Source of the DNA: Leucothrix mucor DSM 2157 | GTDB lineage: Bacteria; Pseudomonadota; Gammaproteobacteria; Thiotrichales; Thiotrichaceae | Reading direction: 5' to 3' | Assembly: GCF_000419525.1 (NCBI RefSeq) | Contig: NZ_ATTE01000001.1 | Span: 2,028,655 to 2,092,654 of the forward strand | Length of the DNA: 64,000 nucleotides | Shown here: piece by piece, positions 1 through 64,000 of the stretch | How the letters are laid out: each line of letters opens with the position of its first letter | Position numbering within the stretch: position 1 is the first letter of the stretch | The notes under the pieces: model-generated | Seen by the model: the letters and a program-made list of their open reading frames with translations, nothing else | Told to the model about the DNA's origin: nothing | Database searches by the model: none | Translations under genes and position numbers: made by a program

Positions 1-196
1 TTTGGATACGCTCGCCACCAATTACTTTTTCTTTGGCGGATAGCACACGGTCATCAATCAGGATATCCCCTGCTTTTAGCCACTTTTGAAGTTGGCTGCG
101 AGAGTATTCGGGGCATAGATCGGCAATTACCCGATCAACTCGCTGATTGAAACCGGATTCCGGAACGATAAGTTCAATAATTTCCACGTCTGACAT
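1..196 (-). CDS. rluD: 23S rRNA pseudouridine synthase RluD, N-terminal part (CDS continues beyond window start)
   Basis: Minus-strand translation from ATG at 194-196 gives MSDVEIIELIVPESGFNQRVDRVIADLCPEYSRSQLQKWLKAGDILIDDRVL, the S4-like N-terminus typical of RluD. It is divergent from bamD as in E. coli. The ORF-track entry 127..348(-) is a different frame and looks spurious. Confidence 0.7.
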   Translation of the reverse strand, partial: MSDVEIIELIVPESGFNQRVDRVIADLCPEYSRSQLQKWLKAGDILIDDRVLSAKEKVIGGERIQ

Positions 197-373
197 TGAT
201 GGTCTATAATCACATTGCTAAATAATGTGGGGATTATACGGCATATCATCGTGCGCATGTCGTAATTCGCTTGCGATGCAGTGTATAATTCTTGTTTAAA
301 GGTTGACGGGGAGCTAACAGAATGGATCTGCGAGTACGTTCCCACCAATAATCATAATTAAGAGTCACAGACT

Positions 374-1153
374 ATGAACCGATGGAAACTTCTGGCAATC
401 GCTTCACTGGCAATAAGCCTTTCGGCATGTTCAATGCTGAGCCAAAATAAAGATAAAGAGACAAAAGTTGACAGCACAGTGAGTGCAGAGCAACTGCTAA
501 AGCAAGGACGCGACGCCACTAAAGCCAGAGATTACGAGGCAGCGATCAAAAGCTTTGAATCATTGGAAGCACGCTACCCTTTAGGTAAATTTGCAGAGCA
601 AGCGATGCTTGAGTCGGCTTATGCCTATTACAAGTATGATGAGGCGGATACCGCTCTGGATACCATCGACCGCTTTATGCGCATGTATCCTCGTAGCGCA
701 CGAATTGATTATGCGCTGTACTTACGCGGCTTGGTTAACTTTAACCGTGGCGGCAGTATTGTTGACCGTATTTTCCCAAGAAGCTTCTCGGATCTGGACT
801 CAGTCCGTAAAAAGGAGGCCTTCCATGACTTCCAACGCCTGCTGACTCGTCACCCTGACAGCAAATATGCACCGGATGCTGCGAAGCGACTGGGCTACTT
901 AAGAAATACATTGGGCGGTACTGAAGCGAATATCGGTAAATACTACATGAAACGTGGCGCGTATCTGGCTGCTTTCAACCGTGCGGAATACACGATTAAG
1001 CACCATCAGGGAACACCTGCAGTGATTGATGCCTTGCAGATTAAAGTCTGTGCAGCACGTGCGCTGAAACGGGAAAAAATTGCTAGTGATGCGATGCGTG
1101 TATTGCAGCTTAACTTCCCTAACAAGACGGAATTCAGCTGTAACTTTAATTAA
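374..1153 (+). CDS. bamD: Outer membrane protein assembly factor BamD (YfiO/ComL-type TPR lipoprotein)
   Basis: 259 aa. Lipoprotein signal with lipobox LSAC, TPR-like repeats, and position divergent from rluD. Confidence 0.85.
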   Translation: MNRWKLLAIASLAISLSACSMLSQNKDKETKVDSTVSAEQLLKQGRDATKARDYEAAIKSFESLEARYPLGKFAEQAMLESAYAYYKYDEADTALDTIDRFMRMYPRSARIDYALYLRGLVNFNRGGSIVDRIFPRSFSDLDSVRKKEAFHDFQRLLTRHPDSKYAPDAAKRLGYLRNTLGGTEANIGKYYMKRGAYLAAFNRAEYTIKHHQGTPAVIDALQIKVCAARALKREKIASDAMRVLQLNFPNKTEFSCNFN

Positions 1154-1181
1154 TCAGCTGATTACACAGTAAGAACTAAAA

Positions 1182-1210
1182 AGGCAGCGAATTAATCGCT
1201 GCCTTTTTTT
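1182..1210 (+). terminator. Rho-independent terminator downstream of bamD
   Basis: Hairpin aggcagcgaATTAatcgctgcct followed by a T7 run. Confidence 0.6.
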
Positions 1211-1230
1211 ATGGATGCCTTTCTGCTTTC

Positions 1231-1324
1231 GCTAACTGGCTAACTGGCTAACTGGCTAACTGGCTAACTGGCTAACTGGCTAACTGGCTAACTGGCTAAC
1301 TGGCTAACTGGCTAACTGGCTAAC
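1231..1324. repeat. Perfect octanucleotide tandem repeat (GCTAACTG/CTAACTGG), about 11-12 copies
   Basis: Read directly from the sequence. It is uninterrupted, about 94 nt long, and lies between the convergent 3' ends of bamD and radC. Confidence 0.95.
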
Positions 1325-1345
1325 GCATGATTTTCCACTGCTTTG

Positions 1346-2017
1346 TTATAGATAGCCACGCTCAGCAAATGAAACTACTTCATCCCCAATCACAAAATGA
1401 TCTAACACGCGCACATCCACCAAATTCAACGCTTCTTTCAAGCGATCAGTAATCCGATGATCTGCCTGACTAGGTTCAGCAACGCCCGAAGGATGATTAT
1501 GAGCAAAGATTATTGCCGCCGCATTATGATGAATCGCATGTCTAACCACTTCACGCGGATGCACACTGGCACTATCAATCGTTCCTCGAAACAGCTCTTC
1601 ATACTCAATCACACGATGCTTATTATCCAGAAATAAACAAGCAAAAACCTCATAAGGATAGCCGCGTAAACGATGCGTCAGATAATTACGAACCGCATTC
1701 ACATCTGTCAACGCCTCGCCATGCCTGAGCTTCTCCTCCAGATAGCGACGACTCATTTCCACCACCGCCTGCAACTGCACAAACTTAGCCTGACCCAAAC
1801 CTTTGCTTTGACAAAAGCGAGCCTCATTCGCGCCCAATAGCTCACGCAAACCGCCAGCATCGCTCAAAATGTCTCTCGCGAGATCAACAGCAGTCTTGCC
1901 TTTAATCCCGGTTCTAAGGAAAATCGCCAACAACTCGGCATCTGAAAGTGCCTCAGGACCACGTTGCAGTAATTTTTCGCGTGGCCGATCTTCAATTGCC
2001 CAATCTGTAATTGCCAT
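1346..2017 (-). CDS. radC: RadC-family JAB/MPN domain protein (UPF0758)
   Basis: 223 aa. HNHPSG JAMM-like motif and helix-hairpin-helix N-terminus, with the typical position next to coaBC. Confidence 0.85.
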
Positions 2018-2053
2018 AGAGTTTATTTTTCTTAATTTTGGTAGAATTAAAGT

Positions 2054-3283
2054 ATGACCAAATTATCTGCTAAGAACATCCTTATAGGGATAAGTGGCGG
2101 CATTGCAGCCTATAAATCTGCCGAGCTTGTCCGTTTATTCATTAAGTCCGGAGCCAATGTGCGCGTCTGTATGACGCCGGGTGCGCGTGAATTCATTACG
2201 CCACTCACATTGCAGGCGCTCTCTGGCAATCCGGTTCACACGGCGCTGCTCGACCCTGAAGCCGAAGCAGGCATGGGGCATATTGAGCTGGCTCGCTGGG
2301 CTGACTTGATAGTCATAGCCCCTGCGACCGCGGATTTGATGGCACGCTTACGCATCGGCATGGCGGATGACCTATTAAGCACACTGGTGCTTGCCACCGC
2401 AGCACCGGTGCATATTGCACCTGCCATGAATCAGCAAATGTGGGCGCATCCTGCAACACAGGAGAATGTGAATATTCTCAAGCAGCGCCATCATATTCAT
2501 GGGCCAGCCGCCGGCGAGCAAGCCTGTGGCGATGTGGGCTATGGCCGCATGCTGGAGCCACAGCAAATTGTTGATGCCGTAAGTGCCACACTGGAGCTAA
2601 CCCACACTCCAAGACCCAAGACGTTGGCCGGTCATCGACTATTAATCACAGCCGGTCCGACACGCGAGCCGCTCGACCCTGTACGCTACCTTACCAATCG
2701 CAGCTCAGGTAAAATGGGCTATGCAATTGCTGAAGCAGCCGCCTCAATGGGTGCTGAAGTGGTATTGGTTTCAGGACCGACTCAACTCGATACGCCTGAA
2801 GGTGTTCGCCGAATTAATATAGAAACTGCCGCCGAAATGCTTGAGGCAGTGACTAGTGAAGTGCCGGGTACCTCGATTTTTATCGCCGCCGCCGCCGTTG
2901 CAGATTATCGCTTGAAAGAAGTCGCGACTAAAAAAATGAAAAAACAAGGATCTGCGCTACACTTAGAGTTAGAACAAAACCCTGACATTCTGGCCAAAAC
3001 CAGCTTGGGTAACCCCGATTTATTTACGGTCGGTTTTGCTGCCGAAACGGATGACGTGATTCATTACGCTTCCGGCAAGCTCAAACGTAAGCAGCTGGAT
3101 ATGATCGTTGCCAATCAAGTCGGCAACGGTAAAGGCTTCGATAAAGACAGCAATCAGGTCGATATCCTCACCGCTGCCGGTGGCCACTTTACGTTACCAG
3201 AAGCCAGTAAAACTCAGCTGGCCTTTGAGATTCTTGACATTATCAATACCGTTTACCAACAAGGACAAGTACGACTCACATGA
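2054..3283 (+). CDS. coaBC: Bifunctional phosphopantothenoylcysteine decarboxylase / phosphopantothenate-cysteine ligase
   Basis: 409 aa. Flavoprotein N-domain (ISGGIAAYK) and CoaB C-domain, followed by dut as in the conserved dfp-dut arrangement. Confidence 0.9.
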
Positions 3284-3738
3284 TTCCAAGCATCGAGTAC
3301 AAAATATTAGACCCCAGAGTGGGCGACACAATTCCATTACCAAGCTACGCCACTGATGGCTCAGCGGGTATGGATTTACGAGCCTGCCTCGATGATGCGC
3401 TAGTGCTTGAAGCTGGCCAAACGGAGTTAATACCCACGGGGATCGCAATTCACATTGCAGACCCCGGCATTGCAGCAACCATCCTGCCACGCTCAGGATT
3501 GGGCCATAAACATGGCTTAGTATTGGGCAATTTGGTGGGATTAATTGATTCTGATTATCAGGGTCAGCTATTTATTTCCTGCTGGAACCGAAGCCAAACG
3601 GCTTACACGATTGAACCTGGCGACCGCATAGCGCAACTAGTCTTTGTGCCTGTGTTACAAGTCAGCCTAAAACCCGTCGATAGCTTTGATAGCAGTGAGC
3701 GTGGTGCAGGTGGTTTCGGACACTCAGGAAAACAATAA
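3280..3738 (+). CDS. dut: dUTP diphosphatase
   Basis: 152 aa. dUTPase motifs (AGxDLRA, GLIDSDYRG-like GLIDSDYQG). Its start overlaps the coaBC stop. Confidence 0.9.
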
Positions 3739-3780
3739 TGATTAAAATAATACCTATATACCCCCGAGTGGAGCAGTCTT

Positions 3781-5169
3781 ATGCAACCTATTCAACCCGA
3801 GATTTTTCGTGCCTATGATATTCGTGGCAAAGTAAACGAAGAGTTTTTCCCGCCGGATGCTTATGCAATCGGCTTGGTGATTGGTCATAACTTACTAAAA
3901 CAAGGCCGATGCAAAATCTTGCTCGGCCGTGATGGCCGCTTAAGTAGCCCCATCATTAAACAGAGCTTGCTGAGTGGCTTGCTTGATTCTGGCTGCGATG
4001 TAGTCGACCTGGGCTTAACCCCTACTCCGGTCGCCTATTTTGCATTGGCACATCTGGAGATTCCGGATGCTGTCGTTGTCACGGCCAGTCACAACCCCGG
4101 TCATTACAACGGCATCAAAATGGTTATGGATAGCGCCCCGCTGTCTAAGGAAGCCATTCGCCAGATTTATGATTCGATTTTTGAAAAGCAATTCTCGGCA
4201 TCTGAAGTCGTCGGTCAGCATCATCACTATGACACGATTTTGGACGACTACAACCGTGCAGTGATTGCTGACATTAAGATGAGTAAGTCCTTAAAAATCG
4301 CGGTCGACTGCGGAAATGGCGTGACGTCATTACATGCAGAAGCGCTATTTAAAGGCATTGGCTGCGAAGTCACCCCCTTGTTTTGCGAGTTAGATGGTAA
4401 CTTTCCGAATCATTCGCCAGATCCCACTGAGCCTGCGAATCTTCGTGCGCTGCAAGAGCTGGTAGTTAAGAACAAGCTGGATATCGGTATTGCCTTTGAT
4501 GGTGATGGCGATCGCGTGATTGCGGTCGATAATCAAGGCAAAATCCTTTGGCCAGATCGCATTATGATCCTGCTGGCCAAAGCCATGCTTAAAGAGAATC
4601 CCGGTGCGACGGTGGTTTGCGATGTGAAGTGCAGCTACCTACTGAATAATGCGGTGCAAGAAGCTGGCGGTGAGATTTCCTTATGCCCAACCGGACACTC
4701 GCACCTAAAGCGCCAAACACTGAAACACGATGCCATTTTGGGTGGTGAGTTTAGCGGCCATATTATTCTGCGCGATCGCTGGTCCAACTACGATGATGGT
4801 TTATATGCAGCAGCCCGCTTAATAGAGCTTCTAGCCAACTCCGAACTCACTTGCGAGCAACAGTTTGCTGAGCTACCCGATAACTACAGCACACCAGAGT
4901 ACCGGCTTGATCTAGGCAATGCCACAGCGGCGCACGCCATGATTGCCACGCTGATTAGTAGTGCACACTTTAATGATGCCACGCCCTGCATGATTGATGG
5001 CATGCGGGTTGACTACAATGATGGCTGGGGCCTAATGCGCGCGTCTAATACCAGTCCGGACCTCACCTTCCGCTTTGAAGCGGCGACTGAGCAACGATTA
5101 GAGGCGATTAAAGTACCATTTCGGGATTTACTCCGCGAGGTCGGAATAAAAGCTGATTTGCCGTTCTGA
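3781..5169 (+). CDS. algC: Phosphomannomutase/phosphoglucomutase
   Basis: 462 aa. Active-site TASHNP(GHY) motif and GDGDR Mg-binding motif. The order dut-algC-argB matches Pseudomonas-type synteny. Confidence 0.8.
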   Translation: MQPIQPEIFRAYDIRGKVNEEFFPPDAYAIGLVIGHNLLKQGRCKILLGRDGRLSSPIIKQSLLSGLLDSGCDVVDLGLTPTPVAYFALAHLEIPDAVVVTASHNPGHYNGIKMVMDSAPLSKEAIRQIYDSIFEKQFSASEVVGQHHHYDTILDDYNRAVIADIKMSKSLKIAVDCGNGVTSLHAEALFKGIGCEVTPLFCELDGNFPNHSPDPTEPANLRALQELVVKNKLDIGIAFDGDGDRVIAVDNQGKILWPDRIMILLAKAMLKENPGATVVCDVKCSYLLNNAVQEAGGEISLCPTGHSHLKRQTLKHDAILGGEFSGHIILRDRWSNYDDGLYAAARLIELLANSELTCEQQFAELPDNYSTPEYRLDLGNATAAHAMIATLISSAHFNDATPCMIDGMRVDYNDGWGLMRASNTSPDLTFRFEAATEQRLEAIKVPFRDLLREVGIKADLPF

Positions 5170-6099
<930 letters not shown>

Positions 6100-6125
6100 A
6101 GTACCGCGTTAGCTAGAATGCAAAC

Positions 6126-6446
6126 TTAGATTTCCAGTCCTTTTAACTTATAGTGATAAATTGGGACTGGAGTCTGTAGTGGGAAAGAATCCTCAAGCGG
6201 AACCGGACGGCCACGATAACCTGGCGTCACATCAAAGGTATTTGCATCTTTATTCCAAACCAAGTCGTAATTAACCTTGCGGTCAACATTCACTGGATTG
6301 TACTCGTGAGCGCCCAACGACCAGTGTAAGGTCGGGGATTCATCAATCACGATTTTTGTCTTTGAAAAGTGTGCGCTACCGGCCCATACCACGCCCGGTA
6401 ATGCGATTAATAGTGCTACATACTTGATACGCTTCTTCATAGCCAT
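6126..6446 (-). CDS. Hypothetical secreted protein
   Basis: 106 aa with an N-terminal signal peptide (MAMKKRIKYVALLIALPGVVWA). No recognised domain. Confidence 0.4.
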   Translation of the reverse strand: MAMKKRIKYVALLIALPGVVWAGSAHFSKTKIVIDESPTLHWSLGAHEYNPVNVDRKVNYDLVWNKDANTFDVTPGYRGRPVPLEDSFPLQTPVPIYHYKLKGLEI

Positions 6447-6892
6447 CTCCTAACACGGTTTTTATAGTCCAGATACTTTTGCCCGAACTTTTTTGTAAGT
6501 ATTATTTCTTCCGGAATAATCTGCTGTGTCGTCAGTAACACGATAAACAACGGCAATCCCAGCAATGGTGTAACGCTTCCTAACCAGAGTGCAAATCCCA
6601 GCAAATTCGTCAACAAGCCCAGATACATGGGGTTACGGGTGTATTGATACAAGCCCCCATCGACAAGTTCCTGCGAATTATCCGGCTTCATTGGGTTGAT
6701 TGTTGTTTTAGCTTTGAAGAACAAGGCAATGGCCCACAAATCAAAACTAACCCCAACTGCCAAAATGAACAGTCCAATCATATTCCACGGTTCATGTAGC
6801 CACTGCGCTATTGGCATCCATTGATGTAAAAACCACATCAGGGCTGCAATTGACAGAGTATAAACCGGCGGTGGTATCTTAAGCTTAAACAT
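6437..6892 (-). CDS. Isoprenylcysteine carboxyl methyltransferase-like / phospholipid methyltransferase family membrane protein
   Basis: 151 aa and multi-TM. The C-terminal RNPMYLG...L motif is typical of the ICMT/PEMT family. It overlaps the downstream ORF by 10 nt. Confidence 0.55.
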   Translation of the reverse strand: MFKLKIPPPVYTLSIAALMWFLHQWMPIAQWLHEPWNMIGLFILAVGVSFDLWAIALFFKAKTTINPMKPDNSQELVDGGLYQYTRNPMYLGLLTNLLGFALWLGSVTPLLGLPLFIVLLTTQQIIPEEIILTKKFGQKYLDYKNRVRRWL

Positions 6893-7014
6893 TTTGGCCT
6901 TAACTACTCACATGCTCTATTGATTAGGCAGCGAATATGAACCTTTGTTCACCCAATGGCAACCTCTCTATCTTCTCATACCCCTAGAATCAGACCAATT
7001 GAGCTTACAAAACT

Positions 7015-8616
7015 TTACAAAGTGGTAATCCAATTTTGTATTTTTTGCTGTTCTTCTAGTAATAACGGTGAATCAGGGGGCATTGGACGCACAGTATCGT
7101 GAAATAAACGCTCTTCAATCAAGCGCATACCTTCGTTTTTCAATAGCCACTGGCTAGGTAAACGCATGGCTTCCACCGTATTAGGCAAGGTATGGCAACT
7201 TTGACAACGGGTTAAAAACACCTGTGCTGCCGCCTTATCTATCACTGCAATCGTTGCCTCATTACCAATACCTGGCTTATTCGTTGGCTTAGCATTGTAA
7301 GCCTCGCCTCTGGCAATTCGTAATACCGCCTGATTAATATCATCCACCATCCAGATCGCACCATCATCTGCTACGGTAATCCCAACGGGTCGCCCCATTG
7401 GTCGAATTCCTGAGACGGCATCCATTTGGCTGATCACTTCATGCGCCTGTGCAATGTTTCCTGATTCGGGATACGCACGCCGGGTGAAAAGTGGATTGCG
7501 TCCGGGGTGATTATCATCAATAAAATAATATGCCTGCTTTGAGCGCTTCGGCAAACCAAAGCCATCGACCGCATAACTGACCAAGCGATGACCCGTATCG
7601 CGGTAGCCATGCCATGCAACTAGCAGGCTATTTTTCAGCTCTTTAAACATATCACCATTGTAATAACGCATATCTAATGGCGCGGCATGAGCTGGCATTA
7701 ATACCCAAGGGCGTCGGTGCTCTCGGCGGTCTGCACAAATTTTGCCGCCATGCGTTGGCCAGAGGTGACTGACTTGATCGTTGTCATAACAATACGGCCA
7801 GCCATAAAAGCCACCATCTTCCAGCACATTAATCTCCTCAAATGGCTGCTCAGCGCCGGGTAAATCTACACTGTTCTCAGCCTGCAATAACACACCACTG
7901 GGGTGACTACTCAGCGCCATGGAGTTGCGCAAGCCACGGGCGATAACTTTAAAAGTAGGAGACCAGCTATTAGTGGCCGCTTGATAAGCGTAACGGCGAA
8001 CGGCTGCATTGGTATTGGGCGTGTCATTAACTTGGGTACAAAACACCGCACGCGCATCAGCCTTGCAGTCATCGCTCGGCGCGCCCACATTCACAATAAG
8101 ATTGGAGTCTTTATCAAATATAAAATGTGTGAGTGGATGGCGGTGCGCTTTCCAGTCGGGCAAGTTTCTCACCACGCTCTGCACACCAACCGCCCTATCA
8201 TTACGAAGACGAAAGCGGAAAATGCGGTTGGATTCACCCACATAAAACTGACCTTTGGGGCCAATCTCCAAGCCATGCGGCAACTTAAGGCGGCTCAGTA
8301 TTGAGGTTAACGTCGCGGGCTTTTTAGAGGCATCCAGCAGCCAAACATGACCTCTGCCACGCTGCCAACCACCCATATCGGTAATCAGGAATTTCGGTTT
8401 GCCGGGGACTTGCACAATGCGGCGCGGCTTTTTCCAGCCATAGGGTTTGCTCCCCTGCGCCACCACACCCACACAAACGTTCTCAGCCGTGCCGACTTGG
8501 GCTTGCGGATAGCCATCACACAACTGATCGAATACGGGGTAGTTTTCTGCGAAACACAGGGATGTAAAAAACAAACAATTAAAAATTATTAAATATTTCA
8601 TAGGCTGACCCGACAC
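7015..8616 (-). CDS. PQQ-dependent sugar dehydrogenase (sorbosone/glucose dehydrogenase-like beta-propeller) with C-terminal cytochrome c domain
   Basis: 533 aa. Signal peptide and a soluble-GDH-like propeller, with a CQSCH haem-binding motif near the C-terminus. Confidence 0.65.
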   Translation of the reverse strand: MSGQPMKYLIIFNCLFFTSLCFAENYPVFDQLCDGYPQAQVGTAENVCVGVVAQGSKPYGWKKPRRIVQVPGKPKFLITDMGGWQRGRGHVWLLDASKKPATLTSILSRLKLPHGLEIGPKGQFYVGESNRIFRFRLRNDRAVGVQSVVRNLPDWKAHRHPLTHFIFDKDSNLIVNVGAPSDDCKADARAVFCTQVNDTPNTNAAVRRYAYQAATNSWSPTFKVIARGLRNSMALSSHPSGVLLQAENSVDLPGAEQPFEEINVLEDGGFYGWPYCYDNDQVSHLWPTHGGKICADRREHRRPWVLMPAHAAPLDMRYYNGDMFKELKNSLLVAWHGYRDTGHRLVSYAVDGFGLPKRSKQAYYFIDDNHPGRNPLFTRRAYPESGNIAQAHEVISQMDAVSGIRPMGRPVGITVADDGAIWMVDDINQAVLRIARGEAYNAKPTNKPGIGNEATIAVIDKAAAQVFLTRCQSCHTLPNTVEAMRLPSQWLLKNEGMRLIEERLFHDTVRPMPPDSPLLLEEQQKIQNWITTL

Positions 8617-8722
8617 TGCGTATAGTTTAAACTTGTTGCAATAAAGACTTCTCCGCCCCTGTCCGCTGCATCATACAGGCAGGAATAACCAACAAATAGT
8701 ATAAATTACAACGACAATCACT

Positions 8723-9220
8723 ATGACTTCTCAACCTTCTATTCGCCCGATCTTTCTACTTGGCTTTCTGATGTGCGCAGGCATGATCGGGGTCGCTCTA
8801 TTTGCTCAGTACTATATGTTGCTGGACCCTTGCCCCTTATGCATCTTTGCCCGCGTAGCGACCATGGTTATTGGTGCAGTCTTTTTGTTGGGTGCGATAC
8901 ATAATCCATCAGGCACTACCGGCCGCCGTGTTTACGGTCAGCTGCTAGTACTTGCAGCCCTAGGCGGCATTGCGATTACCGGTCGCCACTCTTACCTGCA
9001 GCACCTACCACCAGAGCACGTACCTGCTTGTGGCCCGGGTTTAAGCTATTGGATTGATAACCTTCCTGCTTTTGATGTATTTAGCAAAGTGTTTCAAGGC
9101 AGTGGCGAATGCGCCGCAGTCTCCTGGAGCATGTTCGGCCTAAGCATTCCGGAGTGGACTTTAGCAGTCTTCGCAGTGTTCATGATATATGGGCTCAAAG
9201 TTCTCATCAAAGGCCGCTAA
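8723..9220 (+). CDS. dsbB: Disulfide bond formation protein B
   Basis: 165 aa, four TM segments, CPLC redox motif (DPCPLCIFARV) and a second Cys pair in the periplasmic loop. Confidence 0.8.
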   Translation: MTSQPSIRPIFLLGFLMCAGMIGVALFAQYYMLLDPCPLCIFARVATMVIGAVFLLGAIHNPSGTTGRRVYGQLLVLAALGGIAITGRHSYLQHLPPEHVPACGPGLSYWIDNLPAFDVFSKVFQGSGECAAVSWSMFGLSIPEWTLAVFAVFMIYGLKVLIKGR

Positions 9221-9268
9221 GTAGTGCTACAATGCGCCCCATTACGCTATTGATAAGAGGATTACACC

Positions 9269-9619
9269 ATGGATGTCATGGATAGAATTAAGAGTGCAGT
9301 TGAAGAGAACCCAGTCATCATTTTCATGAAGGGCTCTCCAAAATTGCCACAGTGTGGTTTTTCAAGCCGTACAGCACAGGCGCTAATGGCTTGTGGCGAA
9401 GAGTTCGCTTATGTTGATGTGATTCAGGATATGGAAATTTTCCAAAACCTGCCACGTTATGCAGATTGGCCTACATTCCCACAAGTATATGTGGGCGGCG
9501 AGCTGATCGGTGGTTGTGATATCACACTAGAAATGTATGAAAGCGGTGATTTATTGCCAGCAATCAAAGCAGCCCGTACTGCCGCTGGTTTGCCAACAGC
9601 AGATTCTGCTGAAGGTTAA
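9269..9619 (+). CDS. grxD: Monothiol glutaredoxin Grx4 family
   Basis: 116 aa with the CGFS active-site motif (PQCGFSSR). Confidence 0.9.
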   Translation: MDVMDRIKSAVEENPVIIFMKGSPKLPQCGFSSRTAQALMACGEEFAYVDVIQDMEIFQNLPRYADWPTFPQVYVGGELIGGCDITLEMYESGDLLPAIKAARTAAGLPTADSAEG

Positions 9620-9640
9620 TCGCTTCATCTGTTTTAAAAA

Positions 9641-9669
9641 GAGCCTCGCCTAGTGCGAGGCTTTTTTAT
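9641..9669 (+). terminator. Rho-independent terminator after grxD
   Basis: Hairpin gagcctcgcCTAGTgcgaggctt followed by a T-run. Confidence 0.6.
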
Positions 9670-9755
9670 ATCTGCACATAATCTGCAAAGCTCCCCCATC
9701 CTCACGCAACAAGTCCTCCGTACACTAACTCCATCAACTAATTTGGAGTGCTGTT

Positions 9756-11288
9756 ATGGAAATAATATTTGGAATTTTCGCATTGGTCGTACTGGCCGCC
9801 CTTGGCATAGGGAGCGTGATGGTATTGCTGTTTTTCGCCCGCAAAATGGGACTGATGAATTCACAACCGGTGGTGGTCGACCCTGATAATCCGGATGCTC
9901 CTGTCAGCGCCAACAGAAACTTCCAACTGCCTCCACTTAAACACTTCAGCCAGTCATTAGTCTCTCGCTTTGCCTTGGTCGCAGTACTCAGTTTACTGAT
10001 GAGCATTCCGTTAACCCTGGTAGAAAATGTGGTGTATGAACGCGGCCAGCTCTACAACTCAGTACTCAGCAGCATTGCCAGCACCTGGGGGCAGCAACAG
10101 CGCTTATCCGGCCCAGCTTTAGTGATTCCGTATACCGAGAAATTTATCAATGAAAGCGTACTCACGGACAAAGATGGCAATCAGCGCAAAGTGAATAAAA
10201 CCACCTACCAACAGCGCACCGCAATTGTATTACCTGAAAGCCTTACCATCGACAGCCAACTCAATGGCCATGAGCGCAGCCGTGGGATTTATAAATCACT
10301 GGTGTATAGCGCCGACCTCAGTCTGAAAGGTCAATTCAAGCGTCCGGATATCGAAAGCCTCTCCAGCAATATCGACACTATTCACTGGGATAAAGCGTGG
10401 GTTATGCTGGGCATTTCAGATACTCGTGCCATTAACAAAGTCTCAGCGCTTAACTGGAATAACGATGCTTTAGATTTTGAACCGGGCACTCGCCTGACCA
10501 AGCTCATTCAACAAGGCTTTCATGCACCGCTTAAGTTGGATAACACTTCCAAGCTCTACAACTACAACTTAACCCTCAACTTAAACGGCAGCGGCGGATT
10601 TTTCTTTGAGCCCTTTGCCAAAACTACAGATGTAAACCTAAAATCCGACTGGCCACATCCAAGCTTTCAAGGCAGCGTATTGCCCAGCGAGCGAGAAATT
10701 AGCGATAGCGGCTTTAGTGCACATTGGTCCATTCCCCACTTAGCCCGTAACTACCCGCAGCTTTGGGTGGTTGAAGAGCAGCAATTTGATCTGCATGAGT
10801 TTAGCGCTGGGGTGAATTTGTTTGAACCGGTGTCGCTATACTCGCAGATCACTCGCACCATTAAATACGGCATTCTGTTTATTGCCCTCACCTATATCAC
10901 TTTTGTGATCTTTGAACTCGGCATTAAGCGACGTTTACATATGGTGCAATATGGGGTGATTGGTTTAGCGCTGACCATGTTCTACCTCAGCTTATTGTCT
11001 CTGGCTGAGCATATCGACTTTATGCGCGCTTATATTGCGGCGGCGGTGTTGATTAGCGGGATGATCAGCCTGTACGCCTACTCGGCAGTGCGCAGTGCCT
11101 CGCGAGCGCTCTTGGTATTTTTATTACTCAGCGGCTTGTATACGATTTTGTATTCGCTATTAAAACTGGAGGATTACGCGTTATTGGTTGGCACGCTGTT
11201 ATTACTGGTGATCTTGGCGGTGGTGATGTACTTCACCCGTCACATTGCTCAGGAAAAAGCGACGGATCAGCAATTAACAGATGACTAA
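9756..11288 (+). CDS. creD: Cell envelope integrity inner membrane protein CreD family
   Basis: 510 aa. N-terminal TM, a large periplasmic domain and a C-terminal multi-TM region, with overall resemblance to CreD. Confidence 0.5.
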   Translation: MEIIFGIFALVVLAALGIGSVMVLLFFARKMGLMNSQPVVVDPDNPDAPVSANRNFQLPPLKHFSQSLVSRFALVAVLSLLMSIPLTLVENVVYERGQLYNSVLSSIASTWGQQQRLSGPALVIPYTEKFINESVLTDKDGNQRKVNKTTYQQRTAIVLPESLTIDSQLNGHERSRGIYKSLVYSADLSLKGQFKRPDIESLSSNIDTIHWDKAWVMLGISDTRAINKVSALNWNNDALDFEPGTRLTKLIQQGFHAPLKLDNTSKLYNYNLTLNLNGSGGFFFEPFAKTTDVNLKSDWPHPSFQGSVLPSEREISDSGFSAHWSIPHLARNYPQLWVVEEQQFDLHEFSAGVNLFEPVSLYSQITRTIKYGILFIALTYITFVIFELGIKRRLHMVQYGVIGLALTMFYLSLLSLAEHIDFMRAYIAAAVLISGMISLYAYSAVRSASRALLVFLLLSGLYTILYSLLKLEDYALLVGTLLLLVILAVVMYFTRHIAQEKATDQQLTDD

Positions 11289-11746
11289 CTAAACCCCACC
11301 CGAATTCTTACCCGTAGGCGGCGAAAGGTATCTTTATCTAAGCTGCCTGCGGGGAGAATCACGGTGTAACGGCGCTTTTCAACGGTGAAATTCATAATCA
11401 CCAACAACGTGCTAACAAAACTATCCGGCATCAACTTCGCCAGTTGCCAATCTCCCGCATAACAACGAATCGCCCACTGCCCTTGCCCATCCTGGTTAAT
11501 CTCCAGTACCGAGCGTGGCAATTGCTGCCAATAGTGTAGCTTTATAAAATAGCCTGCCAGTGCTACACAAAACAGCCCCGGCAAAATCGCCAGATACCAA
11601 GGCCATGGCGTAAACCAAAACACCATTACCGAGATAAATAACAAAGGGAGGATAATCAATAAAGCGGTGCTGCGAGAAACTGGAATCTCCAGTCGTACCG
11701 GCGCACTAAAAGGTGAATCCAGTATCATCTGGATAGCACCCGGCAA
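11285..11746 (-). CDS. Hypothetical membrane protein
   Basis: 153 aa with two predicted TM helices. No recognised domain. Confidence 0.35.
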   Translation of the reverse strand: MPGAIQMILDSPFSAPVRLEIPVSRSTALLIILPLLFISVMVFWFTPWPWYLAILPGLFCVALAGYFIKLHYWQQLPRSVLEINQDGQGQWAIRCYAGDWQLAKLMPDSFVSTLLVIMNFTVEKRRYTVILPAGSLDKDTFRRLRVRIRVGFS

Positions 11747-11794
11747 CGCATATTGATTCGCATTATGTAGCGCACAATCACAATCGCTTAGTGA

Positions 11795-12910
11795 TCAGTC
11801 ACGACCAGCAATAGCCGGCTCTAATAAATGCGCTAACACTTCATCCCGCGAGCCACGGAAATAAATCCGCTCTTGTTTATCCGAGATTTGGTAGTCATAC
11901 ATCGGGTCGTAATAGTCCAGCAGCAACTCACCAAACACTGGTGCAAAGCCATCGTAATTACGCTGCAGGGCTAACTGCTTTGTGGCACCTTTCATCATTT
12001 GCAACATGCGTGAAAAACGCACGCCACCTAAGCGTTTGTGCAACTTCGTCAAACTATCAATCAGATGCTTTTCGAGTTTCTGCAGGCCTTGATACTCACC
12101 AAACTGGCGGCAATATTCCAAATGAATGTCTTCTGCATATTCCTGAACGGTAATGCCAACACGGTCTTCATCCGGCACTTCCAGCATCACCATTGGCGAC
12201 TGATTCATTTTAAGATTCAACACCACCGGCACATGCAAGGAGCCCACATTGCGACTTTCATCTTCCACTATCAGCGTTGTGTAACCGGCTGCTTCCGCTT
12301 TTAACAGTGCAATCGCTACGCCATTTTCAAAATTGATTTGAGAGGGCTGTGGCGTAGTGGTCGGGCCAAACGCCGAGCCACGGTGATTGGCCAAGCCTTC
12401 TAGGTCAATACTATGCGGAATTTGCTTTAACAAGCGCGTTTTTCCGGTACCACTGCGCCCGCTCAACACCACAAAGTTCATCTTATCGACTAGCCGTTCC
12501 GTGCTATCTAATAAAAACCGGCGCAGCGCCTTATAACCACCATCAACGCGGGGGTAATCCACAGCACTGTTTTCATAAATCCACTGCTGAGTCGTGCGCG
12601 AGCGCAAGCCACCACGGAAGCAATACAACACACCTTCCGGATGCTGCTCAATAAAGGCATTCCAGGCGTGCAGGCGAGCTTCTTTAATCTCACCACTGAC
12701 CAATTTATGGCCCAGCGTAATCGCCGCTTCCTGCCCATCTTGCTTGTAGCAAGTCCCCACGGCTGCGCGCTCGTCATCACTCATTAGTGGCAAGCTACTG
12801 GCACTGGGGAAACTACCTTGGGCGAACTCCACCGGTGCACGCAAATCAATCATCGGGACATCGTTTACAAACAGACGCGCAAAGTCGTCACTGGTCAGCG
12901 TTTTCAACAT
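11795..12910 (-). CDS. selU: tRNA 2-selenouridine synthase (rhodanese domain + P-loop)
   Basis: 371 aa. N-terminal rhodanese fold and Walker A SGRSGTGKT, as in SelU/MnmH (YbbB). Confidence 0.7.
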   Translation of the reverse strand: MLKTLTSDDFARLFVNDVPMIDLRAPVEFAQGSFPSASSLPLMSDDERAAVGTCYKQDGQEAAITLGHKLVSGEIKEARLHAWNAFIEQHPEGVLYCFRGGLRSRTTQQWIYENSAVDYPRVDGGYKALRRFLLDSTERLVDKMNFVVLSGRSGTGKTRLLKQIPHSIDLEGLANHRGSAFGPTTTPQPSQINFENGVAIALLKAEAAGYTTLIVEDESRNVGSLHVPVVLNLKMNQSPMVMLEVPDEDRVGITVQEYAEDIHLEYCRQFGEYQGLQKLEKHLIDSLTKLHKRLGGVRFSRMLQMMKGATKQLALQRNYDGFAPVFGELLLDYYDPMYDYQISDKQERIYFRGSRDEVLAHLLEPAIAGRD

Positions 12911-13004
12911 GGCTCACTGCACCGTGCAGGAAAAAAATCGCATTATACATGATAGTGAACAGAGGAATGCCCGGATGCGTGTATTTTGTAATGCGTTGCG
13001 GTAG

Positions 13005-14147
<1,143 letters not shown>

Positions 14148-14195
14148 GATACTCTCGACAGTCATTAATCCCTAACAGACAGATATTTAAAGACA

Positions 14196-14837
14196 TTGGA
14201 ACATTCAACACGAAATCGCACCATTGCTCTGGCAGCACTGTTTCAGTGTGTCGAGGGCGTCATGCAACTGGCTAACAAAGGCGTTTGTGATGAAGCCTTG
14301 TTCGAGTCTTGCGTTACCAGTATTTTGATCGATGATGCCATCAGCGCGGAAGCGTTGTACGGCGGCCTCGGACCACTGAAACCTGGTCTGAACGCGCTCA
14401 TCAATCAACTGGGTAATCGCGGCGATGCCCCTGATGGTGGCAAAGGCCGACAGCTGGATGCGACTCAATATGCAATCAGCCTGATGGCGCTTGAAAAGAA
14501 GCTGTCTAACAATCCCGACGTGTTTAAGCGCGTGATTGATGGCATTGCTGATGCGCAGCGCCAGCAGGAGTTCTTCTCACCAACACACACCAATATGATT
14601 GCGCGACTGGCTGAGCTATATGCCACAACCATTAGCACCATTGGCCCACGCATTATGATTCGCGGTAATCAGGACTACCTGCAAAATACCGAGAATGCAG
14701 CCAAAATGCGTAGCTTATTGCTGGCGGGTATTCGTGCAGCGCTGCTGTGGAATCAAGCCGGTGGTACGCGCTGGAAGCTACTGTTTGAGCGCGGCAAAAT
14801 GCAGCGTGAAGCTCATGAATTACTAAAACGAATCTAA
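14196..14837 (+). CDS. hflD: High frequency lysogenization protein HflD
   Basis: 213 aa. Position directly after mnmA as in Enterobacteria, with overall similarity to HflD/YcfC. Confidence 0.7.
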   Translation: MEHSTRNRTIALAALFQCVEGVMQLANKGVCDEALFESCVTSILIDDAISAEALYGGLGPLKPGLNALINQLGNRGDAPDGGKGRQLDATQYAISLMALEKKLSNNPDVFKRVIDGIADAQRQQEFFSPTHTNMIARLAELYATTISTIGPRIMIRGNQDYLQNTENAAKMRSLLLAGIRAALLWNQAGGTRWKLLFERGKMQREAHELLKRI

Positions 14838-14854
14838 CCATTCGAATTAGACAC

Positions 14855-14892
14855 ATAAAAAAGGGACTGAGTAATCAGTCCCTTATTTGTAT
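14855..14892. terminator. Bidirectional terminator between convergent hflD and gltX
   Basis: Hairpin agggactgaGTAAtcagtccct flanked by an A-run upstream and a T-rich stretch downstream. Confidence 0.55.
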
Positions 14893-14910
14893 CTGCAATA
14901 ACCTCAGCAA

Positions 14911-16317
14911 TTAAGCAGGCATTGCCTCAATGGTTGCGATGGCTTTATCGATACGCGCCAAAGTGCGCTCACGACCAACCAGGCTCAAGGTTACATCCAA
15001 GCCCGGAGACATTGGCGTGCCAGCAACCGCTAAACGCAGTGGCGGGCCCACTTTACCCAGTTTCAAATCCATCGCTTCGCAACTGGCTTTAATCGCGGAT
15101 TCAATCGCTTCAGGATTCCAATCGCTTAACTCACTCAGCTGATCGCGAACCGTCTTCAAGATTGCATCAACACCCGGCTTGAACTGCTTGCTCAGGGCTT
15201 TCTCGTCATAGGCTTCAAAGTCTTCGAAGAAGTAACGGCTACTAGACACCAGATCAACCAAGGTCTTAGCACGATCACGCTGCGCTTCAATCACATCAGT
15301 CAGTGCCGGACCATTGCTGGTGTCCAGTTTTTGATTATCAAGATGCCACTGCAACTGCGCGGCAATATTCTCTGCTGGCAATGTCTTCAGGTATTGCTGG
15401 TTCATCCAGATTAATTTGTCAGTGTTAAAGGCTGATGGCGCGCCATGCACATCTTCAATCTTGAAAAACTCCAGCATTTCTTCCAGCGTGAAGATTTCCT
15501 GATCGCCATGCGCCCAACCCAAACGAATCAGGTAGTTCAACACCGCTTCTGGCAAGAAACCATCGTCGCGATATTGCATAACGCCAACCGCACCATGACG
15601 CTTGGACAGACGCTTTCCATCATCACCCAAAATCATTGGCACGTGAGCAAATTCCGGCAAAGTCGCCCCCAAGGCCAGCATGATATTAATCTGGCGCGGA
15701 GTATTATTGATGTGATCATCACCACGAATAACGTGAGTAATATTCATATCAAGATCGTCCACCACAACGGTTAAGTTGTAGGTTGGCGTGCCATCTGAAC
15801 GCGCGATAATTAGGTCATCCAACTCGCGGTTGTTAATGACAATCTCGCCTTTAACCAAATCATTAATCACCACATCGCCATCCAGCGGATTGCGGAAACG
15901 AACGACTGGGTCAACGCCTTCAACAGGCTCAGTACGATCACGGCAGCAACCGTTATAGCGTGGCTTTTCTTTATTCGCCCACTGCTGCTCGCGCATCGCA
16001 TCCAACTCTTCGCGACTGCAATAACAATGATAAGCATGTCCGGAATCCATTAACTCCTGAATCACTTCAGCATAACGGTCAAAGCGATGAGTCTGGAAAA
16101 TCGGACCTTCGTCATAATCCAGTCCCAACCATTCCATACCTTCTAAAATCGCCTGAACCGACTCATCCGTCGAGCGTTCGCGGTCGGTATCTTCAATACG
16201 CAGTGCAAAAACGCCATTCATTTTACGGGCGTGAAGCCAGCTATAAAGCGCGGTGCGAGCACCACCAATGTGCAGGTAGCCGGTAGGACTTGGAGCAAAA
16301 CGGGTTTTAACGGTCAT
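14911..16317 (-). CDS. gltX: Glutamate--tRNA ligase
   Basis: 468 aa. HIGH motif ([12 protein letters not shown]) and KMSKS-like KLSKR. Confidence 0.9.
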
Positions 16318-16462
16318 GGTAAATATCAGGTCAGCTATTTGAAGGGTGAAGCGTAGCAGGTTCGGGGTGTTAGCGGCAACGGGAAATCAGGTACTTGCAT
16401 CATCAACATACGATTTTTCAACGGCTTGAATCGCCGCTTTTGTTGTATAGTTCTCCCTCACA

Positions 16463-17542
16463 ATGCTCTCTACACCCATAACGAGGCAAATACTCATGCG
16501 CGATGGCACGATAAAAAGACTCCTTGGCACCGAGCTTCCCATTATTCAAGCGCCCATGGCCGGCGTTCAGGATAGCGCCTTGACCATTGCCGTGAGTGAG
16601 GCCGGCGGCTTAGGCTCGCTACCGTGTGGATTGTTGAACATTGAAACTATTGTCAGCGAGCTTGCAACCATTAAACAAGCCACTGATAAGCCGTTTAATC
16701 TCAATTTTTTCTGCCATGAGATGCCCGCTTACGATGAGCAGAAACAAGCACGCTGGAAGGAAGCATTATCACCCTATTTTGATGAGCTGGGTATTGAGCT
16801 GAAAAGCAGCCCCAACAGCGCCACTCGCATGCCATTCAATCATGATATTGCCGATGCCATTGAGCCGTTTAAACCTGAATTCATTAGTTTTCACTTTGGT
16901 CTTCCCTCTCGCGAGTTAGTTGCCCGCTTAAAACAGTGGGGAACCAGAATTGTGTCTTCTGCGACTACGGTTGAAGAAGCCCTATGGCTTGAGTCCAGAG
17001 GGGCTGATGGCATTATCGCTCAAGGATTTGAAGCGGGAGGCCATCGAGGCATGTTTCTATCCGATGATATATCGACTCAGGTTGGGCTTGCCGCACTCGT
17101 GCCTCAGATTGCTAGCAAGGTAGGCGTACCGGTGATTGCCGCTGGCGGCATTGCTGATAATCGTGGCGTGGAAGCGGCTTTATTACTAGGTGCCAGTGCT
17201 GTTCAAATTGGTACCGGCTATTTGCTGTGTACCGAGGCTAAAACCTCCCAACTACACCGTACTGCGATACAAAGCGACCAATCCAGCCATACTGCACTAA
17301 CCACGGTATTCACTGGCAGGCCCGCCAGAAGCATTGTTAACCGTGCGATGAAAGAACTGGGGTATATGGACTCACCCGCACCGGCATTTCCTTATGCCTC
17401 GATTGAGATGGGGCAATTACGCGGGCCTGCGGAGAAACTGGGCTCAGCTGATTTCTCGCCACTCTGGTGCGGACAGAACACCTCCGGCTGCCAAGCGATT
17501 GCGGCAAGGGAGTTAACCTTATTGTTGGCGGGCAAGGACTAA
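16463..17542 (+). CDS. Nitronate monooxygenase (2-nitropropane dioxygenase family, FMN TIM barrel)
   Basis: 359 aa with NMO family motifs (PIIQAPMAG, GFEAGGHRG). The start may be the downstream Met (MRDGTIK). Confidence 0.75.
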   Translation: MLSTPITRQILMRDGTIKRLLGTELPIIQAPMAGVQDSALTIAVSEAGGLGSLPCGLLNIETIVSELATIKQATDKPFNLNFFCHEMPAYDEQKQARWKEALSPYFDELGIELKSSPNSATRMPFNHDIADAIEPFKPEFISFHFGLPSRELVARLKQWGTRIVSSATTVEEALWLESRGADGIIAQGFEAGGHRGMFLSDDISTQVGLAALVPQIASKVGVPVIAAGGIADNRGVEAALLLGASAVQIGTGYLLCTEAKTSQLHRTAIQSDQSSHTALTTVFTGRPARSIVNRAMKELGYMDSPAPAFPYASIEMGQLRGPAEKLGSADFSPLWCGQNTSGCQAIAARELTLLLAGKD

Positions 17543-17677
17543 CCTGAACAAGATAAGCCACCTACCAAATCACAATTAGAATACCTAATAAATCCCAGCT
17601 CGAATAGTGTGCTTGTATCCGCGCTGTTTGACATTTCACGCTACACTCAACGCTCCCAGAACCCACCGGAATGACAC

Positions 17678-18556
17678 ATGCCCTTTCACGGAGTACGACC
17701 TGAGCGACGCTATTTATTCCATCCATCACCAGTGAGTGATGTCGGCGTGAATGATGCGAATGTCTGGCGTCTGAATCCAGCGCATCGACACGTTTATAAC
17801 AAGCTGCATGTTGCGCTATCGCAAGGCCTGATTGCTGCACCGAGTGGCGTTAGCCCGATTGCCATGGGACTTGAACCGGAGCACGCTTGCTTTGTAAAAC
17901 CCATCACCAATTTAGGCGGTATGTCGCTCAATAGCTTCGCAACCACCGCTCAGGCATTGACTGATGCCACTATCAATGGCACTGAAAACACAGCTAGCAA
18001 CTCAGCGGCTGGCAGCTTTTGGTGTGAGTTTTTATCCGGTACGCAAACCAGTACCGACGTTTTAGTGCTAAACGGCGAACCACAGTGGTATGGGCACACA
18101 AAAGCCGCTGATCAACGTGATAAAAACCGCCCTATTTACTGGCTGATTGGCGCAGATTGTCAGGACTCAGAAGCGCATATCGAAACCTTTATTCGTCGCG
18201 AATTAGCGGACTATACCGGCTTGTGTAATGTCGAGATGATTGGTAGCCACATCATCGAAGTCCACCTGCGCGGGTCAAATGCCTTTTTTGACTATTACCC
18301 CGATGCCTTTATGCAGGCGTGGGTGAATCTGGTCGATCATCAAACATGGCAAGGCTTGGAGCCCATTAACCAAGGTTGTTTGTACTCCCTATTTGGCGAT
18401 TGGACGCTCCCTGACAATGCCGAGCAACTGGTTGAAGCATCCGGTGCGCGCCTGTATCGCGATGGAATGATGGCTGATCGGGTAGGAATCATTTTTGCGG
18501 ATTGTCCTGAAACTGCGCAGTCTATTGAGGCACAGTTAAAACAATCAAGTTGTTAG
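17678..18556 (+). CDS. Hypothetical protein, possibly ATP-grasp-like
   Basis: 292 aa with no confident motif. There is weak resemblance to the ATP-grasp fold (NVEMIGSHIIEVHLRG). Confidence 0.3.
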   Translation: MPFHGVRPERRYLFHPSPVSDVGVNDANVWRLNPAHRHVYNKLHVALSQGLIAAPSGVSPIAMGLEPEHACFVKPITNLGGMSLNSFATTAQALTDATINGTENTASNSAAGSFWCEFLSGTQTSTDVLVLNGEPQWYGHTKAADQRDKNRPIYWLIGADCQDSEAHIETFIRRELADYTGLCNVEMIGSHIIEVHLRGSNAFFDYYPDAFMQAWVNLVDHQTWQGLEPINQGCLYSLFGDWTLPDNAEQLVEASGARLYRDGMMADRVGIIFADCPETAQSIEAQLKQSSC

Positions 18557-18705
18557 ATGCATAACTAATCAGCTCGCTAAACAATGAATATTCCATGCTA
18601 AAAAAACGTTTACTTGTGATATTCATCTCTCTGTGGGCCAAGTACAAGCTTGCATGCAAATTAAGTTTATAATATAAGCATGGCTGACCCACAAAGGTTC
18701 CTACC

Positions 18706-19137
18706 ATGTCCAGTCTAATCCATACCATATACGCTAGCCGAGCCGTTAACGACTTTTCACAAGATGACATTGTCGATTTACTATCGAAAGCGAGAACGAA
18801 AAATGCATCGCTGGGTATAACGGGCATGCTGCTCTATGACGATGGCTCTTTCTTTCAGGTTTTGGAAGGAGAGGAAGCGGCGCTTGATCAGCTATTCAGT
18901 GAGATCTCCGACGACAAACGTCACCAGCAGGTCGCCAAAATCATTTCAGAAGCCATTCCAAAGCGACAATTTAGCGACTGGAGCATGGGCTATGCGGCGA
19001 TTTCAAGTGATGAGTTAAAAACCATCGAAGGCATGAATGACTTTTTCACTGAGCAAAACTGCCTTGCAGAAATAGATGCCGGACGGGCTAAAAAATTACT
19101 GAAAGCTTTCGCTCAGGGTCGCTGGAGACTGGACTAG
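18706..19137 (+). CDS. BLUF domain blue-light sensor protein
   Basis: 143 aa. BLUF signature YASRA...GITGMLLYDDGSFFQVLEG, with a conserved Tyr/Gln/Trp/Met set apparent. Confidence 0.8.
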   Translation: MSSLIHTIYASRAVNDFSQDDIVDLLSKARTKNASLGITGMLLYDDGSFFQVLEGEEAALDQLFSEISDDKRHQQVAKIISEAIPKRQFSDWSMGYAAISSDELKTIEGMNDFFTEQNCLAEIDAGRAKKLLKAFAQGRWRLD

Positions 19138-19139
19138 CA

Positions 19140-19868
19140 ATGTCCACGCCTGCCAGCCTAAGCAATATCGACTTTTCCCATGCATTTCAACCTATTGTAG
19201 ATATCGATGAAGGCAAGATTATCTCGTATGAGGTACTGGTAAGAGGCCCTAACCAAGAGTCTCCGGCAACTGTATTTAGCCAAGTGACTAAGCAACAATT
19301 CATGGACTTTGATCAGCTGATCAGGGAAAGAGGCATCGCACAAGCTGCCTCACTTGGACTTAGCTGCTGCTTGAGTCTCAACTTTACACCCGGCGAAATC
19401 CTATTCGCGCATGGCGCTTATGTTGAGCGCACTATTAGCGTTGCAGAACAACACAATATCCATGCACATCAGCTCATTATCGAAATCACCGAAAGTGAGG
19501 CAATACTGGATTTGCCACTGTTAGCAGAAATCATCAACAAGCTACGCCGCAGTGGTATAGCCATCTCTATTGATGACTTTGGATCGGGTTATGCAGGCTT
19601 AAGCCTGCTTGCAGATATTCAACCTGACCAGGTAAAAATCGATATACACCTGATCAAAAACGTTAATAAAAACGGCCCTCGGCAAACCATTGTAAAAGCC
19701 ATTAATAATATTTGTCTGGATCTTGGCATTGACGTGCTGGCAGAAGGCGTCGAAAGCCACGAGGAGTTTTTATTTTTAGAACGTGCGGGAATATCGCTGT
19801 ATCAAGGTTGGTTTATCGCACGACCAGCATTTGAATCCCTGCCACTAACGTTTGACTTAAAGCCTTAA
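19140..19868 (+). CDS. EAL domain c-di-GMP phosphodiesterase (stand-alone)
   Basis: 242 aa. EAL catalytic motifs are present (EVLVR, EITE, DDFGSGYAG, KIDIHLI, EGVE, QG). Its start is 2 nt after the BLUF stop. Confidence 0.8.
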   Translation: MSTPASLSNIDFSHAFQPIVDIDEGKIISYEVLVRGPNQESPATVFSQVTKQQFMDFDQLIRERGIAQAASLGLSCCLSLNFTPGEILFAHGAYVERTISVAEQHNIHAHQLIIEITESEAILDLPLLAEIINKLRRSGIAISIDDFGSGYAGLSLLADIQPDQVKIDIHLIKNVNKNGPRQTIVKAINNICLDLGIDVLAEGVESHEEFLFLERAGISLYQGWFIARPAFESLPLTFDLKP

Positions 19869-19923
19869 CAAACGCTTCCCACCTACTCCCCAACTCTTGC
19901 GACTATCGTTTGAATCACAGCGG

Positions 19924-20160
19924 CTATTTACATGTAAGCCATTCGACCAAGGTATCCATATCTTCTTCTACTTCATCATCGGTTTGAGTTATTACGGAAA
20001 TACCCAGGCGCGATACATGCGTTATAAAACCGGCAAGCGTCATTTTTGCCAAGCTTGCAGCGCATACTAGAGACAACTCACCATCCTTGAATAAGGTGGT
20101 TGCAAGGGCAATACGCACATCTGGGGTATCGAATGCTTTGATTTGATTAATAGTTATCAT
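19924..20160 (-). CDS. UPF0175-like small protein (putative orphan antitoxin-like)
   Basis: 78 aa, with a helical LAKMTLAGFITHVSRLGI pattern resembling UPF0175. No partner toxin gene is adjacent. Confidence 0.35.
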   Translation of the reverse strand: MITINQIKAFDTPDVRIALATTLFKDGELSLVCAASLAKMTLAGFITHVSRLGISVITQTDDEVEEDMDTLVEWLTCK

Positions 20161-20301
20161 TGCTAGACCTCAGGAAAAATCAGATAGGATTATCGTATGG
20201 TAAACTTCACAAAATAGCCATTAGGCAAGTTGATATAAGATGGCCCAGTTTCTGGCAGTCTCTGCTGTTAACCAATAGACTATAGCCACAACCTAAAACT
20301 A

Positions 20302-21135
20302 ATGGGAGGCAATACAATGACAAACGACAGCGTATTAAACAACGGACTTAAAATGCCTTGGCTAGGATTTGGCGTTTTCCAGATTGACGATGGCGGCTCG
20401 GTAGAAGGTGCCGTTCGCACAGCGCTAGACGTTGGCTATCGCAGCATTGATACCGCCGCCATTTACAAAAATGAAGCCGGCGTTGGGCAAGCAATTAAAG
20501 ACAGCGGCATTGCCCGCGAAGATATCTTTCTAACCACCAAGGTCTGGAATGATGCCCAGCGTGATAACAGCGTTGCGCAAGCCTTTGAAGATAGCTTGGA
20601 GCGCTTAGGAACCGACTATGTGGATTTGTACCTGGTACATTGGCCAGTGGCAAACTGCTATGAAGCGACATGGAAAGAGATGGAGAAGATTTACCAAAGT
20701 GGTCGCGCTAAAGCCATTGGCGTCAGTAACTTTCAGATCCATCATTTAAAAGACATTCTAGCGACGGCTGAAGTGGTTCCGGCCGTTAATCAGGTAGAGT
20801 TTCACCCACGACTACGCCAGCCAGAGCTGATGAAATTCTGTAAAGATAACAAGATCCAACTCGAAGCATGGAGCCCGCTCATGCAGGGGCATTTAGGTGA
20901 AGAGTCTGAGATTGTGGCGTTGGCAGAAAAGTACGGAAAGTCGCCTGCACAGATCATTTTACGTTGGGATATTCAGCATGAAGTGGTGACTATTCCAAAA
21001 TCAGCCACGCCAAGTCGCATTGCAGAAAATGCTCAGGTGTTTGATTTTGAATTGTCGCAGGATGATATGGCGGTATTGGATGCGCTAGATCAGGGAAAAC
21101 GTTTCGGACCTGACCCAGATACTTTTGACTTCTGA
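20302..21135 (+). CDS. Aldo/keto reductase (2,5-diketo-D-gluconate reductase-like)
   Basis: 277 aa with AKR motifs (IDTAAIY, LVHWP, IGVSNF). The start is probably the Met at MTNDSVL. Confidence 0.85.
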   Translation: MGGNTMTNDSVLNNGLKMPWLGFGVFQIDDGGSVEGAVRTALDVGYRSIDTAAIYKNEAGVGQAIKDSGIAREDIFLTTKVWNDAQRDNSVAQAFEDSLERLGTDYVDLYLVHWPVANCYEATWKEMEKIYQSGRAKAIGVSNFQIHHLKDILATAEVVPAVNQVEFHPRLRQPELMKFCKDNKIQLEAWSPLMQGHLGEESEIVALAEKYGKSPAQIILRWDIQHEVVTIPKSATPSRIAENAQVFDFELSQDDMAVLDALDQGKRFGPDPDTFDF

Positions 21136-21199
21136 CTAGGCAAAAAAGCAGAGGTCTCGTCATCGTTCTGACTGATGAGACCTCACTCTACGAGAGAGA

Positions 21200-21400
21200 T
21201 TAGGCCGCTTTTTTAGCTATCTTCTTAGCTACTGCGCGTGCTTTCTTGTTGTCGCCCTTCTTGATTTTCTTCAGCGCTTTCTTAGCCGCTGCTTTTACAA
21301 CTTTCTTGCTCTTAGAGACTTTTAAGCCTGCTTTTTTAACGGCTTTCTCTGCGAACTTTACTGCTTTTTTCTTGGCATCTTTCTTGTTTAACTTAGACAC
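21200..21400 (-). CDS. Histone H1-like Lys/Ala-rich nucleoid protein
   Basis: KKAVKFAEKAVKKAGLKVSKSKKVVKAAAKKALKKIKKGDNKKARAVAKKIAKKAA. A GTG start at 21398-21400 is preceded by AGGAGA with a 7-nt spacer. The ORF-track N-terminal extension to 21508 reads as non-coding. Confidence 0.6.
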   Translation of the reverse strand: MSKLNKKDAKKKAVKFAEKAVKKAGLKVSKSKKVVKAAAKKALKKIKKGDNKKARAVAKKIAKKAA

Positions 21401-21469
21401 GTATATGTCTCCTTTCGATAATTGAGACCAAACAATAATGTATATACATAGTATAGTCAAGTGAAGTAC

Positions 21470-21502
21470 AAAATTGTAGGGCCGCCGGTATGGCAGCCCT
21501 CT
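21470..21502 (-). terminator. Possible terminator downstream of the large helicase gene
   Basis: Minus-strand hairpin gggctgccataccggcggccc followed by a weak T-run (tacaatttt). Confidence 0.3.
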
Positions 21503-21549
21503 TTGCAATGACTACTACTTCATAGCCTGAGCAGGCTACAAGGAAAAGC

Positions 21550-24500
21550 CTAATTAACAACCGTCAGGTACGTTGGCCATTGACCACTGTTAACCATTAA
21601 AGCCGTATCAAATACTCTTTGCATCTTCTCTTCCTGAGCATCTGCAGTGGCCGAAAAGTTAAAAAGCTGCTGCTGTTTAGTCTGCACTTTAGGATTCCAG
21701 TACCCCATTCCTTGGTCAAATAACAATGTACTTTTTCTTCCAGATGCCCACTCAATTTCCATGCTCCTGCCATGTTGTAAGTCGTAAGTCTTATCGAACA
21801 ACTGAACAGTAGGAGTTATTCCGAAGGCACCGGAGAACAACATCTCTATGCAATTGGTCAGATCACTATCTCTTATCCAGTCGTGCTTTATTTCACGACT
21901 CGGATATGCCGCATTCACCTTAGGTCTTAAGGTTCTAATCTCGACACTCTCCAACTCATCACCACTTAGAAGCTCAATAAATCCACTCAATAAAACAGCT
22001 GACCACGGTGACTTAAGGTATCGATCAGAGTAAACAATTGAACGCACCTGATCAGTCTTCAATAAATCAGAAAACTCTTTTGCATAAGACTCAAATAGCT
22101 TGGAAATTCGATCACTTACGCTACTGACAGGGCCGTTTAGTTCCTCAGTAATCACCATGACCGATGTACCAGATGCAGGCTTAATCCATAGAGAAGTATC
22201 AACAGGGTTAACTGCGATAGGTTCTAACTCATTTGAAGTTGCCCAAGTATCTGTCTTAGAAGATTGGAGCCAAGTGTCACCGGGTATCAAAGGCTCAGGG
22301 TTGCTACAGAAAAGCGTATGACACCCCTCCTCAGAAAAGACCTGCAGAATCAAGTTGGCATCACTACTGTGTATTGCTTTATCAAGCTCTACTATACGCA
22401 CCCCAAGCTCAGAAATTCGAGACAGATCCCTTTGAATCTCAGCTTCGAAGGCACTTGCTGATTCGATACATAGCTCTACACTTACTTTATCAACCAACTG
22501 CCAACGTAATACCTGATCTCTAAACCCAGCAAAACCTAAGTCCCATTGACTAATGTCGTTACTGAGTAAAAGACGAATCGTGACTTCAGAAGATTTACTT
22601 TTTAACGTATTAATAGATCTTCTGATGTACTGGTTGGCACCTCTGGAGCAATATGTAGCACCGGGAATATCTTTAAGGGCGTCCGGTAAAGATAAGAATG
22701 ACAGATAATCACTTTCTTCTAGCCACTGCTTTGCAGCTTTTCTGTCTAACTCTTCTTGCTCAACTCTACTGTCTTGTGATGCTAAGCAGGCAGAACACAC
22801 ATTGTCACAATCAGCTATACAATTTAGCTTTTCCTTTACTGATCCGATGAGACCGACCAAATCATCAAGACCTGCTAATACAAAACCAGCTCCACCGCTA
22901 GCCTGATCGAACACCTGAATAACTGAGCGTTTAGAGCCCGTTTCAAGATCTCGATTTACTCTATAACTGAACCCCATTTCAGAACTAGAGATCCCCAAAC
23001 GATCGGCTAGTGCATCACGAAGTGCTACCGCTATAGTTGTAGCAACAACCTTATCTTCAGCAGAATCACTCAGCCACTGCCCAGTTTTTGGATTCTTTAA
23101 ATATAGCTCTAAAACATCTGTCGTGATTTGGTAGCCAAGGTATATATTTGGTTTGACTGCCTCACCGGAACAGCTTTGTTCCTTATCACTGCTAACGCTC
23201 CCTCCGCCTATGGGCTTATGCATTTCATCAGGTTGCAAGGCTTTAGGCACATTACCTTCATTCGTCATTGACTCTGCTCGTCCACAACTCATGCATACCG
23301 CATAGCCTTTTTCGTGCTCTCCAGATGAATTATAAAAAACGCGACCGTCATTCCCATATTGAACATGACCGCAGCGAGCATCAGGCAGCGAAATTGACTC
23401 ACCAATTAATTGAATAAGTGGCTTCTCTACGCGAATAAATTTTTGTGATGAAATGTCATTGCCCGGAGAGTCATAAAAATCAGTCTGGAAACCTGCTGGA
23501 CGTAAGACCTGCTTTTGGTTTTTCGAAGAAATTTCAGTATCACAACCATCGCAAGTCAGGTTTTCACTATTGCTGTAAGCATTTTCTTTTAAGCCACTAG
23601 CCCCACAATTAGTACAACGCCAAGCAATATCAAACTTCTGAGCTTCATTGATTGCGCCTCCTGCATGCCATTGTAAACTAACACCAACTGAGCGATACAC
23701 TTTCCCATCAATAACGACTTGCGCACCAGGGGCATACTCCCTAATTGCAACATCTAACCCCCGCGAAGGCAGCTCTTTCCACTTTCCAGTATTATCCTCC
23801 CGTCCTTCATTTTCTTTCTGTTTTTGTTTTTGAATAAAGTCATCCATATTATAGGTATTCAGCGTAACAACATCTGTTGGAAAACCATAAACTGGAAGGA
23901 ATGTACGAACAGAAAGGTCTCGTAAAAGGTATTCACCCCCGTGCCTCGTAAGCTCTAAGGATAATGCCCTTTTATAAGCATTCTCCTTAGCATTCCCAAT
24001 GAGGAGGTTTAACTTATCAAAATCAGTTTTCCATCTGGTTTGAATACCCCCAATCAGGTCAGATGCATCAACAAAAAGCTCCTCTAAAGAACGCCCTGAG
24101 ATACCGGTGCCTGCTGTTAACTTAGCGACTGCAGAAGCGACCTCTCCTGAGTGTGAGGCTGATTCCAGCCAGTCTCTAAACCTCTGACATGGAGAGTTTT
24201 CCCCGCTATAAAACCAGCTCACTGTAAGTTTTATATAATCATCACTAGGCTCAATAAAGGTTCGAAGAAAGTATGAGAGTAAATATGAATTCACATGTCT
24301 TAATACAATCTTATCCGAGCTTAACGTAATACTGGGTGCAGGAATTTTTGTGACAAATGGCCATACCGGGTCATTGAAAGCCCGTCTATTATGTGGGTCC
24401 GCTTTGCATAAAGTGTATGCAATAGCCCTAGACTCGCTTCTTCGCCCGGCACGACCCGCTCGCTGTAAATAGTTTGCCGGATGAGGTGGAACATTATTCA

Positions 24501-27500
24501 TTACAACAGCTGATATGCCGCCAATATCTACCCCCATCTCCATAGTCGTTGAGCAGTTCAGAACATTAATTTTTCCTCGCTTAAATAGCTCTTCATATTC
24601 CTCCAGACGCTCTGAGGTTTGCTGTGCGGAGTGTTCTGCTGTTCTATAGTAAAATCCCCCCTCAACTGTTCTATCGCTAAGATCTGTCCACAGACTCTCG
24701 CTCCTTAGCTCATCAACCTCCTGATCTTGACTAACAAGTTCTCGGATTTGAACTAACTTTGGTACAGCACTGCTATTAGGTCTAAATTTAGACAGGTCGG
24801 GCAACTTTACTTTCTTACATCGGTAGTCGACATCAGTAAGGATTTTTCGTGGTAGATAAGGTGTTAAACCTCTGAAAGTAGTATCAATCAGGCGATTTGT
24901 TTCACTACAGACCCAAGCTTCTCTAGGTAATGAAAAGGTAATTTTATCCAATAGCAGTTGATAACCCTTATCAGTTCTCACCAAAATATTTACATTATCG
25001 CTAGTCAGAGCCTCCCAAGCAGACTTTAACCATAAATTCAGCTTGTTTTGGTCTTCCCTATTTGTCATGTCAAGGTTGCAACCAGTAGCTAAGAGCTTGA
25101 TTAATCTAGATGCACTATTCCCCTTAGCCTGAGGCCACATCTTTATTGTATTGCTCTCATCTGTATTTGATTCTGGCGGAAACAAGGATTTTGGTGAAAA
25201 CTTTGAGCCCATCCAGAACCTGATGGTGTTCTCAAGTTTCAAATAAGTATTTTCACGAACAAAGAAGTCTAATGTCACTTTAAGAAAATCTTTCCAGTCA
25301 CTTAGGCTTAACCGTCCTTCTAAACTAACATCTCCTTGTATTGGAGATATCGCTCTCGTTTGCTCCCAGTACTGAGGAGCATGAGATACATTCGATAAAC
25401 CCTCATAATTAACCTTAATAATTCCCAATGTCTCGGTGCTGTTCTGGTTTTTAGGTCGTCGCGCATACTCTCTTGCCAATAAAAGGCGGGCAATGTATCG
25501 ACCAGTATTATCCTCTGACAGAATCTTCCGGTTAATTGATATATTGTAATCAAGAATATATTGACTAACATCGGTACAACCGGAAAGCTCGCTTACCATA
25601 TCTTGCCAGTTCATTTCTGCAGCTTCTGGTCGTGAATCACTATCAATTAGCGCCTCAGCCTGCTTTCTAAAAACTGCAGCACGATCAGACATTCCTTTTA
25701 ACTCAAAGGTTTCAGCAAATGTTATCAAATCATCATAAGAAAACTCCCCCATGGGGGAGTTTGTGATCTTTGAGTCAACATTTTTTTGATTCTCTGCCAA
25801 GATCTCAAATACCAATCCTCTTAACCTTGACCGCTCAGCTTCCTGCTGCATTCTTACCGCCATTCTTGCCGTGCCTTGGCGACTATCGGTAAAGGTAATA
25901 AGTTTGCGTCCACGCCCAGGAAGTTCTTCAGGTGACTTTCCAGCACAATCCTCTTTATCTGGATCTGGGCAATATTCTAAGACCGTAGGAACCGCATTCG
26001 CAGTGTAAAAAGGAGATCCTAAGTATAATTGACGATACCAAGAACCAAACTTGGAGGACTTTGCGTCACAGCGGCTACATATAGACTCTGAATGATTAAT
26101 ATGGGAAAAGCTGATTGAAGAGTTACTCTGATTAAGTACACCAAACTTAAGGCTCTCAGTATCCAATGAGCTTTTGCCATACGATTCATTTTTACAGTTA
26201 ATTCCCGCAATGACTTTTTTCGTATCATTTGGTTGAATATCTGGAGCTGAGTCTGAACTACCTTCAAAATCCTCACTATCTGATTCAGAATTTAGTGAAA
26301 ACTCATCCTCAACATAAGTGCTGATTTGCTGAAGCTCTCCTCCCTTATCTTCGGCAAGTAAATGAGGCTCCTTACATCCCTTACAAAACGTTAGTTCGTA
26401 AACAGGTGACCCACATGAACAACGTGACTTATGAGCAGTGTAAATATTTCCAAACGACCACTTTCCTAAACTCTCTGGTTTGGCTGTACATTTGGGGTCA
26501 ATGCAAGCCCACAGACCATGTAACATCTGCTGAAAAAGATGAATCCGAAGCTTAAGAAAAGGTGCTGACTCGATACTAGGCTTTGTGCCTGTCATTAAAT
26601 CTAACCACCCAAGAAGCTCCTGCTGCTTCTCTGTAAGAGATTGTCCCTCCAACCTATCACCGAACTCATTTACCAGTTCAGACAAATCAAGTGGACGATT
26701 TTGTTTCACAGCACCATTTAAACTACCCTTAAGAATGTATGTTCTCAGGTCGTGAGACAGCCTGTTATTAATTAAAGCCGTGAACCTACTTTCTGAAACT
26801 TCAGAGCCGAGCTCTATCTGTGATATTTCATCAAAGCTTAAGTTAGATAACTTTTCAGGAAGCGAGATTTCATCCCAAATTCTCCTTCCACCAATAACAA
26901 CAACTTGATTTGTAGAAACCCCTGCCAAGTCTGCTAAGTACTGTGTCAACTGTTCCTTAGCATCCTCACCTGCGATAGTTGCAGAAGTGGCGACAAAACG
27001 AATATCTTTCGCGTCTCTGCCAAATGCCTCAACAACCCTACGTAGCAGTAATGAGATCTCAGCAGCTTGGGACCCAACATAGGTATGTGCTTCATCCAGA
27101 ACAATCCAGCGCAGAGATTTGGCTTCTTTTGAAATACTAAGGATTGGGCTATCTACTTGCCTCACCAACATGTATTCCAGCATGGTAGCGTTTGTCATTA
27201 AAATGGGGGCTGGTTCTTTTCTTAATAGCTCGCGAGAAAGAATCTGATTAGGCTTTTTCTTTTGCTCTTTTCTAACACGGTCTGACCTCTCCTCTGTTTT
27301 ACCGTTGTATAAGCAAAAACGTAGGTCGCTACCATAGGATTTAGTCCAGGCATCGAGCCTTTCCTGCTGAGAATTGATCAGTGCATTCAAAGGATAAAGA
27401 AATAGTGCTCTCACTCCGACCAGAGCACCCTTTTGATTAGCTCTTTCCTGAATTAAATCCTCAAGTATGGGAATCATGAAACACTCGGTCTTACCTGACC

Positions 27501-27867
27501 CCGTTCCACTTGTAATGACTGCTGACTTAGGCTGCTTATCTAACAGTGTTTCCCAAGCCTGAATTTGATGCTTGTAAGGCTTTAGACTTCTTGGAAAATC
27601 ATAGGCATCAGCTTTCTCCAAATTATCAAGCAAGCTTCTTGATAAAAGCGTTCCTTCTAAACTTGCCAATGATATTGCTGACGGCTCCCAGCCAAAAGTG
27701 TGCTCAAAAACGGGGGCTGCCAGAAAGCACCCATCAGAACCCAGCTCATCATTCATCTGGCTTGCAAGGTGCTGCCTGAGCTCTGCATTATTGATACCTA
27801 AAATACTTAATGTAGCCTCTCTGGTGCGACTGAGGCTTTGGTTAATTAAGTCCTTGAAGAAGTACAT
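21550..27867 (-). CDS. Very large SF2 DEAD/DEAH helicase with DUF1998-like Cys4 zinc-ribbon domain and unknown C-terminal region. DruE-like; candidate Druantia type III helicase.
   Basis: 2105 aa. Q-motif PYKHQIQAW, Walker A TSGTGSGKTE, DEAH box VLDEAHTY, motif III TSAT, motif VI QRAGRAGRR. Cys clusters CTNCG...CDGC and CMSCG resemble DUF1998/MrfA-like. About 40% GC versus about 48% in the flanks. Confidence 0.65.
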   Translation of the reverse strand: MYFFKDLINQSLSRTREATLSILGINNAELRQHLASQMNDELGSDGCFLAAPVFEHTFGWEPSAISLASLEGTLLSRSLLDNLEKADAYDFPRSLKPYKHQIQAWETLLDKQPKSAVITSGTGSGKTECFMIPILEDLIQERANQKGALVGVRALFLYPLNALINSQQERLDAWTKSYGSDLRFCLYNGKTEERSDRVRKEQKKKPNQILSRELLRKEPAPILMTNATMLEYMLVRQVDSPILSISKEAKSLRWIVLDEAHTYVGSQAAEISLLLRRVVEAFGRDAKDIRFVATSATIAGEDAKEQLTQYLADLAGVSTNQVVVIGGRRIWDEISLPEKLSNLSFDEISQIELGSEVSESRFTALINNRLSHDLRTYILKGSLNGAVKQNRPLDLSELVNEFGDRLEGQSLTEKQQELLGWLDLMTGTKPSIESAPFLKLRIHLFQQMLHGLWACIDPKCTAKPESLGKWSFGNIYTAHKSRCSCGSPVYELTFCKGCKEPHLLAEDKGGELQQISTYVEDEFSLNSESDSEDFEGSSDSAPDIQPNDTKKVIAGINCKNESYGKSSLDTESLKFGVLNQSNSSISFSHINHSESICSRCDAKSSKFGSWYRQLYLGSPFYTANAVPTVLEYCPDPDKEDCAGKSPEELPGRGRKLITFTDSRQGTARMAVRMQQEAERSRLRGLVFEILAENQKNVDSKITNSPMGEFSYDDLITFAETFELKGMSDRAAVFRKQAEALIDSDSRPEAAEMNWQDMVSELSGCTDVSQYILDYNISINRKILSEDNTGRYIARLLLAREYARRPKNQNSTETLGIIKVNYEGLSNVSHAPQYWEQTRAISPIQGDVSLEGRLSLSDWKDFLKVTLDFFVRENTYLKLENTIRFWMGSKFSPKSLFPPESNTDESNTIKMWPQAKGNSASRLIKLLATGCNLDMTNREDQNKLNLWLKSAWEALTSDNVNILVRTDKGYQLLLDKITFSLPREAWVCSETNRLIDTTFRGLTPYLPRKILTDVDYRCKKVKLPDLSKFRPNSSAVPKLVQIRELVSQDQEVDELRSESLWTDLSDRTVEGGFYYRTAEHSAQQTSERLEEYEELFKRGKINVLNCSTTMEMGVDIGGISAVVMNNVPPHPANYLQRAGRAGRRSESRAIAYTLCKADPHNRRAFNDPVWPFVTKIPAPSITLSSDKIVLRHVNSYLLSYFLRTFIEPSDDYIKLTVSWFYSGENSPCQRFRDWLESASHSGEVASAVAKLTAGTGISGRSLEELFVDASDLIGGIQTRWKTDFDKLNLLIGNAKENAYKRALSLELTRHGGEYLLRDLSVRTFLPVYGFPTDVVTLNTYNMDDFIQKQKQKENEGREDNTGKWKELPSRGLDVAIREYAPGAQVVIDGKVYRSVGVSLQWHAGGAINEAQKFDIAWRCTNCGASGLKENAYSNSENLTCDGCDTEISSKNQKQVLRPAGFQTDFYDSPGNDISSQKFIRVEKPLIQLIGESISLPDARCGHVQYGNDGRVFYNSSGEHEKGYAVCMSCGRAESMTNEGNVPKALQPDEMHKPIGGGSVSSDKEQSCSGEAVKPNIYLGYQITTDVLELYLKNPKTGQWLSDSAEDKVVATTIAVALRDALADRLGISSSEMGFSYRVNRDLETGSKRSVIQVFDQASGGAGFVLAGLDDLVGLIGSVKEKLNCIADCDNVCSACLASQDSRVEQEELDRKAAKQWLEESDYLSFLSLPDALKDIPGATYCSRGANQYIRRSINTLKSKSSEVTIRLLLSNDISQWDLGFAGFRDQVLRWQLVDKVSVELCIESASAFEAEIQRDLSRISELGVRIVELDKAIHSSDANLILQVFSEEGCHTLFCSNPEPLIPGDTWLQSSKTDTWATSNELEPIAVNPVDTSLWIKPASGTSVMVITEELNGPVSSVSDRISKLFESYAKEFSDLLKTDQVRSIVYSDRYLKSPWSAVLLSGFIELLSGDELESVEIRTLRPKVNAAYPSREIKHDWIRDSDLTNCIEMLFSGAFGITPTVQLFDKTYDLQHGRSMEIEWASGRKSTLLFDQGMGYWNPKVQTKQQQLFNFSATADAQEEKMQRVFDTALMVNSGQWPTYLTVVN

Positions 27868-27873
27868 AAGCGA

Positions 27874-30800
27874 TTAATCCTTATCGTTTTTATTAAGTAA
27901 ATATGAGGTAACAAGTGCATGAGCTGGCCGATACCAAGAGGTCCTATCAAAGTCTGATATTTTTCTGACAAAGAACTTTAGCTCGGCCATCGTTGAGTTC
28001 ATTTTTAAGTCAGCAATACTAGATTTTCCTGAGGTTACATAAGCCATAAATATAGGCAGGTAAACCACTGAATCTTCATATTTTTCAAGAGGCAGTGCCT
28101 TAATTTTCTTTGAAAAATCTTGCTGTTCAACCCACGCTGAAAGTTCACCATTCAAATACTTTGGCCAAAGAGTGTTTTGATAGCTTTCATGAAGAGTGTC
28201 CCTCCACATAGGCAATATCAAGTCAGGTGGCAGACTTGTAAGCACCTCATTATTGCCACTGCTAAGGTAGTGTTCCACGCTCTCAAAGCCAGAAACGATG
28301 TTCGAAAGAACGGCTTTTCTGTTATCAACCATGTCATTAATAACAAATTCTGGAAGCCCCATTCCCCTCAGCCAACGATCATAATTTTTATAGGCTTGGC
28401 TCCAAATAGGTAAAGAAATACTTTCCCAGATTATCGACAACTCATCACGCATCCGGTCACTAAATAACTCATCAACCTCAAGGCGTAAAATCGATACTGC
28501 TAAGGTTAGTGGATTGCGTGAAAGTGAAAGCCAACTCTCAAAGGTAGACAGTGGTAGGTGATCAAATTTTCTTTTAATATCATCTAAATATTGCCACCCA
28601 CTGTGATCAAGATCACTTCCCATTTCGGCAATTTGGTCATCTATTACATGTGGATTATTCTGAGGGTGATAAAGCCGCGCAGCCTCATGTAAGGAGTGAA
28701 TTTTAGATCCGGAAGAATAGGTATTCGAAGCCGGTTGGCCGACTAGCAGATATGGCCTGAACTTGACTCTAGACTCTGCTTCTGGATAGAGCAACCAAGG
28801 CCCATCTCTATACATGGAGTCATCTGTGACAAATCGGCCAGTACCCACTCCCTGACTTGTTAGTTCACGCAATTCAATGGGGGTTTGCTTGGGATCAGAA
28901 AGGAGCATTGCGGAGACATTTACTCCACTAGCCACTCTACCAGTCGTGAAGTCAGATGCAGTGAAAACCTCTGTGCTATCTTTTGCGATAGACCCGTTAT
29001 ATCTTTTAATATTGACTGTCATTAAGCGACGCTGAGGGCTTTCAACCGTTAGCTTGACATAGGCATCCTGACTTTCCATCGCAGCCAATATCTGTCGTAA
29101 ATCATTTTGATACGCAAACAAATTAACAGAAAGCGGAACATCACCCGATTTGAACAACCGGTAATCAAGATAAACGTTAGTGCTGAAGTTCTTATCCTGC
29201 AACTCCATTCTCAGATGAAAGGACTGTGTTTCACCTACAGAAAATAGCAATATACTCAAGCCAATCAGATCTTCTGGGATCAAACTTTCGGACGTCAATA
29301 TATTGTTACTGGAGTCCAATAATCGCGCTCCCTCATAAGGAAAAGGTAAGCGTAGTATTACTGGCTCAAGAAATTCACCACCTTTAACACTTAATTGAAG
29401 ATTAGAGGGTGGTACTGCGTCTCGATAAGAAAGTGAAATAACCGATCGCCCCTCAATAATCTCTAAGCGGGAGCTGATATTTTCACCCATGACGCCAAAC
29501 TTACACTCACCTCCCCCCATAATTTCAAGGCGAGCTGGGCGAGTAGCATCACCGGCAAACAAACGGACTTTAAAGCTTTCAGGTAGTACACCGAATTTTC
29601 TCCTGAATAGAATTTCACCAGAGCTATTTTTAAGCGTGTAATTAAAGACCCCACCTATCTCACGCCGGCTTTTAGCAACTAACTCTCCATTAATATACTC
29701 ATAAACAGAACCTTCATTGCTCTTTTGGCACAGCTTTGGCCATCCCAGATAGACAGCGTTAGGGAGGGAATCAAAATCAAGCAGCTTTCCATCCAATGCA
29801 AACGTTTGAGTTACAGAAGGATGATTCAAACGAACTCTAAACTTATCACTTCCCAGAAAGATTGATGTCTCCTGGCTAAGCAAAACCCAGCGAACACCAT
29901 CAGTTTGTATATGCTTTATTTCTACACTTTCCGCTGGAGTAAAGTCAGCATTAGGTGGAAGCCGCACTAAAACTGCTGGTTGCCTCAAGGAACAACTCGC
30001 ATTTGCAAGCAGTTCCTGATCACCACTTACCTCAAAAATGACCGGTGCAGTTTCAAAGTCAATAGAGCTGGCATCAAACTGAGTTTGATAAATGGCAACA
30101 CCGTTATCCATCAAAGCCAAAGAAAGTGACTCACTACAGTCTCTTCTTTTTAACACTACTGGTGCTCTCGGTAGCCGTACTTTCAGCTCAGTACCATTTT
30201 GTACTTCACCATAGACAATGCTACCCCGAGCAATAAGCACACTGCCCTCATAGAATGCCATTTCAAGACGAGTACTGCTTAGAGCCGAAATATCAACCGG
30301 AAAGGTTACCGCAATAGGCGTAATGAGTTGTGCCTGTAAATCCCAGTGACCTTCAACTTGTCCAGCAATACTGTGCGTACACCTGAAATCATTCGGTGTC
30401 TTTTTAATGATTTCATTTTCTGCCTGACGCTTACTTGCATCACGCAACCAGTCCGTAATCAGGTTTTTAGCATTAGCTTCATTAAGTGGTAGAGGAAAAT
30501 CTTTTTTCCAGCGGGGCTCAGCTTTATCTAAAAATTCAACCGGATCTATTTCTTGCTTCAAGCTGGGATACTTTCCTGCGAGATGCATCAGCTGTTCAAT
30601 CACACCTGCAAGCAATTGTCGGGTTTCAAGGTTGTGAAAGGTATAAGGCAAGTCTTGCTCATAACTGGCAATCATGTCACTCGTCGTGCCTAAACTGGCT
30701 TTATTGCTATGGTAATTCTTCAAACCCTTTCTGATTACACGCCCAAAGCCGTGTGTTTCGCTTTTTATCAGCGGCCAAGGCAGCCCGCCCTCCAGAAATA

Positions 30801-31176
30801 ATGAGCCAATAAAATTCCGACCTTTTTCTGTACGACGTATTGGCCTTTTCCAAAAGCTTTCTAAGCCATAACTTATGAGTTCACTTCTTAGACCTTGCTT
30901 AAAATCACAACCTAATGACTTATCTGCCCACTCCCACGACCAGCTACCCTCTTCTGCTCCGTAGTCGCGCCGAAACCTTTCTGCTACAAATAAACAATAG
31001 AGCTCAGCCCAATGCTTACCTTTGATCGGGTCTGTAGCGAATCTAATATTGGCGATTAACTTATTTTTCAGGCTTTGAAATTCCTCAAATGTTACGTGAT
31101 AACTATACAAAGGCTTACCAGTTGGCCCAGCAAAACATTCACGAATAAAGAGAAACTCACTCAACCAAGCCTTCAT
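27874..31176 (-). CDS. Large protein of unknown function upstream of the helicase. DruH-like; candidate Druantia type III partner.
   Basis: 1100 aa with no recognisable motif. Its stop is 6 nt before the helicase start. Size and order (unknown ~1000-aa protein then DUF1998 helicase) match the type III Druantia architecture. Low GC. Confidence 0.45.
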   Translation of the reverse strand: MKAWLSEFLFIRECFAGPTGKPLYSYHVTFEEFQSLKNKLIANIRFATDPIKGKHWAELYCLFVAERFRRDYGAEEGSWSWEWADKSLGCDFKQGLRSELISYGLESFWKRPIRRTEKGRNFIGSLFLEGGLPWPLIKSETHGFGRVIRKGLKNYHSNKASLGTTSDMIASYEQDLPYTFHNLETRQLLAGVIEQLMHLAGKYPSLKQEIDPVEFLDKAEPRWKKDFPLPLNEANAKNLITDWLRDASKRQAENEIIKKTPNDFRCTHSIAGQVEGHWDLQAQLITPIAVTFPVDISALSSTRLEMAFYEGSVLIARGSIVYGEVQNGTELKVRLPRAPVVLKRRDCSESLSLALMDNGVAIYQTQFDASSIDFETAPVIFEVSGDQELLANASCSLRQPAVLVRLPPNADFTPAESVEIKHIQTDGVRWVLLSQETSIFLGSDKFRVRLNHPSVTQTFALDGKLLDFDSLPNAVYLGWPKLCQKSNEGSVYEYINGELVAKSRREIGGVFNYTLKNSSGEILFRRKFGVLPESFKVRLFAGDATRPARLEIMGGGECKFGVMGENISSRLEIIEGRSVISLSYRDAVPPSNLQLSVKGGEFLEPVILRLPFPYEGARLLDSSNNILTSESLIPEDLIGLSILLFSVGETQSFHLRMELQDKNFSTNVYLDYRLFKSGDVPLSVNLFAYQNDLRQILAAMESQDAYVKLTVESPQRRLMTVNIKRYNGSIAKDSTEVFTASDFTTGRVASGVNVSAMLLSDPKQTPIELRELTSQGVGTGRFVTDDSMYRDGPWLLYPEAESRVKFRPYLLVGQPASNTYSSGSKIHSLHEAARLYHPQNNPHVIDDQIAEMGSDLDHSGWQYLDDIKRKFDHLPLSTFESWLSLSRNPLTLAVSILRLEVDELFSDRMRDELSIIWESISLPIWSQAYKNYDRWLRGMGLPEFVINDMVDNRKAVLSNIVSGFESVEHYLSSGNNEVLTSLPPDLILPMWRDTLHESYQNTLWPKYLNGELSAWVEQQDFSKKIKALPLEKYEDSVVYLPIFMAYVTSGKSSIADLKMNSTMAELKFFVRKISDFDRTSWYRPAHALVTSYLLNKNDKD

Positions 31177-31427
31177 AAACTAGATCCTCGGCTTATTTTC
31201 AAGCCAACTGTTTTCATATAACAGCAACAATAAGACGCCAAAAACTACTAATATTTGCCGCTTCTAATAAATTATCAACAATAGAACATACCCCTTTCAA
31301 AAAAAATAATAAACAATGAGTTAAGGACATAAAATTTAATATGTAATCAAACAAATAAGTGGTACCTCTTATGAGCTCTAAGATTTGATCTCTTAAAGAG
31401 TAAGAAATACCACCTATAATGGCTCTA

Positions 31428-32573
31428 TCATTCCAAGCGCACCGTGCTATTCATCAGTCCTTCCAAGCCGCCATACACCTTCAGCTCACAAATATTGCTG
31501 GTAATACTTTCCAGTACTTCCAGCTCTTTCAAGCGCAATAGCACAGGATTACCTTCCATCAATTTGGCCGTATTATGCAGCGAACGCGTGGCCTGAGTTT
31601 CTTCACGACGACGAATCAAATTCGCTTCAGCCTGCTTTTCAGCCGCTACTACTTCAATCAGGATTTCCTTCATATCACCTGGTAACACGATATCTCGCAC
31701 GCCGACCTTTTTCAGGTCAAGGCCATAGGCTGACACACTCTCCAGCACTAGCTCATGCACTTGCTGGTTTAGCAGGTTTTTATCCGCCAACAATTGGTCC
31801 AGCGTTTGAGTCGAGACCACGCTGCGCAATGCCAGCTGCAGTTCACGATACAAAAACGCCTCATGATCTTTAATCGCATCACGGACTTTAATGGCATCCA
31901 ATACCTGCCACGTCGCTGAGACATTAATCCGCAGGCTCACCTTGTCCTTGGTTAAAATCTCCTGACCATTCACCTCCATGGTCTGCAAGCGCATATCCAT
32001 CATCTGCAAACTCACATACGGATTAACCAACCACCAGCCATGCTGGCCTTCTTGCAAAACGGCATGACGCACACCGCTCACCAATAAGAAACCGATATGT
32101 CCTTCCGGCACATAGCCCAGCGTGTACAAGCAAGTCACCAGGTGGCTTTTTAGCAATGGCTCACGGGTTTTCGCCAACTCATCCGCCAAGCTAGCGCTCA
32201 ACAGATAGCTATTGCTGATATCCAACGTGCGAAACTCCAACTCGCGCTTACCTTTCCAATACGCGCCACTACGACCTGGTGCGGCGATGTCTTTAAGCAC
32301 GCCGGCTTCGTAAAACATTCCAATAGCTTGCGGGCCAGTTTCCCAGCTCATCACATGCTCTGTGAATGCCTCCGGGTGCAACTCGACCAAGTGCAATAAA
32401 TCCTGATCGACGCGTCGAAACTCATTACTCACCGCATACTGCTGAATACTGATCTCACCGCGTAAATTCCAATGTTCATAACAGCCCGGCGTTAAAATCG
32501 CCTGAAACTGCTGATTTTTAAACAGCAATCCGCGGTGTGATTCCGGAATAATTGTTTTCATTTTGAATAACAT
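31428..32573 (-). CDS. SPFH/band 7 (stomatin/prohibitin/flotillin-like) domain protein
   Basis: 381 aa. Band-7 core (VSLRINVSATWQV...KKVGVRDIVLPGDMKEI) followed by a coiled-coil region EVVAAEKQAEANLIRRREETQA. Confidence 0.75.
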   Translation of the reverse strand: MLFKMKTIIPESHRGLLFKNQQFQAILTPGCYEHWNLRGEISIQQYAVSNEFRRVDQDLLHLVELHPEAFTEHVMSWETGPQAIGMFYEAGVLKDIAAPGRSGAYWKGKRELEFRTLDISNSYLLSASLADELAKTREPLLKSHLVTCLYTLGYVPEGHIGFLLVSGVRHAVLQEGQHGWWLVNPYVSLQMMDMRLQTMEVNGQEILTKDKVSLRINVSATWQVLDAIKVRDAIKDHEAFLYRELQLALRSVVSTQTLDQLLADKNLLNQQVHELVLESVSAYGLDLKKVGVRDIVLPGDMKEILIEVVAAEKQAEANLIRRREETQATRSLHNTAKLMEGNPVLLRLKELEVLESITSNICELKVYGGLEGLMNSTVRLE

Positions 32574-32860
32574 GCTGCTTCTCCTGCAAAATTCATAAAT
32601 AAAGTCGGCATAGCCTTCACACCTGAACGAGCGTCGATATTTACACTAAACGGGGCTAAGCGCCGGATGCCTCATAACAAGGTATTGACGGTCACTTGCC
32701 GCACTTAATGGACCCATACCAAAGGTCATTCAATGTGCTGGATGCCTGCTCAGTGCCGCCGACTCAGTGTGTTGCCACGCTGCGCCCGCTTTACCTAACA
32801 AACATCCCGAAGGCTATTGCCTAGTGGCCCTTTCGGGCAGTTAAGACAACTGGGAGAGTT

Positions 32861-32935
32861 GTTTTGCTAGTTGGAATCGAACCAACAACCGATTGATGAT
32901 GAGTCAATTGCTCTACCGCTTGAGCTATAACAAAT
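32861..32935 (-). ncRNA. tRNA-like element with CAT anticodon-like loop. It could be a degenerate tRNA-Met/Ile2 or a YrlA-type Y-RNA tRNA-mimic module.
   Basis: The minus strand folds as a cloverleaf: acceptor TTTGTTA/TAGCAAA (one G-U pair), D-stem GCTC/GAGC, anticodon stem ATTGA/TCAAT with loop CTCATCA, T-arm GTTGG-TTCGATT-CCAAC. It is non-canonical: U at position 1, C at position 37 and no encoded CCA. It sits between a sigma-54 promoter and the SPFH gene. Confidence 0.5.
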
Positions 32936-33067
32936 TGCCGTGCTTTTCGCACAGCGTGCTATGACCCTACACAGCCGATACACAGCCACTTTCAGAGAAA
33001 GCCTGTGTCAGGCAGGTATACAGAACCTGCTCCGCTGGCCAATGCAGTTAACAGTCATAAATAATCT

Positions 33068-33086
33068 ATTGCACGGCACGTGCCAA
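33068..33086 (-). promoter_or_regulatory. Sigma-54 (-24/-12) promoter divergent from rtcR, embedded in the palindrome GGCACGTGCC
   Basis: Minus strand reads TTGGCACG-TGCC-GTGCAAT. GG and GC elements have the correct spacing (TGGCACG-N4-TTGCA consensus) with one mismatch. It lies about 150 nt upstream of the rtcR start, on the opposite strand. Confidence 0.55.
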
Positions 33087-33238
33087 CTTTAGAATTAAAA
33101 TCATAAATAACTGAAAATTAAGGATTATTTATTTTTCATCCTCGAAAGGCCAAAACACCAAAATTGAACTAATTATTTTTTCAGATAAATTTATACGGTT
33201 TTAGATATACTGAATTAAATCGAACTTAGGGTTACATT

Positions 33239-34843
33239 ATGACCAGTAACGTCATCATCAGTATTTTGGGTAGTAAGCTTGATCATCGTGGCTTTGGTCA
33301 GAAGCGATTTGAACGCTGGCGACCCAATGTTGCACTAGCTCAGCACCCTGAGTTACCCATTGATGAGTTTATTCTGCTGTATCACCCCGACCATGAAGCG
33401 CTGGCTAAATTAACGCTGGGAGATATCAAAGAGGTGTCGCCTAGCACCAAGCTCACCGGTATTACGCTTAATATCGACGACCCTTGGAATTTTGAGCAGG
33501 TGTATGGCGAGCTGCACGATGTGATGAAGCGCATCTCTTTCGACCCTGAAAATCACAATTACTACACGCACATCACTACCGGTACGCATGTCGCGCAGAT
33601 CTGTTTGTACCTGTTAACCGAGGCGCGCTTTATTCCCGGTAAGTTACTGCAATCCTCACCACTCAAAGAAGGCAATGGCGGCTCTTATCAAATTATTGAT
33701 TTGGATTTATCCTGCTATGATCAAATTGCGTCACGCTTTGCGGCCGAGGCGCGCCAAGGGGTTGACCATTTAAAAGGCGGCATCCAAACCCGCAATGCCG
33801 CTTTTAATAAAATGATGGCGCAGCTGGAGCAGGTATCGATTCGCTCGACCGCACCGATTTTACTCACTGGCCCGACCGGTGCCGGTAAATCGCAATTGGC
33901 GCGTCGTATTTATGCACTGAAGCAGAAGCGCGGTTTGGTCAGCGCTGATCTGGTGGAAGTTAACTGCGCGACCTTACGCGGCGACAATGCTATGTCCGCG
34001 CTATTTGGCCATGTAAAAGGGGCCTTTACCGGTGCCTTAAATGCGCGTACCGGCCTGCTGCGTGAAGCCAATAAAGGTCTGTTATTTCTCGATGAAATTG
34101 GCGAGCTGGGGCTGGATGAGCAGGCCATGTTACTACGGGCGATTGAGGATAAGGTCTTTATGCCGCTGGGCTCCGATCGCAATATCAGTAGCGATTTTCA
34201 ACTGATTGCCGGCACCAATCGCAACCTATTCCAACGCGTTAGCGAAGGCTTGTTCCGCGAAGATTTACTGGCGCGTATCAATCTTTGGACCTATGAAATC
34301 CCCTCGCTAAAAGCGCGGCAGGAAGATTTAGACCCCAATATCGACTATGAACTGCAGCAGTTCACCCATAAAGCGGGCCACAATGTGCGCTTCAATAAAA
34401 CTGCGCGCAAGCAATACCTTGATTTTGCCCACTCCGGCGAAGCCAGCTGGCGCGCCAATTTCCGCGATTTAAACTCCAGCATGACGCGCATGGCGACACT
34501 GGCCAGCGGTGGGCGCATTACCGAAGCAATCATTGCCGATGAAATCGTACGCTTGCAATCAGACTGGGCAAACCATGAAACAAAAGCTTCAGGCAGCACC
34601 TCGGTAGCTGACACTCTGCAAAGCATTTTATCCGATGCGGCAATTGCCGAAATCGACCTGTTTGATCACGCACAACTGGCCCATGTCATCGAAATTTGTC
34701 GCGGTAGTAAAAGCATGGCCGAGGCCGGTCGTAAACTGTTTAATGTGAGCCGAGAGCGCCGTAGCAGCAGCAATGACAGCAACCGGCTCAAAGTCTATCT
34801 CAACAAATTTGACTTAGAGTTTAAGCAGCTCACGGCCAACTGA
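33239..34843 (+). CDS. rtcR: Sigma-54-dependent transcriptional activator RtcR (N-terminal CARF-like domain + AAA+ + HTH)
   Basis: 534 aa. It is near-collinear with E. coli RtcR across all domains (WRPNV, HITTGTHVAQIC, LLTGPTGAGKSQLARRI, VEVNCATLRGDNAMSALFGHVKGAFTGA, GNFRDL). Confidence 0.9.
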   Translation: MTSNVIISILGSKLDHRGFGQKRFERWRPNVALAQHPELPIDEFILLYHPDHEALAKLTLGDIKEVSPSTKLTGITLNIDDPWNFEQVYGELHDVMKRISFDPENHNYYTHITTGTHVAQICLYLLTEARFIPGKLLQSSPLKEGNGGSYQIIDLDLSCYDQIASRFAAEARQGVDHLKGGIQTRNAAFNKMMAQLEQVSIRSTAPILLTGPTGAGKSQLARRIYALKQKRGLVSADLVEVNCATLRGDNAMSALFGHVKGAFTGALNARTGLLREANKGLLFLDEIGELGLDEQAMLLRAIEDKVFMPLGSDRNISSDFQLIAGTNRNLFQRVSEGLFREDLLARINLWTYEIPSLKARQEDLDPNIDYELQQFTHKAGHNVRFNKTARKQYLDFAHSGEASWRANFRDLNSSMTRMATLASGGRITEAIIADEIVRLQSDWANHETKASGSTSVADTLQSILSDAAIAEIDLFDHAQLAHVIEICRGSKSMAEAGRKLFNVSRERRSSSNDSNRLKVYLNKFDLEFKQLTAN

Positions 34844-34938
34844 TATAAACCGCCACAAGAATTGCTCATTTAAGTCAATTCTGATAATTTGACGACGAAA
34901 ACCAATACGTATTTACAGTTTCCGAGCGTCTATAACCT

Positions 34939-35988
34939 ATGGCTACTTTGAAAGACATCTCCCGTCACCTCAATTTGTCGGTGACAACTATTAGCCGTGC
35001 GCTAAATGGCTTTCCCGAAGTCAACGAGGAGACTCGTCTACTGGTTGTAAAAACAGCAGCGGCGATGAACTATCGTCCGAATCAATTTGCACAGAAGTTA
35101 GTCACCGGCCGCTCGGGCATGGTGTGCATGATTATTCAGGCCTCACCGGATTTGTCCGCCAATATTCACTTTATGGAGGTGGTCACCGGCTTATCGCAGT
35201 ATTTCTCCGCGCACGGCATGCACTTTATTTTGCATGTGAGTACCGAATTTGATGTGCTTGCACCGTATCGTTCAATGACTGCTGGCAATTTGATGGATGG
35301 CTACATCCTCACGCACCCGACTCCAAATGATCCTCGGGTTGAATTTTTGCGTGGAAAAAATGTGCCATTCGTTATGCATGGCCGCTTGGATGAAGACAGC
35401 GACTATCCGTATTATGATATTGAGAACTATGGGGTGTCCCGACAGGCGACCGAGTACTTATTATCAATAGGCCACCAACGAATCACTCTACTCAATGGGC
35501 CTGCGGAATTAAGCTTTGCCAAGCAACGAAAAGCGGGCTTTTTAGATGCGATGAGTGCATCCGATATGAGTGATGCGGATATTATCGATGACATGAGCGG
35601 GGTGCAGGTACATCACGGGCAGATGACTGAAGAGTTCGGCCACCGCACTGCCAAAGCGGTTCTTTCCAGAAGCAATACTATTCGTCCCTCGGCCATTATC
35701 TGTTCTAATATTTTAATTGCCGAAGGCGTATATGAAGCCGCAAAAGAAATGGGCTTGAAAATTCCGGAAGACCTTTCGGTGATCGCACACGATGATGACA
35801 TTCCATTACATCGGGCTAATGAAATGAAACCACCGCTCTCAGTGACCCACTCCGCTTTGCGCGAGGCACTGGAGCCACTGGCCAATATTTTAATGCGCCG
35901 AATTAAAAGTGAAGAGTCGATTAAGAGCTTGCAAGAAGTGGCGCCTACCAAGCTAATTATTCGAGAATCAACGCGCTTGCTTTTCTAA
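34939..35988 (+). CDS. LacI family transcriptional regulator
   Basis: 349 aa. N-terminal HTH (ATLKDISRHLNLSVTTISRALNG) and a periplasmic-binding-protein-like sugar-binding domain. Confidence 0.8.
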   Translation: MATLKDISRHLNLSVTTISRALNGFPEVNEETRLLVVKTAAAMNYRPNQFAQKLVTGRSGMVCMIIQASPDLSANIHFMEVVTGLSQYFSAHGMHFILHVSTEFDVLAPYRSMTAGNLMDGYILTHPTPNDPRVEFLRGKNVPFVMHGRLDEDSDYPYYDIENYGVSRQATEYLLSIGHQRITLLNGPAELSFAKQRKAGFLDAMSASDMSDADIIDDMSGVQVHHGQMTEEFGHRTAKAVLSRSNTIRPSAIICSNILIAEGVYEAAKEMGLKIPEDLSVIAHDDDIPLHRANEMKPPLSVTHSALREALEPLANILMRRIKSEESIKSLQEVAPTKLIIRESTRLLF

Positions 35989-36831
35989 GATCACCAAAGC
36001 AATACCGCCCAGTATCGCGACACTGGCTAAGGCCATGCGTAGCGTTAGCGGCTCAGATAACAGAATAACACCACCAATTGCAGCAATCACCGGCACACTC
36101 AGCTGCACGGTCGCAGCGGTGGTGGATTTCAGCAGCGGCAAAGCGGTATACCAAATCGCATAGCCCACACCCGATGCCAGCGCTCCAGAAGCAATTGCAT
36201 AGCCGACTCCGGCCATATCCAGCGACCAGTAGGAATACATCAAAGCACTTAGCAGCAAAGCCAATGGCACAGAGCGCAGGAAGTTGCCAGCCGTGACCAC
36301 CGTCGCATCGCCCGCACCACGGCCACGTAAAGAATACACACCCCACGCCACACCAGCGCCCAACATCAGCACCGAGCCAAATAATGGTGGCGACTCAAGC
36401 CCCGGCAGCATCAAACCGATCAGCCCGCCAAAAGCCATTAACAAGCCTATCAACTGAATGCCCCGCAAGCGCTCGCCACGGTAAATACCATAGCCAATCA
36501 TCGTGACTTGCACCGCGCCAAATAACAGTAGCGCACCAGTACCCGCCACCAAACTCACATAGGCATAAGAGAAGCCAGCAGCATAAGCAAATAACGCCAA
36601 CGCCGACCACCAATTGCCGCCAACAGCATTTTGCCCAGCACCCTTATCTTCTGCACGACTGGCCCGCAAGCGCACAATTAACCACAACACTAAGGCACCG
36701 GCGATCAAGCGAATCGAGGTAAAACTCGCCGCATCAATCTCAGTTTGATTGAGCGCTGCGCGACAGAGCAATGAGTTACCGGCAAATGCCGTCATTGCCA
36801 TTACAGTGAGTGTGAGCGCCTGGGAATTCAT
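35968..36831 (-). CDS. EamA/DMT family transporter
   Basis: About 287 aa with 10 TM segments and two EamA repeats. Start is placed at MNSQAL (the ORF-track start at 36876 would overlap the upstream gene). Confidence 0.6.
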   Translation of the reverse strand: MNSQALTLTVMAMTAFAGNSLLCRAALNQTEIDAASFTSIRLIAGALVLWLIVRLRASRAEDKGAGQNAVGGNWWSALALFAYAAGFSYAYVSLVAGTGALLLFGAVQVTMIGYGIYRGERLRGIQLIGLLMAFGGLIGLMLPGLESPPLFGSVLMLGAGVAWGVYSLRGRGAGDATVVTAGNFLRSVPLALLLSALMYSYWSLDMAGVGYAIASGALASGVGYAIWYTALPLLKSTTAATVQLSVPVIAAIGGVILLSEPLTLRMALASVAILGGIALVILEKQAR

Positions 36832-38087
36832 TCTGGTTCCGCCCAACGAATCAGCCATAACGCACCCAAGCCACATATCAGGAAGCCCATCACTAATGGC
36901 ATTACCGAGTTATCGTAAAACATACCGATGGCAATCCCGAGTGGCACCGAAACTAGCGTCGATAAGGAACCCACGACTGCTGCACCAATCCCCGCAATAT
37001 GCCCTAATGGCTCCATCGCCATGGTGTTCAAGTTACCGAATAACATTCCCATGCAGAACAAAATCGCCACCAGATAGGCCATAAACAACAACAGCGGCGG
37101 ATTGCCATCAGTCAGATACACCGGCAACAAAAACACGAGCGATAATCCAATCACGCCCAACATGGCACAGCGCGATAAAAAGCGCATGCCAAACTGCATA
37201 ACGAGCTTGGAGTTCACAAAAGAGGCCACACCAATCGCCAATGCCAATACCGCAAAATACAGCGAGAACTGCGCGCCTAAGCCGTATTGCTCCTGTAAAA
37301 CAGGCTGCGCGGTGCTTAAGTAGGTTAAAAACGGCCCGGAAACCATACCAACCGCGAGGGTATAACCCAATGCCGCACGGATTCTGCAGACCTCAATAAG
37401 CCCTAACCACACTTGCTTAAACGAGAATGGCTTGCGGTTTTCAGGAGCCAGCGTTTCCGGCTGTCGTATGGAGAACCACAGCGTTAAGATAAGCGCTAAC
37501 CCTAAAAACGAGCCGAAAATGCTACGCCAGTCCGCGATATACAGCACCAGTTGGCCAAGCGCCGGTGCTAACATCGGCACCAAAATAAACACCATCATGA
37601 TGAGTGACATGACGCGAGCCATAGCACGGCCTTCATATTCATCACGAATCAGCGCCATCGGCACCACGCGCGGCGCAGAAGCCCCAACCCCCTGCAATAC
37701 GCGCCCAATCAGCATCGTATTGAAATCAGTCGCAAAAATAGACAGCAAACAGCCCAGCATGAAAACCGTCATGCCCGCATACAAGGCGACTTTACGACCA
37801 AAGCTATCCGACATTGGCCCAAATAATAGTTGACCAAATGCCATCCCCAAAAACACCATGGAGACAATCAACTGAGTATGGTTAGGGTCGGCGATGGCCA
37901 AGTCCTGACCGATAGCCGGTAAGGCGGGCAACATGCCATCAATGGTTAGCGCAACCAAGGAAGTAGTCAGGGCCATTAATGCGATGAATTCCACAAATGG
38001 CAGCCGTTGAGACGGGGAGAATAATTTCACAATTTTAGTATCTGCTAAAATTCTGCTGATCATAACAACCTTGGAAAAGAACAGCAA
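36828..38087 (-). CDS. MFS transporter, Bcr/CflA drug-efflux subfamily
   Basis: 419 aa with 12 TM segments. MFS motif A region GPMSDSFGRK. Confidence 0.7.
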   Translation of the reverse strand: MLFFSKVVMISRILADTKIVKLFSPSQRLPFVEFIALMALTTSLVALTIDGMLPALPAIGQDLAIADPNHTQLIVSMVFLGMAFGQLLFGPMSDSFGRKVALYAGMTVFMLGCLLSIFATDFNTMLIGRVLQGVGASAPRVVPMALIRDEYEGRAMARVMSLIMMVFILVPMLAPALGQLVLYIADWRSIFGSFLGLALILTLWFSIRQPETLAPENRKPFSFKQVWLGLIEVCRIRAALGYTLAVGMVSGPFLTYLSTAQPVLQEQYGLGAQFSLYFAVLALAIGVASFVNSKLVMQFGMRFLSRCAMLGVIGLSLVFLLPVYLTDGNPPLLLFMAYLVAILFCMGMLFGNLNTMAMEPLGHIAGIGAAVVGSLSTLVSVPLGIAIGMFYDNSVMPLVMGFLICGLGALWLIRWAEPE

Positions 38088-38173
38088 AATGTTATGCTAC
38101 TGAAATAAACACTGGTTAGTATCCACCGTTTCTCCCAAAAATATCGCTAAAAAACAAATAAGGAAATGCGCTA

Positions 38174-39544
38174 ATGAGTCAAGACGTTATTGATGCCAAA
38201 GTCTCCCCTACTCGCCACCTCGGCGTTTTATCAAAAATGGAAGTCAACCGCCTGCTAGATCGCAGTAAGGGTGATGTGTATCGTTTGTATCGCAACTGTT
38301 CACTGGCAGTGCTGAACTACGGCGACTTTTCCGATGATGCCGAAGCGCTCATGCAGCGCTTTGCAGACTTTGACATCAACATAATCTCGCAAGAGCGCGG
38401 GATTAAACTGGAGCTAAGCAATGCTCCCGCCAATGCTTTTGTGGATGGCGTGATGATTAAGGGTGTTAACGAGCACCTGTTCTCCGTTCTGCGCGACGTG
38501 GTTTACATCAACGATGTGATTTTGGATAACCCAAAATTTGATCTGAATAATTCGGACCTCATTACCGATGCCGTCTTCCATATTATGCGCAATGCGGATG
38601 TGTTGCGTCCCGGCCTGAGCCCTCAGTTAGTGGTTTGCTGGGGTGGTCACTCGATTTCCCGTTTGGAATATGACTACACCAAAGAAGTCGGCTACCAGAT
38701 GGGTTTGCGTGGCTTAGACATTTGTACCGGCTGCGGCCCTGGCGCCATGAAAGGCCCAATGAAAGGGGCTACAGTTGGTCATGCCAAGCAGCGTAATGTC
38801 GATGGTCAGTACCTGGGTATTACCGAGCCTGGCATTATTGCCGCTGAATCGCCAAACCCCATCGTGAATGAGCTGGTGATTATGCCGGACATTGAGAAGC
38901 GTCTGGAAGCATTCGTGCGCACCGGTCACGGTATTGTGGTATTCCCTGGTGGCGTGGGTACGGCGGAAGAGATTCTGTATATTTTGGGTATTTTATTGCA
39001 CCCGGATAATCAGGATATTCCATTCCCATTGGTGTTCAGTGCACCGGCGACCTCAAAAGATTACTTCACTCAAATCGATGAATTCATTGGTGCCACGCTG
39101 GGTAAAAAAGCGCAGTCGTTATATGAAATCGTGATTGATGATCCGGTCAAAGTCTCACGCATTATGACGGAAGGCATGCAGGAAGTGCGCGCTTACCGTA
39201 AAGCCAATGGCGATGCTTATTACTTCAACTGGATGCTTAAGATCGATAAGATTTTCCAGCACCCGTTTGAGCCCACGCATGAGAATATGCGCAATCTGCA
39301 ACTGCATAAGAATCAGGAAAGCCATGTACTGGCCGGTGCGCTTCGCCAAATGTTCTCCGGTATTGTTTCCGGTAACGTAAAGGAAGATGGCCTGAGAGCG
39401 ATTAAAGAGCACGGCAAATTCGAGATTCAAGGTGATCCGGATATTATGCAGCGCATGGATGCCATGCTGACCTCATTCATCGCCCAAAAGCGCATGAAAA
39501 TTGATTCAGCAGAGTATGTGCCTTGCTACACCTTAGTTAAATAG
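38174..39544 (+). CDS. ppnN: Nucleotide 5'-monophosphate nucleosidase PpnN (LOG family)
   Basis: 456 aa, collinear with E. coli PpnN/YgdH (VVCWGGHSI, CTGCGPGAM, PGGVGTAEE, NMRNLQLH). Confidence 0.85.
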   Translation: MSQDVIDAKVSPTRHLGVLSKMEVNRLLDRSKGDVYRLYRNCSLAVLNYGDFSDDAEALMQRFADFDINIISQERGIKLELSNAPANAFVDGVMIKGVNEHLFSVLRDVVYINDVILDNPKFDLNNSDLITDAVFHIMRNADVLRPGLSPQLVVCWGGHSISRLEYDYTKEVGYQMGLRGLDICTGCGPGAMKGPMKGATVGHAKQRNVDGQYLGITEPGIIAAESPNPIVNELVIMPDIEKRLEAFVRTGHGIVVFPGGVGTAEEILYILGILLHPDNQDIPFPLVFSAPATSKDYFTQIDEFIGATLGKKAQSLYEIVIDDPVKVSRIMTEGMQEVRAYRKANGDAYYFNWMLKIDKIFQHPFEPTHENMRNLQLHKNQESHVLAGALRQMFSGIVSGNVKEDGLRAIKEHGKFEIQGDPDIMQRMDAMLTSFIAQKRMKIDSAEYVPCYTLVK

Positions 39545-39608
39545 GTCGGTACTGCACATCTAGCCACTTAAGTGAGTCTGGATTTAAACCATGCTCGCTT
39601 GGGTCAAG

Positions 39609-40247
39609 CTAACGTTTATCAGGCTCACTAGCCACCAATACACTATCTAAATAGATATCCAGCAAGGCTTGACCGTCTTGCTGGAGGTCGACCGGGCTGC
39701 ACGTCTCAAGATGGTGATGAATCAGTCCAAATAAATAGCTCAATAAACCACTCGCTAAGGCTTCATTACTCAAGCTCGAACGCAACAAATTCAAGCTACG
39801 TAACTGCCCAAACGCCCCACTCAATCCCGTCCAATAATCCGACTGCTTCTCCATTAAAAACTGATTTAATGGCGTTTTTGCGTCACTAAACTCGATGCAG
39901 TGCATTAATATACGTAAGGATTGTGTGTATTTCGGGTCATTCAATACGTGATCCAGCACGCCTTTTATCGTAAACCTAAAATCCGCTTCTGCCTTTTCCG
40001 GCGCTAAGCTACTCAGGCTTTTCATAAACGCCGCATGCGCCTCGCCCGCCCCTTCCTGCCAGAGCGATTTGATAATGTCGTCTTTATTATCAAAGTGCCA
40101 ATACACCGCACCCCGCGTCATACCGGCATGCTCAGCAATTTTGTTTAAGGTCGTGCCTGCAACACCTTGCTCAATAAACAACTGAGAGGCAGAGTCCAAT
40201 AACTTTTGATAGGTGATTTGTTTATCTGTTTCGGTTTTTCTGGCCAT
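39609..40247 (-). CDS. TetR/AcrR family transcriptional regulator
   Basis: 212 aa. N-terminal TetR HTH (GVAGTTLNKIAEHAGMTRGAVYWHF). It is divergent from the RND efflux genes. Confidence 0.75.
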   Translation of the reverse strand: MARKTETDKQITYQKLLDSASQLFIEQGVAGTTLNKIAEHAGMTRGAVYWHFDNKDDIIKSLWQEGAGEAHAAFMKSLSSLAPEKAEADFRFTIKGVLDHVLNDPKYTQSLRILMHCIEFSDAKTPLNQFLMEKQSDYWTGLSGAFGQLRSLNLLRSSLSNEALASGLLSYLFGLIHHHLETCSPVDLQQDGQALLDIYLDSVLVASEPDKR

Positions 40248-40380
40248 GTAGCATTAGCTTTAATTGCGAGGGGGATGAAGGATTGTATACCGCTTCCAGA
40301 TAAGTCGCACTAGTTAACATACAAGCACGTATGTATAATCGACTGCTCTATTGAACATGCTACCTGCTTGAGACCTGATA

Positions 40381-41481
40381 ATGACTCTAAAAAATGCCAT
40401 TTACCGATTACTACTGATCAGCCTGATCCCCGTATTACAGGCTTGTCAGCTCGATTCAACAGCCGCTGAGCAAGCAGAAGAAGCAAAACCGGAACCCATT
40501 CGTCCCGCATTAGTTTTTACACCAATTCGGATGAGCGGTGGTTCTGAGCGGACATTCCCAGCCGTTTTAGAAGCCACTGATCAGACCAATATGGCATTTC
40601 GGGTGGCAGGCCAACTCACCAAACTAACGGTTCAGCCCGGACAGTCCATCAAAAAAGGCCAACTAATTGCCCAACTGGATGACACCGACTTTCGCACCAC
40701 GCTAAGCGACTATCAGGCAAAGTTGGATCTGGCATCCACGCAGTACCAGCAAACCTATGGTTTGTACCAAAAGAACTATATCGCCAAGTCACAGTTAGAC
40801 TCTGCTCGCGCCGCATTACGCAGTGCCGAAGCCGCCGTCAAGCAAGGCAAAAGCAATCTGACTTACACCACGCTACGCGCACCCTTTAGCGGTGTAGTTG
40901 CTCATGTCAGTGTGGAGAATTTCCAGTTTATTCAGCCACAGCAAACCATTATTCAAATTCAGCGCTCTGGCGACTTAGGCATTCGTTTCGATGTGCCAGA
41001 GTCCGTCTTTACGCAAATGCGCCAAGTGAAAAACTACCAATCGCTGTGTGGTACAGTCAGCTTTAGCGCCTCTCCAGACTCTTACAAAGCCTGCTACAAA
41101 GAGCATGATTTAGTCCCTGATGCCCTCACCCGCAGCTACCCGGTGCTGTTTAATCTCGAAGTCCCAAAGAATGTGACCTTGCTAGCAGGTATGAGCGCCA
41201 ATATCACCATCGACCTCAGCGCCATCAGCTCCAATATGGATGATCGCAGCGTATTAGTTCCGGTAGAAGCGGTATTTGATCAGAACAATTCACAGTTCGT
41301 ATGGCGCGTAGAGCAGGATCTGAAATTGCACAAGCAGCCGGTTAAAGTCGGCGGCATTAGCAATAATATGATTCGCATTACTGAAGGCCTAAGCACCCAG
41401 GATCGTATCGTCGCGGCCGGCGTCAGCTACTTAGTTGAAGGCCAGCAGATTCGCATTTATGAAAAAGAACGTGGTCTATAA
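40381..41481 (+). CDS. RND efflux periplasmic adaptor subunit (membrane fusion protein)
   Basis: 366 aa with a lipoprotein-type signal (LQAC), a coiled-coil hairpin and biotinyl-like domains. Confidence 0.8.
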   Translation: MTLKNAIYRLLLISLIPVLQACQLDSTAAEQAEEAKPEPIRPALVFTPIRMSGGSERTFPAVLEATDQTNMAFRVAGQLTKLTVQPGQSIKKGQLIAQLDDTDFRTTLSDYQAKLDLASTQYQQTYGLYQKNYIAKSQLDSARAALRSAEAAVKQGKSNLTYTTLRAPFSGVVAHVSVENFQFIQPQQTIIQIQRSGDLGIRFDVPESVFTQMRQVKNYQSLCGTVSFSASPDSYKACYKEHDLVPDALTRSYPVLFNLEVPKNVTLLAGMSANITIDLSAISSNMDDRSVLVPVEAVFDQNNSQFVWRVEQDLKLHKQPVKVGGISNNMIRITEGLSTQDRIVAAGVSYLVEGQQIRIYEKERGL

Positions 41482-41493
41482 CAGGAAATAGCG

Positions 41494-44400
41494 ATGAGTA
41501 TTGCGGAAAGCTCGATCCGGAACAAAACCGTTAGCTGGATGGTCATCGTGTTGCTGATTATCGGCGGCTACATTTCCTTTCAGGGATTAGGACGATTAGA
41601 AGACCCGAACTTCACCATTAAGCAGGCGGTGATCGTGGTCCAATACCCTGGCGCCTCGGCTCAGGAAGTAGAAGAAGAAGTCACCCTGCCGATTGAAAAT
41701 GTCGTGCAGCAGCTGCCCTATCTGGACAAAGTCACCTCCACCACCATGAATGGTCTTTCCCAGATCATGGTGGAAATGAAGAGTATCTACCGTAAAGATG
41801 ATCTTGCCCAAATCTGGGATGAGATGCGCCGTAAAATCCGCGATATGGAAGGCAGCCTACCCTCCGGTGTCAGGACGCCAATCATCAACGATGACTTCGG
41901 CGATGTGTACGGCTACTACCTTGCCATTACCGGCGACGGCTACGAATACAACGACATCGAAAACTACGTCGACTACCTACGACGCGAGTTAATACTGGTT
42001 GATGGCGTTGGTAAAGTCACCGTGGGCGGCACCCGTTCGCGCCAATTGGTGATGGAAGTTGACCGCGCCAAAATGAACTCACTAGGGTTATCCGTCACCA
42101 CCCTGCAGCAGTTACTCGCCACTCAAAGCTTAGTCACCAATGCCGGTAGCATCCGCGTTGGCAGTGAATACATTCGCATTAAGCCCACCGGCACCGTCTC
42201 CAGCGTGGATGATTTGCGCAACCTGACCGTTGGCCGCAATGGCGATCAACTCGTCTATTTAAGCGATGTCGCCACCCTAAAGCTGGACTACGTCGACCCA
42301 CCCAGCCACATCTATCACTTTAACGGCAAGCCCGCGCTCACTCTTGGAATCTCATTCTCCAGTGGTGTAAACGTGGTGAATGTCGGTAAAGCCGTGCGCG
42401 ACCGCATGGAAGAACTCGAATACATGCGCCCGCTGGGCATTAATATCGGCACCATTTACGACCAACCATTACAAGTAGAAGCCTCGGTTGAAAACTTTGT
42501 TATTGGCTTGGCCGAATCCATCGGTATCGTTATCGTGGTTCTGCTGGTTGCCATGGGTTTGCGCCCTGGTATTTTAATGAGTTTTGTCTTACTGCTGACC
42601 ATTGCCGGCACCTTTATCGTGATGAAAATGGCCGGCATCGAGCTACACCGAATATCGCTGGGGGCGCTGATTATTGCGCTGGGGATGTTGGTGGACAATG
42701 CCATTGTCATCACCGAGGGGGTCATGATTGGCCTGCACAATGGCCTCACCCGAATTGAGGCCGCCAAGCGCATTGTTAAAAATACCAGCTGGCCACTGCT
42801 GGGAGCGACGGTGATTGCGATTACCGCCTTTGCGCCAATTGGCTTGTCGCCCGATGCCAGTGGTGAGTTTACCGGCAGCCTATTTTGGGTACTGCTGATC
42901 TCGCTGTTCTTAAGCTGGATATTGGCCATCACCATTACCCCCTTCCTCTGCTATTTGATGTTTAAAGAGGAAGCCGGTAAAGCCGAGCCTGGCGAGCAAT
43001 CTGACCCATACAAAGGTATTTTTTACCGCTTGTTCCGTGGACTCGTGCGCTTCTGCCTGCGCTTCCGCTGGTTCACTGTGCTGCTGATTATGCTGATGTT
43101 TGCCGCCTCGATTGTGGGCTTTGGTCAAGTGCGCCAAGCCTTCTTCCCTGATAGCCCGCTGCCGATGTTTATCGTCGATTACTGGCTACCGGAAGGCACC
43201 GACATTCGCGCCACCGAGGCCGATGCTGGCAAACTGGAAAAGTACGTCACCTCGCTGGATAGCGTCGAAGCCGTGACCACCACCATTGGCCGTGGTGCTG
43301 AGCGCTTTATGCTGACCTACAATGTCGAGTTTAATGCGCCAAGCTATGCACAGCTGATTGTGCGGGTGAAATCGTTTGATGATATCGAACCTGCCATCAA
43401 CCAACTGCGCAACTACACCACCGAGCACAATCCGCAAGCCTTTGTAAAATTTGGTCGCATGGCCATTGGCCCCGCCACCAAAGCAAAAATCGAAGCCCGC
43501 TTTATCGGCCCTGATCCACAAGTCTTACGGGCGCTGGGTGAAAAAGGCTTAGAGATTATGCGCGCCCAGCCGAACGCCATTAACGTACAGCAGGATTGGC
43601 GCGAGCGCAGCAAAGTCATCCGCCCCGTATTTAATGATGAGGAAGCACGACGCTTAGGCATTAGTAAATCGGATCTGGATAATGCAATTGCCCTGAATGT
43701 GAGCGGCCTAAGTATCGGCTTATATCGCCAAGGCTCTACCTTGCTGCCGATTGTATTGCGCCCACCGGAGAGTGAGCGCGGCACCGTCGAGCAGTTGAAA
43801 AACATTCAGGTGTATAGCCAAGCGCGCCAAGCGTATGTGAGCATTGAGCAAGTCATTGACCGTATCGATGTGGTCTGGGAAGACCCGCTGATTAAGCGTC
43901 GTGACCGCAAGCGCACGCTCTCAGTACTGGCTGATCCGGACACCGACAAAGGCAGTAACCCGGTCGCGCTGCTGGCGCAAGTCCGCCCTGCTTTTGAAGC
44001 AATTCCGCTAGAGCCCGGCTACTCACTGGAATGGGGTGGCGAGTTTGAAGCACAGGCCAAAGCCAATAAATCGGTGTTTGCCTTCGTGCCGCTCGGTGCC
44101 TTGCTGATGGTCGTGATTACCATGTTCATGTTTAACTCACTGCGCCAAACGCTGGTGATTTGGATAACCGTGCCGCTCGCCATTATCGGCGTGAGTGCCG
44201 GTCTGTTGATTATGAACACGCCCTTTAGTTTTACCGCGATGCTGGCGGTGCTGAGCTTAAGTGGCATGGTGATCAAAAATGGCATCGTACTGGTTGAGGA
44301 AATCAAGCTCCTCAATGAGGAAGAAAGTATGCCGTGGATTGAAGCCATTGAACAAGCCGCCGTCAGCCGGATGCGCCCTGTCACCATGGCGATGATCACC

Positions 44401-44658
44401 ACGGTGCTTGGGATGATCCCGCTGCTGCCCGACGTATTCTTCCGCCCGATGGCCGTGTCGATTATGTTTGGCTTGAGCTTTGCCACCATCCTCACGCTGA
44501 TTATGGTGCCGGTGTTATTTGCCCTGTTCTATCGGGTGAAATACCGCTCCCCCGCGCGCATTGCCAAGGATGAAGCGAAAGCGGCAGCTAAGCTTGCCAA
44601 GAAGCAGGCGAAGATCGATGCCAAGATTGCGAAGCAGCGAAAAGCAGCAGAAAGTTAA
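41494..44658 (+). CDS. RND efflux permease (AcrB/AcrD family)
   Basis: 1054 aa and 12 TM with two large periplasmic loops. The C-terminus is Lys/Ala-rich. Confidence 0.9.
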   Translation: MSIAESSIRNKTVSWMVIVLLIIGGYISFQGLGRLEDPNFTIKQAVIVVQYPGASAQEVEEEVTLPIENVVQQLPYLDKVTSTTMNGLSQIMVEMKSIYRKDDLAQIWDEMRRKIRDMEGSLPSGVRTPIINDDFGDVYGYYLAITGDGYEYNDIENYVDYLRRELILVDGVGKVTVGGTRSRQLVMEVDRAKMNSLGLSVTTLQQLLATQSLVTNAGSIRVGSEYIRIKPTGTVSSVDDLRNLTVGRNGDQLVYLSDVATLKLDYVDPPSHIYHFNGKPALTLGISFSSGVNVVNVGKAVRDRMEELEYMRPLGINIGTIYDQPLQVEASVENFVIGLAESIGIVIVVLLVAMGLRPGILMSFVLLLTIAGTFIVMKMAGIELHRISLGALIIALGMLVDNAIVITEGVMIGLHNGLTRIEAAKRIVKNTSWPLLGATVIAITAFAPIGLSPDASGEFTGSLFWVLLISLFLSWILAITITPFLCYLMFKEEAGKAEPGEQSDPYKGIFYRLFRGLVRFCLRFRWFTVLLIMLMFAASIVGFGQVRQAFFPDSPLPMFIVDYWLPEGTDIRATEADAGKLEKYVTSLDSVEAVTTTIGRGAERFMLTYNVEFNAPSYAQLIVRVKSFDDIEPAINQLRNYTTEHNPQAFVKFGRMAIGPATKAKIEARFIGPDPQVLRALGEKGLEIMRAQPNAINVQQDWRERSKVIRPVFNDEEARRLGISKSDLDNAIALNVSGLSIGLYRQGSTLLPIVLRPPESERGTVEQLKNIQVYSQARQAYVSIEQVIDRIDVVWEDPLIKRRDRKRTLSVLADPDTDKGSNPVALLAQVRPAFEAIPLEPGYSLEWGGEFEAQAKANKSVFAFVPLGALLMVVITMFMFNSLRQTLVIWITVPLAIIGVSAGLLIMNTPFSFTAMLAVLSLSGMVIKNGIVLVEEIKLLNEEESMPWIEAIEQAAVSRMRPVTMAMITTVLGMIPLLPDVFFRPMAVSIMFGLSFATILTLIMVPVLFALFYRVKYRSPARIAKDEAKAAAKLAKKQAKIDAKIAKQRKAAES

Positions 44659-44728
44659 TAGATTTGCAATAAAGTAAAAGAGAGGCTTGCATGGCTATAA
44701 AAATGCTTTTATAATCGCCAGCCTCTTC

Positions 44729-44804
<76 letters not shown>

Positions 44805-44815
44805 AGATATCAAAA

Positions 44816-44846
44816 GGTCACAATGTTTACATTGTGGCCTTTTTTT
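44816..44846 (+). terminator. Rho-independent terminator after tRNA-Thr
   Basis: Hairpin ggtcacaatgTTTAcattgtggcc followed by T7. Confidence 0.7.
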
Positions 44847-44916
44847 ATGCCTGCGATTTGTGAATCGGTATGTCTCGAAAAGATTAGAATTGCAGCTCAA
44901 ACCAAAACCATAAATA

Positions 44917-46221
44917 ATGGAGCCAGTCCCCCAAACTCTATCTAAAAGGTGCGCTCCCTTGCCAAATTCAACAACTTCACAAAATGACTTCGATCTTATC
45001 GTTGTGGGCGCAGGTATGGTTGGCATGTCGACGGCGCTGTGGGCGCAAAAAGAAGGCTTAAAAACGCTGATCTGTGATCCCAATCCAGCGGGCTCTGGTA
45101 CCACTTACGGCTCGGCTTGCACCATCGCAACCTATGCGTGTATCCCCGTCAACAGCCCATCGATATTCACCTCGCTACCGCATTTATTGACCAGTCGCGA
45201 AAGCCCCCTCAGCTTCAATATCGGCTACGGCGTGAGCAACCCGCGTTGGATGCTGAGCTTCCTGAATAATTGCCGCGCATCCCGCGTTAAACACATCAGC
45301 GAGGCACTTGGGCAATTTCTAAAACATACAGATGCCGGTCTCGACCCACTGATTCACGAGGCGAATGCACAGGATCTGGTTGTGAGTAATGACTGCGTGT
45401 ATGTCTGGTCCAGCTGTGCCGGTTTTGAAAGCGCCAGAGACAGCAATGCGATGCGTGCGGCACAAGGCGTGGTGTTTGACGAGTTAAGCTCAGATGAGGT
45501 GCTTAAACTGGAGCCTAATATTAAACAGCCTATTCATCGCGGACTGCATTTCAAAGGTGCACGACATATCACCAACCCACAGGAACTGGTTGGCCGTATG
45601 CAAACGCGGTTTGAGGCGCTGGGCGGGACAGTCATGCAACACGGTGTTGAGCGTTGCCAGCCCGACGCCACTGGGGTAACTGCCTATCTAACGGATGGCA
45701 CAGAGATCCGCGCGGATCGATTAGCACTAACTGCCGGCGCGCGCTCACGTCAGATTAAAGGCACCGGCGCTGAAAACCTGCCGCTAGGGACTGAACGCGG
45801 CTACCATATTCTGTATCGCAATCACGGCGCTCACGTATCACGTCCGGTGGGCTGGGCCGAAGCGGGCTTTTATGCCACGCCGATGGCTGATGGATTACGC
45901 ATTGCGGGTACGGTCGAGATCAATGCCATCGACGCGTCCTTCAATACCAAATGCACCGACTACCTGCAGCGTAAATCACATGATATGTTTGGTGATTTGG
46001 GATCGCCTGATGACACGTGGCTTGGGCATCGACCGACTATGCCGGACTCTCTGCCGGTGATAGGTAAATCAAAGACTTCAGAACGTGTGATATTTGCCTT
46101 TGGGCATCAACATATCGGCCTTACCTTGGGCGGCGTGACGGGCAAGATCGTGACTGATCTTGCTCAGGGACGGGAGCCATCTTGTGACATTAGCGACTTT
46201 TTGCCTCAGCGCTTCATCTGA
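44917..46221 (+). CDS. FAD-dependent oxidoreductase (D-amino-acid dehydrogenase/DadA-like)
   Basis: 434 aa. Rossmann GxGxxG (DLIVVGAGMVGMSTA). The start codon is uncertain. Confidence 0.6.
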   Translation: MEPVPQTLSKRCAPLPNSTTSQNDFDLIVVGAGMVGMSTALWAQKEGLKTLICDPNPAGSGTTYGSACTIATYACIPVNSPSIFTSLPHLLTSRESPLSFNIGYGVSNPRWMLSFLNNCRASRVKHISEALGQFLKHTDAGLDPLIHEANAQDLVVSNDCVYVWSSCAGFESARDSNAMRAAQGVVFDELSSDEVLKLEPNIKQPIHRGLHFKGARHITNPQELVGRMQTRFEALGGTVMQHGVERCQPDATGVTAYLTDGTEIRADRLALTAGARSRQIKGTGAENLPLGTERGYHILYRNHGAHVSRPVGWAEAGFYATPMADGLRIAGTVEINAIDASFNTKCTDYLQRKSHDMFGDLGSPDDTWLGHRPTMPDSLPVIGKSKTSERVIFAFGHQHIGLTLGGVTGKIVTDLAQGREPSCDISDFLPQRFI

Positions 46222-46327
46222 TAATTTGATTTACATCAACACAAAAGCCCCCACTCATTGTCTATAATGAAACTGTAGTTACAAGGGATGACTTTATCGC
46301 CTTGTATAACCAAGAGGAGTTTTCATT

Positions 46328-46741
46328 ATGTATCAGAACATATTAGTCCCAGTCGCTCCCTACCACCCAGCCAATACCCAAGAGGCCATTCGGCTGGCTC
46401 AGGCACTGAGAGCTGAAGGTGGGAAAATCACCTTAATCTCTGCACTGGATAGCATCCCTGCCTATGTCGTCGATTATTTACCCGAAGGCCAGCTGCAGAA
46501 AAACCACGCAGACGCTAAAGCCAGTTTGCTGGAAGATTCCAAAGGCATTAGCGATGTAACGATTAAAGTTGTCACCGAAGAAGGCTCTGCCGGCTCGACC
46601 ATTGTTGAGTATGCTAAACAGCATAAATCGGATTTGATTATTATCGCCTCGCACCGACCAGGCTTGCAGGATTTCTTTCTTGGGTCTACCGCCGCGCGAG
46701 TGGTTCGCCATGCGCCTTGTGCGGTGCATGTTGTTCGATAA
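46328..46741 (+). CDS. Universal stress protein (UspA family)
   Basis: 137 aa with the Usp fold and a C-terminal ATP-binding-like G-rich motif. Confidence 0.8.
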   Translation: MYQNILVPVAPYHPANTQEAIRLAQALRAEGGKITLISALDSIPAYVVDYLPEGQLQKNHADAKASLLEDSKGISDVTIKVVTEEGSAGSTIVEYAKQHKSDLIIIASHRPGLQDFFLGSTAARVVRHAPCAVHVVR

Positions 46742-46752
46742 CTGACTCAAGA

Positions 46753-46783
46753 GGCCGCAATGATTTCGTTGTGGCCTTTTTTT
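46753..46783 (+). terminator. Rho-independent terminator after usp gene
   Basis: Hairpin ggccgcaatgATTTcgttgtggcc followed by T7. Confidence 0.6.
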
Positions 46784-46829
46784 GTGACAGAGCTATTGGC
46801 GATATGACTCAATTGTCTGCCCACTAGAC

Positions 46830-47036
46830 TCACTTAGAGCCGCTGTCTGACATGCTGGCAGCGCTTATCACGGTAAGAACGACACCTGAAACTATCCACC
46901 AATTAATGCCACCGTGAGCTATTGGTTTAGAGGCCTCTGTACCTGACTCTTCTGACTTTACAGATGATCTCACATGGCTACAGCCTATAGTGACCGTTAT
47001 CAAAGCCGCGATAAGTACACTGGATACAAATTTCAT
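46830..47036 (-). CDS. Small putative lipoprotein
   Basis: 68 aa. Signal peptide with lipobox TIGC. Confidence 0.3.
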   Translation of the reverse strand: MKFVSSVLIAALITVTIGCSHVRSSVKSEESGTEASKPIAHGGINWWIVSGVVLTVISAASMSDSGSK

Positions 47037-47073
47037 AAGTAGCCCCTAAAAAGTAGAACATTAAACTGAAACA

Positions 47074-47325
47074 TTAGAATCTCCTCAAGCCATCACTAAA
47101 CACGCCGCGCTGTTCAACTCTTTGATTATAAGCCTCTAGCGCTTCACTGTTCTGCTCCAGCCACTCAGCACGCTTTTTCTCGGCCAGCACTGCCACAAGA
47201 GCCTGTTCCAGTACTTTTGAAAGGTTAAGCTTATAGTGTCGCGCCTCCTCTAAAAGATTTTCATTAACATTTAGCTTCAAAGAGCATGTGGTAGCTGTTG
47301 CGTCATAAATTAATGCCTTTTGCAT
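47074..47325 (-). CDS. CcdA-like antitoxin family protein (orphan)
   Basis: 83 aa. The pattern LNVNENLLEEARHYKLNLSKVLEQAL...WLEQNSEALEAYNQRVEQRGVFSD resembles CcdA. No ccdB-like gene is adjacent. Confidence 0.45.
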   Translation of the reverse strand: MQKALIYDATATTCSLKLNVNENLLEEARHYKLNLSKVLEQALVAVLAEKKRAEWLEQNSEALEAYNQRVEQRGVFSDGLRRF

Positions 47326-47481
47326 AAAGGTCTCCTAAATCAATATTTATTGTGTTAGCGTTATCACTTTTATGTATTAAAAATAATTAAGCCTATAACT
47401 TCCAAGCACAAAAAAACCCTAAAAACTTCACAGTCTTTAGGGCTTTAATATTATCTTAAAAAACAGTAATGATTAAACCAT

Positions 47482-48090
47482 TTATTTTGGCATTAACACT
47501 GTATCAATTACATGAATAACACCATTGCCTGCCATTATATCGGCGGCCACTACGGTAGCATCATTAATCTTAACGCCATCCGAAGTATCAATCATCACAT
47601 CAGAGCCTTGTACAGTTGTCGCCGAACTCAATTTAGCCACATCGGCTGCAGTGACTTTTCCAGAGACCACGTGATAGAGAAGTACATTTCTCAGCGCTTC
47701 TTTATCGGCAATCAGGGCCTGCAGCGCGTCTGCTGGCACCTTGGCGAAGGCTTCATCGGTGGGTGCAAACACGGTAAATGGCCCATCGCCCTTGAGCGTA
47801 TCCACTAAGTCAGCGGCTGTCGCTGCGGCGAGTAGCGTGTTGAAGGTACCTGCACTGCTAGCGGTATCGACAATGTCTGGCTTGGAGTGGGCCATCACCC
47901 GCATGAAGCCACTTTGCTGCTGGCCGGTTGAGTAACTTGTTTTCATCGCTTTGTCGGCATAATTACAATCATCTGCCGATGCTAATACTGGAACGGATAA
48001 TAATAATGTCGCAGCTACAGAAGATATAAATTTAACGTTCATTTCTCTCACACCTCTATTAATAAATAAAATAAGGGATTGTGCTGTCAC
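47482..48090 (-). CDS. Fasciclin (FAS1) domain secreted protein
   Basis: 202 aa. FAS1 motifs ([17 protein letters not shown]). The signal-peptide start is probably at MNVKFISS. Confidence 0.75.
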
Positions 48091-48416
48091 GAGAAAATAA
48101 TAGTTCGAGATTAATTAAACCGTCTATAAACCATTATCTAAAAAAGGTAAATAAACTACCTTTAAAATATTATGATTAATTAACTTTAATGTTAGTTTTA
48201 ATCGCGAAGTGACTTTTATCTTGAGATTGCTATGGCGAAAAATAACGCAGTTAGCTAGGCAGTCAGCGTTTTCTGCTAACTAATGTTTCAAAGAGTTAAC
48301 ATATTGTCGATACTCTTCTGAACCTGTCTGTGGTAAAACGACCGAAACTATGCCGCGATTAGGTTTCCCCAAGCTAATGCCAAATAGCCCGGAGTTGCCG
48401 CTCACTCCAAACCACA

Positions 48417-49271
48417 ATGCTCACCAACAGATGGAAACCCACTATGCACACCGTTAACGTCGAATCGGAACTTGAATACAGTATCGCTTCACCCTCCAGT
48501 TTTGTCTTCAATATTGCGCCCGCTTTTACCCAGCATCAAATGATCTCAAATGAGAACCTGACCGTTTCTCCAGACACTAATATCGAATGGTGCATGTTGA
48601 ATCAACTGGGCGTGCGAGGCATTCGGATCAATGCTGGGCCTGGCGACTTTAAGATTCGCTACAGCGCCACGGTGGCGTTATCGCCGGAAGTCGATCAGCC
48701 AAGTTATCTAAATGAAGTACGCCATCCGGTGATTCCGACCGATGTGCTGCCATACTTAAACCCTAGCCGTTATTGCGAATCCGACCGCTTGGGGCGCTTT
48801 GCCGCGAAAGAATTCGGGCATTTGGATGGCGGCTATTACCGCGTTCAGGCGATTTGCGACTGGGTGTTTAACCACATTGACTACATCTCTGGCAGCACCG
48901 ATGCCTCATCAAGCGCTTGCGATGTGCTCATCCAGCGTGCGGGAGTGTGTCGCGACTTTGCACATGTCAGCATTTCATTGTGCCGCGCATTGGGCATTCC
49001 GGCGCGTTATGTTGGTGGCTATGCGGCCGGTTTAGAGCCGCCCGATTTCCACGGCTTTTTTGAAGTGTATTTAAATGAAGACTGGTACATGTTTGATGCC
49101 ACCAAAATGGCACCCGTGAGTGGCTTTGTGCGCGTTGGCATTGGCCGCGATGCAGCGGATACCTCATTTGCAAGCATTGTAGGACAGGCGACTTTTGTCT
49201 CCATGCGCGTGAGTGCGGTTGCGGTAGATTCCAGTCAGCCCAGCCCTGATGATGCTATTTCAACGGCATAA
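48417..49271 (+). CDS. Transglutaminase-like cysteine peptidase family protein
   Basis: 284 aa with a Cys-His-Asp core (GVCRDFAHV...HGFFEVY...D). Confidence 0.7.
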   Translation: MLTNRWKPTMHTVNVESELEYSIASPSSFVFNIAPAFTQHQMISNENLTVSPDTNIEWCMLNQLGVRGIRINAGPGDFKIRYSATVALSPEVDQPSYLNEVRHPVIPTDVLPYLNPSRYCESDRLGRFAAKEFGHLDGGYYRVQAICDWVFNHIDYISGSTDASSSACDVLIQRAGVCRDFAHVSISLCRALGIPARYVGGYAAGLEPPDFHGFFEVYLNEDWYMFDATKMAPVSGFVRVGIGRDAADTSFASIVGQATFVSMRVSAVAVDSSQPSPDDAISTA

Positions 49272-49312
49272 GACTTCACTCTGAAGCCCTATGCCATTGG
49301 GTCTGGACGTAA

Positions 49313-49840
49313 TTAAGCCTTGCGCTCCAGACCTAACCAGTAGTCCAGCGACAATTTACCCGGCCCTGCAACCACAATAGCAGCAGCCACTGCAAACCAC
49401 CAAGACGCAGGATTCATCCAATGCGACCACTCGGGGAATACAGCCAGCTGGATAAAGGCAACCATCGCGACGATTCCCAGCGCAGCAAAGCGGCTAAATA
49501 ATCCAATAATCAATAACACCGGCAGCACAACTTCCATCACGCCCGCGGTTACCGCTAGATATTTGATGACGGTGACGGTGGTTGAGCCATCCACATATTC
49601 CAGTGTTTCAGGATTGCACAGTTGCAGTGCGCCGGCGCGTGGCTCTTCGGGACAAAAAAACTCATACATAAACAAGTCATACACACCGGGATCAGGCTTT
49701 AAAAATCCGCTCCATTTGGCAAGGCCAGAGAGGATAAACACATAAGCAATCTGCACACGCAAACCCAGCATAACGATCGGTTTAAACCATTGCTCGATTC
49801 GCTCAAAGAAGCCACTGTAAAGGGAAGTTAAAAAGCTCAT
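49313..49840 (-). CDS. DoxX family membrane protein (bufferin cluster, BufD-like)
   Basis: 175 aa with four TM segments. It is the last gene of the DUF2282-DUF692-DUF2063-DoxX operon. Confidence 0.7.
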   Translation of the reverse strand: MSFLTSLYSGFFERIEQWFKPIVMLGLRVQIAYVFILSGLAKWSGFLKPDPGVYDLFMYEFFCPEEPRAGALQLCNPETLEYVDGSTTVTVIKYLAVTAGVMEVVLPVLLIIGLFSRFAALGIVAMVAFIQLAVFPEWSHWMNPASWWFAVAAAIVVAGPGKLSLDYWLGLERKA

Positions 49841-49887
49841 AGGGGTAGTCTCGAATTTATTGTTAGTTTGTTGATGGTTATAGGTCT

Positions 49888-50718
49888 TTAGGATGATTCA
49901 ACAGCGGCTTTGAGTTGTAGCAGCTGTGCATTGAGCAAGTCGGCAAACAGGCTGGATAAATCAAAACTTTCATCGACCTCGTTAGCGGCAGCCGCGGCCT
50001 GATCGAAATTTGTGTGTTGCAGCATTTGCATAAAGACTGCTTCTGCGGCGTTTAACGGTCGGGCTTGTACCCTGCCATCTAGCTGCCAGAATAAAATGGT
50101 GGTGGTGTTTAACTTTAGCTCTATGGCAGAGTCCGGAGTTTGCTCGCCAAAGCGCAAGGTGCTCCAGAGCTCCATTAAGTCATACTGCAAGCTCACTAAG
50201 CGGCTGGAGTCGACTAAGGCTAATGGCAATGCGCCAAGGTCTTCGCCTTGCGCAATCAATGCCTGAACCTGCTCCAAGCTTAAAAAGTCTTCGCCATTGG
50301 CATTCAACGCTTGCAACCAAGCCTGATCCAATGCGCAGATATCAGTTAAATACGGGTACTGTTTAACGATCGCGCCATGACGCTGATTTAGGTATTCAAT
50401 AAAGCTGAGCGTGGCATATTCATCGCTATCCACCCCAAAACCATAGCCAACTAAAGTCGCAGTGGCGGGAGGATTTTCTTGCACATAAGCAGCAGCCAGT
50501 TGCCCAAAAAACTCCTCACCCAGTAGCACCGGCAAGCAGGGTAAATTACTCTGTAACGCGCCAATGCTGGCTTTAATATAGCCATTGCGATAAACACTGA
50601 GAAACGCAGCCGGTCGACTACCGTCTAAAAACGGCAATACATCATTCTGGTTACCAGAGTGCATAAACTGCGTAAAGGCATTAATATAATCAGCATGTGT
50701 GTTTTCTGAATTAGCCAT
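49888..50718 (-). CDS. DUF2063 protein (MbnC/BufC-like RiPP recognition partner)
   Basis: 276 aa. It overlaps the upstream DUF692 gene by 8 nt, with typical DUF692-DUF2063 pairing. Confidence 0.65.
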   Translation of the reverse strand: MANSENTHADYINAFTQFMHSGNQNDVLPFLDGSRPAAFLSVYRNGYIKASIGALQSNLPCLPVLLGEEFFGQLAAAYVQENPPATATLVGYGFGVDSDEYATLSFIEYLNQRHGAIVKQYPYLTDICALDQAWLQALNANGEDFLSLEQVQALIAQGEDLGALPLALVDSSRLVSLQYDLMELWSTLRFGEQTPDSAIELKLNTTTILFWQLDGRVQARPLNAAEAVFMQMLQHTNFDQAAAAANEVDESFDLSSLFADLLNAQLLQLKAAVESS

Positions 50719-51637
50719 TAATGACCGCCTGCTGTTTATTTATTTCAGCACTATTTAATAATAAATCCTGTGCACGATTTCGCTCATTCATTAATTCAGA
50801 AAACTGCGGAATATTATCATCGCGCTCTAATAAAACGGGCTTAGTGCCCAGTGTTTTAATTGTGGTTTCTAATAATGACCAAACCGCTTCATCAACCGGT
50901 GCAGCGTGGCTATCAATCAATAATTCATCAGGGTAATTCTGGTCCACATCAAATCCTGCAATGTGAATTTCACCGACTTTCTCAGGCGCTAATGCATTTA
51001 AATAAGCGATTGGATCAAGGCCGGTATTCTGCTGGCTGAGGTAGAGGTTATTCACATCTAACAGCAAGCCTGCGCCAGTGCGCTTGAGTGCTTCCATTAG
51101 AAAATCCGCTTCATCCATATCAGATACGAAGTCTAAATAGTTGGTGGGGTTTTCTATCAAAATACTGCGGCCAATGGCTTCCTGATAACGATCAATTCCC
51201 TCGCACAAACAGGCCAGTGCCTGCTCCGTTCTGGGTAGTGGCAACAGCTCGGCAAAGTAAGCGTGCTGGCTAACTGACCAAGTTGCATGCTCTGAGACCA
51301 GTACCGGATTAAAGCATTTAACCAGACCTGCGACTTGAGCCAAGTGCCGTGTTGTCAGGGCTGAAGGCTTATCCGTGTAAGAACCTAGCGAACCACCAAC
51401 CCCATGAAAGCTAAGCGGAAAGCGTTCGGATATTGCTTGCAGGTAACGCAGCCTTGGGCCGCCATCCACAAAGTAATTTTCGGTATGCACCTCAAACCAG
51501 ACATCCGAATCGATGCTGGTTTGAGCCTGAGTATCAGCAAGGGAAAGTGCTTCGTCGTAGTGCTGGGGTTTTAAATTCACCCCAGCACCAAACAAGCGCT
51601 GCTGACCCGAATCAAATGGAGGGATTTGATTCGTCAT
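50711..51637 (-). CDS. DUF692 multinuclear non-haem iron oxidase (MNIO; MbnB/BufB-like)
   Basis: 308 aa with a TIM-barrel DUF692/UPF0276 signature (FEVHTENYF, SFHGVGGSLGS). Confidence 0.8.
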   Translation of the reverse strand: MTNQIPPFDSGQQRLFGAGVNLKPQHYDEALSLADTQAQTSIDSDVWFEVHTENYFVDGGPRLRYLQAISERFPLSFHGVGGSLGSYTDKPSALTTRHLAQVAGLVKCFNPVLVSEHATWSVSQHAYFAELLPLPRTEQALACLCEGIDRYQEAIGRSILIENPTNYLDFVSDMDEADFLMEALKRTGAGLLLDVNNLYLSQQNTGLDPIAYLNALAPEKVGEIHIAGFDVDQNYPDELLIDSHAAPVDEAVWSLLETTIKTLGTKPVLLERDDNIPQFSELMNERNRAQDLLLNSAEINKQQAVING

Positions 51638-51640
51638 GGC

Positions 51641-52012
51641 TTATGGCAGGTTGCGATCTAGTTCAGTTTTAGACGCTGGGCCTTCTGGTGTGTTGATGAA
51701 CTCGCAGCTGCCTTTGGGTGCATAAGTCCAGGCGTTTCCTTGGAAATCAACGGTTGAAGTACCCTGACAGCTAGTGCCTGCACCGGCTTTACAATCGTTC
51801 TCTGCACTCAATGCAATTCCGTAGCATTTATCTTTACGGCCTGATATTGCTGCGCCGCCAACCCAAGCATTAAAACTCTCTTTTACATTCGTTGGGGCTT
51901 CAGCCGATATTCTTAATTGATCATTGGGTTTTGCATTGGCAACAGAGCCTACTAATGCTAATGCTGCGCCGGCCATTAATGCTTTGCTAATTGAGTTACT
52001 CATAACTTCCAC
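51641..52012 (-). CDS. DUF2282 secreted Cys-containing peptide precursor (bufferin BufA-like)
   Basis: 123 aa with a signal peptide and the conserved core [43 protein letters not shown] containing four Cys. Confidence 0.75.
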
Positions 52013-52199
52013 CTTATAAAATTAATTAAGTTGTTTAATTCATAACATCGTTTCAATGTTGTTTCTATTTACGCGAGGCTTGTTTTTTTGGATGCTAAAT
52101 AATTTACTTTTTTTAATGTTGTATGATTTTCTGGTATCCCATGCACTACACTAAGCACTATTATCTCAATATAAAATTCACCAGTCAGGGAGAAAAATC

Positions 52200-53066
52200 A
52201 TGTCTGCAATTGATCAGTTAATACAGCCCCGCACCGAAGATCTTGGCGAGTTTTCGGTACGCCGCATGTTACCCAACGCCAAGTGCCGCGCGGTTGGTCC
52301 GTGGGTATTCTTCGATCATATGGGGCCGGCCGATTTCCCAGCAGGGCCGGGTATTAATGTGCGCCCTCATCCCCATATTAATCTGGCGACGGTCACTTAC
52401 TTATTCGAAGGTGAAATTTTGCACCGCGACTCTTTGGGCTGTGAGCAAGCCATTCGCCCCGGTGATATTAATCTGATGGTGGCAGGCAGCGGCATTGTGC
52501 ATTCTGAGCGCGAGCGCCCTGAGATGATGGAGTCCGACCGTCGCTTACACGGCTTGCAACTGTGGTTGGCATTGCCCGAGGCCGATGAGGAAACGCCACC
52601 GGAGTTTTTGCACTATCCTAGCAACGACATTCCCGCGCTCACTTTAAATGAGGTTCCAGTGCGCGTGATGCTGGGTAGTGCTTATGGCGTCACCTCGCCA
52701 GTTAAAACCTTTGCAGAAACCTTGTATGTAGAAGCCACGTTGCAAGCCGGTCAGCGCTTGTCGATTCCCGATGTGGACGAGCGTGCGGTGTATGTTGCAG
52801 GCGGAGAAGTTGAAATTAATGGTGAGTTGGTGCCGGAATTCGCACTGGCCACATTAGATACTGCGTCAGGGCTTGAAATTATTGCCAAACAGCCTAGTAG
52901 AATTGCTATAATCGGCGGTGAAAATATTGGACATCGTTATGTATGGTGGAACTTCGTTTCCAGCCGTAAGCAACGTATCGAGCAAGCAAAACAAGATTGG
53001 GCCGAAGGACGCTTCCCCCTAGTCCCCGGTGATGACGCGGAATTTATTCCACTACCCGAGAAATAA
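52200..53066 (+). CDS. Pirin family protein (bicupin)
   Basis: 288 aa with pirin N-terminal cupin metal-binding His motifs (RPHPHINLATVTY). Confidence 0.85.
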   Translation: MSAIDQLIQPRTEDLGEFSVRRMLPNAKCRAVGPWVFFDHMGPADFPAGPGINVRPHPHINLATVTYLFEGEILHRDSLGCEQAIRPGDINLMVAGSGIVHSERERPEMMESDRRLHGLQLWLALPEADEETPPEFLHYPSNDIPALTLNEVPVRVMLGSAYGVTSPVKTFAETLYVEATLQAGQRLSIPDVDERAVYVAGGEVEINGELVPEFALATLDTASGLEIIAKQPSRIAIIGGENIGHRYVWWNFVSSRKQRIEQAKQDWAEGRFPLVPGDDAEFIPLPEK

Positions 53067-53136
53067 CCCCTGCTTGATACACAGCGCATAGTTCCGATGG
53101 CCTTTTAACCGTCTTTTAGATAATCCAGGTAAAACC

Positions 53137-53457
53137 ATGAGCTTAAAAAAACAGGTTCTTAAATCACGTCCGATTTGTAAAGTCACTTTTCGGGTCAGCA
53201 AAGAAGCCGCCGATGGCGCTAAAACGATTTATGTCGTAGGCGATTTCAACCATTGGGATGAAACTGCCAGCCCGCTAAAGCGTTTAAAAAGCGGCGAATT
53301 CACCACTATGCTAGAACTGGACACCACTCGCGATGAGTATCAGTTCCGTTATCTTTATGATGGCGAAAACTGGGAAAATGAGTGGGAAGCCGACGGCTAT
53401 GCTGATAATGGCAATGGCGGCGAAAACTCGGTGGTTAAAGTCACTGCTGACGCTTAA
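53137..53457 (+). CDS. Stand-alone CBM48/AMPK-beta-like glycogen-binding domain protein
   Basis: 106 aa. The pattern TIYVVGDFNHWDE...FRYLYDGENWEN matches the carbohydrate-binding module 48 fold. Confidence 0.45.
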   Translation: MSLKKQVLKSRPICKVTFRVSKEAADGAKTIYVVGDFNHWDETASPLKRLKSGEFTTMLELDTTRDEYQFRYLYDGENWENEWEADGYADNGNGGENSVVKVTADA

Positions 53458-53518
53458 CCGCAACACGTTAGAATCTCGCATGGCATCTCAATCGGGATGC
53501 CACGCGAGGCTAATTGCT

Positions 53519-54649
53519 TTATTTCAGCTTGAGGTCTGGCGCTTTTAATAGCTCAGAAACTGCTCTAACACTGGCCTCCAGTGCCCCTTCCAAATAGCCG
53601 TTAAACCGGCTGCCATTCGGTGCCGTCTCGGTCCCTGACCAAATTAATCGCTGCGACCAACCCGCTTCGACAATCTGTTGAATGTCATTGCTTGGGTGCG
53701 AGGTCATCATTTCCTGATCTAGCGCTGTCGCGGTTAGCCGGTCTTTAGCCCAATCTTTGAAGTAGATATCCAACGGCGTTGCAGCCTGTTCACCAAATAA
53801 TCGTACCAGTTGCGCAATAGCCGCTTGCTTTAAAGCCTGCTGATCGCCGCGATGCACTGCCGGAATACCCATAAACCCAAATAACGCCGCCGGGCCATCA
53901 CCTGCCGGAGAGGCATCGTGAATTTCATGCATCGGGCCAACTTGGCTCACGCAATCACCAGAGAAGCCTTGCTCCAGCCAGAATGGGGTTTCGTAAAAGG
54001 CAAGGAGTTTGGCATGACCTGCCATCCAAGTCTGTACGCCATTGAGCACGGTAACGCGTGGTTCAGGGAGCGCTGGTGCAAAGCAAATTTGCTCAACAGC
54101 AACACGAGGCGGTGCGGCAATCACCACAGCTTCACAGTTTAGCGTGATGGGCTTGCCATCTAAGGTTACAGCGGCGCGAATGCCTGACTCTTGAGCGTCA
54201 ATATATTCAAGCTGGGTTACTAAAGCATTGAGCATGACAGTGTCAGCAGACAAGCCCTTTTCCAAGGCCGAAATCAACTGCGCATTGCCACCTCGCATAC
54301 GGTAGGAACCCGCCATGGAAATGCCCTGAATACCACGCACAATCTTGCCTTCTGCATTTTCATACACGGCATCGCCCGTTTCTTGCTGCATAAAAACGGA
54401 CTCGGTCAGGCCTAATTCCTGAACCAGATTTTCCATATGGGATTGACCAGGCCAGAACCAAGCGGGGCCCATATCGTAAGCAGGCAGGCTGTCAGTGTAG
54501 TCAGCCTGCTGCCAATTGCGTGACATAATCCGCCCGCCCAAACGAGGACGCGCTTCCAGCAGTTTGCAGTCAATGCCCTGCTGAGCCAGCGTATAAGCAG
54601 TGTGTAGGCCGCTTATGCCGCCGCCGATAATGAGTACCTTTGTGTCCAA
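53519..54649 (-). CDS. FAD-dependent amine oxidase family oxidoreductase
   Basis: 376 aa. N-terminal GxGxxG (VLIIGGGISGLHTA) followed by EARPRLGGRI, typical of flavin amine oxidases. Confidence 0.7.
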   Translation of the reverse strand: MDTKVLIIGGGISGLHTAYTLAQQGIDCKLLEARPRLGGRIMSRNWQQADYTDSLPAYDMGPAWFWPGQSHMENLVQELGLTESVFMQQETGDAVYENAEGKIVRGIQGISMAGSYRMRGGNAQLISALEKGLSADTVMLNALVTQLEYIDAQESGIRAAVTLDGKPITLNCEAVVIAAPPRVAVEQICFAPALPEPRVTVLNGVQTWMAGHAKLLAFYETPFWLEQGFSGDCVSQVGPMHEIHDASPAGDGPAALFGFMGIPAVHRGDQQALKQAAIAQLVRLFGEQAATPLDIYFKDWAKDRLTATALDQEMMTSHPSNDIQQIVEAGWSQRLIWSGTETAPNGSRFNGYLEGALEASVRAVSELLKAPDLKLK

Positions 54650-54907
54650 GCGAGCATCCTCGATTTACAGTGTGTGGCAATGGTAGCACTGTACGGGAGG
54701 ACACAAAGGATTTGAGGTTGAAATTGTTACAGTGCAGGCAACGGTGGCAGTTTCTGGCCTAACCATTTTTGTGACAACTCATCCAGCTTAGCAAAGTTGA
54801 TTAATATCAATGCTATTGAAGTACAGAAGAAGAACACTGCCGCGAAGTATCAAAACACCAGAATACCAACATCTGGTCGTCATTAATTTACTTAGAGGCA
54901 CGTACTG

Positions 54908-55768
54908 TTGAATTTACTTTTTATACTTATCTTTGTCGTCGCCATAATTATCGGCTTGGCGCTAATCGCCATCCACCTAGGCTTTCGCGCGCCCCGAAAC
55001 AAAGAACAAAGCACTCCGAAGGATATCGGCATTGAGTATCAGCAGGTACAAATTCCCACGCCCTCCGGCAAGCAGCTATTCGGCTGGCTCCTACCCAAGC
55101 CCAACTCCCATGAAACCCTCATCATCCTGCATGGCTGGGGCAGCAATGCCGAAATGATGCTGCCTATCGCCGTGCCATTTTATGAAGCCGGAATGAATGT
55201 GCTGTTATTTGATGCCAGAAGCCATGGCAAGAGTGATGCGGATACCTTTTCATCCTTACCCCGTTTTGCTGAGGATCTCGGTAGCACCATTGACTGGTTG
55301 AAACAACGCCATACAGCCGCCGAAAAAATAGCGCTGCTAGGACATTCAGTGGGTGCCGGAGCGGTATTACTGGAAGCATCGAAGCGCGATGATATTTCGG
55401 CGGTGATCAGCCTCTCGTCATTCGCCCATCCCGCGTGGGTGATGCAGCGTTATTTGCAGCACTTTCACATTCCCGCGCCATTTCGGAAAGTTGTTATGCG
55501 CTATGTGGAATGGGTGATCGGGCATCGCTTTGCCAGCTTTGCGCCGCTGGATACCGTGTGTAAAATTCAATGTCCGGCGTTACTCGTACATGGCAAAGAT
55601 GACACCACGGTAACGGTGGATGATGCGCGGGCGATTATGGAAAACTGCCCGAAGCCGCATTTAAGCCTGCTGGAAATTGATGATGCGGGACATGACTCCG
55701 TGGAGAAAATTGAGGAGCATGGCTGGGAGCTGGTGGCCTTTTTGCGTAAAGCGGGATTTGATTGTTAA
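54908..55768 (+). CDS. Alpha/beta hydrolase
   Basis: 286 aa. N-terminal TM/signal, HGWGSN oxyanion region and nucleophile elbow GHSVG. The start codon (TTG in the ORF track) is uncertain. Confidence 0.7.
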   Translation: MNLLFILIFVVAIIIGLALIAIHLGFRAPRNKEQSTPKDIGIEYQQVQIPTPSGKQLFGWLLPKPNSHETLIILHGWGSNAEMMLPIAVPFYEAGMNVLLFDARSHGKSDADTFSSLPRFAEDLGSTIDWLKQRHTAAEKIALLGHSVGAGAVLLEASKRDDISAVISLSSFAHPAWVMQRYLQHFHIPAPFRKVVMRYVEWVIGHRFASFAPLDTVCKIQCPALLVHGKDDTTVTVDDARAIMENCPKPHLSLLEIDDAGHDSVEKIEEHGWELVAFLRKAGFDC

Positions 55769-55773
55769 CACTG

Positions 55774-56916
55774 CTACGTCAAACAGCCATCCCCCATTGA
55801 AATCAGATAATTATTCTTGCCTGACTTCTTCACCTTATACATCAGCTCATCCGCCTTCATTCGCAAGCTTCTGGCAGTACTCGCGCCATAGGGATACCCC
55901 GCTGCACCAATACTAACCCCAACCCTAAGCTGAAAGCGGCCATACGTCACCGGCCGACTAATCACCTCAACCAAGCGCGCGCACAGCTTTGAAATATCGG
56001 TGATGTACTCAACCTTTTCAATTACCACCAAAAACTCATCGCCGCCGGCTCGGCAGGCTGTATCTGATGACCTGATGGTAGAAAGGATTCGCTTCGAAAC
56101 TTCCTTGAGCACCACGTCCCCCGCTTCATGACCGTAGGTATCATTAATCGCTTTGAATCCATCCAAGTCCAAAAATAGCAACGCCGATTGATGACCGCCC
56201 TTTTCAGCTGAACTAATCACAAAATCCAACCGCGCATCGGCAAGCCGAAGTGATGGCAAGCCCGTTAACGGGTCATGATTTGCTAAGTGTTCGATCTTTT
56301 GCTTTTGCTCTTCGATGATTTCATTTCGGTGCTCCAGCTCACTGAGTAAAGTGACGATTCGCTCTTGCAAGAAGGACACACTCAAACCGATCAGGCAGAA
56401 AAATATCAGCCCAGCCACCAGCACAACCACCCAAGTCGAGAGCGAGGCCATATAGTGCTTATCGCCACTGGGAACCACGCTACCGGCGTAAACAAATAAG
56501 TACATGCAATAGCCATAAACGGCCAGCACCAGCGGCAAAACAAACCAAGTCACTCGCTTATTCAGGTAAAACAATGGCAACATCAAACTAAACACGGCAG
56601 CAAATGCACCTCCACCTACCAAGCCGAATTCACTCAGTTCAACCAGCGCCTCGGCAATTCCCAGTCCCATGTAGCAGTACACTTTTGCCGTAAAAGGGAT
56701 TCGATTGCCGAGTAGCAAAATTAAAAAAACGACGGCAATAATCACGTAATCTGCGTTACATAAGTTTGGCCATGTTTCGTTATGCGTGCGAAAAACAGAG
56801 GCGGGAATCGCAATCAATACGAGTGGAAGCAGGTAAACCGCTAAACGGTTCAGCGCCTCTACTTTAAAATCTTCCAACTGCTGCTGAACATTTTTGGAGG
56901 TTTTTTTATTTTTCAT
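55774..56916 (-). CDS. Membrane sensor diguanylate cyclase (GGDEF domain)
   Basis: 380 aa. N-terminal multi-TM sensor region and a C-terminal GGDEF domain (active-site variant RAGGDEF: ACRAGGDEFLVV). Confidence 0.8.
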   Translation of the reverse strand: MKNKKTSKNVQQQLEDFKVEALNRLAVYLLPLVLIAIPASVFRTHNETWPNLCNADYVIIAVVFLILLLGNRIPFTAKVYCYMGLGIAEALVELSEFGLVGGGAFAAVFSLMLPLFYLNKRVTWFVLPLVLAVYGYCMYLFVYAGSVVPSGDKHYMASLSTWVVVLVAGLIFFCLIGLSVSFLQERIVTLLSELEHRNEIIEEQKQKIEHLANHDPLTGLPSLRLADARLDFVISSAEKGGHQSALLFLDLDGFKAINDTYGHEAGDVVLKEVSKRILSTIRSSDTACRAGGDEFLVVIEKVEYITDISKLCARLVEVISRPVTYGRFQLRVGVSIGAAGYPYGASTARSLRMKADELMYKVKKSGKNNYLISMGDGCLT

Positions 56917-57076
56917 AAGTCACGAAGTCGCCGCTAATTATTCTGCGTTAGAATTATTTCTGATGTAGCCCCGCCACTAACTTCTTAAAATGCACAGAAT
57001 TTATGCGAGTCTAAATTGATTATGAATTGATCATTGTAGACTACCATCCAGCATAATATAAAGGTTTATATGTTAA

Positions 57077-58507
57077 CTATTTAAGTGACCCCAACATCAG
57101 TTCCGGGTTTACCCATTGATCATATTGCTCAGCACTGATCACTCCGCTTAGGATGGCTTCCTCACGCAGTGTCGTACCATTTTTATGTGCTTTCTTGGCT
57201 AGCACTGCAGCTTGGTCATATCCAATTTCTGGCACAAGTGCAGTCACCAGCATGAGTGATCGATTAAGGTTGTTACTGATATTCTCCAAGCGCGGATTTA
57301 TCCCCGCAACGCAACGTGTATTAAATGACTCCACCGCATCGGTGAGTAGCTCAATGGATTGAAGCACATTGTAAGCAATCATCGGTTTGTACACGTTCAG
57401 CTCAAATTGACCTTGGCTGGCGGCAAACGCTACCGCCGCATTATTACCGTGAATATGCGCACAGACTTGAGTCAACGCTTCGCACTGTGTGGGATTCACT
57501 TTGCCCGGCATAATGGATGAGCCCGGTTCGTTTTCCGGCAATGCCAGTTCGCCTAAACCAGCACGCGGGCCAGAAGCCAGCAGTCGAATATCATTCGCAA
57601 TTTTATAACAAGCCATCGCCGCGACATGAATAGCGCCATGTACCGCCAGCACGCCATCGTGCGCTGCGAGCAAAGCAAATTTGTTGCTCGCCGTTTCAAA
57701 AGCATAACCACTGTCAGCAGCTATTTGTTGTGCGACCTGCTCTGCAAAGCCAAGGCTGGTATTCAAACCCGTACCCACAGCCGTACCACCCTGAGCGATC
57801 ATCAACAGTTCAGAGCTGCTTTGTTTAATGCGCATAATGGCCGCATCAATTTGAGCAGCATAGCCAGAAAACTCCTGACCCAGCGTTAGCGGCGTTGCAT
57901 CCTGCGCATGGGTACGACCAATCTTAATAATTGAAATCCACGTTTCCGCTTTCAGTGATAAGGTTTCCTGAAATGACTCCAGTGACGGGAGCAAATTTTG
58001 GTGTATCGCATCGACAAATGCGACATGCATCACCGTTGGAAAAGTATCGTTCGATGACTGCCCCATATTGACGTGATCATTGGGATGTACTGGATTTTTA
58101 GAGCCTAACTCGCCCTGCAAAAGCTCAATGGCTCGATTTGCAATGACCTCATTAGCATTCATATTGGTTTGCGTGCCGGAGCCCGTTTGCCAAACAACCA
58201 AAGGGAAATGATCATCAAGCTCACCATCCGCAACCTCATTGGCGGCTTGCACGATCGCATCGCCAATCGTTGAGTCTAATCCACCCAGCGCCATATTGCT
58301 CTTGGCCACAGCAGCTTTAACCAAACCAAAGGCACGAATAATGGGACGTGGCATGCGCTCATTGCCGATGGGAAAATTAAGCAAGCTGCGCTGTGTTTGT
58401 GCGCCCCAGTAGCATGATGCCTCTACATCGATTTGACCAAAACTATCGGTTTCAACTCGTACTGCCATCTTAATGCTCTCATCCGTTGATTTCGTCGACC
58501 CTAGCAA
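57077..58507 (-). CDS. fumC: Class II fumarate hydratase
   Basis: Collinear with E. coli FumC ([16 protein letters not shown], signature [16 protein letters not shown]). The likely start is the internal Met ([11 protein letters not shown]), giving about 463 aa. Confidence 0.85.
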
Positions 58508-58621
58508 AAGGGGGAGGAGTATTATCCTACCCCCTTAGCATCGGAATGGTCTAATCTAAATCAATTGAATGAGAATGGCACCACCCTGTGGGGTGAACGC
58601 CATCACTTGCGGTTAACGTTT

Positions 58622-61153
58622 CTAGCCACCGACATTCACAAACACCTGAATGGCATTGGCACGGCCTTGAGCATCGCTAATGGCATACCAAAAACTATCC
58701 ATACCAGTAAAGCCAGTGCGTGGCTTGTAGTTTAGTTTGTTATTTACCGCCGCGACTGTCGCGCCATTGACCGAGTACTGGTTAACATCCAGAATGCTCA
58801 AACCAACGCCGGTATCGTTTGCCAACACATCAATCGTCAGCGCTGTGTTTAGCCCCGTGCTAACCGTCTCGCTAATAGCTACCGGATAAGGTGCTTCACC
58901 AGTCACATTAATAGTCACCTGACCACTATTTAAGCGACCTTGGAAGTCCATCAACACATACCAGAGCTTGTCCTCACCCACAAAATCTTGCTTTGGCGTG
59001 TAGACAATTTTACCCGTGACAATCGACACCCGACCACCGCGTAATGACCAAGGATTAGAGCTGGAAATACTCAAGCCCACACCCGTATCGTTAGCCAGTA
59101 CATCAATAGTCAGCTCAGTGTTCGCAGGCGTACTCACGGCATCATTCACGCCAACGGGGTATGGATTAGTATCGGCAACGGCTTTCACATTCCATAACTG
59201 AGGCAAGTGGCTTGGGATAAAGTTATAGCTGATGGCATCGGCATTGACCGCATTTTCACGACGGTCCAGCGCTTGTGACTTACAATGCTGCGGGCGGAAG
59301 TTAAACTGACCACCATTGCGGGTGAGAATCCAACGGCGGTTTTTACCTACATCGGAAGTCGCTCCGGAGATCGTACTTAAGTTAGCACAGGCCGAATTCT
59401 CAACTTCTAAGAAGCGACCGCTAAAGGTATTTTGGATGGTATAGATACGGCTGCCAAGATGCTTAATCTTCCAGCGCTGATCATCCCAAGGGCCAGCGTT
59501 AACCATGCGTGATTTGAAACTATTCCAGCTTGGTGCGGCTAAGCGTTGCTCGGTATCTGGCGCTTCTAACCAATACTCCCCATCGGCCAGTAGCGGCGCA
59601 ACAAAGGCATCCCCCACGCGGACAACTTTAGAAATACTGGGAGTGCCGGCTGCATTCATTGCAAACAGCATGTAATTGCCCGGTGGTGCCAGATTGCGGC
59701 TTGGCATTTTAACTGAGTAATTGCGCGGCGCATTCACATCAAAACTTAAGGGTACACGGCGTTGTTCGTTATTCACACTGTGCGTTGCAGAGCTGGCGCG
59801 GACTAATGACATTGAGCTGATATCTGTGTCAGTAATCACATTGATATAGCCATCGTAGGTGGCGGTAGTCGGTGCTGAGGTAATAACAGGACGCGTGGCT
59901 AAAGTGCTGCTGCCCTCATTAAACAAATATGGTGGCGAGTAAATTTCCGCATCGGGATGGTTCGTGGTACAGGTGTTACACAGGCCGCCACCGCCAACAA
60001 AAATACGTCCATCATTCAGCAAAATAGCGCTGCTGTGATAGGTGCGTGGTGTGGCCATTGCGGCTAGCTGAGTCCAGGTTTTAGTAGCAGGGTTCCACAG
60101 TTCTGGCGTAAGTACCGCATCTAAATCAGAGAAGATGATGGTCTTTTTCATGCCGCCAACCACAAACACTTCACCGTTAGGTAACACAACCGAATTATGC
60201 AGCGTGCGGGCAAAGGCCATGTTCTGCACTTCTTCAACCACTGGCGTGTCATTATTGATGTCGATAATGTGCGTTAGTTTCGTACCGGGATAGCCGCCGC
60301 CATAGGCTTCTGCGCCCCCTACTTTCAGAATTTTGCCAACATCGTACATCACGGTCGTGCCGTTCATGGAGTACGGATCATTACCGCGAGTTCCAGCGTT
60401 GACGACTTTATTCGCGCCATCCGGGTCAATCCAATGCATATTCCGACTTGGGCCTGCATGGAAAATTTTTCCGTTAGGTGCCGCCCACAGCCACGCGTGG
60501 TTATCATCACGGTACTCGCCTTGTGGCTCCTCTTCCGAACCATCGCGCACCGTGGCATCGGAGGTGATTTCAGGGTAAGCCACCCAACCGGACTCCTGCG
60601 TCCATAACTCGGCGTTCTTACCGCCAATTGGCCCACTCCATGAGCCGCCCAGCGTAAACACCGAGCCATCACCCATGGTGACATTGCCTTGGTAACCGCG
60701 AATCGTGTTCATCGCTTCACCTGCTTCCCAATTGCCGGTCGCGGGATTGTAAATACTAGTTTTGTCGTTACCCGAACCACCTGCGACTAACACGCGCCCA
60801 TCCGGCAAGTTATTAATACCCGGACAAAACATATCGTGGCCGGTATTGCTAACGAGTACCGTGGATGAGGTTTGGTTATAAGGGTCGAAAATAGAGGTAT
60901 AGGTTTTGCCCTCATTGCCGCCGAAGGCGAGTCGGTCTTTGGCTGACCACGTTAGCAAATTGCCATCGGGCAGATTGGCCACCGCCACCGGCACGATTTC
61001 CATTGGAATAACGTTAGTCCAGCTACCGCTTTGAGAGTTGGCCAGTGCATTCGCTGATATCGCCAATGGCATCAGCAGCAAAGCATGGCGTAGTAATTGT
61101 GTTTTCATAGTGTGAGTCCCTTCTTCCTTTAGGCGAGCTGATTCAATAAGCAA
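58622..61153 (-). CDS. Secreted galactose-oxidase/glyoxal-oxidase-like kelch beta-propeller protein with ricin-B-like lectin module and two tandem Ig/cadherin-like C-terminal repeats
   Basis: 843 aa with a signal peptide (MKTQLLRHALLLMPLAISANALA) and a kelch-type propeller. It also has a QxW-containing beta-trefoil segment and two about 95-aa repeats (...LTIDVLANDTGVGLSI...). Confidence 0.5.
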   Translation of the reverse strand: MLIESARLKEEGTHTMKTQLLRHALLLMPLAISANALANSQSGSWTNVIPMEIVPVAVANLPDGNLLTWSAKDRLAFGGNEGKTYTSIFDPYNQTSSTVLVSNTGHDMFCPGINNLPDGRVLVAGGSGNDKTSIYNPATGNWEAGEAMNTIRGYQGNVTMGDGSVFTLGGSWSGPIGGKNAELWTQESGWVAYPEITSDATVRDGSEEEPQGEYRDDNHAWLWAAPNGKIFHAGPSRNMHWIDPDGANKVVNAGTRGNDPYSMNGTTVMYDVGKILKVGGAEAYGGGYPGTKLTHIIDINNDTPVVEEVQNMAFARTLHNSVVLPNGEVFVVGGMKKTIIFSDLDAVLTPELWNPATKTWTQLAAMATPRTYHSSAILLNDGRIFVGGGGLCNTCTTNHPDAEIYSPPYLFNEGSSTLATRPVITSAPTTATYDGYINVITDTDISSMSLVRASSATHSVNNEQRRVPLSFDVNAPRNYSVKMPSRNLAPPGNYMLFAMNAAGTPSISKVVRVGDAFVAPLLADGEYWLEAPDTEQRLAAPSWNSFKSRMVNAGPWDDQRWKIKHLGSRIYTIQNTFSGRFLEVENSACANLSTISGATSDVGKNRRWILTRNGGQFNFRPQHCKSQALDRRENAVNADAISYNFIPSHLPQLWNVKAVADTNPYPVGVNDAVSTPANTELTIDVLANDTGVGLSISSSNPWSLRGGRVSIVTGKIVYTPKQDFVGEDKLWYVLMDFQGRLNSGQVTINVTGEAPYPVAISETVSTGLNTALTIDVLANDTGVGLSILDVNQYSVNGATVAAVNNKLNYKPRTGFTGMDSFWYAISDAQGRANAIQVFVNVGG

Positions 61154-61370
61154 CTAAATGTTGGGGGAGTAAACATTCAGCAGATTTGGTTATTGTTCAG
61201 TCATTATCAAAGACACTATCCTTGGATTGTCAGGCATGGAACAGGCACAGAGCTATAGGAGGCTATTGAGACGTGACAGACGGACGGTAGCTAAAATGAA
61301 AAGCCGCAAGCATCCACCGACCTCAACCCATTTCTGCTAGACTAAAGATTAATCACACAGGAGGCCGACT

Positions 61371-61604
61371 ATGAAAAAACTAAAAAATGAAAAAGAGATG
61401 GTTAAAAAGGCAATCGCAGAAGGCGTGAAGTATGGCGAGGCGCGTGGCGTTGTTGAATTTGAACCCACTGATTCTGCGGCGGATAAAATTGAGTATATTT
61501 ACCGTCTGTTAGTGCACGATAAAATCATTCAGCCTTTACCTAATGATCAGATTTCACAGCTTTCGATGAAGCACCGGATTGCGATTTGGGCGTCTAAGTT
61601 ATAG
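61371..61604 (+). CDS. Hypothetical small protein
   Basis: 77 aa with no recognised domain. RBS GGAGG upstream. Confidence 0.3.
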   Translation: MKKLKNEKEMVKKAIAEGVKYGEARGVVEFEPTDSAADKIEYIYRLLVHDKIIQPLPNDQISQLSMKHRIAIWASKL

Positions 61605-61715
61605 CGGCCAATCCAGAAGACAGGTATTAAATGATAGACCGTTTTTGGCTTTGTCTACAAATCTGCCAAGGCGGTCGAGCCGAAAATCGGACTAGTTTTT
61701 CAGGGATGGCGACGC

Positions 61716-61751
61716 TATAATTTGTATTGCAATGTAAGTTTAATGCAATAC
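61716..61751 (+). promoter_or_regulatory. Putative promoter (-10 TATAAT) with overlapping inverted repeat operator upstream of the antitoxin gene
   Basis: TATAAT at 61716-61721 is followed by the inverted repeat GTATTGCA-N14-TGCAATAC, a typical autoregulatory operator arrangement for type II TA loci. Confidence 0.4.
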
Positions 61752-61767
61752 ATATGAGGTGATAATC

Positions 61768-62067
61768 ATGAAGACTGCAGCCATCAATGCACGTATAGCC
61801 CCTGAGCTAAAAGAAGATGTTGAGTCCATCTTATCTCGTCTTGGCATGACAACAACGCAAGCAATTACCATGTATTTTGAGCAGATCAAGATGAAGCGTG
61901 GTTTACCTTTTTCCGTCACCTTAGCCGATGATGCTGAGCTGCAAGCAGCCACGCCACAGGCTAAAGGCTGGCCCGAGGGCTATTTCGAGAGCTTAGCTGC
62001 TTGGGAAGGAGAAGATATTGTTCGACCGGATCAAGGTGAATACGAAACGCGCTTGGAGTTTGATTAA
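61768..62067 (+). CDS. Type II antitoxin, RHH/DinJ-RelB-like (partner of PIN toxin)
   Basis: About 99 aa from the ATG at 61768 (RBS GAGG). N-terminal ribbon-helix-helix region ARIAPELKEDVESILSRLGMTTTQAITMYFEQI. Its stop overlaps the vapC start (TAATG). Confidence 0.6.
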   Translation: MKTAAINARIAPELKEDVESILSRLGMTTTQAITMYFEQIKMKRGLPFSVTLADDAELQAATPQAKGWPEGYFESLAAWEGEDIVRPDQGEYETRLEFD

Positions 62068-62465
62068 TGTATTTACTGGATACAAATACCTGCATTCAAA
62101 TCATTAATCGCCCTACGGGTGTCGTTGCAGAGCGGTTCCGTCGACACGAGCCTCATGAAATCAATTTGTGCAGTGTTGTAAAAGCAGAATTATATTACGG
62201 AGCCCGAAAAAGCCAGCAGGTGGAATCAAACCTTGAACGGATGAAGTTCTTCTTCGCACCATTAGGAAGCCTCCCTTTTGATGATCGTTGCGCCGCAGAG
62301 TATGGTCAAATCAAAGCGATCTTGGCAGCTCAAGGCCAGCTGATTGGGCCGAATGATTTACTGATTGCGGCTATTGCTCGTGCTTACGACGCCGTGTTTG
62401 TCACCAATAATACTCGTGAGTTTTCTCGGGTCACAGGCTTACGTTTAGAAGACTGGCAATCCTAG
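62067..62465 (+). CDS. vapC: PIN-domain toxin VapC
   Basis: 132 aa with PIN acidic residues (LLDTN ... E ... D ... NTREF). Confidence 0.8.
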   Translation: MYLLDTNTCIQIINRPTGVVAERFRRHEPHEINLCSVVKAELYYGARKSQQVESNLERMKFFFAPLGSLPFDDRCAAEYGQIKAILAAQGQLIGPNDLLIAAIARAYDAVFVTNNTREFSRVTGLRLEDWQS

Positions 62466-62609
62466 GTACTGCCGTTAGCAAATTTTAGGAGATACATGCC
62501 CATATGACATTGCGTGTATTTCCCCCTAACAGTGTTATATTGAGGCTCCCCAATCAACCATCCACCTCAGCTCAGTCTGTTGCGTGGTGGTTCCCCTCAG
62601 GAGCGCTGC

Positions 62610-64000
62610 ATGCAAATCATTTCAACCAACGTCTACGTCGGGCCTAACGTCTTTGCTTTATTTCCAGTCATTCGCCATGTCATCGATATTGGTGTGCTGG
62701 AAGACTACCCTTCCGTCGTCTTGGGTGATGCATTTATTGATGGCTTGGTTAGCGCAATCCCCAGCCTAGCCGAACACGGTTGCTCCTACGGTGAGCCCGG
62801 TGGATTCTTGCGCCGCTTGCGTGAAGACGAAGGCACGTGGATGGGCCACATCTGGGAACACGTCGTGCTGGAATTACAAAGTTTGGCAGGCTCCGATGTC
62901 ACCTTTGGTAAAACGCGCAGCGCCACCAAGCCCGGCCAATACAATATGGTCTTTGAATACCGCCAGCGTGACGTGGGCTTAGCCGCCGGAAAACTTGGTC
63001 GCAGCTTACTGATTTCCTTGTTACCTAAGGAGATTGCCAAGCAATTACATACTGACATCGATGCAGACTTTAATTTTGAAACCGAGCTGCATGACTTTAT
63101 CCGCTTTGCACAACGCAAAGAATTTGGCCCGAGTACCGCCTCATTAGTGCATGCCGCTGAAGCGCGCAATATCCCATGGATTCGCTTAAACAATTACTCG
63201 CTGGTGCAGTTCGGGCAAGGCAAACACCAACAACGCATTCAAGCCACCATCACCAGCCATACCAACCACATTGCAGTTGAAATCTCCTGCGATAAAGAAG
63301 ACACCCATAATTTGCTAAGCGATTTGGGCCTGCCAGTGCCACGACAACAAATGATTCACAGCGCTGAGCAAGCCGTAAGAGCCGCTAAGCGAATTGGCTT
63401 TCCGGTTGTGGTTAAGCCACTGAATGCCAATCATGGTCGCGGTGTATCGATCAATTTACGCAGCGATGAAGAGGTCACTACCGCCTTTGATTTTGCCCGC
63501 ACCCAAGGCACCAGCCGAGCAGTATTGGTGGAATCTTACCTGACCGGAATGGATCATCGCATGTTGGTGGTCAATGGCGAGCTGGTGGCGGTTGCCAAAC
63601 GCGTTCCAGGACACGTCACCGGTGATGGCAAGCACACGATTAGCGAGTTAATTGAGATTGTAAACAGCGACCCACGACGAGGTGTGGGTCATGAAAAGGT
63701 ATTAACCCAGCTATTAATGGATGACCAAGCCCAGCGCTTGTTAGCCAATGCCGGCCACACGCCAGACAGTATTTTGGATGAAGGCAACATTCTCTACTTA
63801 CGGGATACCGCCAATTTATCAACCGGCGGCACCGCGATTGATATGACCGATCAGGTGCATCCTGATAACCGTGAAATGGCCGTGCGTGCGATTACCGCTG
63901 TTGGCTTGGATGTTGGTGGCGTGGATTTCCTAACCTCCGATATTACCCAATCGTATAAAGATGTCGGCGGCGGGATTGTTGAAGTAAATGCCGCACCAGG
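62610..64000 (+). CDS. cphA: Cyanophycin synthetase, N-terminal part (CDS runs off window end)
   Basis: Open frame from the ATG at 62610 to the window end. It is collinear with the CphA N-domain and ATP-grasp region (HGCSYGEPGGFLRRLREDEGTWMGHIWEHV, GKHQQRIQATI, VVKPLNANHGRGVSINL, LSTGGTAIDMTD). It is absent from the ORF track only because no stop occurs in the window. Confidence 0.85.
   Translation, partial: MQIISTNVYVGPNVFALFPVIRHVIDIGVLEDYPSVVLGDAFIDGLVSAIPSLAEHGCSYGEPGGFLRRLREDEGTWMGHIWEHVVLELQSLAGSDVTFGKTRSATKPGQYNMVFEYRQRDVGLAAGKLGRSLLISLLPKEIAKQLHTDIDADFNFETELHDFIRFAQRKEFGPSTASLVHAAEARNIPWIRLNNYSLVQFGQGKHQQRIQATITSHTNHIAVEISCDKEDTHNLLSDLGLPVPRQQMIHSAEQAVRAAKRIGFPVVVKPLNANHGRGVSINLRSDEEVTTAFDFARTQGTSRAVLVESYLTGMDHRMLVVNGELVAVAKRVPGHVTGDGKHTISELIEIVNSDPRRGVGHEKVLTQLLMDDQAQRLLANAGHTPDSILDEGNILYLRDTANLSTGGTAIDMTDQVHPDNREMAVRAITAVGLDVGGVDFLTSDITQSYKDVGGGIVEVNAAP

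What the first reader, a model, noticed from the sequence alone, without database searches (positions are those of the whole stretch)
18706..19868. Split BLUF photoreceptor + EAL phosphodiesterase gene pair with 2-nt spacing
The BLUF sensor ORF stops at 19137 and an apparently catalytically intact EAL domain ORF starts at 19140. This looks like a BlrP1/YcgF-type light-regulated c-di-GMP phosphodiesterase split into two polypeptides, or a recent frameshift/stop of a fusion gene. A two-component light-gated phosphodiesterase would be unusual and useful, since the optogenetics-relevant BlrP1 is a fusion.
Basis: partly seen in the sequence, partly recalled or inferred. Interest (0 to 1): 0.5.

Follow-up and report, generated by a model that had tools for sequence, protein, structure and literature searches.

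The report
Two-gene blue-light c-di-GMP phosphodiesterase operon
This is an intact, conserved two-gene operon for a small blue-light sensor protein and a separate enzyme that degrades the bacterial signal c-di-GMP; it is not a broken fusion gene, and both the arrangement and its likely mode of action are already known from PapB/PapA of Rhodopseudomonas palustris, so it is ordinary.

Summary
A 143-aa BLUF gene (18706-19137) ends in TAG, and two bases later the ATG of a 242-aa EAL gene (19140-19868) begins, in another reading frame.

The split is not a sequencing error or a recent frameshift:
- Independent assemblies of relatives with 94, 88, 85 and 69% EAL identity show the same 143-aa BLUF, a stop, and a 2-nt (once 4-nt) spacer before the ATG.
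- Both genes have dN/dS of about 0.1.
- Among the 80 closest BLUF relatives in different species, 36 are split BLUF|EAL pairs, 15 of them with a 4-nt start/stop overlap. Another 24 are fused BLUF-EAL, and 17 have no adjacent EAL.
- The break falls exactly on the variable linker of the fused relatives.

All flavin-pocket residues (Y9 N33 Q51 W92 M94) are present. So are all EAL catalytic residues (E31 R35 N81 E115 D145 D146 K166 E202 Q222, equivalent to BlrP1 E188...Q379).

A short BLUF protein that activates a solo-EAL phosphodiesterase in blue light is already described: PapB-PapA of Rhodopseudomonas palustris. This pair most likely works the same way. That is inferred, not shown.

Verdict: new member of a known kind, low interest.

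The parts
18650..18659 (+). Perfect 10-bp palindrome TTGCATGCAA just upstream of the -10-like hexamer. It may be an operator or a -35-region element. Function unknown.
   Evidence: Read from the sequence. Identical in L081 and partly kept in L087 and L084. Not tested further.
18668..18673 (+). TATAAT, a putative -10 promoter hexamer for the BLUF-EAL operon (inferred).
   Evidence: It lies within TTAAGTTTATAATATAAGCA, the best-conserved block of the 149-nt upstream intergenic region in 5 relatives down to 69% protein identity. The consensus promoter scan did not call it, because no -35 lies at 16-18 nt.
18706..19137 (+). Gene for a short BLUF blue-light photoreceptor (143 aa). It has a BLUF core (residues 4-98) and a conserved C-terminal helical extension (109-141).
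   Evidence: Pfam BLUF 3e-32. Y9 N33 Q51 W92 M94 are invariant in 24 homologues and in 77 loci. The AF2 model has pLDDT 81, and its best structural matches are the short BLUF proteins PixD, TePixD, BlrB and BlsA at TM 0.79. dN/dS is about 0.12.
19124..19127 (+). GGAG, a Shine-Dalgarno-like sequence for the EAL gene. It sits inside the last codons of the BLUF gene (TGG AGA = W140 R141), 12 nt before the ATG.
   Evidence: Read from the sequence. TGGAGA is invariant in 7 aligned junctions. It also encodes the conserved W-R, so selection at the nucleotide level is not proven.
19135..19139 (+). The junction: TAG stop of the BLUF gene plus the 2-nt spacer CA.
   Evidence: The same stop and 2-nt spacer occur in L081, L082, L083, L084, L085 and L086; L087 has a 4-nt spacer.
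19140..19868 (+). Gene for a stand-alone EAL-domain c-di-GMP phosphodiesterase (242 aa), predicted to be catalytically active.
   Evidence: Pfam EAL 2.9e-52. The best solved relatives are VcEAL 6ifq (1.5e-53, 43% identity) and BlrP1 3gfx (1.1e-39, 35% identity). E31 L33 R35 N81 E115 E118 D145 D146 K166 D168 E202 E205 Q222 are invariant in 29 stand-alone homologues and match BlrP1 E188 L190 R192 N239 E272 E275 D302 D303 K323 D325 E359 E362 Q379. dN/dS is about 0.10.

Best explanation
The two genes form a co-transcribed, probably translationally coupled operon. It encodes a two-subunit, blue-light-regulated c-di-GMP phosphodiesterase of the PapB/PapA type.

Proposed mechanism:
1. The 143-aa BLUF protein binds flavin.
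2. Blue light rearranges the Tyr9-Gln51-flavin hydrogen-bond network and shifts strand beta5 (Trp92/Met94).
3. The change is passed through the C-terminal helices (residues about 109-141) to the dimer interface of the separately encoded EAL protein (the compound helix next to D145/D146 and K166).
4. Hydrolysis of c-di-GMP to pGpG rises, so cellular c-di-GMP falls in the light.

Shown here: both domains are intact, conserved and under purifying selection; the genes are tightly linked in many species; homologues are fused in many others. Inferred, not shown: the physical complex, the sign of the light effect (activation), the substrate, and co-transcription.
For: Domains and residues:
- BLUF 3e-32 and EAL 2.9e-52.
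- The photocycle residues Y9 N33 Q51 W92 M94 are invariant.
- The full EAL metal, base and substrate set maps one-to-one onto BlrP1. PMC3989770 names Asn239, Asp302, Asp303, Lys323, Asp325, Gln379 and Arg192 as functional in BlrP1.

Linkage:
- Of the 80 closest BLUF relatives from different species, 36 have a separate EAL gene immediately downstream on the same strand and 24 are fused to an EAL. That is 60 of the 77 loci that are not truncated.
- In the split loci the EAL start overlaps the BLUF stop by 4 nt in 15 of 36. The gap never exceeds 46 nt.
- The fused homologues are collinear with the concatenated window proteins. The break lies at the start of their variable 20-55-residue linker. 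This is classic gene-fusion ('Rosetta stone') evidence that the separate proteins interact.

The split is stable:
- The junction is the same in independent assemblies at 94, 88, 85 and 69% identity.
- dN/dS is 0.10-0.12 for both genes.
- The window's clade is split-only.

Precedent:
- PapB (short BLUF) forms a heterotetramer with PapA (solo EAL), and blue light stimulates the phosphodiesterase. Signalling goes through the PapB C-terminal helices (review PMC8846402, citing Kanazawa 2010, Ren 2012 and Nakasone 2019).
- In BlrP1 the BLUF capping helices contact the EAL dimerisation and compound helices (PMC3989770).
Against:
- The conserved C-terminal motif (GxNDFF...GRAKKLLxAFxxGRWR) is equally conserved in 16 orphan BLUF genes with no adjacent EAL. 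It is therefore not specific evidence for EAL docking.
- A profile of that motif does not align to the C-terminal helices of BlrP1 or of any solved BLUF.
- The sequences of R. palustris PapB and PapA could not be retrieved, so orthology to the characterised pair is untested.
- No promoter or terminator was called by the consensus scan.
- The SD-like GGAG sits 12 nt from the ATG, which is longer than optimal.
Confidence: 0.8

Rival explanations
1. The pair is a recently broken fusion gene: a BlrP1-type BLUF-EAL gene inactivated by a frameshift or nonsense mutation, or an assembly or sequencing error at 19130-19145.
For: Fused BLUF-EAL homologues exist in 24 of the 80 related species. The two ORFs lie only 2 nt apart in different frames.
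Against: - The identical junction appears in at least 7 independently assembled contigs from different sequencing runs, at 94, 88, 85 and 69% protein identity.
- All four closest named genera are split, with a BLUF of exactly 143 aa.
- dN/dS is about 0.1 for both ORFs even at dS of about 2.
- The window lacks the 20-55-residue linker that fused relatives carry. One indel could therefore not restore a normal fusion.
- The EAL has its own ATG and an upstream GGAG.
Confidence: 0.02
2. A fusion protein is made after all, by programmed ribosomal frameshifting near the end of the BLUF gene. A candidate site is the A-rich run GCT AAA AAA TTA at 19087-19098, because the EAL frame is open from 19041.
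For: The EAL reading frame is open for 99 nt upstream of its ATG, and an A6 run lies within that stretch (read from the sequence).
Against: - The frame relation between the two genes is not conserved: +2 in the window, +1 in L087 (4-nt spacer), and 4-nt, 1-nt or 16-nt overlaps or gaps up to 46 nt in other species.
- A shift at the A-run would replace the most conserved C-terminal residues of the BLUF protein (L132 A134 F135 G138 W140) with out-of-frame sequence.
- The run simply encodes the conserved K129 K130.
Confidence: 0.02
3. The two proteins are co-expressed but do not form a light-gated enzyme. The BLUF protein would signal to another partner, as PixD, BlsA or the YcgF-type anti-repressors do, while the EAL acts as a constitutive or otherwise regulated phosphodiesterase, or as a c-di-GMP receptor.
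For: - 17 of 80 related BLUF genes have no adjacent EAL, yet keep the same C-terminal motif.
- The closest solved and curated relatives of the EAL are solo EALs that work without BLUF: VcEAL and RimA, at 228 bits, below the 430-bit cutoff.
- By fold, the BLUF protein resembles PixD, BlrB and BlsA, which use other partners.
Against: - Linkage or fusion to an EAL is found in 60 of 77 informative loci across many phyla, with start/stop overlaps.
- Repeated independent fusions with the same domain order are hard to explain without a direct functional coupling.
- The catalytic residues are intact, unlike the degenerate EAL of YcgF (PMC4844311).
Confidence: 0.13

Closest known systems
PapB-PapA of Rhodopseudomonas palustris (short BLUF protein plus solo-EAL phosphodiesterase; Kanazawa et al. 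2010, Ren et al. 2012 and Nakasone et al. 2019, as summarised in PMC8846402)
   Same: The architecture is the same: a short BLUF-only protein with C-terminal helices and a separate protein that consists of one EAL domain. The expected logic is also the same, with blue light raising phosphodiesterase activity through a heteromeric complex.
   Different: The organisms differ: this one is probably a marine gammaproteobacterium, whereas R. palustris is an alphaproteobacterium. Sequence relatedness to PapB and PapA could not be measured here. Complex formation and light activation are untested for this pair. My recollection that papA and papB are adjacent could not be checked in the papers that were available.
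BlrP1 of Klebsiella pneumoniae (fused BLUF-EAL light-activated c-di-GMP phosphodiesterase; PDB 3gfx and related entries)
   Same: The EAL is 35% identical over 225 columns, and every catalytic, metal and substrate residue is conserved. The BLUF core aligns at 2.6e-15. The domain order is the same.
   Different: BlrP1 is one polypeptide, whereas this is two genes without the linker. The conserved C-terminal motif of this BLUF subfamily does not align with the BlrP1 capping helices at the sequence level. The EAL is closer to solo EALs (VcEAL 1.5e-53) than to BlrP1 (1.1e-39).
Fused BLUF-EAL proteins of the same BLUF subfamily (24 loci, for example L030, L053, L071; 394-434 aa). The described BldP proteins may belong to the same broad group, but this was not tested.
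   Same: They share the BLUF C-terminal signature GRAKKLLxAFxxGRWR. Their EAL domains are up to 46% identical to the window EAL. They are collinear with the concatenated window proteins.
   Different: They carry a 20-55-residue variable linker in a single ORF. Sixteen of them are followed by an extra stand-alone EAL gene.
VcEAL of Vibrio cholerae (PDB 6ifq; stand-alone EAL degrading c-di-GMP and cGAMP) and RimA (NCBIfam NF052265)
   Same: These are the closest characterised or curated relatives of the EAL protein: 43% identity and E 1.5e-53 for VcEAL, and 228 bits for RimA. All are single-domain EAL proteins of about 240-260 aa.
   Different: Neither is known to be partnered with a BLUF protein. 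The RimA score is far below the 430-bit equivalog cutoff, so the window protein is not RimA.
YcgF/BluF of Escherichia coli (BLUF plus degenerate EAL, an anti-repressor)
   Same: It also combines BLUF and EAL domains.
   Different: YcgF is fused, and its EAL is degenerate and enzymatically inactive (PMC4844311). Here the EAL motifs are all intact and the proteins are separate.

Membership tests
BLUF photoreceptors (Pfam PF04940) | BLUF fold with the flavin-pocket and photocycle residues Tyr (beta1), Asn, Gln (beta3) and Trp/Met (beta5) | tested here: met
   Pfam 3e-32 over profile positions 1-92 of 92. Y9 N33 Q51 W92 M94 are invariant. The AF2 model gives a beta-alpha-beta-beta-alpha-beta-beta topology and TM 0.79 to PixD and BlrB.
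BLUF photoreceptors (Pfam PF04940) | Binds flavin and shows a light-induced red shift of about 10 nm | not testable with these tools
   Needs purified protein and UV-visible spectroscopy.
Catalytically active EAL c-di-GMP phosphodiesterases | Complete set of conserved residues: EAL/EVL Glu, Arg, Asn, ExxE, DD, Lys, Glu and Gln, plus an intact loop 6 and compound helix (DDFGxGYxxL) | tested here: met
   E31 V32 L33 R35 N81 E115 E118 D145 D146 K166 D168 E202 E205 Q222 are aligned one-to-one with BlrP1 E188...Q379. They are invariant in 29 homologues. The loop reads DDFGSGYAGLSLL.
Catalytically active EAL c-di-GMP phosphodiesterases | Measured hydrolysis of c-di-GMP to pGpG | not testable with these tools
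   Needs an enzyme assay.
PapB/PapA-type two-protein light-regulated phosphodiesterase | A short BLUF-only protein with C-terminal helices and a separate solo-EAL protein | tested here: met
   The BLUF protein is 143 aa with only a BLUF domain and C-terminal helices at 101-104, 111-115 and 125-136. The EAL protein is 242 aa with only an EAL domain. The two genes are separate and lie in different frames.
PapB/PapA-type two-protein light-regulated phosphodiesterase | Functional coupling of the two proteins (here assessed from conserved linkage or fusion) | tested here: met
   There are 36 split-adjacent and 24 fused loci among the 80 related species loci. The start/stop overlap is 4 nt in 15 of the 36 split loci.
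PapB/PapA-type two-protein light-regulated phosphodiesterase | A physical BLUF-EAL complex and blue-light stimulation of phosphodiesterase activity | not testable with these tools
   Described for PapB-PapA (PMC8846402). Not testable here. Modelling of a multimer was not available.
PapB/PapA-type two-protein light-regulated phosphodiesterase | Sequence orthology to R. palustris PapB and PapA | not tested
   The PapB and PapA sequences could not be obtained.
BlrP1-type fused BLUF-EAL phosphodiesterase | BLUF and EAL on one polypeptide joined by a linker | tested here: not met
   A stop codon, a 2-nt spacer and a frame change separate the genes. This is conserved in relatives. The linker is absent.
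YcgF/BluF-type anti-repressor | A degenerate, inactive EAL domain fused to BLUF | tested here: not met
   The EAL motifs are intact and the proteins are separate.
RimA (NCBIfam NF052265 equivalog) | Score at or above the curated cutoff of 430 bits | tested here: not met
   227.8 bits.

The most novel reading that the evidence does not exclude
The free BLUF subunit may be a diffusible light-sensing module that serves more than one target. Three observations leave this open:
- The same conserved C-terminal motif occurs in orphan BLUF genes.
- It also occurs in BLUF-EAL fusions that are followed by an extra solo EAL.
- The EAL's closest characterised relative, VcEAL, also degrades cGAMP.

The split system could therefore gate several phosphodiesterases, or a second cyclic dinucleotide, by light. 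With tunable subunit stoichiometry, it could offer a naturally modular optogenetic part.
Probability: 0.08. Interest if true: 0.5.

Novelty: new member of a known kind. Interest (0 to 1): 0.15.

Why it matters
The value is mainly for annotation. The two ORFs should be annotated as a functional BLUF-sensor and EAL-phosphodiesterase operon, not as a pseudogene or a frameshifted fusion.

The small census made here may help people who engineer light-controlled c-di-GMP tools. In this BLUF subfamily, split pairs (36) are more common than fusions (24) among 80 species, most are translationally coupled, and the break point lies exactly at the linker. This shows where nature cuts and joins the two modules.

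It does not open a new question, because the two-protein principle has been known since PapB-PapA (2010).

Tried and rejected
1. Codon test for a selected Shine-Dalgarno sequence (AGA/AGG at R141 in split versus fused loci). AGA is enriched only in the window's own AT-richer clade, so the test was dropped as general evidence.
2. Consensus promoter and terminator scan of 17500-20400. Counts were at or below the shuffled expectation, and nothing was called in the intergenic region.
3. Rfam scan of the whole window. It found only two tRNAs, with no c-di-GMP riboswitch or other RNA near the pair.
4. tblastn of the BLUF protein against plasmids. The best hits were below 45% identity, so there is no close annotated or mobile copy.
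5. Retrieval of the PapB and PapA sequences or the original paper. It was not possible, so a direct comparison was not made. The third large protein search was not spent on it, because the chance of R. palustris appearing among the 120 listed hits was judged low.
6. Neighbours of 10 BLUF-only loci. They are unrelated enzymes, with no shared alternative partner.
7. C-terminal motif as an EAL-docking signature. It is equally conserved in orphan BLUFs, so it was rejected as specific evidence.
8. The upstream 292-aa ORF as a third component. It has no family match and is syntenic only in close relatives, so it is not part of the system.
9. NCBIfam RimA match. It is below the cutoff, so the protein is not RimA.

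Full report
**1. The observation**

The + strand carries an ORF at 18706-19137 (143 aa) and an ORF at 19140-19868 (242 aa). The junction reads CTG GAC TAG CA ATG: stop at 19135-19137, a two-base spacer, and ATG at 19140.

The second ORF is in a different frame (offset +2). ATG 19140 is the first canonical start codon after the upstream stop of that frame (19038-19040).

Pfam assigns the first protein to BLUF (3e-32, whole profile) and the second to EAL (2.9e-52).

**2. Are both proteins intact?**

BLUF protein:
- In an alignment of 24 homologues the photocycle residues Y9, N33, Q51, W92 and M94 are invariant. They stay invariant in 77 loci.
- An AlphaFold model (pLDDT 81) has the BLUF beta-alpha-beta-beta-alpha-beta-beta core followed by short helices at 101-104, 111-115 and 125-136.
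- Its best structural matches are the full-length short BLUF proteins PixD/Slr1694, TePixD, BlrB and BlsA (TM 0.79).

EAL protein:
- phmmer finds the stand-alone EAL VcEAL (6ifq) at 1.5e-53 (43% identity) and BlrP1 (3gfx) at 1.1e-39 (35% identity).
- Allowing for the 8-residue tag of the 3gfx chain, E31 L33 R35 N81 E115 E118 D145 D146 K166 D168 E202 E205 Q222 align one-to-one with BlrP1 E188 L190 R192 N239 E272 E275 D302 D303 K323 D325 E359 E362 Q379.
- All of these residues are invariant in 29 stand-alone homologues.
- PMC3989770 names Asn239, Asp302/303, Lys323, Asp325, Gln379 and Arg192 as the metal, water-activating and substrate residues of BlrP1.
- The loop 6 and compound-helix sequence DDFGSGYAGLSLL is intact.
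- The EAL is therefore predicted to be active. That is a prediction from sequence, not a measurement.

**3. Error, recent break, or stable arrangement?**

Exact-sequence look-ups of the closest EAL homologues returned independently assembled contigs from different sequencing runs:
- L081, L082 and L083 (94% identity)
- L087 (88%)
- L084 and L085 (85%)
- L086 (69%)

Every one has a 143-aa BLUF gene, a stop, a 2-nt spacer (4 nt in L087) and the EAL ATG.

Nei-Gojobori estimates against L081, L087 and L086 give dN/dS of 0.10-0.12 for both genes, except BLUF against L081, which has no nonsynonymous difference. This holds even where dS is about 2.

A sequencing error or a recent inactivating mutation is thus excluded.

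A programmed frameshift that would recreate a fusion is also unlikely:
- The frame relation between the genes varies: +2 in the window, +1 in L087, and overlaps or gaps elsewhere.
- Any shift upstream of the stop would destroy the most conserved C-terminal residues of the BLUF protein.

**4. How common is the arrangement?**

A scan of one genome per species with the BLUF alignment gave 548 confirmed relatives. The best 80 (50-65% identity) were kept. Classifying them by tblastn and ORF tracing gave:

| Class | Loci |
|---|---|
| Separate EAL gene immediately downstream, same strand | 36 |
| Single fused BLUF-EAL ORF of 394-434 aa | 24 (16 followed by a second, stand-alone EAL gene) |
| No EAL nearby | 17 |
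| Truncated contigs | 3 |

In the 36 split loci the EAL start overlaps the BLUF stop by 4 nt (ATGA/GTGA) in 15, by 1 nt in 2 and by 16 nt in 2. Otherwise the gap is 1-46 nt. This is the usual signature of operonic, translationally coupled genes.

The large protein searches agree. The 120 best EAL hits are all 231-273 aa (plus one 152-aa fragment) with only PF00563. The 120 best BLUF hits are all 137-219 aa and carry no EAL domain. Many pairs come from the same contigs, including Psychromonas ingrahamii, Colwellia, Leucothrix sargassi and Marinobacterium profundum.

**5. Relation to fused proteins**

I aligned the concatenated window proteins with the 24 fused relatives:
- The window BLUF ends two residues after the conserved GRWR motif.
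- That is exactly where the fused proteins begin a poorly conserved linker of about 20-55 residues.
- The window EAL begins about 12 residues before the conserved (F/Y)(S/T)FAFQPI strand that opens the EAL domain.
- The split therefore corresponds to a clean excision of the linker.

On a neighbour-joining tree of the EAL domains:
- The window groups with L081, L087, L084, L086, Psychromonas (L001), Colwellia (L003), Marinobacterium (L002) and L023 in a clade that is split-only.
- Fused and split forms are interleaved elsewhere; for example, fused L054 sits inside a split clade.
- Fusion or fission has thus happened several times.
- The tree is midpoint-rooted and rough, so the direction of these changes is not resolved.

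**6. Mechanism**

Published precedents:
- The c-di-GMP sensory review PMC8846402 describes BlrP1. Its BLUF C-terminal helices push on the EAL dimer interface of the partner protomer and raise activity about 4-fold in blue light.
- The same review describes PapB of R. palustris as a short BLUF-only protein. It forms a heterotetramer with the solo-EAL protein PapA and passes the light signal through its C-terminal helices.
- PMC3989770 shows that the BlrP1 capping helices and beta4 contact the EAL dimerisation and compound helices. These connect directly to Asp302/303 and Lys323.

The window pair has every element this mechanism needs, and its homologues are fused in other genomes. The best explanation is therefore a PapB/PapA-like two-subunit enzyme that lowers c-di-GMP in blue light.

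Steps that are inferred rather than shown: complex formation, the sign of the response, the substrate, and co-transcription.

Two caveats:
- The conserved C-terminal segment (109-141; G109 N111 D112 F113 F114 ... G126 R127 K130 L131 L132 A134 F135 G138 W140 R141) is more conserved than the BLUF core. It is equally conserved in split, fused and orphan loci, so it marks the subfamily rather than proving EAL docking.
- A profile of this segment does not align to BlrP1 or to any solved BLUF beyond residue about 108.

**7. Expression signals**

- The 149-nt region upstream of the BLUF gene contains a block, TTAAGTTTATAATATAAGCA, that stays conserved down to the 69% relative while its surroundings diverge.
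- This block includes TATAAT at 18668-18673.
- A perfect palindrome, TTGCATGCAA, lies at 18650-18659.
- The consensus scan called no promoter or terminator there.
- A GGAG lies 12 nt before the EAL ATG, inside the codons for W140-R141.
- These readings are plausible but unverified.

**8. Context**

- The pair sits between a nitronate monooxygenase gene plus a 292-aa ORF without family matches (upstream) and an aldo/keto reductase gene (downstream). This order is shared with L081 and L082.
- The 292-aa ORF is not linked to the pair outside close relatives.
- G+C of the pair (45%) is close to that of the window (48%).
- The nearest named homologues are marine gammaproteobacteria at 55-66% identity, so the organism is probably an unnamed marine gammaproteobacterium. 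This was not pursued further.

**9. Comparison, novelty and score**

In function and architecture the pair matches PapB/PapA. It fails the defining feature of BlrP1 (one polypeptide) and of YcgF (degenerate EAL). It is not RimA (228 bits against a cutoff of 430).

Orthology to the characterised PapB and PapA could not be tested because their sequences were not retrievable.

The homologue in Psychromonas ingrahamii was already catalogued in 2014 as a 'Short-BLUF'. The system is a new member of a known kind.

Interest is low (0.15).

The only mildly novel residue is the possibility that the free BLUF subunit serves several targets or substrates. I rate that possibility at about 8%.

Noticed in passing
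window 21550-31176 (- strand): The two large genes are a Druantia type III anti-phage pair. DruE is 21550-27867 (2105 aa; PADLOC PDLC00037, 2412 bits, full length; Pfam DEAD, Helicase_C and MrfA Zn-binding domains). DruH is 27874-31176 (1100 aa; PDLC00050, 1208 bits). The close relative L081 runs from the aldo/keto reductase through a 66-aa ORF straight to the Band_7 gene. The roughly 10-kb block is therefore a strain-variable insertion.
   Followed up: partly
window 19924-20160 (- strand): A 78-aa UPF0175-family ORF (Pfam 8e-11; PADLOC PDC-S70 1.8e-9), antitoxin-like, lies convergent to the EAL gene. It is absent from L081, where the gap between the EAL and the aldo/keto reductase is 159 nt instead of 434 nt. 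No partner toxin gene was looked for.
   Followed up: partly
loci L006-L009, L015-L017, L021, L028, L034, L040, L043, L050, L062, L069, L077: Sixteen of the 24 fused BLUF-EAL genes are followed directly by a second, stand-alone EAL gene. That second EAL is closer to the window EAL (about 38-49% identity) than the fused EAL domain is (about 29-40%), and it forms its own clade. This suggests a three-domain module in which a fused protein may pair with a solo EAL.
   Followed up: partly
window 17678-18556 (+): A 292-aa ORF directly upstream of the BLUF gene has no Pfam or NCBIfam match. It is conserved at 95% in L081 and L082 and partly present in L087, but is not linked to BLUF-EAL pairs in other genera.
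   Followed up: partly
window 18650-18659 (+): A perfect 10-bp palindrome, TTGCATGCAA, lies 8 nt upstream of the conserved TATAAT. It is conserved in the closest relatives and could be an operator for an unknown regulator of the operon.
   Followed up: no
BLUF residues 109-141 (window 19030-19128) and loci L001-L080: The C-terminal motif GxNDFF...GRAKKLLxAFxxGRWR is more conserved than the flavin-binding core in split, fused and orphan BLUF genes alike. It has no sequence counterpart in any solved BLUF structure, including BlrP1.
   Followed up: partly
locus L011 (Methylobacter psychrophilus), 1363-1785: The BLUF homologue there has an in-frame stop at 1680, inside the region of homology. No EAL lies downstream, so it may be a pseudogene.
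   Followed up: no
window 32862-32934 (-) and 44729-44801 (+): Two tRNA genes are the only Rfam matches in the whole window. No riboswitch was found.
   Followed up: no

Follow-up and report, generated by a model that had tools for sequence, protein, structure and literature searches.

The analysed DNA, a window of 64,000 nucleotides from Leucothrix mucor DSM 2157, carries a two-gene anti-phage system of Druantia type III, an identification about which we have virtually no doubt. Our fuller reading, held with high confidence, is that the locus is a complete and intact Druantia type III (III-A) system of the Pseudomonas-type clade, residing in a strain-variable chromosomal cassette of 9.95 kb in Leucothrix and working by the mechanism proposed below. 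Its identity and completeness, the conservation of its catalytic residues, purifying selection on its genes, and the borders of the insertion are demonstrated here.

The ORF scan recovered two minus-strand ORFs, of 2105 and 1100 aa (druE and druH; Table 1), whose coordinates and separation, as given in the original prediction, proved exact on recheck. The druH gene precedes druE with a gap of 6 nt (TAA-tcgctt-ATG); the 3' end of druH contains an AAGGA ribosome-binding site. The same gene order and spacing were found in L001 and L002, and the same order, with the genes abutting, in E. coli (L017). The predicted AT richness was borne out by measurement: the GC content of the cassette was 42.3%, versus 48.7% for the remaining window, and it was at least 47.8% in all 176 equal-sized windows lying outside the cassette in the 64 kb. 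The GC3 values of druE (0.365) and druH (0.371) were about 3.8 SD below those of the host genes (0.525 +/- 0.041 for the 22 other long ORFs).

Table 1. Features of the druHE cassette and its borders (positions within the window)
Feature	Position (strand)	Description	Basis
Whole acquired block	21480..31429 (-)	9,950 bp	blastn vs L020; GC 0.423 vs 0.487
druH	27874..31176 (-)	1100 aa; YjiT / STY4851-ECs_5259 family	PADLOC DruH3, hhalign, AF2 model
druE	21550..27867 (-)	2105 aa; YprA-like SF2 helicase, Zn clusters, MZB/DUF1998, two PLD-like domains	
5' spacer	31177..31427 (-)	AT-rich (30% GC)	GC, promoter scan, RNA fold
Predicted terminator	~31417-31344 (-)	Hairpin and U tract in 5' spacer	RNA fold
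Predicted sigma-70-like promoter	31300-31271 (-)	TTGAAA-18-GATAAT, within spacer	Promoter scan
Terminator-like hairpin	21478..21500 (-)	AGGGCTGCC-ATACC-GGCGGCCCT and T-rich tail; right junction	Terminator scan

Identity and conservation of DruE and DruH

Both proteins matched the PADLOC type III profiles end to end. DruE aligned to DruE3 (PDLC00037) with 2411.9 bits (E = 0), over protein residues 2-2103 and profile positions 4-2052 of 2055, and DruH aligned to DruH3 (PDLC00050) with 1208.3 bits, over residues 1-1098 and positions 5-1099 of 1101. Other PADLOC profiles matched DruE partially (DruE1, 556 bits; DruE2, 375; DruE4, 336; DpdJ, 103; DrmA, 50). The locus was assigned to Druantia type III because of these full-length matches and the homology of both proteins to the solved E. 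coli structures (1025 bits for DruE against 9tu7; hhalign probability of 100% and an E value of 1.5e-39 for DruH against 9tud). This agrees with the druH-druE call of the original prediction, while its other suggestion, a divergent or new variant or an undescribed helicase system, is not supported, the locus being an ordinary Pseudomonas-type III-A member. DruE shares 63% identity with a DruE from Thiothrix, 54% with P0145 from P. aeruginosa, and 33% with its E. coli homologue. PADLOC on the flanking genes found no DruA-D, DruM, DruF, or DruG near the cassette, nor did Zorya II, ARMADA II, or a satellite-like mobile element adjoin it. The flanking genes, encoding an SPFH protein, a 66-aa basic protein, and an aldo-keto reductase, are host genes.

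All the helicase motifs named in the original prediction were located in DruE: the Q-motif glutamine is Q101, followed by GSGKT (residues 123-127), DEAH (258-261), SAT (295-297), and QRAGRAGR (1135-1142). The motif columns (Q, I, II, III, and VI) were invariant in 64 DruE homologues, including the positions of E. coli K121, D251/E252, and R1135/R1139, and the conserved residues comprise Q101, G123/S124/K126, R170, D258/E259, and R1139/R1143. Of the DNA-contact positions known from E. coli DruE that we compared, most were kept, and 12 were invariant in 64/64 homologues. Pfam domains DEAD (99-304), Helicase_C (1074-1143), and MZB/DUF1998 (1613-1695; 28 bits against a cut-off of 24.2) were matched. 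The expected zinc-type cysteine motifs were present too (CTNCG at 1418, CDGC at 1439, and CMSCG at 1525), among 21 cysteines invariant in all 64 homologues, most of which lie as CxxC-type pairs in about five clusters (455/460/483/485, 495/498/597/600, 1418/1421/1439/1442, 1525/1528/1566, and 1683/1687/1691/1694). Two PLD-like domains occupy the C terminus.

DruH had been described as a protein of no recognisable domain, which held for the Pfam release searched, where its 1100 residues gave no match; however, that release predates two families carried by DruH homologues, YjiT_N (PF27201) and YjiT_2nd (PF27205), and NCBI likewise names the family (STY4851/ECs_5259 family). In the suggested structural check, an AF2 model (pLDDT 86.7, pTM 0.82) placed Ig-like beta repeats (265-811) between helical regions (1-258 and 829-1099). 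Foldseek against the PDB returned only weak matches to Ig-array proteins, 9TUD not among them, and the published studies likewise report Ig-array proteins only (Loeff et al.; Himpich et al.). In the N-terminal helical domain, R12, E32, E66, R69, R70, R111, and E129 were invariant or nearly so and were shared with E. coli DruH.

Both ORFs are intact and of family-typical length, all invariant residues are kept, and dN/dS between the two strain alleles of the cassette was 0.10-0.16 (0.16 for druH against the L018 allele). These observations speak against the idea that the defence cassette is decaying and no longer functional, to which the missing mobility genes and partner systems nearby might otherwise point and which we consider very improbable. 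The purifying selection also lends indirect support to a putative anti-phage role that requires both proteins.

The acquired block and its surroundings

In a closely related Leucothrix contig (L020), the site was empty. Alignment of the window with it by blastn covered positions 4905-21479 (95% identity) and 31430-36210 (93%), and between them, starting right behind the SPFH stop codon, the block stands in place of 44 bp in L020. The host genes flanking the cassette are also present there. Horizontal acquisition, proposed earlier from composition, therefore follows directly from the pair of empty and occupied sites, and the composition is indeed foreign. The 5' spacer was present in the occupied-site contigs L018 and L003, the 5' end of the latter, spacer included, being about 95% identical to the window, and absent from L020; judged by sequence, the AT-rich spacer arrived together with the cassette. 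The right-junction hairpin lies 50 nt past the druE stop codon, and junction alignment showed related sequence at the same position in empty-site L020. We found no direct or inverted repeats of at least 10 nt at the block ends and no integrase, transposase, other mobility gene, or partner defence system nearby. This clean natural pair shows that an integrase-less druHE cassette of 9.95 kb can pass among strains as a self-contained unit, which carries its own terminator-like hairpin and predicted promoter.

Three other accounts of the borders were rejected. A low-GC island does not reach into the SPFH gene, whose GC3 (0.565) is host-like. A tRNA-Met did not serve as the integration site, as the tRNA-like gene (32861-32934) lies beyond SPFH and outside the insert. 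Finally, Druantia did not replace the RlaP of an RNA-repair module: RlaP follows SPFH in 5/12 related loci, from other genera (Reinekea, Porticoccus, and Agarilytica), but the Leucothrix empty site runs from SPFH to the 66-aa gene, and the 64-kb window holds no RlaP remnant.

The variable presence of the locus also bears on whether the pair could be a housekeeping helicase (MrfA/YprA/Lhr type) that serves DNA repair alongside a conserved partner. DruE does have a YprA/MrfA helicase core, matching 6znp with 64 bits at residues 97-308, as well as an MZB domain, yet it is larger than MrfA by a factor of about 2.8, and the DruE3 and DruH3 profiles matched over the full length while everything else was partial. 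Conserved chromosomal context, which the original prediction had named as the finding that would speak for a housekeeping family, was not observed: presence and absence vary among close Leucothrix strains, the related strain has an empty site, and the composition is foreign (GC3 as above). We find the housekeeping alternative hardly credible.

Relatives of the cassette were sought further afield. No match was found by megablast of positions 21000-33000 against E. coli genomes, no exact-protein record was found for DruH, SPFH, or the aldo-keto reductase, a peptide-pattern scan of species-representative genomes yielded no close DruH relative, and the viral contigs searched held no relative of the cassette.

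The SPFH gene 5' of the block is part of an RtcR/sigma-54 module that also includes a tRNA-like RNA, and SPFH proteins are reportedly linked with such RNAs. The tRNA-like gene was kept upstream of SPFH in 11/12 related loci, with varying "anticodons". On the minus strand, a near-consensus predicted sigma-54 promoter (TGGCAC-N5-GTGCA, 33085-33070) points toward the tRNA-like gene, SPFH, druH, and druE, all in the same direction, and the insert begins immediately past the SPFH stop. One could thus imagine druHE to be wired into the RtcR operon, sigma-54 read-through via the tRNA-like RNA and SPFH raising druHE expression on RNA damage, all the more so as superoperons under the control of RtcR homologues, with Druantia III among their members, have been described (Bell et al. 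2024). We hold this unlikely. The RtcR/SPFH module occurs in L020 in the absence of Druantia and hence is no component of it; a 51%-identical DruH relative adjoins integrase, HipA, and T4SS genes instead of RtcR; and the E. coli copies of Druantia III adjoin Zorya II. Moreover, the spacer presents first a strong hairpin with a U tract and then a sigma-70-like promoter, both predicted from pattern or fold, and transcription of the cassette would most likely start from this promoter of its own. It is similarly doubtful that the insertion site is no accident and that RNA damage, sensed as 2',3'-cyclic-phosphate tRNA fragments by the RtcR CARF domain, induces Druantia III. If it did, a defence aimed at DNA would answer to an RNA-damage alarm, a coupling already hypothesised for RtcR-CoCoNuT-Druantia III superoperons; the literature precedent for an RtcR-module neighbour makes the regulatory link testable.

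Proposed mechanism and the question of nuclease activity

The mechanism of Druantia III, still unknown according to the original prediction, has since been addressed in four preprints of May 2026 and one paper of 2026 (Loeff et al., Wu et al., Hu et al., Himpich et al., and Li & He 2026), with structures PDB 9TU7-9TUD; that statement is out of date. The reports disagree on nuclease activity. Loeff, Chanez & Jinek 2026 (bioRxiv 10.64898/2026.05.13.724313) reported nuclease activities for the P. aeruginosa system. In E. coli, by contrast, neither Hu et al. nor Himpich et al. detected nuclease activity of DruE or DruH, and both found that the PLD domains can be dispensed with.

We infer every biochemical step for Leucothrix from characterised homologues. 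By this analogy, DruE would rest as an auto-inhibited dimer until ssDNA becomes accessible at forks or 3' ends in intermediates of phage replication or recombination. DruH would engage the exposed ssDNA, possibly trimming 3' ends as in the P. aeruginosa system, and its C-terminal helical domain would recruit DruE, which would then translocate 3'->5' on ssDNA at the expense of ATP and unwind the phage DNA. The unwound DNA may be degraded by the PLD-like domain or else made unusable, and the host would not be killed. That a helicase drives the attack on phage DNA intermediates containing ssDNA is probable in our view, and we lean slightly toward the nucleolytic version of this attack (Loeff/Wu) over the non-nucleolytic one (Hu/Himpich).

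The non-nucleolytic version of the same system, in which DruE unwinds 3'-overhang DNA and DruH sequesters ssDNA via a nucleobase pocket, ATP blocking the pocket until NTP pools fall and other host nucleases finishing the work, is possible but the less likely of the two. It agrees with the E. coli data and with the non-canonical PLD motif of DruE (HxR instead of HxK(x)4D), and the aromatic nature of E. coli DruH Y670 is preserved (F653). Against it, the core of the PLD-like pocket (D1948-R1949-Y1950 and H2032-x-R2034...D2051-Q-G-M-G-Y-W) was invariant in 64/64 homologues, which argues for functional constraint on the pocket, and among characterised systems the closest relative, that of P. aeruginosa, has reported nuclease activities. 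The remaining residues of the E. coli DruH pocket were not conserved in the clade: R1031 lies within an E. coli-specific insertion, S1022 takes the place of H1062 (most of the clade has Pro there), the columns of R1064 and K1067 are variable, and N672, H689, and Y733 have given way to other residues. Y670 is thus the only one kept of the eight residues of the E. coli-type nucleobase/ATP pocket, although at 21% identity a structurally equivalent pocket is possible, and the profile alignment to E. coli DruH ends at about residues 955-964, short of the C-terminal pocket region.

The mapping to the DruE of Loeff et al. was reliable only at the level of motifs (DRY and HxR). For the residues mutated in P. 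aeruginosa (DruH R22/K28/E64/E220; DruE D1740, H1830, R1951, and S2022), a constant offset fitted no homologue, and D1740 may equal D1771 or D1776. The conservation pattern of this Pseudomonas-clade member, with the PLD core and the N-terminal charges of DruH invariant and the E. coli ATP/nucleobase pocket not, bears on a live controversy. Pseudomonas-type (exonuclease) and E. coli-type (ATP-gated ssDNA clamp) DruH may be subclasses that differ in mechanism; if so, the two subclasses would reconcile the conflicting reports of 2026.

Comparison with known systems

A YprA-like SF2 core and a DUF1998/MZB module are common to DISARM, Druantia I, II, and IV, Dpd, ARMADA, and the Leucothrix system. 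In DISARM, however, DrmA and DrmB (DUF1998) are separate proteins, whereas helicase and DUF1998 are fused in Leucothrix DruE, and DrmA profiles matched the latter over short stretches (50 and 32 bits). DISARM further comprises DrmC and a methyltransferase; neither a PLD-only DrmC nor a methyltransferase gene was found near the cassette.

[quoted passage not shown] DruE is homologous over its full length, and the core residues of the helicase, the zinc clusters, and the PLD pocket are all shared, while DruH is homologous over about 900 residues at 21% identity and the C-terminal ATP/nucleobase pocket of the E. coli protein (R1031, H1062, R1064, and K1067) is not conserved. The E. coli plasmid copy lies between Zorya II and SNF2/methyltransferase genes.

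The closest counterpart is the P. aeruginosa III-A system (PaDruantia), which has the same two-gene druH-druE operon and a DruE of the same clade. The domains of its DruE follow one another as in Leucothrix (N-terminal domain, RecA1, large insertion, RecA2, zinc clusters, DUF1998/MZB, and two PLD-like domains), its DRY and HxR pocket motifs are also found in Leucothrix DruE, and its DruH likewise has Ig-like repeats between two helical domains, one at each terminus. The two differ in host, Leucothrix belonging to the Thiotrichales, and the Leucothrix DruH is merely about 41-43% identical to the Pseudomonas-genus sequences found. With Druantia type III catalogued, widespread, and now structurally solved, the discovery value is limited: the Leucothrix cassette is a divergent member of the Pseudomonas clade and a further example of a system already known rather than one of a new kind.

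Assignment of the gene pair

The two minus-strand ORFs of the original prediction were reproduced exactly, separated by a 6-nt gap and with a Shine-Dalgarno-like AAGGA within the 3' end of druH. Their AT-richness relative to the neighboring genes was also borne out: GC content was 42.3% in the cassette block versus 48.7% in the remaining window, it was at least 47.8% in all 176 same-length windows elsewhere in the 64 kb, and GC3 was 0.365 for druE and 0.371 for druH versus 0.525 +/- 0.041 for the 22 other long ORFs.

PADLOC-DB profiles were then run on both proteins. DruE matched DruE3 (PDLC00037) with 2411.9 bits (residues 2-2103 on profile positions 4-2052 of 2055), and DruH matched DruH3 (PDLC00050) over its full length with 1208.3 bits. 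The DruE profiles of types I, II, and IV gave only partial matches to DruE (336-556 bits), and those of DpdJ, BrxH, and DrmA were likewise partial and far weaker than DruE3/DruH3. The full-length matches uphold the type III call; the suggestion of a new variant found no support, the pair being a textbook Druantia type III-A system of an already catalogued kind. DruE shares 98% identity with a metagenomic protein, 63% with one from Thiothrix, 54% with a DruE of P. aeruginosa, and 33% with that of E. coli, which places the system in the Pseudomonas-type clade of type III. The solved E. coli ATCC 8739 proteins scored 1025 bits (DruE, 9TU7-9TUC) and 75 bits (DruH, 9TUD) against their window counterparts, and a DruH clade profile matched E. 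coli DruH with a probability of 100% (E = 1.5e-39, 908 columns, 21% identity). Homologues of DruH bear the NCBI name STY4851/ECs_5259 family and contain YjiT_N and YjiT_2nd, two of the more recent Pfam families.

Features of the cassette and its surroundings (window coordinates)
Feature	Position	Strand	Remarks
BLUF (143 aa) and EAL (242 aa) genes	18706-19868	+	adjoining; EAL protein RimA-like, 228 bits
66-aa protein gene	21200-21400	-	histone H1-like
Acquired insert	21480-31429		9,950 bp; replaces 44 bp relative to empty site (L020)
druE	21550-27867	-	2105 aa
Palindrome, 22 nt	25741-25762		perfect
druH	27874-31176	-	1100 aa
SPFH/Band-7 gene	31428-32573	-	co-directional with cassette
tRNA-like gene ("tRNA-Met CAT")	32861-32934	-	Rfam tRNA, 62.5 bits
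Sigma-54 promoter (predicted)	33085-33070	-	near-consensus
rtcR	33239-34843	+	NCBIfam RtcR, 765 bits; divergently transcribed
EamA-type transporter ORF	35968-36876	-	
AT skew	36001-38000		+0.33; spans two ORFs

Acquisition and possible exchange of the cassette

The window is chromosomal, since it holds coaBC, fumC, ppnN, and other housekeeping genes; the GltX encoded 5 kb away shows 100% identity to its Leucothrix mucor counterpart. L020, a metagenomic Leucothrix contig of 176 kb, runs collinear with the window at 93-95% identity and is without the cassette; the gene order at this empty site is lacI, rtcR, SPFH, the 66-aa gene, and aldo-keto reductase. Together with the foreign GC content, the empty site confirmed the horizontal acquisition proposed originally. 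The insert begins right behind the SPFH stop codon, its other end is a hairpin resembling the empty-site sequence, and no terminal repeats, integrase, or transposase was found at it. The cassette is in place in two further contigs (L018 and L003/L004). Over its first 5 kb the copies of the window and L018 are 99.0-99.8% identical, and over the flanks the two are 93-96% identical, a pattern that fits an exchange among strains by recombination. The dN/dS ratio was 0.16 for druH and 0.10 for druE. No defence-family match was found in the flanking genes or in a sample of ten other ORFs from across the window, nor was this Druantia clade found on viral contigs. The E. coli druH-druE copies adjoin Zorya II.

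A more distant pair (51%/63% identical to the window pair) occurs in ENA ERZ28653773 scaffold_614, positions 154-16970. At one end of its druH-druE genes lie a tyrosine integrase and a HipBA-like toxin-antitoxin pair, at the other T4SS coupling-protein and zeta-toxin-like genes; the cassette of this organism is carried on an integrative or conjugative element.

The 66-aa gene encodes a Lys/Ala-rich basic protein (MSKLNKKDAKKKAVKF...) and has its own predicted sigma-70-like promoter, RBS, GTG start, and terminator; being also at the empty site, it is a host gene. A 102-aa ORF call (21200-21508) was rejected as an over-extended version of it. The adjoining BLUF and EAL genes, the former assigned from the Pfam annotation of L020, suggest a c-di-GMP phosphodiesterase that is split over two proteins and regulated by blue light. 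The strong AT skew over two minus-strand ORFs, the EamA-type transporter gene and a 419-aa ORF, probably stems from the T-rich codon usage of membrane proteins rather than from a structural feature.

The RtcR module and cassette expression

The upstream module, in which RtcR (CARF, sigma-54 activator) drives a tRNA-like RNA and an SPFH/Band-7 protein, is host DNA, as indicated by its GC3 of 0.56 and its presence at the empty site. Neither rtcB nor rtcA is present in the module (31428-34843). Among 12 related loci, the tRNA-like gene is paired with SPFH in 11, with varying "anticodons," rtcR is present in 8, and RlaP lies 3' of SPFH in 5, all from other genera. This arrangement matches an RNA-repair module reportedly described by Burroughs and Aravind in 2016.

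The cassette brought its own spacer of 251 nt (30% GC), in which a long hairpin and U tract are followed by a predicted sigma-70-like promoter, so that expression independent of the RtcR module would be the default reading. RtcR-associated superoperons containing Druantia III are on record, and a regulatory link from RtcR to the cassette is therefore conceivable but unproven. The juxtaposition is testable, which gives the locus value beyond its classification, as do the pair of empty and occupied sites and a pattern of residue conservation relevant to the nuclease debate.

Conserved residues and mode of action

Every helicase and cysteine motif read by eye in the original prediction was located at a defined DruE residue (GSGKT starting at 123, DEAH at 258, SAT at 295, QRAGRAGR at 1135, CTNCG at 1418, CDGC at 1439, and CMSCG at 1525), and Pfam assigned DEAD, Helicase_C, and MrfA Zn-binding (DUF1998) domains. 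The reference in our family alignments was an E. coli plasmid copy (L017), which agrees with the published E. coli numbering at all 17 residues. Conserved in DruE are Q101 (Q motif), G123, S124, and K126 (Walker A), R170, D258 and E259 (DEAH), and R1139 and R1143 (motif VI). Conservation also extends to most of the DNA-contact residues of E. coli that were tested, 12 of them being invariant in 64/64 sequences. Twenty-one cysteines are invariant, and the majority are arranged as CxxC-type pairs, which fall into about five clusters.

The amino-acid differences between the DruE alleles of the window and L018 are concentrated in two patches, with 15 of 39 at residues 701-746 and 13 of 39 at 1829-1882; diversifying selection acting locally, or a patch of recombination, may be behind this clustering. 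The first patch roughly aligns with the dimerisation subdomain (K683-N753) deleted in E. coli, and inside it lies the palindrome AAACTCCCCCATGGGGGAGTTT, which is not in L018.

In the AlphaFold model of DruH (pLDDT 86.7, pTM 0.82), residues 1-258 form a helical N-domain and residues 829-1099 a helical C-domain, with a beta-rich, Ig-like section (265-811) between them; this is the same three-part layout as the published architecture. Foldseek returned only Ig-array proteins, as the DruH authors likewise reported. The N-domain shares with E. coli the invariant or near-invariant charged residues R12, E32, E66, R69, R70, R111, and E129. The E. coli ATP/nucleobase pocket (Y670, N672, H689, Y733, R1031, H1062, R1064, K1067) is unconserved in the window clade save Y670, which is F653 in window DruH; the profile alignment ends before the C-terminal pocket region.

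The original prediction regarded the mechanism as unknown, which is outdated given the solved structures and the work of Loeff, Wu, Hu, Himpich et al. In all published work on Druantia III, defence needs both DruH and DruE, and DruE is a dimeric 3'->5' SF2 helicase that loads on ssDNA, either at tails or at forks; defence is direct, and the host survives, in both E. coli and P. aeruginosa. The studies conflict on the killing step. For P. aeruginosa, Loeff et al. (bioRxiv 10.64898/2026.05.13.724313) described DruH as a 3'-5' exonuclease and DruE as a PLD nuclease, activated as a 1:1 complex on forked DNA, and Wu et al. found nuclease activity in both proteins. Hu et al. and Himpich et al. reported an E. 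coli system without nuclease activity, with dispensable PLD domains, and according to Hu et al. DruH binds ssDNA in a manner inhibited by ATP. Since the P. aeruginosa system is the nearest to that of the window, whose DruE retains the PLD-pocket core and whose DruH lacks the E. coli pocket, we favor, with moderate confidence, the helicase-nuclease model for the Leucothrix system.

Follow-up and report, generated by a model that had tools for sequence, protein, structure and literature searches.

The C-terminal third of DruE from a Leucothrix mucor type III-A Druantia system: an MZB zinc-binding domain followed by two PLD-like domains

The window analysed here, a stretch of 64,000 nucleotides from Leucothrix mucor DSM 2157 (contig NZ_ATTE01000001.1), holds on its minus strand a pair of adjacent genes followed by a hairpin:

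27874..31176, minus strand: druH, 1100 aa, YjiT / STY4851-ECs_5259 family (PADLOC DruH3, NCBIfam, Pfam)
21550..27867, minus strand: druE, 2105 aa, WP_022951993.1, a YprA/MrfA-family SF2 helicase of type III-A Druantia
21478..21500, minus strand: terminator-like hairpin (consensus scan, pattern match only)

The giant helicase with a long tail described in the original prediction is encoded by one unbroken open reading frame, whose 2105-aa product was identified as exactly that of L. mucor WP_022951993.1, and nucleotides 21550-23500 correspond to its aa ~1456-2105. DruE matches the PADLOC profile DruE3 (PDLC00037) with 2412 bits, aa 2-2103 falling on profile positions 4-2052 of 2055. Pfam detects DEAD (99-304), Helicase_C (1074-1143), and MZB (1613-1695) domains, all above gathering thresholds, and the helicase motifs include DEAH at aa 258-261 and QRAGRAGR at aa 1135-1142. 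Having an SF2 DEAH core and, after it, an MZB domain that bears a predicted Cys4 zinc site, the protein belongs among the YprA/MrfA-like helicases. DruH, in turn, scores 1208 bits against PADLOC DruH3 (aa 1-1098) and 810 bits against the NCBIfam model YjiT_fam, and has precomputed Pfam matches to YjiT_N and YjiT_2nd. The earlier suspicion of an anti-phage helicase with an 1100-aa partner is borne out by these full-length PADLOC matches to DruE and DruH.

Both genes share the same orientation, with 6 nt between the druH stop and the druE start, and no DruA-D, DruM, or DruF genes were found next to them by PADLOC on three flanking ORFs or by Pfam on the neighbours. A full-length DruE3 with an adjacent, co-oriented DruH is characteristic of type III Druantia, and the two C-terminal PLD-like domains of DruE, which subtype III-B does not have, assign it to III-A. 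Judged by sequence, druH and druE make up a textbook type III-A Druantia anti-phage system of two genes. The hairpin, whose 9-bp stem contains 7 GC pairs and precedes a T-rich tail, lies ~50 nt past the druE stop and is likely to mark the end of the druH-druE operon. PADLOC returned no match on the three flanking ORFs, no other defence system was found among the 12 neighbouring ORFs (Pfam for all, PADLOC also for three), and Pfam places these neighbours in housekeeping or regulatory families. The E. coli Druantia locus is reported beside Zorya II and ARMADA II, whereas no defence system appears in the L. mucor ORFs scanned. The pair sits on a low-GC insertion in L. mucor, around which a search for att-like direct repeats gave only short repeats at chance level.

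The tail of DruE contains, or directly follows, several groups of cysteines:

23542..23616, minus strand: putative Cys4 zinc motif C1418, C1421, C1439, C1442, upstream of the MZB domain and just outside 21550-23500
23170..23295, minus strand: second conserved Cys group C1525, C1528, C1566 (conservation)
22693..23361, minus strand: MZB (MrfA Zn-binding / DUF1998) domain, ~aa 1503-1725 (Pfam, AF2, Foldseek, 9tu7 alignment)
22786..22821, minus strand: putative MZB zinc motif C1683-x3-C1687-x3-C1691-x2-C1694 (translation, conservation, 9tu7)

The first two groups had been taken for the DUF1998 clusters, but their position would place them in the OB/zinc domain instead. Among 66 full-length DruE representatives, C1418, C1421, and C1439 are invariant and C1442 is a cysteine in 65; C1525, C1528, and C1566 are likewise invariant in all 66, and C1499 is unconserved. 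In E. coli DruE, the OB/zinc domain carries two zinc motifs (10.64898/2026.05.13.724758), to which, judging by position, the two L. mucor groups probably correspond.

The MZB domain was recognized by Pfam on a DruE fragment at aa 1613-1695 (E=5.5e-7), and its wider boundaries follow the truncations 1-1502 and 1-1723 made in E. coli DruE. The AF2 model of this part reaches a pLDDT of 80-89 over aa ~1566-1700, and Foldseek matches it to MrfA (6znp_A) with a probability of 0.93; the same structure is also found from DruE by sequence search. The two strings that the original prediction quoted for its Cys-rich patch both occur in the translation, GGAGFVLAGLDDLVGLIG spanning aa 1658-1675 and CIADCDNVCSACLA spanning aa 1683-1696, the latter encoded by nt 22780-22821. 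Since the Pfam match ends on this second patch (CIADCDNVCSAC, holding C1683, C1687, C1691, and C1694), the patch is the zinc motif of DUF1998 itself rather than an extra cluster lying beyond it. Its four cysteines are invariant in 67 diverse DruE representatives, which come from a library reduced by clustering at 50% identity, and align with Cys 1685/1687/1691/1694 of the 9tu7 chain, that is, E. coli C1681/1683/1687/1690. They constitute the canonical MZB zinc site, with zinc binding predicted from the sequence. In E. coli, mutation of these cysteines abolishes defence, and the truncation 1-1502 loses function while 1-1723 still unwinds; the MZB domain is needed for unwinding (10.64898/2026.05.13.724758). 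MrfA/YprA from Bacillus subtilis (6ZNP) resembles DruE in its Pfam MZB domain, its fold, and its terminal Cys4 zinc site; however, MrfA has 749 aa, ends after the MZB domain, and has its nuclease, MrfB, as a separate protein, whereas DruE adds large insertions and a PLD tandem.

Downstream of the MZB domain, the stretch devoid of sequence-family annotation comprises ~409 aa (1697-2105), and not the roughly 650 aa proposed earlier. It is occupied by two domains, the second of which carries two conserved motifs:

22168..22662, minus strand: PLD-like domain 1 (PLD1 / PLDi), ~aa 1736-1900, degenerate (AF2, fold matches)
21553..22167, minus strand: PLD-like domain 2 (PLD2 / PLDa), ~aa 1901-2105, with conserved putative pocket residues
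22006..22032, minus strand: YSDRYLKSP motif, aa 1946-1954 (conservation; motif identity with P. aeruginosa)
21697..21774, minus strand: H2032-G-R2034...S2042-G...D2051-Q-G-M-G-Y-W, putative diverged counterpart of the PLD HxK...GSxN element

Neither Pfam (E<=10) nor NCBIfam gave any match to aa 1697-2105 or to each half of it. The AF2 model of this region, with a pLDDT of 85, shows alternating beta and alpha elements, and the predicted structure has the PLD alpha/beta fold. Fold prediction followed by Foldseek, the check proposed with the original prediction, yielded PLD-like folds for the tail alongside MrfA for the MZB part: the tail model matches PLD3/PLD4, MITD1, Tdp1, Streptomyces PLD, BfiI, and Nuc, its best structural neighbour being the non-catalytic PLD-like domain of MITD1, and two structure-search methods, independent of each other, recover the fold. 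Searching with a profile built on the tail retrieves 1243 representatives, and in every full-length match among the 150 listed (1846-2253 aa) the tail stands at the C-terminus. Among all PDB sequences, a PLD2 profile finds DruE alone, the remaining hits (CLIC1, MAGI-2, and others; E>0.5) being due to chance. Comparison of the PLD1 and PLD2 profiles with hhalign gave a probability <1% and a local E=0.07, which is not significant, and an internal duplication is therefore not demonstrable from sequence.

The DruE tail was compared with the PLD nucleases Nuc, BfiI, NgoAVII, SauUSI, Zucchini, PLD3/PLD4, and Tdp1, and with MITD1. It shares with the superfamily a histidine followed two positions on by a basic residue at the start of a beta-strand, but not the HxK(x)4D(x)6GSxN motif, and sequence-profile similarity of PLD2 to HKD families was not found in Pfam (E<=10) or PDB sequences. 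The absence of a classical nuclease motif noted earlier stands: HxK(x)4D did not turn up when aa 1456-2105 were searched with a regular expression, and HxK(x)4D(x)6G(G/S)xN, expected in two copies per active site, is not present in the tail. The region had also been described as free of recognisable motifs, which does not hold, as HxR(x)4E at 2032-2039, YSDRYLKSP, and DQGMGYW all contain family-invariant residues. The first of them contains the sole HxR of aa 1456-2105, an arginine standing in place of the motif lysine, while the position of the aspartate (E2039) varies among representatives. The family signature of PLD2 reads Y1946-x-D1948-R-Y, P1954, H2032-x-R2034, and D2051-x-G2053, where D1948, H2032, R2034, and G2053 are invariant and D2051 is near-invariant in the 67 representatives; at the two positions of H1995-D1996-W, the same residues as in L. 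mucor occur in 41 and 38 of them. In the tail model, H2032 and R2034 open the strand at model residues 338-344, with D-Q-G coming after the next strand, and the H2032-x-R2034/DQG element may be taken to occupy the position of the HKD motif. PLD1, on the other hand, has no invariant polar residue and no conserved histidine in the same sample, although D1776 is kept in 41/67 and W1775 in 60/67. The lack of a conserved second histidine leaves a classical PLD mechanism with two histidines in one protomer unsupported and, together with the missing HxK(x)4D, makes these domains PLD-like in fold rather than demonstrated HKD enzymes.

The closest studied relative is DruE from E. coli (YjiV family; PDB 9TU7-9TUC), with ~2104 aa against 2105 in L. 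mucor. PDB 9tu7, which belongs to 10.64898/2026.05.13.724758, is collinear with L. mucor DruE over aa 4-2082 (E=0). In the tail, phmmer aligns aa 1456-2082 with 9tu7 residues 1460-2087 (E=2.8e-49, 171 bits over 627 aa). Both proteins share the order MZB, PLD1, PLD2, the aligned MZB Cys4, the DruH partner, and the motifs YSDRYL-SP, HGR, and D-x-G-x-x-YW. The tails are, however, only distantly similar, and L. mucor has H1995-D1996-W where E. coli has N-A-W, and D-Q-G (Q2052) where E. coli has D-M-G. As expected for such a distant orthologue, druE had no megablast match in complete E. coli genomes. For the Pseudomonas aeruginosa protein, D1917-R1918-Y1919 equals L. mucor D1948-R1949-Y1950 by motif identity, as the domain has no other conserved DRY, and H1999/R2001 are the motif counterparts of H2032/R2034. 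From its spacing and from the alignment with E. coli, S2022 would correspond to G2055, which is Gly in 59/67 representatives. No exact match to the P. aeruginosa DruE was obtained when it was sought by residue numbering among the fetched representatives.

The makeup of the DruE tail is thus already known, with an MZB zinc-binding module followed by two PLD-like domains and structures solved in 2025-2026. The original prediction, which called the tail uncharacterised, had itself named a shared C-terminal part of known fold as the finding that would speak against it. This is what the tail is, and the label falls because type III-A DruE proteins share this region as their conserved C-terminus.

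What the PLD module does is disputed, as the reports on orthologues are in conflict. In P. aeruginosa, a PLD pocket of nine residues, including D1740, H1830, R1951, and S2022, has been described, and ssDNA degradation depends on this pocket (D1740, D1917, R1918); the mutants D1740A, D1917A, and R1918A lose defence, D1740A also loses nuclease activity on ssDNA, and DruH is reported to be a 3'-5' exonuclease (10.64898/2026.05.13.724313). The E. coli DruE has been called a helicase-nuclease that cleaves long ssDNA; its PLDa pocket binds ATPgammaS, and it forms a trimer via CTD interfaces whose mutants lose defence (PMC13192584). Two other studies found that E. coli DruE without PLD2 or both PLD domains retains defence, and detected no nuclease activity (10.64898/2026.05.13.724758; 10.64898/2026.05.12.722862). 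According to the prediction of Bell et al., there are two PLD domains, of which the last one alone would be active. The earlier proposal that an effector function may reside in the tail fits the P. aeruginosa pocket and the E. coli helicase-nuclease, but given the dispensability of the PLD domains and the lack of nuclease activity in the two E. coli studies, this role is not settled.

We infer that the segment 21550-23500 very probably encodes the C-terminal third of DruE, comprising the end of the OB/zinc domain, the MZB domain, and a PLD pseudo-dimer with a phosphate or nucleotide pocket in PLD2. In this arrangement, the end of the OB/zinc domain would form the first part of the tail, and the MZB and OB domains would provide a lid over the tracking strand, with the MZB domain coupling ATP hydrolysis to 3'-to-5' duplex unwinding, as the literature on orthologues suggests. 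The degenerate PLD1 and PLD2 would pack as a pseudo-dimer, PLD2 offering a polar pocket composed of D1948-R-Y, H2032-x-R2034, and D2051-x-G, to which H1995-D1996 would be added in the L. mucor clade. PLD2 would most likely bind and cleave, or at least bind, phosphate backbone or nucleotide, and the helicase may spool out ssDNA for PLD2 to degrade. Family membership, domain folds, motif conservation, and the match to solved structures come from the present analysis, and the roles of the MZB domain and of the P. aeruginosa pocket from work on orthologues; PLD2 of L. mucor is probably functional.

A competing explanation, which we consider doubtful, is that the PLD-like tandem has no catalytic activity and plays a structural, oligomerisation, or nucleotide-sensing role, where CTD contacts assemble DruE, the ATP pocket regulates it, and any DNA destruction is carried out by DruH or other host systems. 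The missing HxK(x)4D, the closeness to the non-enzymatic MITD1 domain, the E. coli deletions that keep defence with no nuclease activity seen, the CTD-interface trimer with ATPgammaS in its PLDa pocket and its defence-negative interface mutants, and the exonuclease reported for the P. aeruginosa DruH are all consistent with it. However, invariant D1948, H2032, and R2034 with near-invariant D2051 are typical of a phosphate-handling site and not of a mere scaffold, the P. aeruginosa pocket mutants lose defence and, for D1740A, ssDNA degradation, and fusion and conservation in >1000 clusters would be unexpected for a module that can be spared everywhere.

It is also conceivable, albeit rather unlikely, that PLD2 is an undefined variant of the PLD fold, catalytic or ligand-binding, with a Y-x-D-R-Y, (H-D-W), H-x-R, D-Q-G pocket in place of two HKD motifs. 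Such a domain might act only on helicase-fed ssDNA, or when CTD-mediated oligomerisation pairs two PLD2 pockets; the near-absolute conservation across 67 lineages would then account for the pocket being needed in certain assays (P. aeruginosa; Bas37 in E. coli) and not in others (Bas26 and the truncation mutants in E. coli). A novel sensing or effector domain with a lineage-specific zinc cluster, unrelated to known folds, is extremely improbable and was rejected: aa 1697-2105 have no Pfam or NCBIfam model and the PLD2 profile retrieves only DruE from the PDB, but the Cys cluster falls within the MZB match of Pfam and does not vary across the family, two structure-search methods return PLD-like folds, the tail aligns with the solved 9tu7 structure, and it has already been described in at least five papers of 2025-2026.

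Classical PLD nucleases are metal-independent. The activity of DruE orthologues, unlike theirs, is reported to need Mg2+ and ATP (10.64898/2026.05.13.724313; PMC13192584).

Beyond the corrected annotation of the DruE tail as an MZB domain plus two PLD-like domains, the invariant or near-invariant pocket residues in the 67 representatives indicate that the PLD2 module is under strong selection, which contrasts with its dispensability in two E. coli studies and bears on the disagreement among four 2026 preprints as to whether DruE itself is a nuclease. The L. mucor DruE, with the H1995-D1996-W and Q2052 that the E. coli protein lacks, could serve as a third test case.

The region singled out in the original prediction (21550-23500) corresponds to residues ~1456-2105 of the larger product of a two-gene locus, which is organized as follows:

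21550-27867, minus strand, druE, an uninterrupted ORF of 2105 aa
27874-31176, minus strand, druH, an ORF of 1100 aa located 6 nt upstream of druE

The larger protein is a type III DruE (PADLOC PDLC00037, 2412 bits, aa 2-2103) and its partner is DruH (PADLOC PDLC00050, 1208 bits, aa 1-1098), which also matches NCBIfam YjiT_fam with 810 bits. Both are identical to Leucothrix mucor sequences (WP_022951993.1 and WP_022951994.1, respectively). The original prediction is only partly confirmed: the ORF and the two quoted strings, GGAGFVLAGLDDLVGLIG (aa 1658-1675) and CIADCDNVCSACLA (aa 1683-1696), are present, but the extra cysteine cluster that it placed after DUF1998 is the DUF1998 zinc site itself. 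The MrfA Zn-binding domain (MZB, formerly DUF1998) is found by Pfam at aa 1613-1695, in a match that finishes exactly on the CIADCDNVCSAC patch. Residues C1683, C1687, C1691, and C1694 are invariant across a diverse set of 67 full-length DruE proteins (representatives from a library with 50% identity clustering) and align by phmmer with Cys 1685/1687/1691/1694 of the 9tu7 chain (PDB entry of preprint 10.64898/2026.05.13.724758). This chain is E. coli DruE with a 4-residue offset, for which N1987, Q1990, and Y1995 of PMC13192584 served as a check. In E. coli numbering, the four aligned cysteines are thus C1681/C1683/C1687/C1690, and defence is lost when they are substituted (10.64898/2026.05.13.724758). 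The end of the MZB match, the invariance of the cysteines and their alignment to essential E. coli residues identify the patch as the canonical zinc site of DUF1998 rather than a further cluster. C1418/1421/1439/1442 and C1525/1528/1566, the clusters previously read as DUF1998, are essentially invariant too and match in position the zinc motifs described for the E. coli DruE OB/zinc domain (10.64898/2026.05.13.724758).

No Pfam or NCBIfam model matches the remaining tail (aa 1697-2105, ~409 aa), even at E<=10, which is why reading the sequence alone revealed nothing there. A collection of 5.8 billion proteins yielded 24 homologues of the tail, mostly gene fragments, and the AlphaFold2 model built from their alignment is confident (mean pLDDT 85). 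It has a helical linker and, after it, two domains of alternating beta/alpha structure (aa ~1736-1900 and ~1901-2105), and its Foldseek matches in the PDB are PLD3/PLD4, MITD1, Tdp1, Streptomyces PLD, TrmBL2, BfiI, and Nuc. In a model of all 650 aa of the flagged region (pLDDT 77, with the first ~110 residues poor and modelled out of context), the PLD-type matches recur, together with MrfA 6znp on the MZB part. Judged from these models and matches, the region reads as the end of the OB/zinc domain, the MZB, and two PLD-like domains (PLD1 and PLD2). The PLD-like folds and the canonical nature of the cysteine patch refute the idea that the tail has a novel fold and an additional zinc cluster. 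In the 650-aa model, the MZB part (aa ~1566-1700, window ~22770-23170) also matches LuxS (1ie0, 1j98) with a Foldseek probability of 0.96-0.98, at least as good as that of MrfA (0.93); the likeness may reflect a common alpha/beta sandwich with a metal site.

The tail is a conserved C-terminal part whose folds are known, the very outcome named in the original prediction as its refutation. Its profile matches 1243 proteins at E<=1e-3 among 1.84 billion cluster representatives, and lies at the extreme C-terminus in every full-length protein (1846-2253 aa) among the 150 matches listed. The alignment of the PADLOC DruE profiles of types I, II, and IV to the L. mucor protein stops at about aa 1695-1717, which indicates that every DruE type has the MZB and only the type III-A lineage has the PLD tandem, the same picture as that drawn by Bell et al. 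2025 (PMC12458937). Tail-only ORFs occur in some complete or large genome assemblies, such as a 533-aa ORF of Legionella quinlivanii comprising the MZB end, PLD1, and PLD2, or the PLD2-only ORFs of Burkholderia gladioli (230 aa) and Azotobacter beijerinckii (224 aa); they might be druE genes that are split or in decay, or else PLD2 proteins in their own right.

The nature of the DruE tail is in fact already known. Two PLD-like domains, of which only the last was predicted active, were described in 2025 (Bell et al. 2025, PMC12458937), and cryo-EM structures by several groups followed in 2026, between which the function is disputed. The tail is thus neither uncharacterised nor novel, as had been supposed, but the effector role suggested for it is plausible, and the residual value of the present data lies only in the bearing of residue conservation on the current dispute over nuclease activity. 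Across the 67 representatives, PLD1 has no invariant polar residue (W1775 is kept in 60 and D1776 in 41). In PLD2, Y1946, D1948, P1954, H2032, R2034, and G2053 are invariant, and D2051 (66/67), Y1950 (62/67), R1949 (58/67), Q2052 (50/67), H1995 (41/67), and D1996 (38/67) are kept to varying degrees. The HxK(x)4D motif is absent from aa 1456-2105, and the sole HxR(x)4E there (aa 2032-2039) ends in E2039, which is variable within the family. In the model, a beta-strand starts at H2032/R2034, the hairpin is formed by S2042-G2043, and D2051-Q-G follows the next strand, from which we infer that H2032/R2034...D2051-Q-G would stand where HxK...GSxN stands in the topology of HKD enzymes. The PLD2 profile matched no HKD protein among PDB sequences, and the PLD1 and PLD2 profiles have no detectable similarity to each other.

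The main alternative is a non-catalytic PLD module with a regulatory or oligomerisation role. It is backed by E. coli DruE, which tolerates the loss of PLD2 or of both PLDs, domains lacking H(X)K(X)4D (10.64898/2026.05.12.722862), and which, as a 1-1723 truncation, retains DNA binding, ATP hydrolysis, unwinding, and protection, with no reproducible nuclease activity observed (10.64898/2026.05.13.724758). Another study of this protein reported that it cleaves long ssDNA, holds an additional ATPgammaS in the pocket of PLD2 (there PLDa), and forms trimers through the CTD, and that pocket residue R1258 is required (PMC13192584). In P. aeruginosa, DruE has an ssDNA-degrading activity with ATP and Mg2+, which D1740A abolishes; D1740A, D1917A, and R1918A each abolish defence, the pocket also including Y1919, H1999, and R2001 (10.64898/2026.05.13.724313). 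D1917-R1918-Y1919 and H1999/R2001 have exact counterparts in L. mucor D1948-R1949-Y1950 and H2032/R2034, whereas E. coli differs from L. mucor in having N-A-W instead of H1995-D1996-W and Met instead of Q2052. The non-catalytic reading seems rather unlikely, and the L. mucor PLD2, whose pocket is probably functional, would most likely be an ATP-coupled ssDNA nuclease like that of P. aeruginosa.

The family, folds, and conservation of the L. mucor tail are established in this analysis. In orthologues, the MZB and its zinc site are needed to couple ATP hydrolysis to 3'-to-5' unwinding, and the peripheral PLD module shifts upon DNA binding, DruH binding, or oligomerisation. The invariant PLD2 pocket would handle a phosphate, of either the DNA backbone or a nucleotide.

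The GC content of druH and druE (42.3-42.4%) is below that of the flanks (48-50% at 10000-20000 and 33000-45000) and the adjacent slipin gene, so that the pair looks like a compact, horizontally acquired two-gene insertion of ~9.7 kb. No att-like direct repeats were found around it, nor an integrase gene among the ORFs scanned. The neighbours include the following features:

18706-19137, plus strand, BLUF gene
19140-19868, plus strand, EAL gene, 2 nt after the former
21200-21508, minus strand, mechanically listed 102-aa ORF without family match
21478-21500, minus strand, terminator-like hairpin, 50 nt past the druE stop and within the 102-aa ORF
31428-32573, minus strand, SPFH/Band-7 (slipin) gene, directly upstream of druH
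32861-32934, minus strand, tRNA-Met gene, 1.7 kb upstream of druH-druE
33239-34843, plus strand, RtcR-type sigma-54 activator (RtcR N-domain and Sigma54_activat)

No recognised defence gene was found among 12 neighbouring ORFs (Pfam on all 12, PADLOC on 3 of them), which include gltX, a nitronate monooxygenase, the BLUF/EAL pair, an aldo-keto reductase, the slipin, the RtcR-type activator, and a LacI-type regulator. The slipin, whose cluster has 12 metagenome members, is host-like and not island-like in GC content (48.8%), and is therefore probably no part of the Druantia defence system. The 102-aa ORF is probably not a gene; in the Logan assembly, the gene called directly downstream of druE is a different one, of 66 aa. 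The RtcR-type activator is followed by the LacI-type regulator instead of rtcB/rtcA, with no obvious target operon in the window. The BLUF and EAL genes look like a split BlrP1-like blue-light-regulated c-di-GMP phosphodiesterase. Finally, at 36001-38000, where genes for EamA and MFS transporters lie on the minus strand, the AT skew is strong (+0.33) and the GC skew negative, the simplest explanation being that membrane proteins use T-rich codons on the coding strand.

Follow-up and report, generated by a model that had tools for sequence, protein, structure and literature searches.

An intact rtcR gene of Leucothrix mucor DSM 2157 stands opposite a divergent sigma-54 promoter, behind which lie a tRNA-like RNA and the gene of a soluble SPFH/Band-7 protein. 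This locus is a ligase-less variant of an RtcB accessory system that has already been predicted and is uncharacterised; it probably represents an RtcR-controlled transcription unit for the accessory part of an Rtc-type RNA-damage response, the rtcB gene being absent. The DNA analysed (the window) comprises 64,000 nt (GCF_000419525.1, contig NZ_ATTE01000001.1, positions 2,028,655-2,092,654, forward strand). A sequence-only reading had described the elements of the locus, all of which were found at their places by profile searches, ARAGORN and promoter scan. Its RtcR orthologue, its sigma-54 promoter, the absence of rtcB, rtcA and rsr and the unusual arrangement are retained, whereas the idea of a novel cargo and a rewired output is not: the tRNA-like RNA and Band-7 form the accessory module previously predicted for RtcB systems.

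Table 1. Features of the rtcR locus of L. mucor and of the adjoining insertion (window coordinates).
Feature	Position	Strand	Description
rtcR	33239-34843	+	534 aa, intact; CARF-like sensor, sigma-54 AAA+ activator domain, HTH
Candidate RtcR upstream activating sequence	33183-33207	-	two TATCT half-sites, -122 and -102 from promoter; inferred
Sigma-54 promoter	33070-33085	-	TGGCAC-N5-GTGCA; divergent from rtcR; predicted transcription start near 33060
Structured non-coding leader RNA	32574-33060	-	~487 nt (~490); holds tRNA-like domain
5' domain	32967-33047	-	T-arm-like hairpin (GCAGG...CCTGC), second hairpin, closing helix
Short hairpin	32938-32958	-	in place of tRNA-like unit 1, lost in L. 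mucor lineage
tRNA-like domain (b7a-tRNA unit 2)	32861-32934	-	cloverleaf, CAT at anticodon position, CCA not encoded
Two post-cloverleaf hairpins	32827-32861	-	CAACT...AGTTG; GCCC-GAAA-GGGC with GNRA loop; conserved in alignments
3' domain	32633-32723	-	long-range helix with variable insert, upstream of Shine-Dalgarno sequence
SPFH/Band-7 gene (slipin family)	31428-32573	-	381 aa; N-terminal beta-rich domain, SPFH domain, long C-terminal helix
17-bp hairpin and U-rich tract	31355-31417	-	just after Band-7 stop; possible terminator or attenuator
Strain-variable insertion	21514-31405	-	9.9 kb, carries Druantia type III, right after Band-7 stop codon
Sigma-70-like promoter	31300-31271	-	in AT-rich 5' spacer of insertion; 10/12 matches
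druH (STY4851/YjiT family)	27874-31176	-	1100 aa; PADLOC DruH3 1208 bits (residues 1-1098); NCBIfam YjiT_fam 810 bits
druE (helicase, MZB/DUF1998 domain)	21550-27867	-	2105 aa; PADLOC DruE3 2412 bits; Pfam DEAD, Helicase_C, MZB
Ancestral hairpin with T-run	21469-21502	-	likely original Band-7 terminator, now downstream of druE

The assignment of the 534-aa protein to RtcR is borne out by its score against the NCBIfam RtcR equivalog NF038308 (765 bits, cutoff 650) and by Pfam (RtcR, 6.8e-70; Sigma54_activat, 1.2e-46). All the catalytic motifs are intact, with Walker A GPTGAGKS at residue 211 and GAFTGA at residue 261. The RtcR proteins of Salmonella and E. coli sense damaged RNA through the CARF-like domain. 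In E. coli, RtcA and RtcB are described as binding the CARF domain of RtcR and as needed for its activation (PMC9650030); the trigger must therefore differ in L. mucor if this organism is truly devoid of both.

The sigma-54 site (TGGCACgtgccGTGCA at 33085-33070, minus strand) is not significant by its match alone, as three one-mismatch matches to the consensus occur in the window and 4.0 are expected. It is invariant in three relatives (L001, L002 and L090, 80-94% identical at Band-7) and corresponds by positional homology to the sigma-54 promoters in front of the Thiothrix and Thiolinea RNA/Band-7 units, which sustains the claim of a divergent promoter. Of these relatives, L002 and L090 keep the TATCT half-sites upstream of it, and L001 keeps them in part. 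In other taxa TATCT/AGATA lies at the fixed positions -102 and -123 relative to the sigma-54 promoter, both in front of rtcB and in front of stand-alone RNA/Band-7 units, and the strict palindrome is present in 16 of 51 such promoter regions vs. 0.4% of random 175-nt windows. The agreement in position with those rtcB promoters suggests control by RtcR, and the common motif marks the L. mucor repeats as a candidate RtcR binding site.

The leader RNA has stop codons in all three frames, can be aligned over its full length with the Thiothrix and Thiolinea leaders and is 75% identical to that of L001, at which distance synonymous sites are saturated (dS 1.06). In an Rfam search of the leader, tRNA was the sole family matched (no match to Y RNA). 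The tRNA-like domain reaches 62.5 bits against the Rfam tRNA model and is typed Met/CAT by ARAGORN. All four arms of the cloverleaf are conserved; covariation is seen in the acceptor, anticodon and T stems, and the D stem hardly varies. Of 90 sequences searched with nhmmer (the window and 89 loci), 68 have the 5' domain, which in each of them immediately precedes the first tRNA-like unit; 95.4% of the cells of this domain are paired, vs. 28-35% when the partners are slid, and its covariation score is 0.406 vs. at most 0.074, a value reached by none of 500 shuffles. Where Thiothrix and Thiolinea loci hold the first tRNA-like unit, the leader alignment has a gap at 32938-32958. The GNRA hairpin shows compensatory changes and is 94% paired; in the 3' domain the RNAalifold helices are 77-88% paired and the main helix has double changes in 11 of its 12 pairs. 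Cloverleaf, 5' domain, GNRA hairpin and 3' helix are thus supported by covariation above the slid-partner and shuffle controls.

The downstream protein matches Pfam Band_7 (1.1e-26) and has 7342 homologues; no transmembrane segment was found in it. Its AF2 model (pLDDT 81) retrieves stomatin, HflK/C and prohibitin with Foldseek, together with long alignments to major vault protein (MVP), and the protein is soluble and probably cage- or ring-forming. The predicted fold is like that of the eukaryotic vault (i.e., beta-rich N-terminal repeats, SPFH shoulder and long cap-like helix), with ~450 columns aligned to MVP, but the TM-scores are low (0.35-0.39) and the protein has 381 aa vs. about 800-900 aa for MVP. 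A small structured RNA would be its partner, as is vault RNA for the vault, this pairing being predicted in L. mucor.

The absence of rtcB, rtcA and rsr from the window is confirmed as follows: (i) tblastn with RtcB gave no match over the 64 kb; (ii) no RtcB, RtcA or TROVE match was found among ORFs of at least 280 aa, checked by Pfam directly or via the Pfam-annotated syntenic genes of L001 and L090. All these ORFs belong to unrelated families except one of 292 aa (17678-18556), which has no Pfam match. It is suggestive for the genome that no L. mucor protein is present among the best 120 matches (all at least 73% identical) to the RtcB of L. arctica. The comparison of relatives that the sequence-only reading had called for gives the layout RtcR / RtcB / one or two tRNA-like units / Band-7 in L004, L006 and L008 and in 44 of 58 related species-level loci; of the 58 there is RtcB only in four, neither gene within 10 kb in ten, and RtcR only in none. 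The L. mucor arrangement is thus unusual, as RtcR and Band-7 without RtcB occur in 0/58; this layout is confined to the L. mucor lineage, where it is common to relatives diverged to dS about 1. The Thiothrix and Thiolinea units have a sigma-54 promoter of their own, at a distance of ~115-125 nt from the first tRNA-like unit and 20-30 nt from the 5' domain, upstream of both; rtcR and rtcB are both absent within 10 kb of several of these units. Judged from gene order, the RNA and Band-7 with their sigma-54 promoter appear as a self-contained unit.

[quoted passage not shown] The L. mucor protein is of the same Band-7 family (51-62% identity), likewise with a tRNA-like RNA directly upstream, RtcR and a sigma-54 promoter; it differs by having no rtcB between promoter and RNA and one tRNA-like unit instead of the usual two. 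With regard to the b7a-tRNA as cited there, the L. mucor RNA belongs to a ~490-nt structured leader that has additional conserved domains. The P. aeruginosa rtc locus contains PaFlo8 (PMC13086221), whose deletion had no phenotypic effect in the assays that were carried out. With E. coli rtcR / rtcBA, L. mucor shares an RtcR orthologue of equivalog level and the divergent sigma-54 promoter, but RNA and SPFH protein stand in place of rtcB and rtcA. The Salmonella rsr-yrlBA-rtcBA operon encodes a Ro60 orthologue and Y RNAs with a tRNA-like domain. Both systems are RtcR/sigma-54-driven and combine an RNA-binding scaffold that forms rings or cages with a tRNA-mimicking non-coding RNA (the L. mucor particle being predicted); the scaffold is however SPFH/Band-7 in L. 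mucor and TROVE/Ro60 in Salmonella, and L. mucor is devoid of Rfam Y RNA match, ligase and cyclase.

The gene order previously read on the minus strand (tRNA-like RNA, SPFH/Band-7, helicase-based pair) agrees with ARAGORN, Rfam, Pfam and PADLOC. The pair was rightly seen as defence-like, i.e., full-length DruH3 and DruE3 matches in adjacent co-oriented genes form an anti-phage Druantia type III cassette that is unusual only by its position immediately downstream of an RtcR-controlled gene. It belongs nevertheless to a separate insertion, absent from L002 and L090, which weakens the proposal that it is the defence output of RtcR. In these two relatives Band-7 directly adjoins a 66-aa ORF and an aldo-keto reductase, and the hairpin at 21469-21502 aligns with the one directly after Band-7 in L002. 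The same insertion is present in L091 (97.7% identical), which also has an identical 17-bp hairpin after Band-7. This hairpin was seen by RNA folding of 31430-31177 and was not flagged by a simple terminator scan; the AT-rich spacer before druH measures 250 nt.

Under the rewiring hypothesis the sigma-54 transcript would extend past the RNA and Band-7 as far as druH and druE, and Druantia would become inducible by RNA damage or infection. The cassette is indeed co-oriented, and its insertion point falls precisely between the stop codon of Band-7 and the old terminator; as a classic GC-rich terminator between Band-7 and druH was not detected by the pattern scan, some co-transcription, i.e., read-through from the RtcR promoter, is possible. 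There is a published precedent in the co-directional CoCoNuT "superoperons" headed by RtcR homologues, some of which comprise Druantia type III (Bell et al., eLife 2024, PMC11090510), and conflict-type cargo (HEPN, Fic/DUF4145, DUF5677) occurs between rtcB and RNA at other loci of the Band-7/RNA family. This hypothesis is nonetheless unlikely: the cassette is strain-variable, with different genes at its site in L001; its GC content is 42.3% vs. 48% in the flanks; its closest homologues lie on an ICE-like element or at unrelated chromosomal sites, with neither RtcR nor Band-7 nearby. Moreover, the 17-bp hairpin with its U-rich tail and the sigma-70-like site set it apart from the upstream gene, CoCoNuT (McrBC-like) genes are absent, and RtcR is divergent in L. 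mucor whereas it heads the operon in the superoperons. Somewhat less doubtful, though still rather improbable, is a ligase-independent role in which the tRNA-like RNA in a Band-7 cage would sequester anticodon nucleases or inhibit them competitively, or would act as a sentinel whose cleavage yields 2',3'-cyclic-phosphate fragments feeding back on the RtcR CARF domain. The stand-alone units without nearby rtcB (10/58 species loci and the L. mucor lineage) and the highly variable anticodon loops, as expected of bait, speak for it; however T. lacustris, which has a stand-alone unit, encodes RtcB elsewhere in its genome, and rtcB lies within 10 kb of the RNA in 48/58 loci, which is indicative of a ligase-cofactor role.

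That rtcR, RNA and Band-7 would be functionless leftovers of a recent rtcB deletion is very improbable. RtcB, which to our knowledge forms the catalytic core of every Rtc system characterised, is missing here, as is one of the two tRNA-like units; but the same layout exists at dS about 1, and promoter, TATCT sites and RNA helices are all conserved. Since dN/dS is 0.02-0.09 for Band-7 at dS about 1 and 0.07 for RtcR (vs. L001), with the leader identity given above, the module is maintained and not decaying; from these comparisons the ligase-less layout appears old and under purifying selection within the L. mucor lineage. Mere coincidence, i.e., an ordinary tRNA-Met gene beside a membrane scaffold unrelated to RtcR, is hardly credible. 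ARAGORN and Rfam both score a tRNA, but the anticodon is CAT, CTT or TTT in close, near-identical relatives, some homologues have 5-nt loops and CCA is unencoded, unlike in the genuine tRNA-Thr of the window, and for these reasons the RNA is not a decoding tRNA. In addition, it is always upstream of this Band-7 family, with conserved flanking RNA domains (>80 loci), and the L. mucor protein has no transmembrane helix.

The accessory-module reading would lead to the following scheme. RtcR would bind the TATCT repeats ~100-120 bp upstream of the promoter and, once its CARF-like domain detects damaged RNA, would activate sigma-54 transcription, yielding a transcript with both the structured RNA and Band-7. 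This RNA would probably be released, or bound in cis, and would form with Band-7 oligomers a vault-like ribonucleoprotein. In strains with the Druantia insertion, which separates the Band-7 stop codon from the old terminator, DruH and DruE would probably be expressed from their own promoter, with at most some read-through from upstream. If a ligase is needed, its gene would lie elsewhere in the genome under regulation in trans, apparently the situation in Thiothrix species, and the RNA/Band-7 particle may serve L. mucor as a repair scaffold or cofactor, or as a tRNA decoy for anticodon nucleases.

The comparison of the locus with its relatives leads to the conclusion that it represents a new variant, without the ligase, of a known system made of RtcR, a tRNA-like RNA and a Band-7 protein (SPFH/slipin family). 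The sequence-only reading had described an orphan RtcR rewired to a defence-like cargo: its observation is confirmed, whereas its interpretation is partly supported, i.e., RtcR, the divergent promoter and the missing ligase cluster stand and the novel rewired cargo does not. Exact protein matches for RtcR, slipin/Band-7 and DruH, on a 5.10-Mb contig, assign the window to Leucothrix mucor. The features are collected in the table.

Features of the RtcR/Band-7 locus and of the adjoining Druantia cassette (window positions)
Feature	Position	Strand	Basis or annotation
rtcR	33239-34843	+	NCBIfam NF038308, Pfam RtcR and Sigma54_activat; WP_022951996
Two TATCT repeats	33207-33203 and 33187-33183	-	5' of the sigma-54 promoter, at -122 and -102
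Sigma-54 promoter TGGCACgtgccGTGCA	33085-33070	-	Conservation
Leader RNA, 487 nt	33060-32574	-	Stops in all frames
Cloverleaf (tRNA-like unit 2)	32934-32861	-	tRNA call by both ARAGORN and Rfam
Leader RNA helix 5	alignment columns 150-154 paired with 162-166		
SPFH/Band-7 gene, 381 aa	32573-31428	-	Pfam Band_7; slipin WP_022951995
AT-rich spacer, 250 nt	between Band-7 and druH	-	Holds the hairpin region and the sigma-70-like promoter
17-bp hairpin with U-rich tail	31417-31355	-	RNA fold; missed by a simple terminator scan
Sigma-70-like promoter	31300-31271	-	Motif call upstream of druH
druH, ~1100 aa, YjiT family	31176-27874	-	PADLOC DruH3, 1208 bits; WP_022951994
druE, ~2100 aa, helicase with DUF1998/MZB	27867-21550	-	PADLOC DruE3, 2412 bits

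The regulator reaches 765 bits against the NCBIfam equivalog NF038308 (cutoff 650), with residues 2-532 aligned. Its N-terminal divergent CARF domain corresponds to Pfam RtcR (PF06956, 6.8e-70, residues 4-181) and its sigma-54 AAA+ domain to PF00158 (Sigma54_activat, 1.2e-46); Walker A, Walker B and the GAFTGA loop are all unbroken upon motif inspection. The full-length score at equivalog level, both Pfam domains and the intact motifs thus identify an RtcR orthologue, as first read. The divergent sigma-54 promoter beside rtcR holds as well and is kept in the relatives. It is called because it is conserved and not because of its consensus match, which by itself is not significant within the window.

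Neither the locus nor the window contains rtcB, rtcA or rsr. This is confirmed since tblastn with RtcB gives no match in the 64-kb window and no window ORF of at least 280 aa belongs to the RtcB, RtcA or TROVE families; among these ORFs, neither Pfam nor annotated syntenic relatives indicate an RtcA/RTC domain or TROVE/Ro60. The 292-aa ORF at 17678-18556 is the only one of this size without any Pfam match. No Y RNA is matched by Rfam, even at E up to 10. The predicted start and the tRNA-like RNA are only ~125 nt apart, with no rtcB between them. The locus differs from the canonical rtcBA operon, where rtcB and rtcA follow the RtcR-dependent promoter, and from the rsr/Y RNA/rtcBA operon, which includes a Ro60/TROVE protein and a Y RNA. 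An L. mucor RtcB is absent among the best 120 matches listed to L. arctica RtcB (all at least 73% identical), which include L. sargassi, Leucothrix MAGs and Thiothrix species. E. coli genomes give no megablast match to the locus.

Band-7 has thousands of protein homologues, annotated "slipin family protein". Contigs encoding such homologues, together with a scan in which a single genome represented each species (closest locus at most 61% identical), gave 80 further loci. The layout was counted in 58 species loci, those where the sequence extends 6 kb or more upstream: (i) RtcR and RtcB are both near the RNA/Band-7 pair in 44; (ii) rtcB is present and rtcR not nearby in 4; (iii) neither gene lies within 10 kb in 10; (iv) rtcR without rtcB is found in none. 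The usual order is rtcR, divergent sigma-54 promoter, rtcB, one or two tRNA-like units and Band-7. The window Band-7 is 51-62% identical to the proteins adjoining RtcB in 48 of the 58 loci. A tRNA-like RNA and a Band-7 scaffold for RtcB were predicted as the "band-7-associated tRNA" module (Burroughs and Aravind 2016, as quoted in bioRxiv 10.1101/312249), and that citing text notes that the RNA had yet to be validated by experiment. In P. aeruginosa, PaFlo8 lies inside the rtc locus (PMC13086221) and its deletion has no phenotype in the assays tried. The window shares with this module the SPFH/Band-7 protein and the tRNA-like RNA directly upstream. The RNA and Band-7 are thus not the different cargo that had been proposed, since they are already-predicted partners of RtcB. 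The sequence-only reading had proposed to check whether rtcR in relatives adjoins rtcBA or the alternative cargo: most loci have rtcB and the RNA/Band-7 pair together, and the rtcB-less layout recurs in close relatives.

The module is normally beside RtcB, whereas the window and its close relatives L001, L002 and L090 have no adjacent RtcB. The order rtcR, promoter, RNA and Band-7, without rtcB, is found in the window, L001 and L090; the L002 contig reaches just the start of rtcR. The DNA identity of Band-7 to the window is 80% for L001, 86% for L002 and 94% for L090. The comparison of the window with L001, in which synonymous sites are saturated (dS 1.06), gives dN/dS values of 0.09 (Band-7) and 0.07 (RtcR); the non-coding leader still keeps 75% identity. 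A recently decaying locus is thus ruled out and the rtcB-less layout is under purifying selection. A split arrangement also exists: Thiothrix lacustris encodes RtcB, yet its Band-7 locus (L023) has none within 10 kb.

The interval between rtcB and RNA/Band-7 behaves as a cargo hotspot. Variable genes occupy it at L004:5058-6937, L060:8445-9347, L050:7967-9445, L075:2779-3858, L022:6874-9384 and L017:6849-7580. By lineage, the inserts are DUF4145 plus Fic, a HEPN protein, DUF5677 or HATPase plus STAS-like DUF4325; a 7TMR-DISM hybrid histidine kinase and an EEP nuclease/phosphatase are also found. A second sigma-54 promoter stands 5' of the RNA in L017, L022 and L026-L028. In Methylophilaceae and Methylotenera, the interval between the sigma-54 promoter and rtcB holds an ARAGORN tRNA-Pro(tgg)-like element (L074:8054-8131, L078:161-237, L081:7831-7908, L085:2980-3057), thus the ligase gene there has its own tRNA-like leader.

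In the Thiothrix/Thiolinea group, the RNA/Band-7 units have their own TGGCAC-N5-TTGCA promoter. It precedes the first tRNA-like unit by ~115-125 nt and the 5' domain of the leader by 20-30 nt, and the spacing in the window matches this arrangement. TATCT/AGATA repeats occur at two set positions from the sigma-54 promoters (-101 to -104 and -122 to -124), common to the rtcB promoters of other taxa and to the stand-alone RNA/Band-7 promoters, which implies regulation in trans. As TATCT-N3-6-AGATA palindromes or half-sites (~-102/~-123), they are found in Thiotrichales, Cellvibrio, methanotrophs and Betaproteobacteria (loci L004-L088). The strict palindrome is present in 16 of 51 upstream regions vs. 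0.4% of random 175-nt windows. Promoter and TATCT sites are conserved between the window locus and its relatives. The repeats of the window (33183-33207) are thus a candidate RtcR operator, and the RNA/Band-7 pair is probably a self-contained, RtcR-dependent transcription unit.

The leader, i.e., the RNA 5' of the Band-7 ORF, is a multi-domain structure of ~490 nt and more than a bare tRNA mimic. Stop codons in every frame rule out a small coding ORF. It aligns over its whole length between the L. mucor and the Thiothrix/Thiolinea groups, in the order 5' domain, position of unit 1, unit 2, two hairpins, 3' helix, Shine-Dalgarno and ATG. The 5' domain (~80 nt, including a T-arm-like hairpin) is found by nhmmer in 68 of 90 sequences, each time directly 5' of the first tRNA-like unit. 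Pairing across its three helices is 95.4% vs. 28-35% with slid partners, and none of 500 shuffles reaches its covariation. Unit 1 is missing from the L. mucor group, with a short hairpin in its stead. Two small hairpins, one with a GNRA loop, follow the cloverleaf, and the main long-range helix at the 3' end has compensatory changes in 11 of 12 pairs. The whole structure is 83.6% paired vs. 31-40% with slid partners. Rfam gives no family except tRNA; the other matches, at E up to 10, are chance matches.

The anticodon of the cloverleaf is CAT, CTT or TTT among close relatives and nearly any triplet farther afield. Loops of 5 nt occur in some homologues, and CCA is encoded by the tRNA-Thr of the window and not by the cloverleaf. 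It is thus not a decoding tRNA. With its embedding in a conserved leader, a genuine elongator or initiator tRNA-Met is ruled out.

No transmembrane segment was found in Band-7. Its AlphaFold model (pLDDT 81) has a beta-rich N-terminal domain, the SPFH domain and a helix of 60 residues. Foldseek matches the model to cage- or ring-forming proteins, namely stomatin, HflK/C, prohibitin, erlin and flotillin. The major vault protein (MVP) is matched at E ~1e-10 over 450-464 columns with a TMq of just 0.35-0.39, and is outscored by stomatin and HflK/C. The vault cage of MVP has a repeat, shoulder and cap-helix fold closing into a shell. The prediction fits a soluble, vault-like scaffold, with modest TM-scores. 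Some homologues carry an N-terminal extension of ~150 aa: L008/L009:8001-9665 (P0041, 554 aa) and L094:5500-7092 (P0003, 530 aa). The L094 copy stands alone beside murJ, with a ~1-kb gap upstream.

The helicase pair downstream of Band-7 is Druantia type III: DruH is next to DruE (6 nt apart) and both PADLOC matches are full length. DISARM and Dpd identities are ruled out, the DruE3 model scoring far higher. In L002 and L090, Band-7 gives way after no more than ~50 nt to a hairpin, followed by the 66-aa ORF and the aldo-keto reductase gene; in the window, 9.9 kb (~21514-31405) are interposed at this point, with a GC content of 42% vs. 48% for the flanks. The old post-Band-7 hairpin is now downstream of druE; the genes next to druE on that side are the small ORF and the aldo-keto reductase on the opposite strand. 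The locus L091 has the same insertion and is 97.7% identical to the window, thus it belongs to the same strain cluster; L001 has other genes after Band-7. Outside this cluster, the closest DruH relatives whose flanks are long enough are 51% and 43% identical, and none is near RtcR/Band-7: their contexts are integrase, HipBA and conjugation genes or an unrelated chromosomal region. The cassette is an insertion, strain-variable and an independent neighbour. That RtcR was rewired to a possibly defence-related output, as had been suggested, is not supported for the helicase pair, whose site is empty in L002 and L090.

The 51%-identical DruH/DruE pair (L095:154-16970) lies between an integrase/HipBA pair and genes for zeta-toxin and a T4SS coupling protein, thus on an ICE-like mobile element. 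At the insertion in the window, no target-site duplication was seen. The 17-bp hairpin stands at the left insertion end, its 5' arm (GGTGGTATT...) being partly ancestral flank and its 3' arm insert; it could act as a terminator or be left over from the way the insert was integrated. The small ORF before the aldo-keto reductase (window 21200-21508 on the minus strand, L002:2415-2615, L090:11268-11468, L091:10144-10344) is kept in filled and empty sites. Its length is 66 aa in the relatives and, in the ORF list of the window, 102 aa; neither Pfam nor PADLOC nor NCBIfam gives a match.

Elsewhere in the window, overlapping or abutting co-directional ORFs at 49888-52012 (minus strand) encode DUF2063 (49888-50718), MbnB/TglH/ChrH (DUF692, 50711-51637, E 1e-82) and a 123-aa product (51641-52012), in the layout of a RiPP-type precursor-modification cluster. 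At 18706-19868 (plus strand), an ORF for a BLUF blue-light sensor (143 aa) is followed at once by one for an EAL phosphodiesterase (242 aa); their annotation, from L002/L090 synteny, suggests a two-gene light-regulated c-di-GMP module.

In the proposed working, RtcR would bind the TATCT repeats upstream of the sigma-54 promoter and, upon sensing damaged RNA, fire it. One transcript would yield the structured RNA and Band-7, and both may join as a ribonucleoprotein acting as a repair scaffold or a tRNA decoy. Activation of RtcR by 2',3'-cyclic-phosphate tRNA fragments and/or by binding of RtcA/RtcB is described in PMC7790460 and PMC9650030 for Salmonella and E. coli alone. The signal is tRNA halves in Salmonella (PMC7790460), and the E. 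coli RtcR is described as requiring RtcA and RtcB (PMC9650030); a genome without both would thus need another trigger.

A further reading combines a ligase-independent RtcR/RNA/Band-7 effector, i.e., a vault-like ribonucleoprotein, with sigma-54 read-through into Druantia III in the insertion strains; it is improbable. In it, the tRNA mimic would serve as bait for anticodon nucleases or block them, or would strengthen the RtcR signal. If true, tRNA damage in infection would induce a DNA-targeting defence, a minimal analogue of the RtcR superoperons. RtcR homologues head co-directional defence superoperons, Druantia III being possible among them (PMC11090510), and other Band-7 loci carry HEPN, Fic/DUF4145 or DUF5677, thus a coupling of RtcR to defence is not absurd. 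The RtcR-CoCoNuT superoperon has McrB/McrC-like genes co-directional with the RtcR homologue, whereas no McrBC-like/CoCoNuT domain (CnuBC, CnuH) is found within the window and its cassette is strain-variable. Since the 17-bp hairpin and the sigma-70-like promoter precede druH, RtcR-driven read-through is possible, would be obstructed and seems unneeded for druHE expression. The ligase-less variant with an independent Druantia neighbour is preferred.

Strains that carry the insertion and strains that lack it form a natural comparison, since they differ in having a defence cassette behind an RtcR-controlled gene, and they could reveal whether read-through couples RNA-damage sensing to DNA defence. 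The TATCT motif is a testable candidate RtcR operator and would mark dispersed RtcR regulons, including the stand-alone Thiothrix units. The leader adds a multi-domain RNA that had not been catalogued before. The module of Band-7 and tRNA-like RNA is widespread among Gammaproteobacteria and Betaproteobacteria; in the L. mucor lineage it exists in a naturally minimal form, in which a ligase-free locus comprises the regulator, the promoter, a single tRNA-like unit and a single protein. Purifying selection indicates that this layout is functional, thus the role of the module is separable from ligation, at least in genome organisation.
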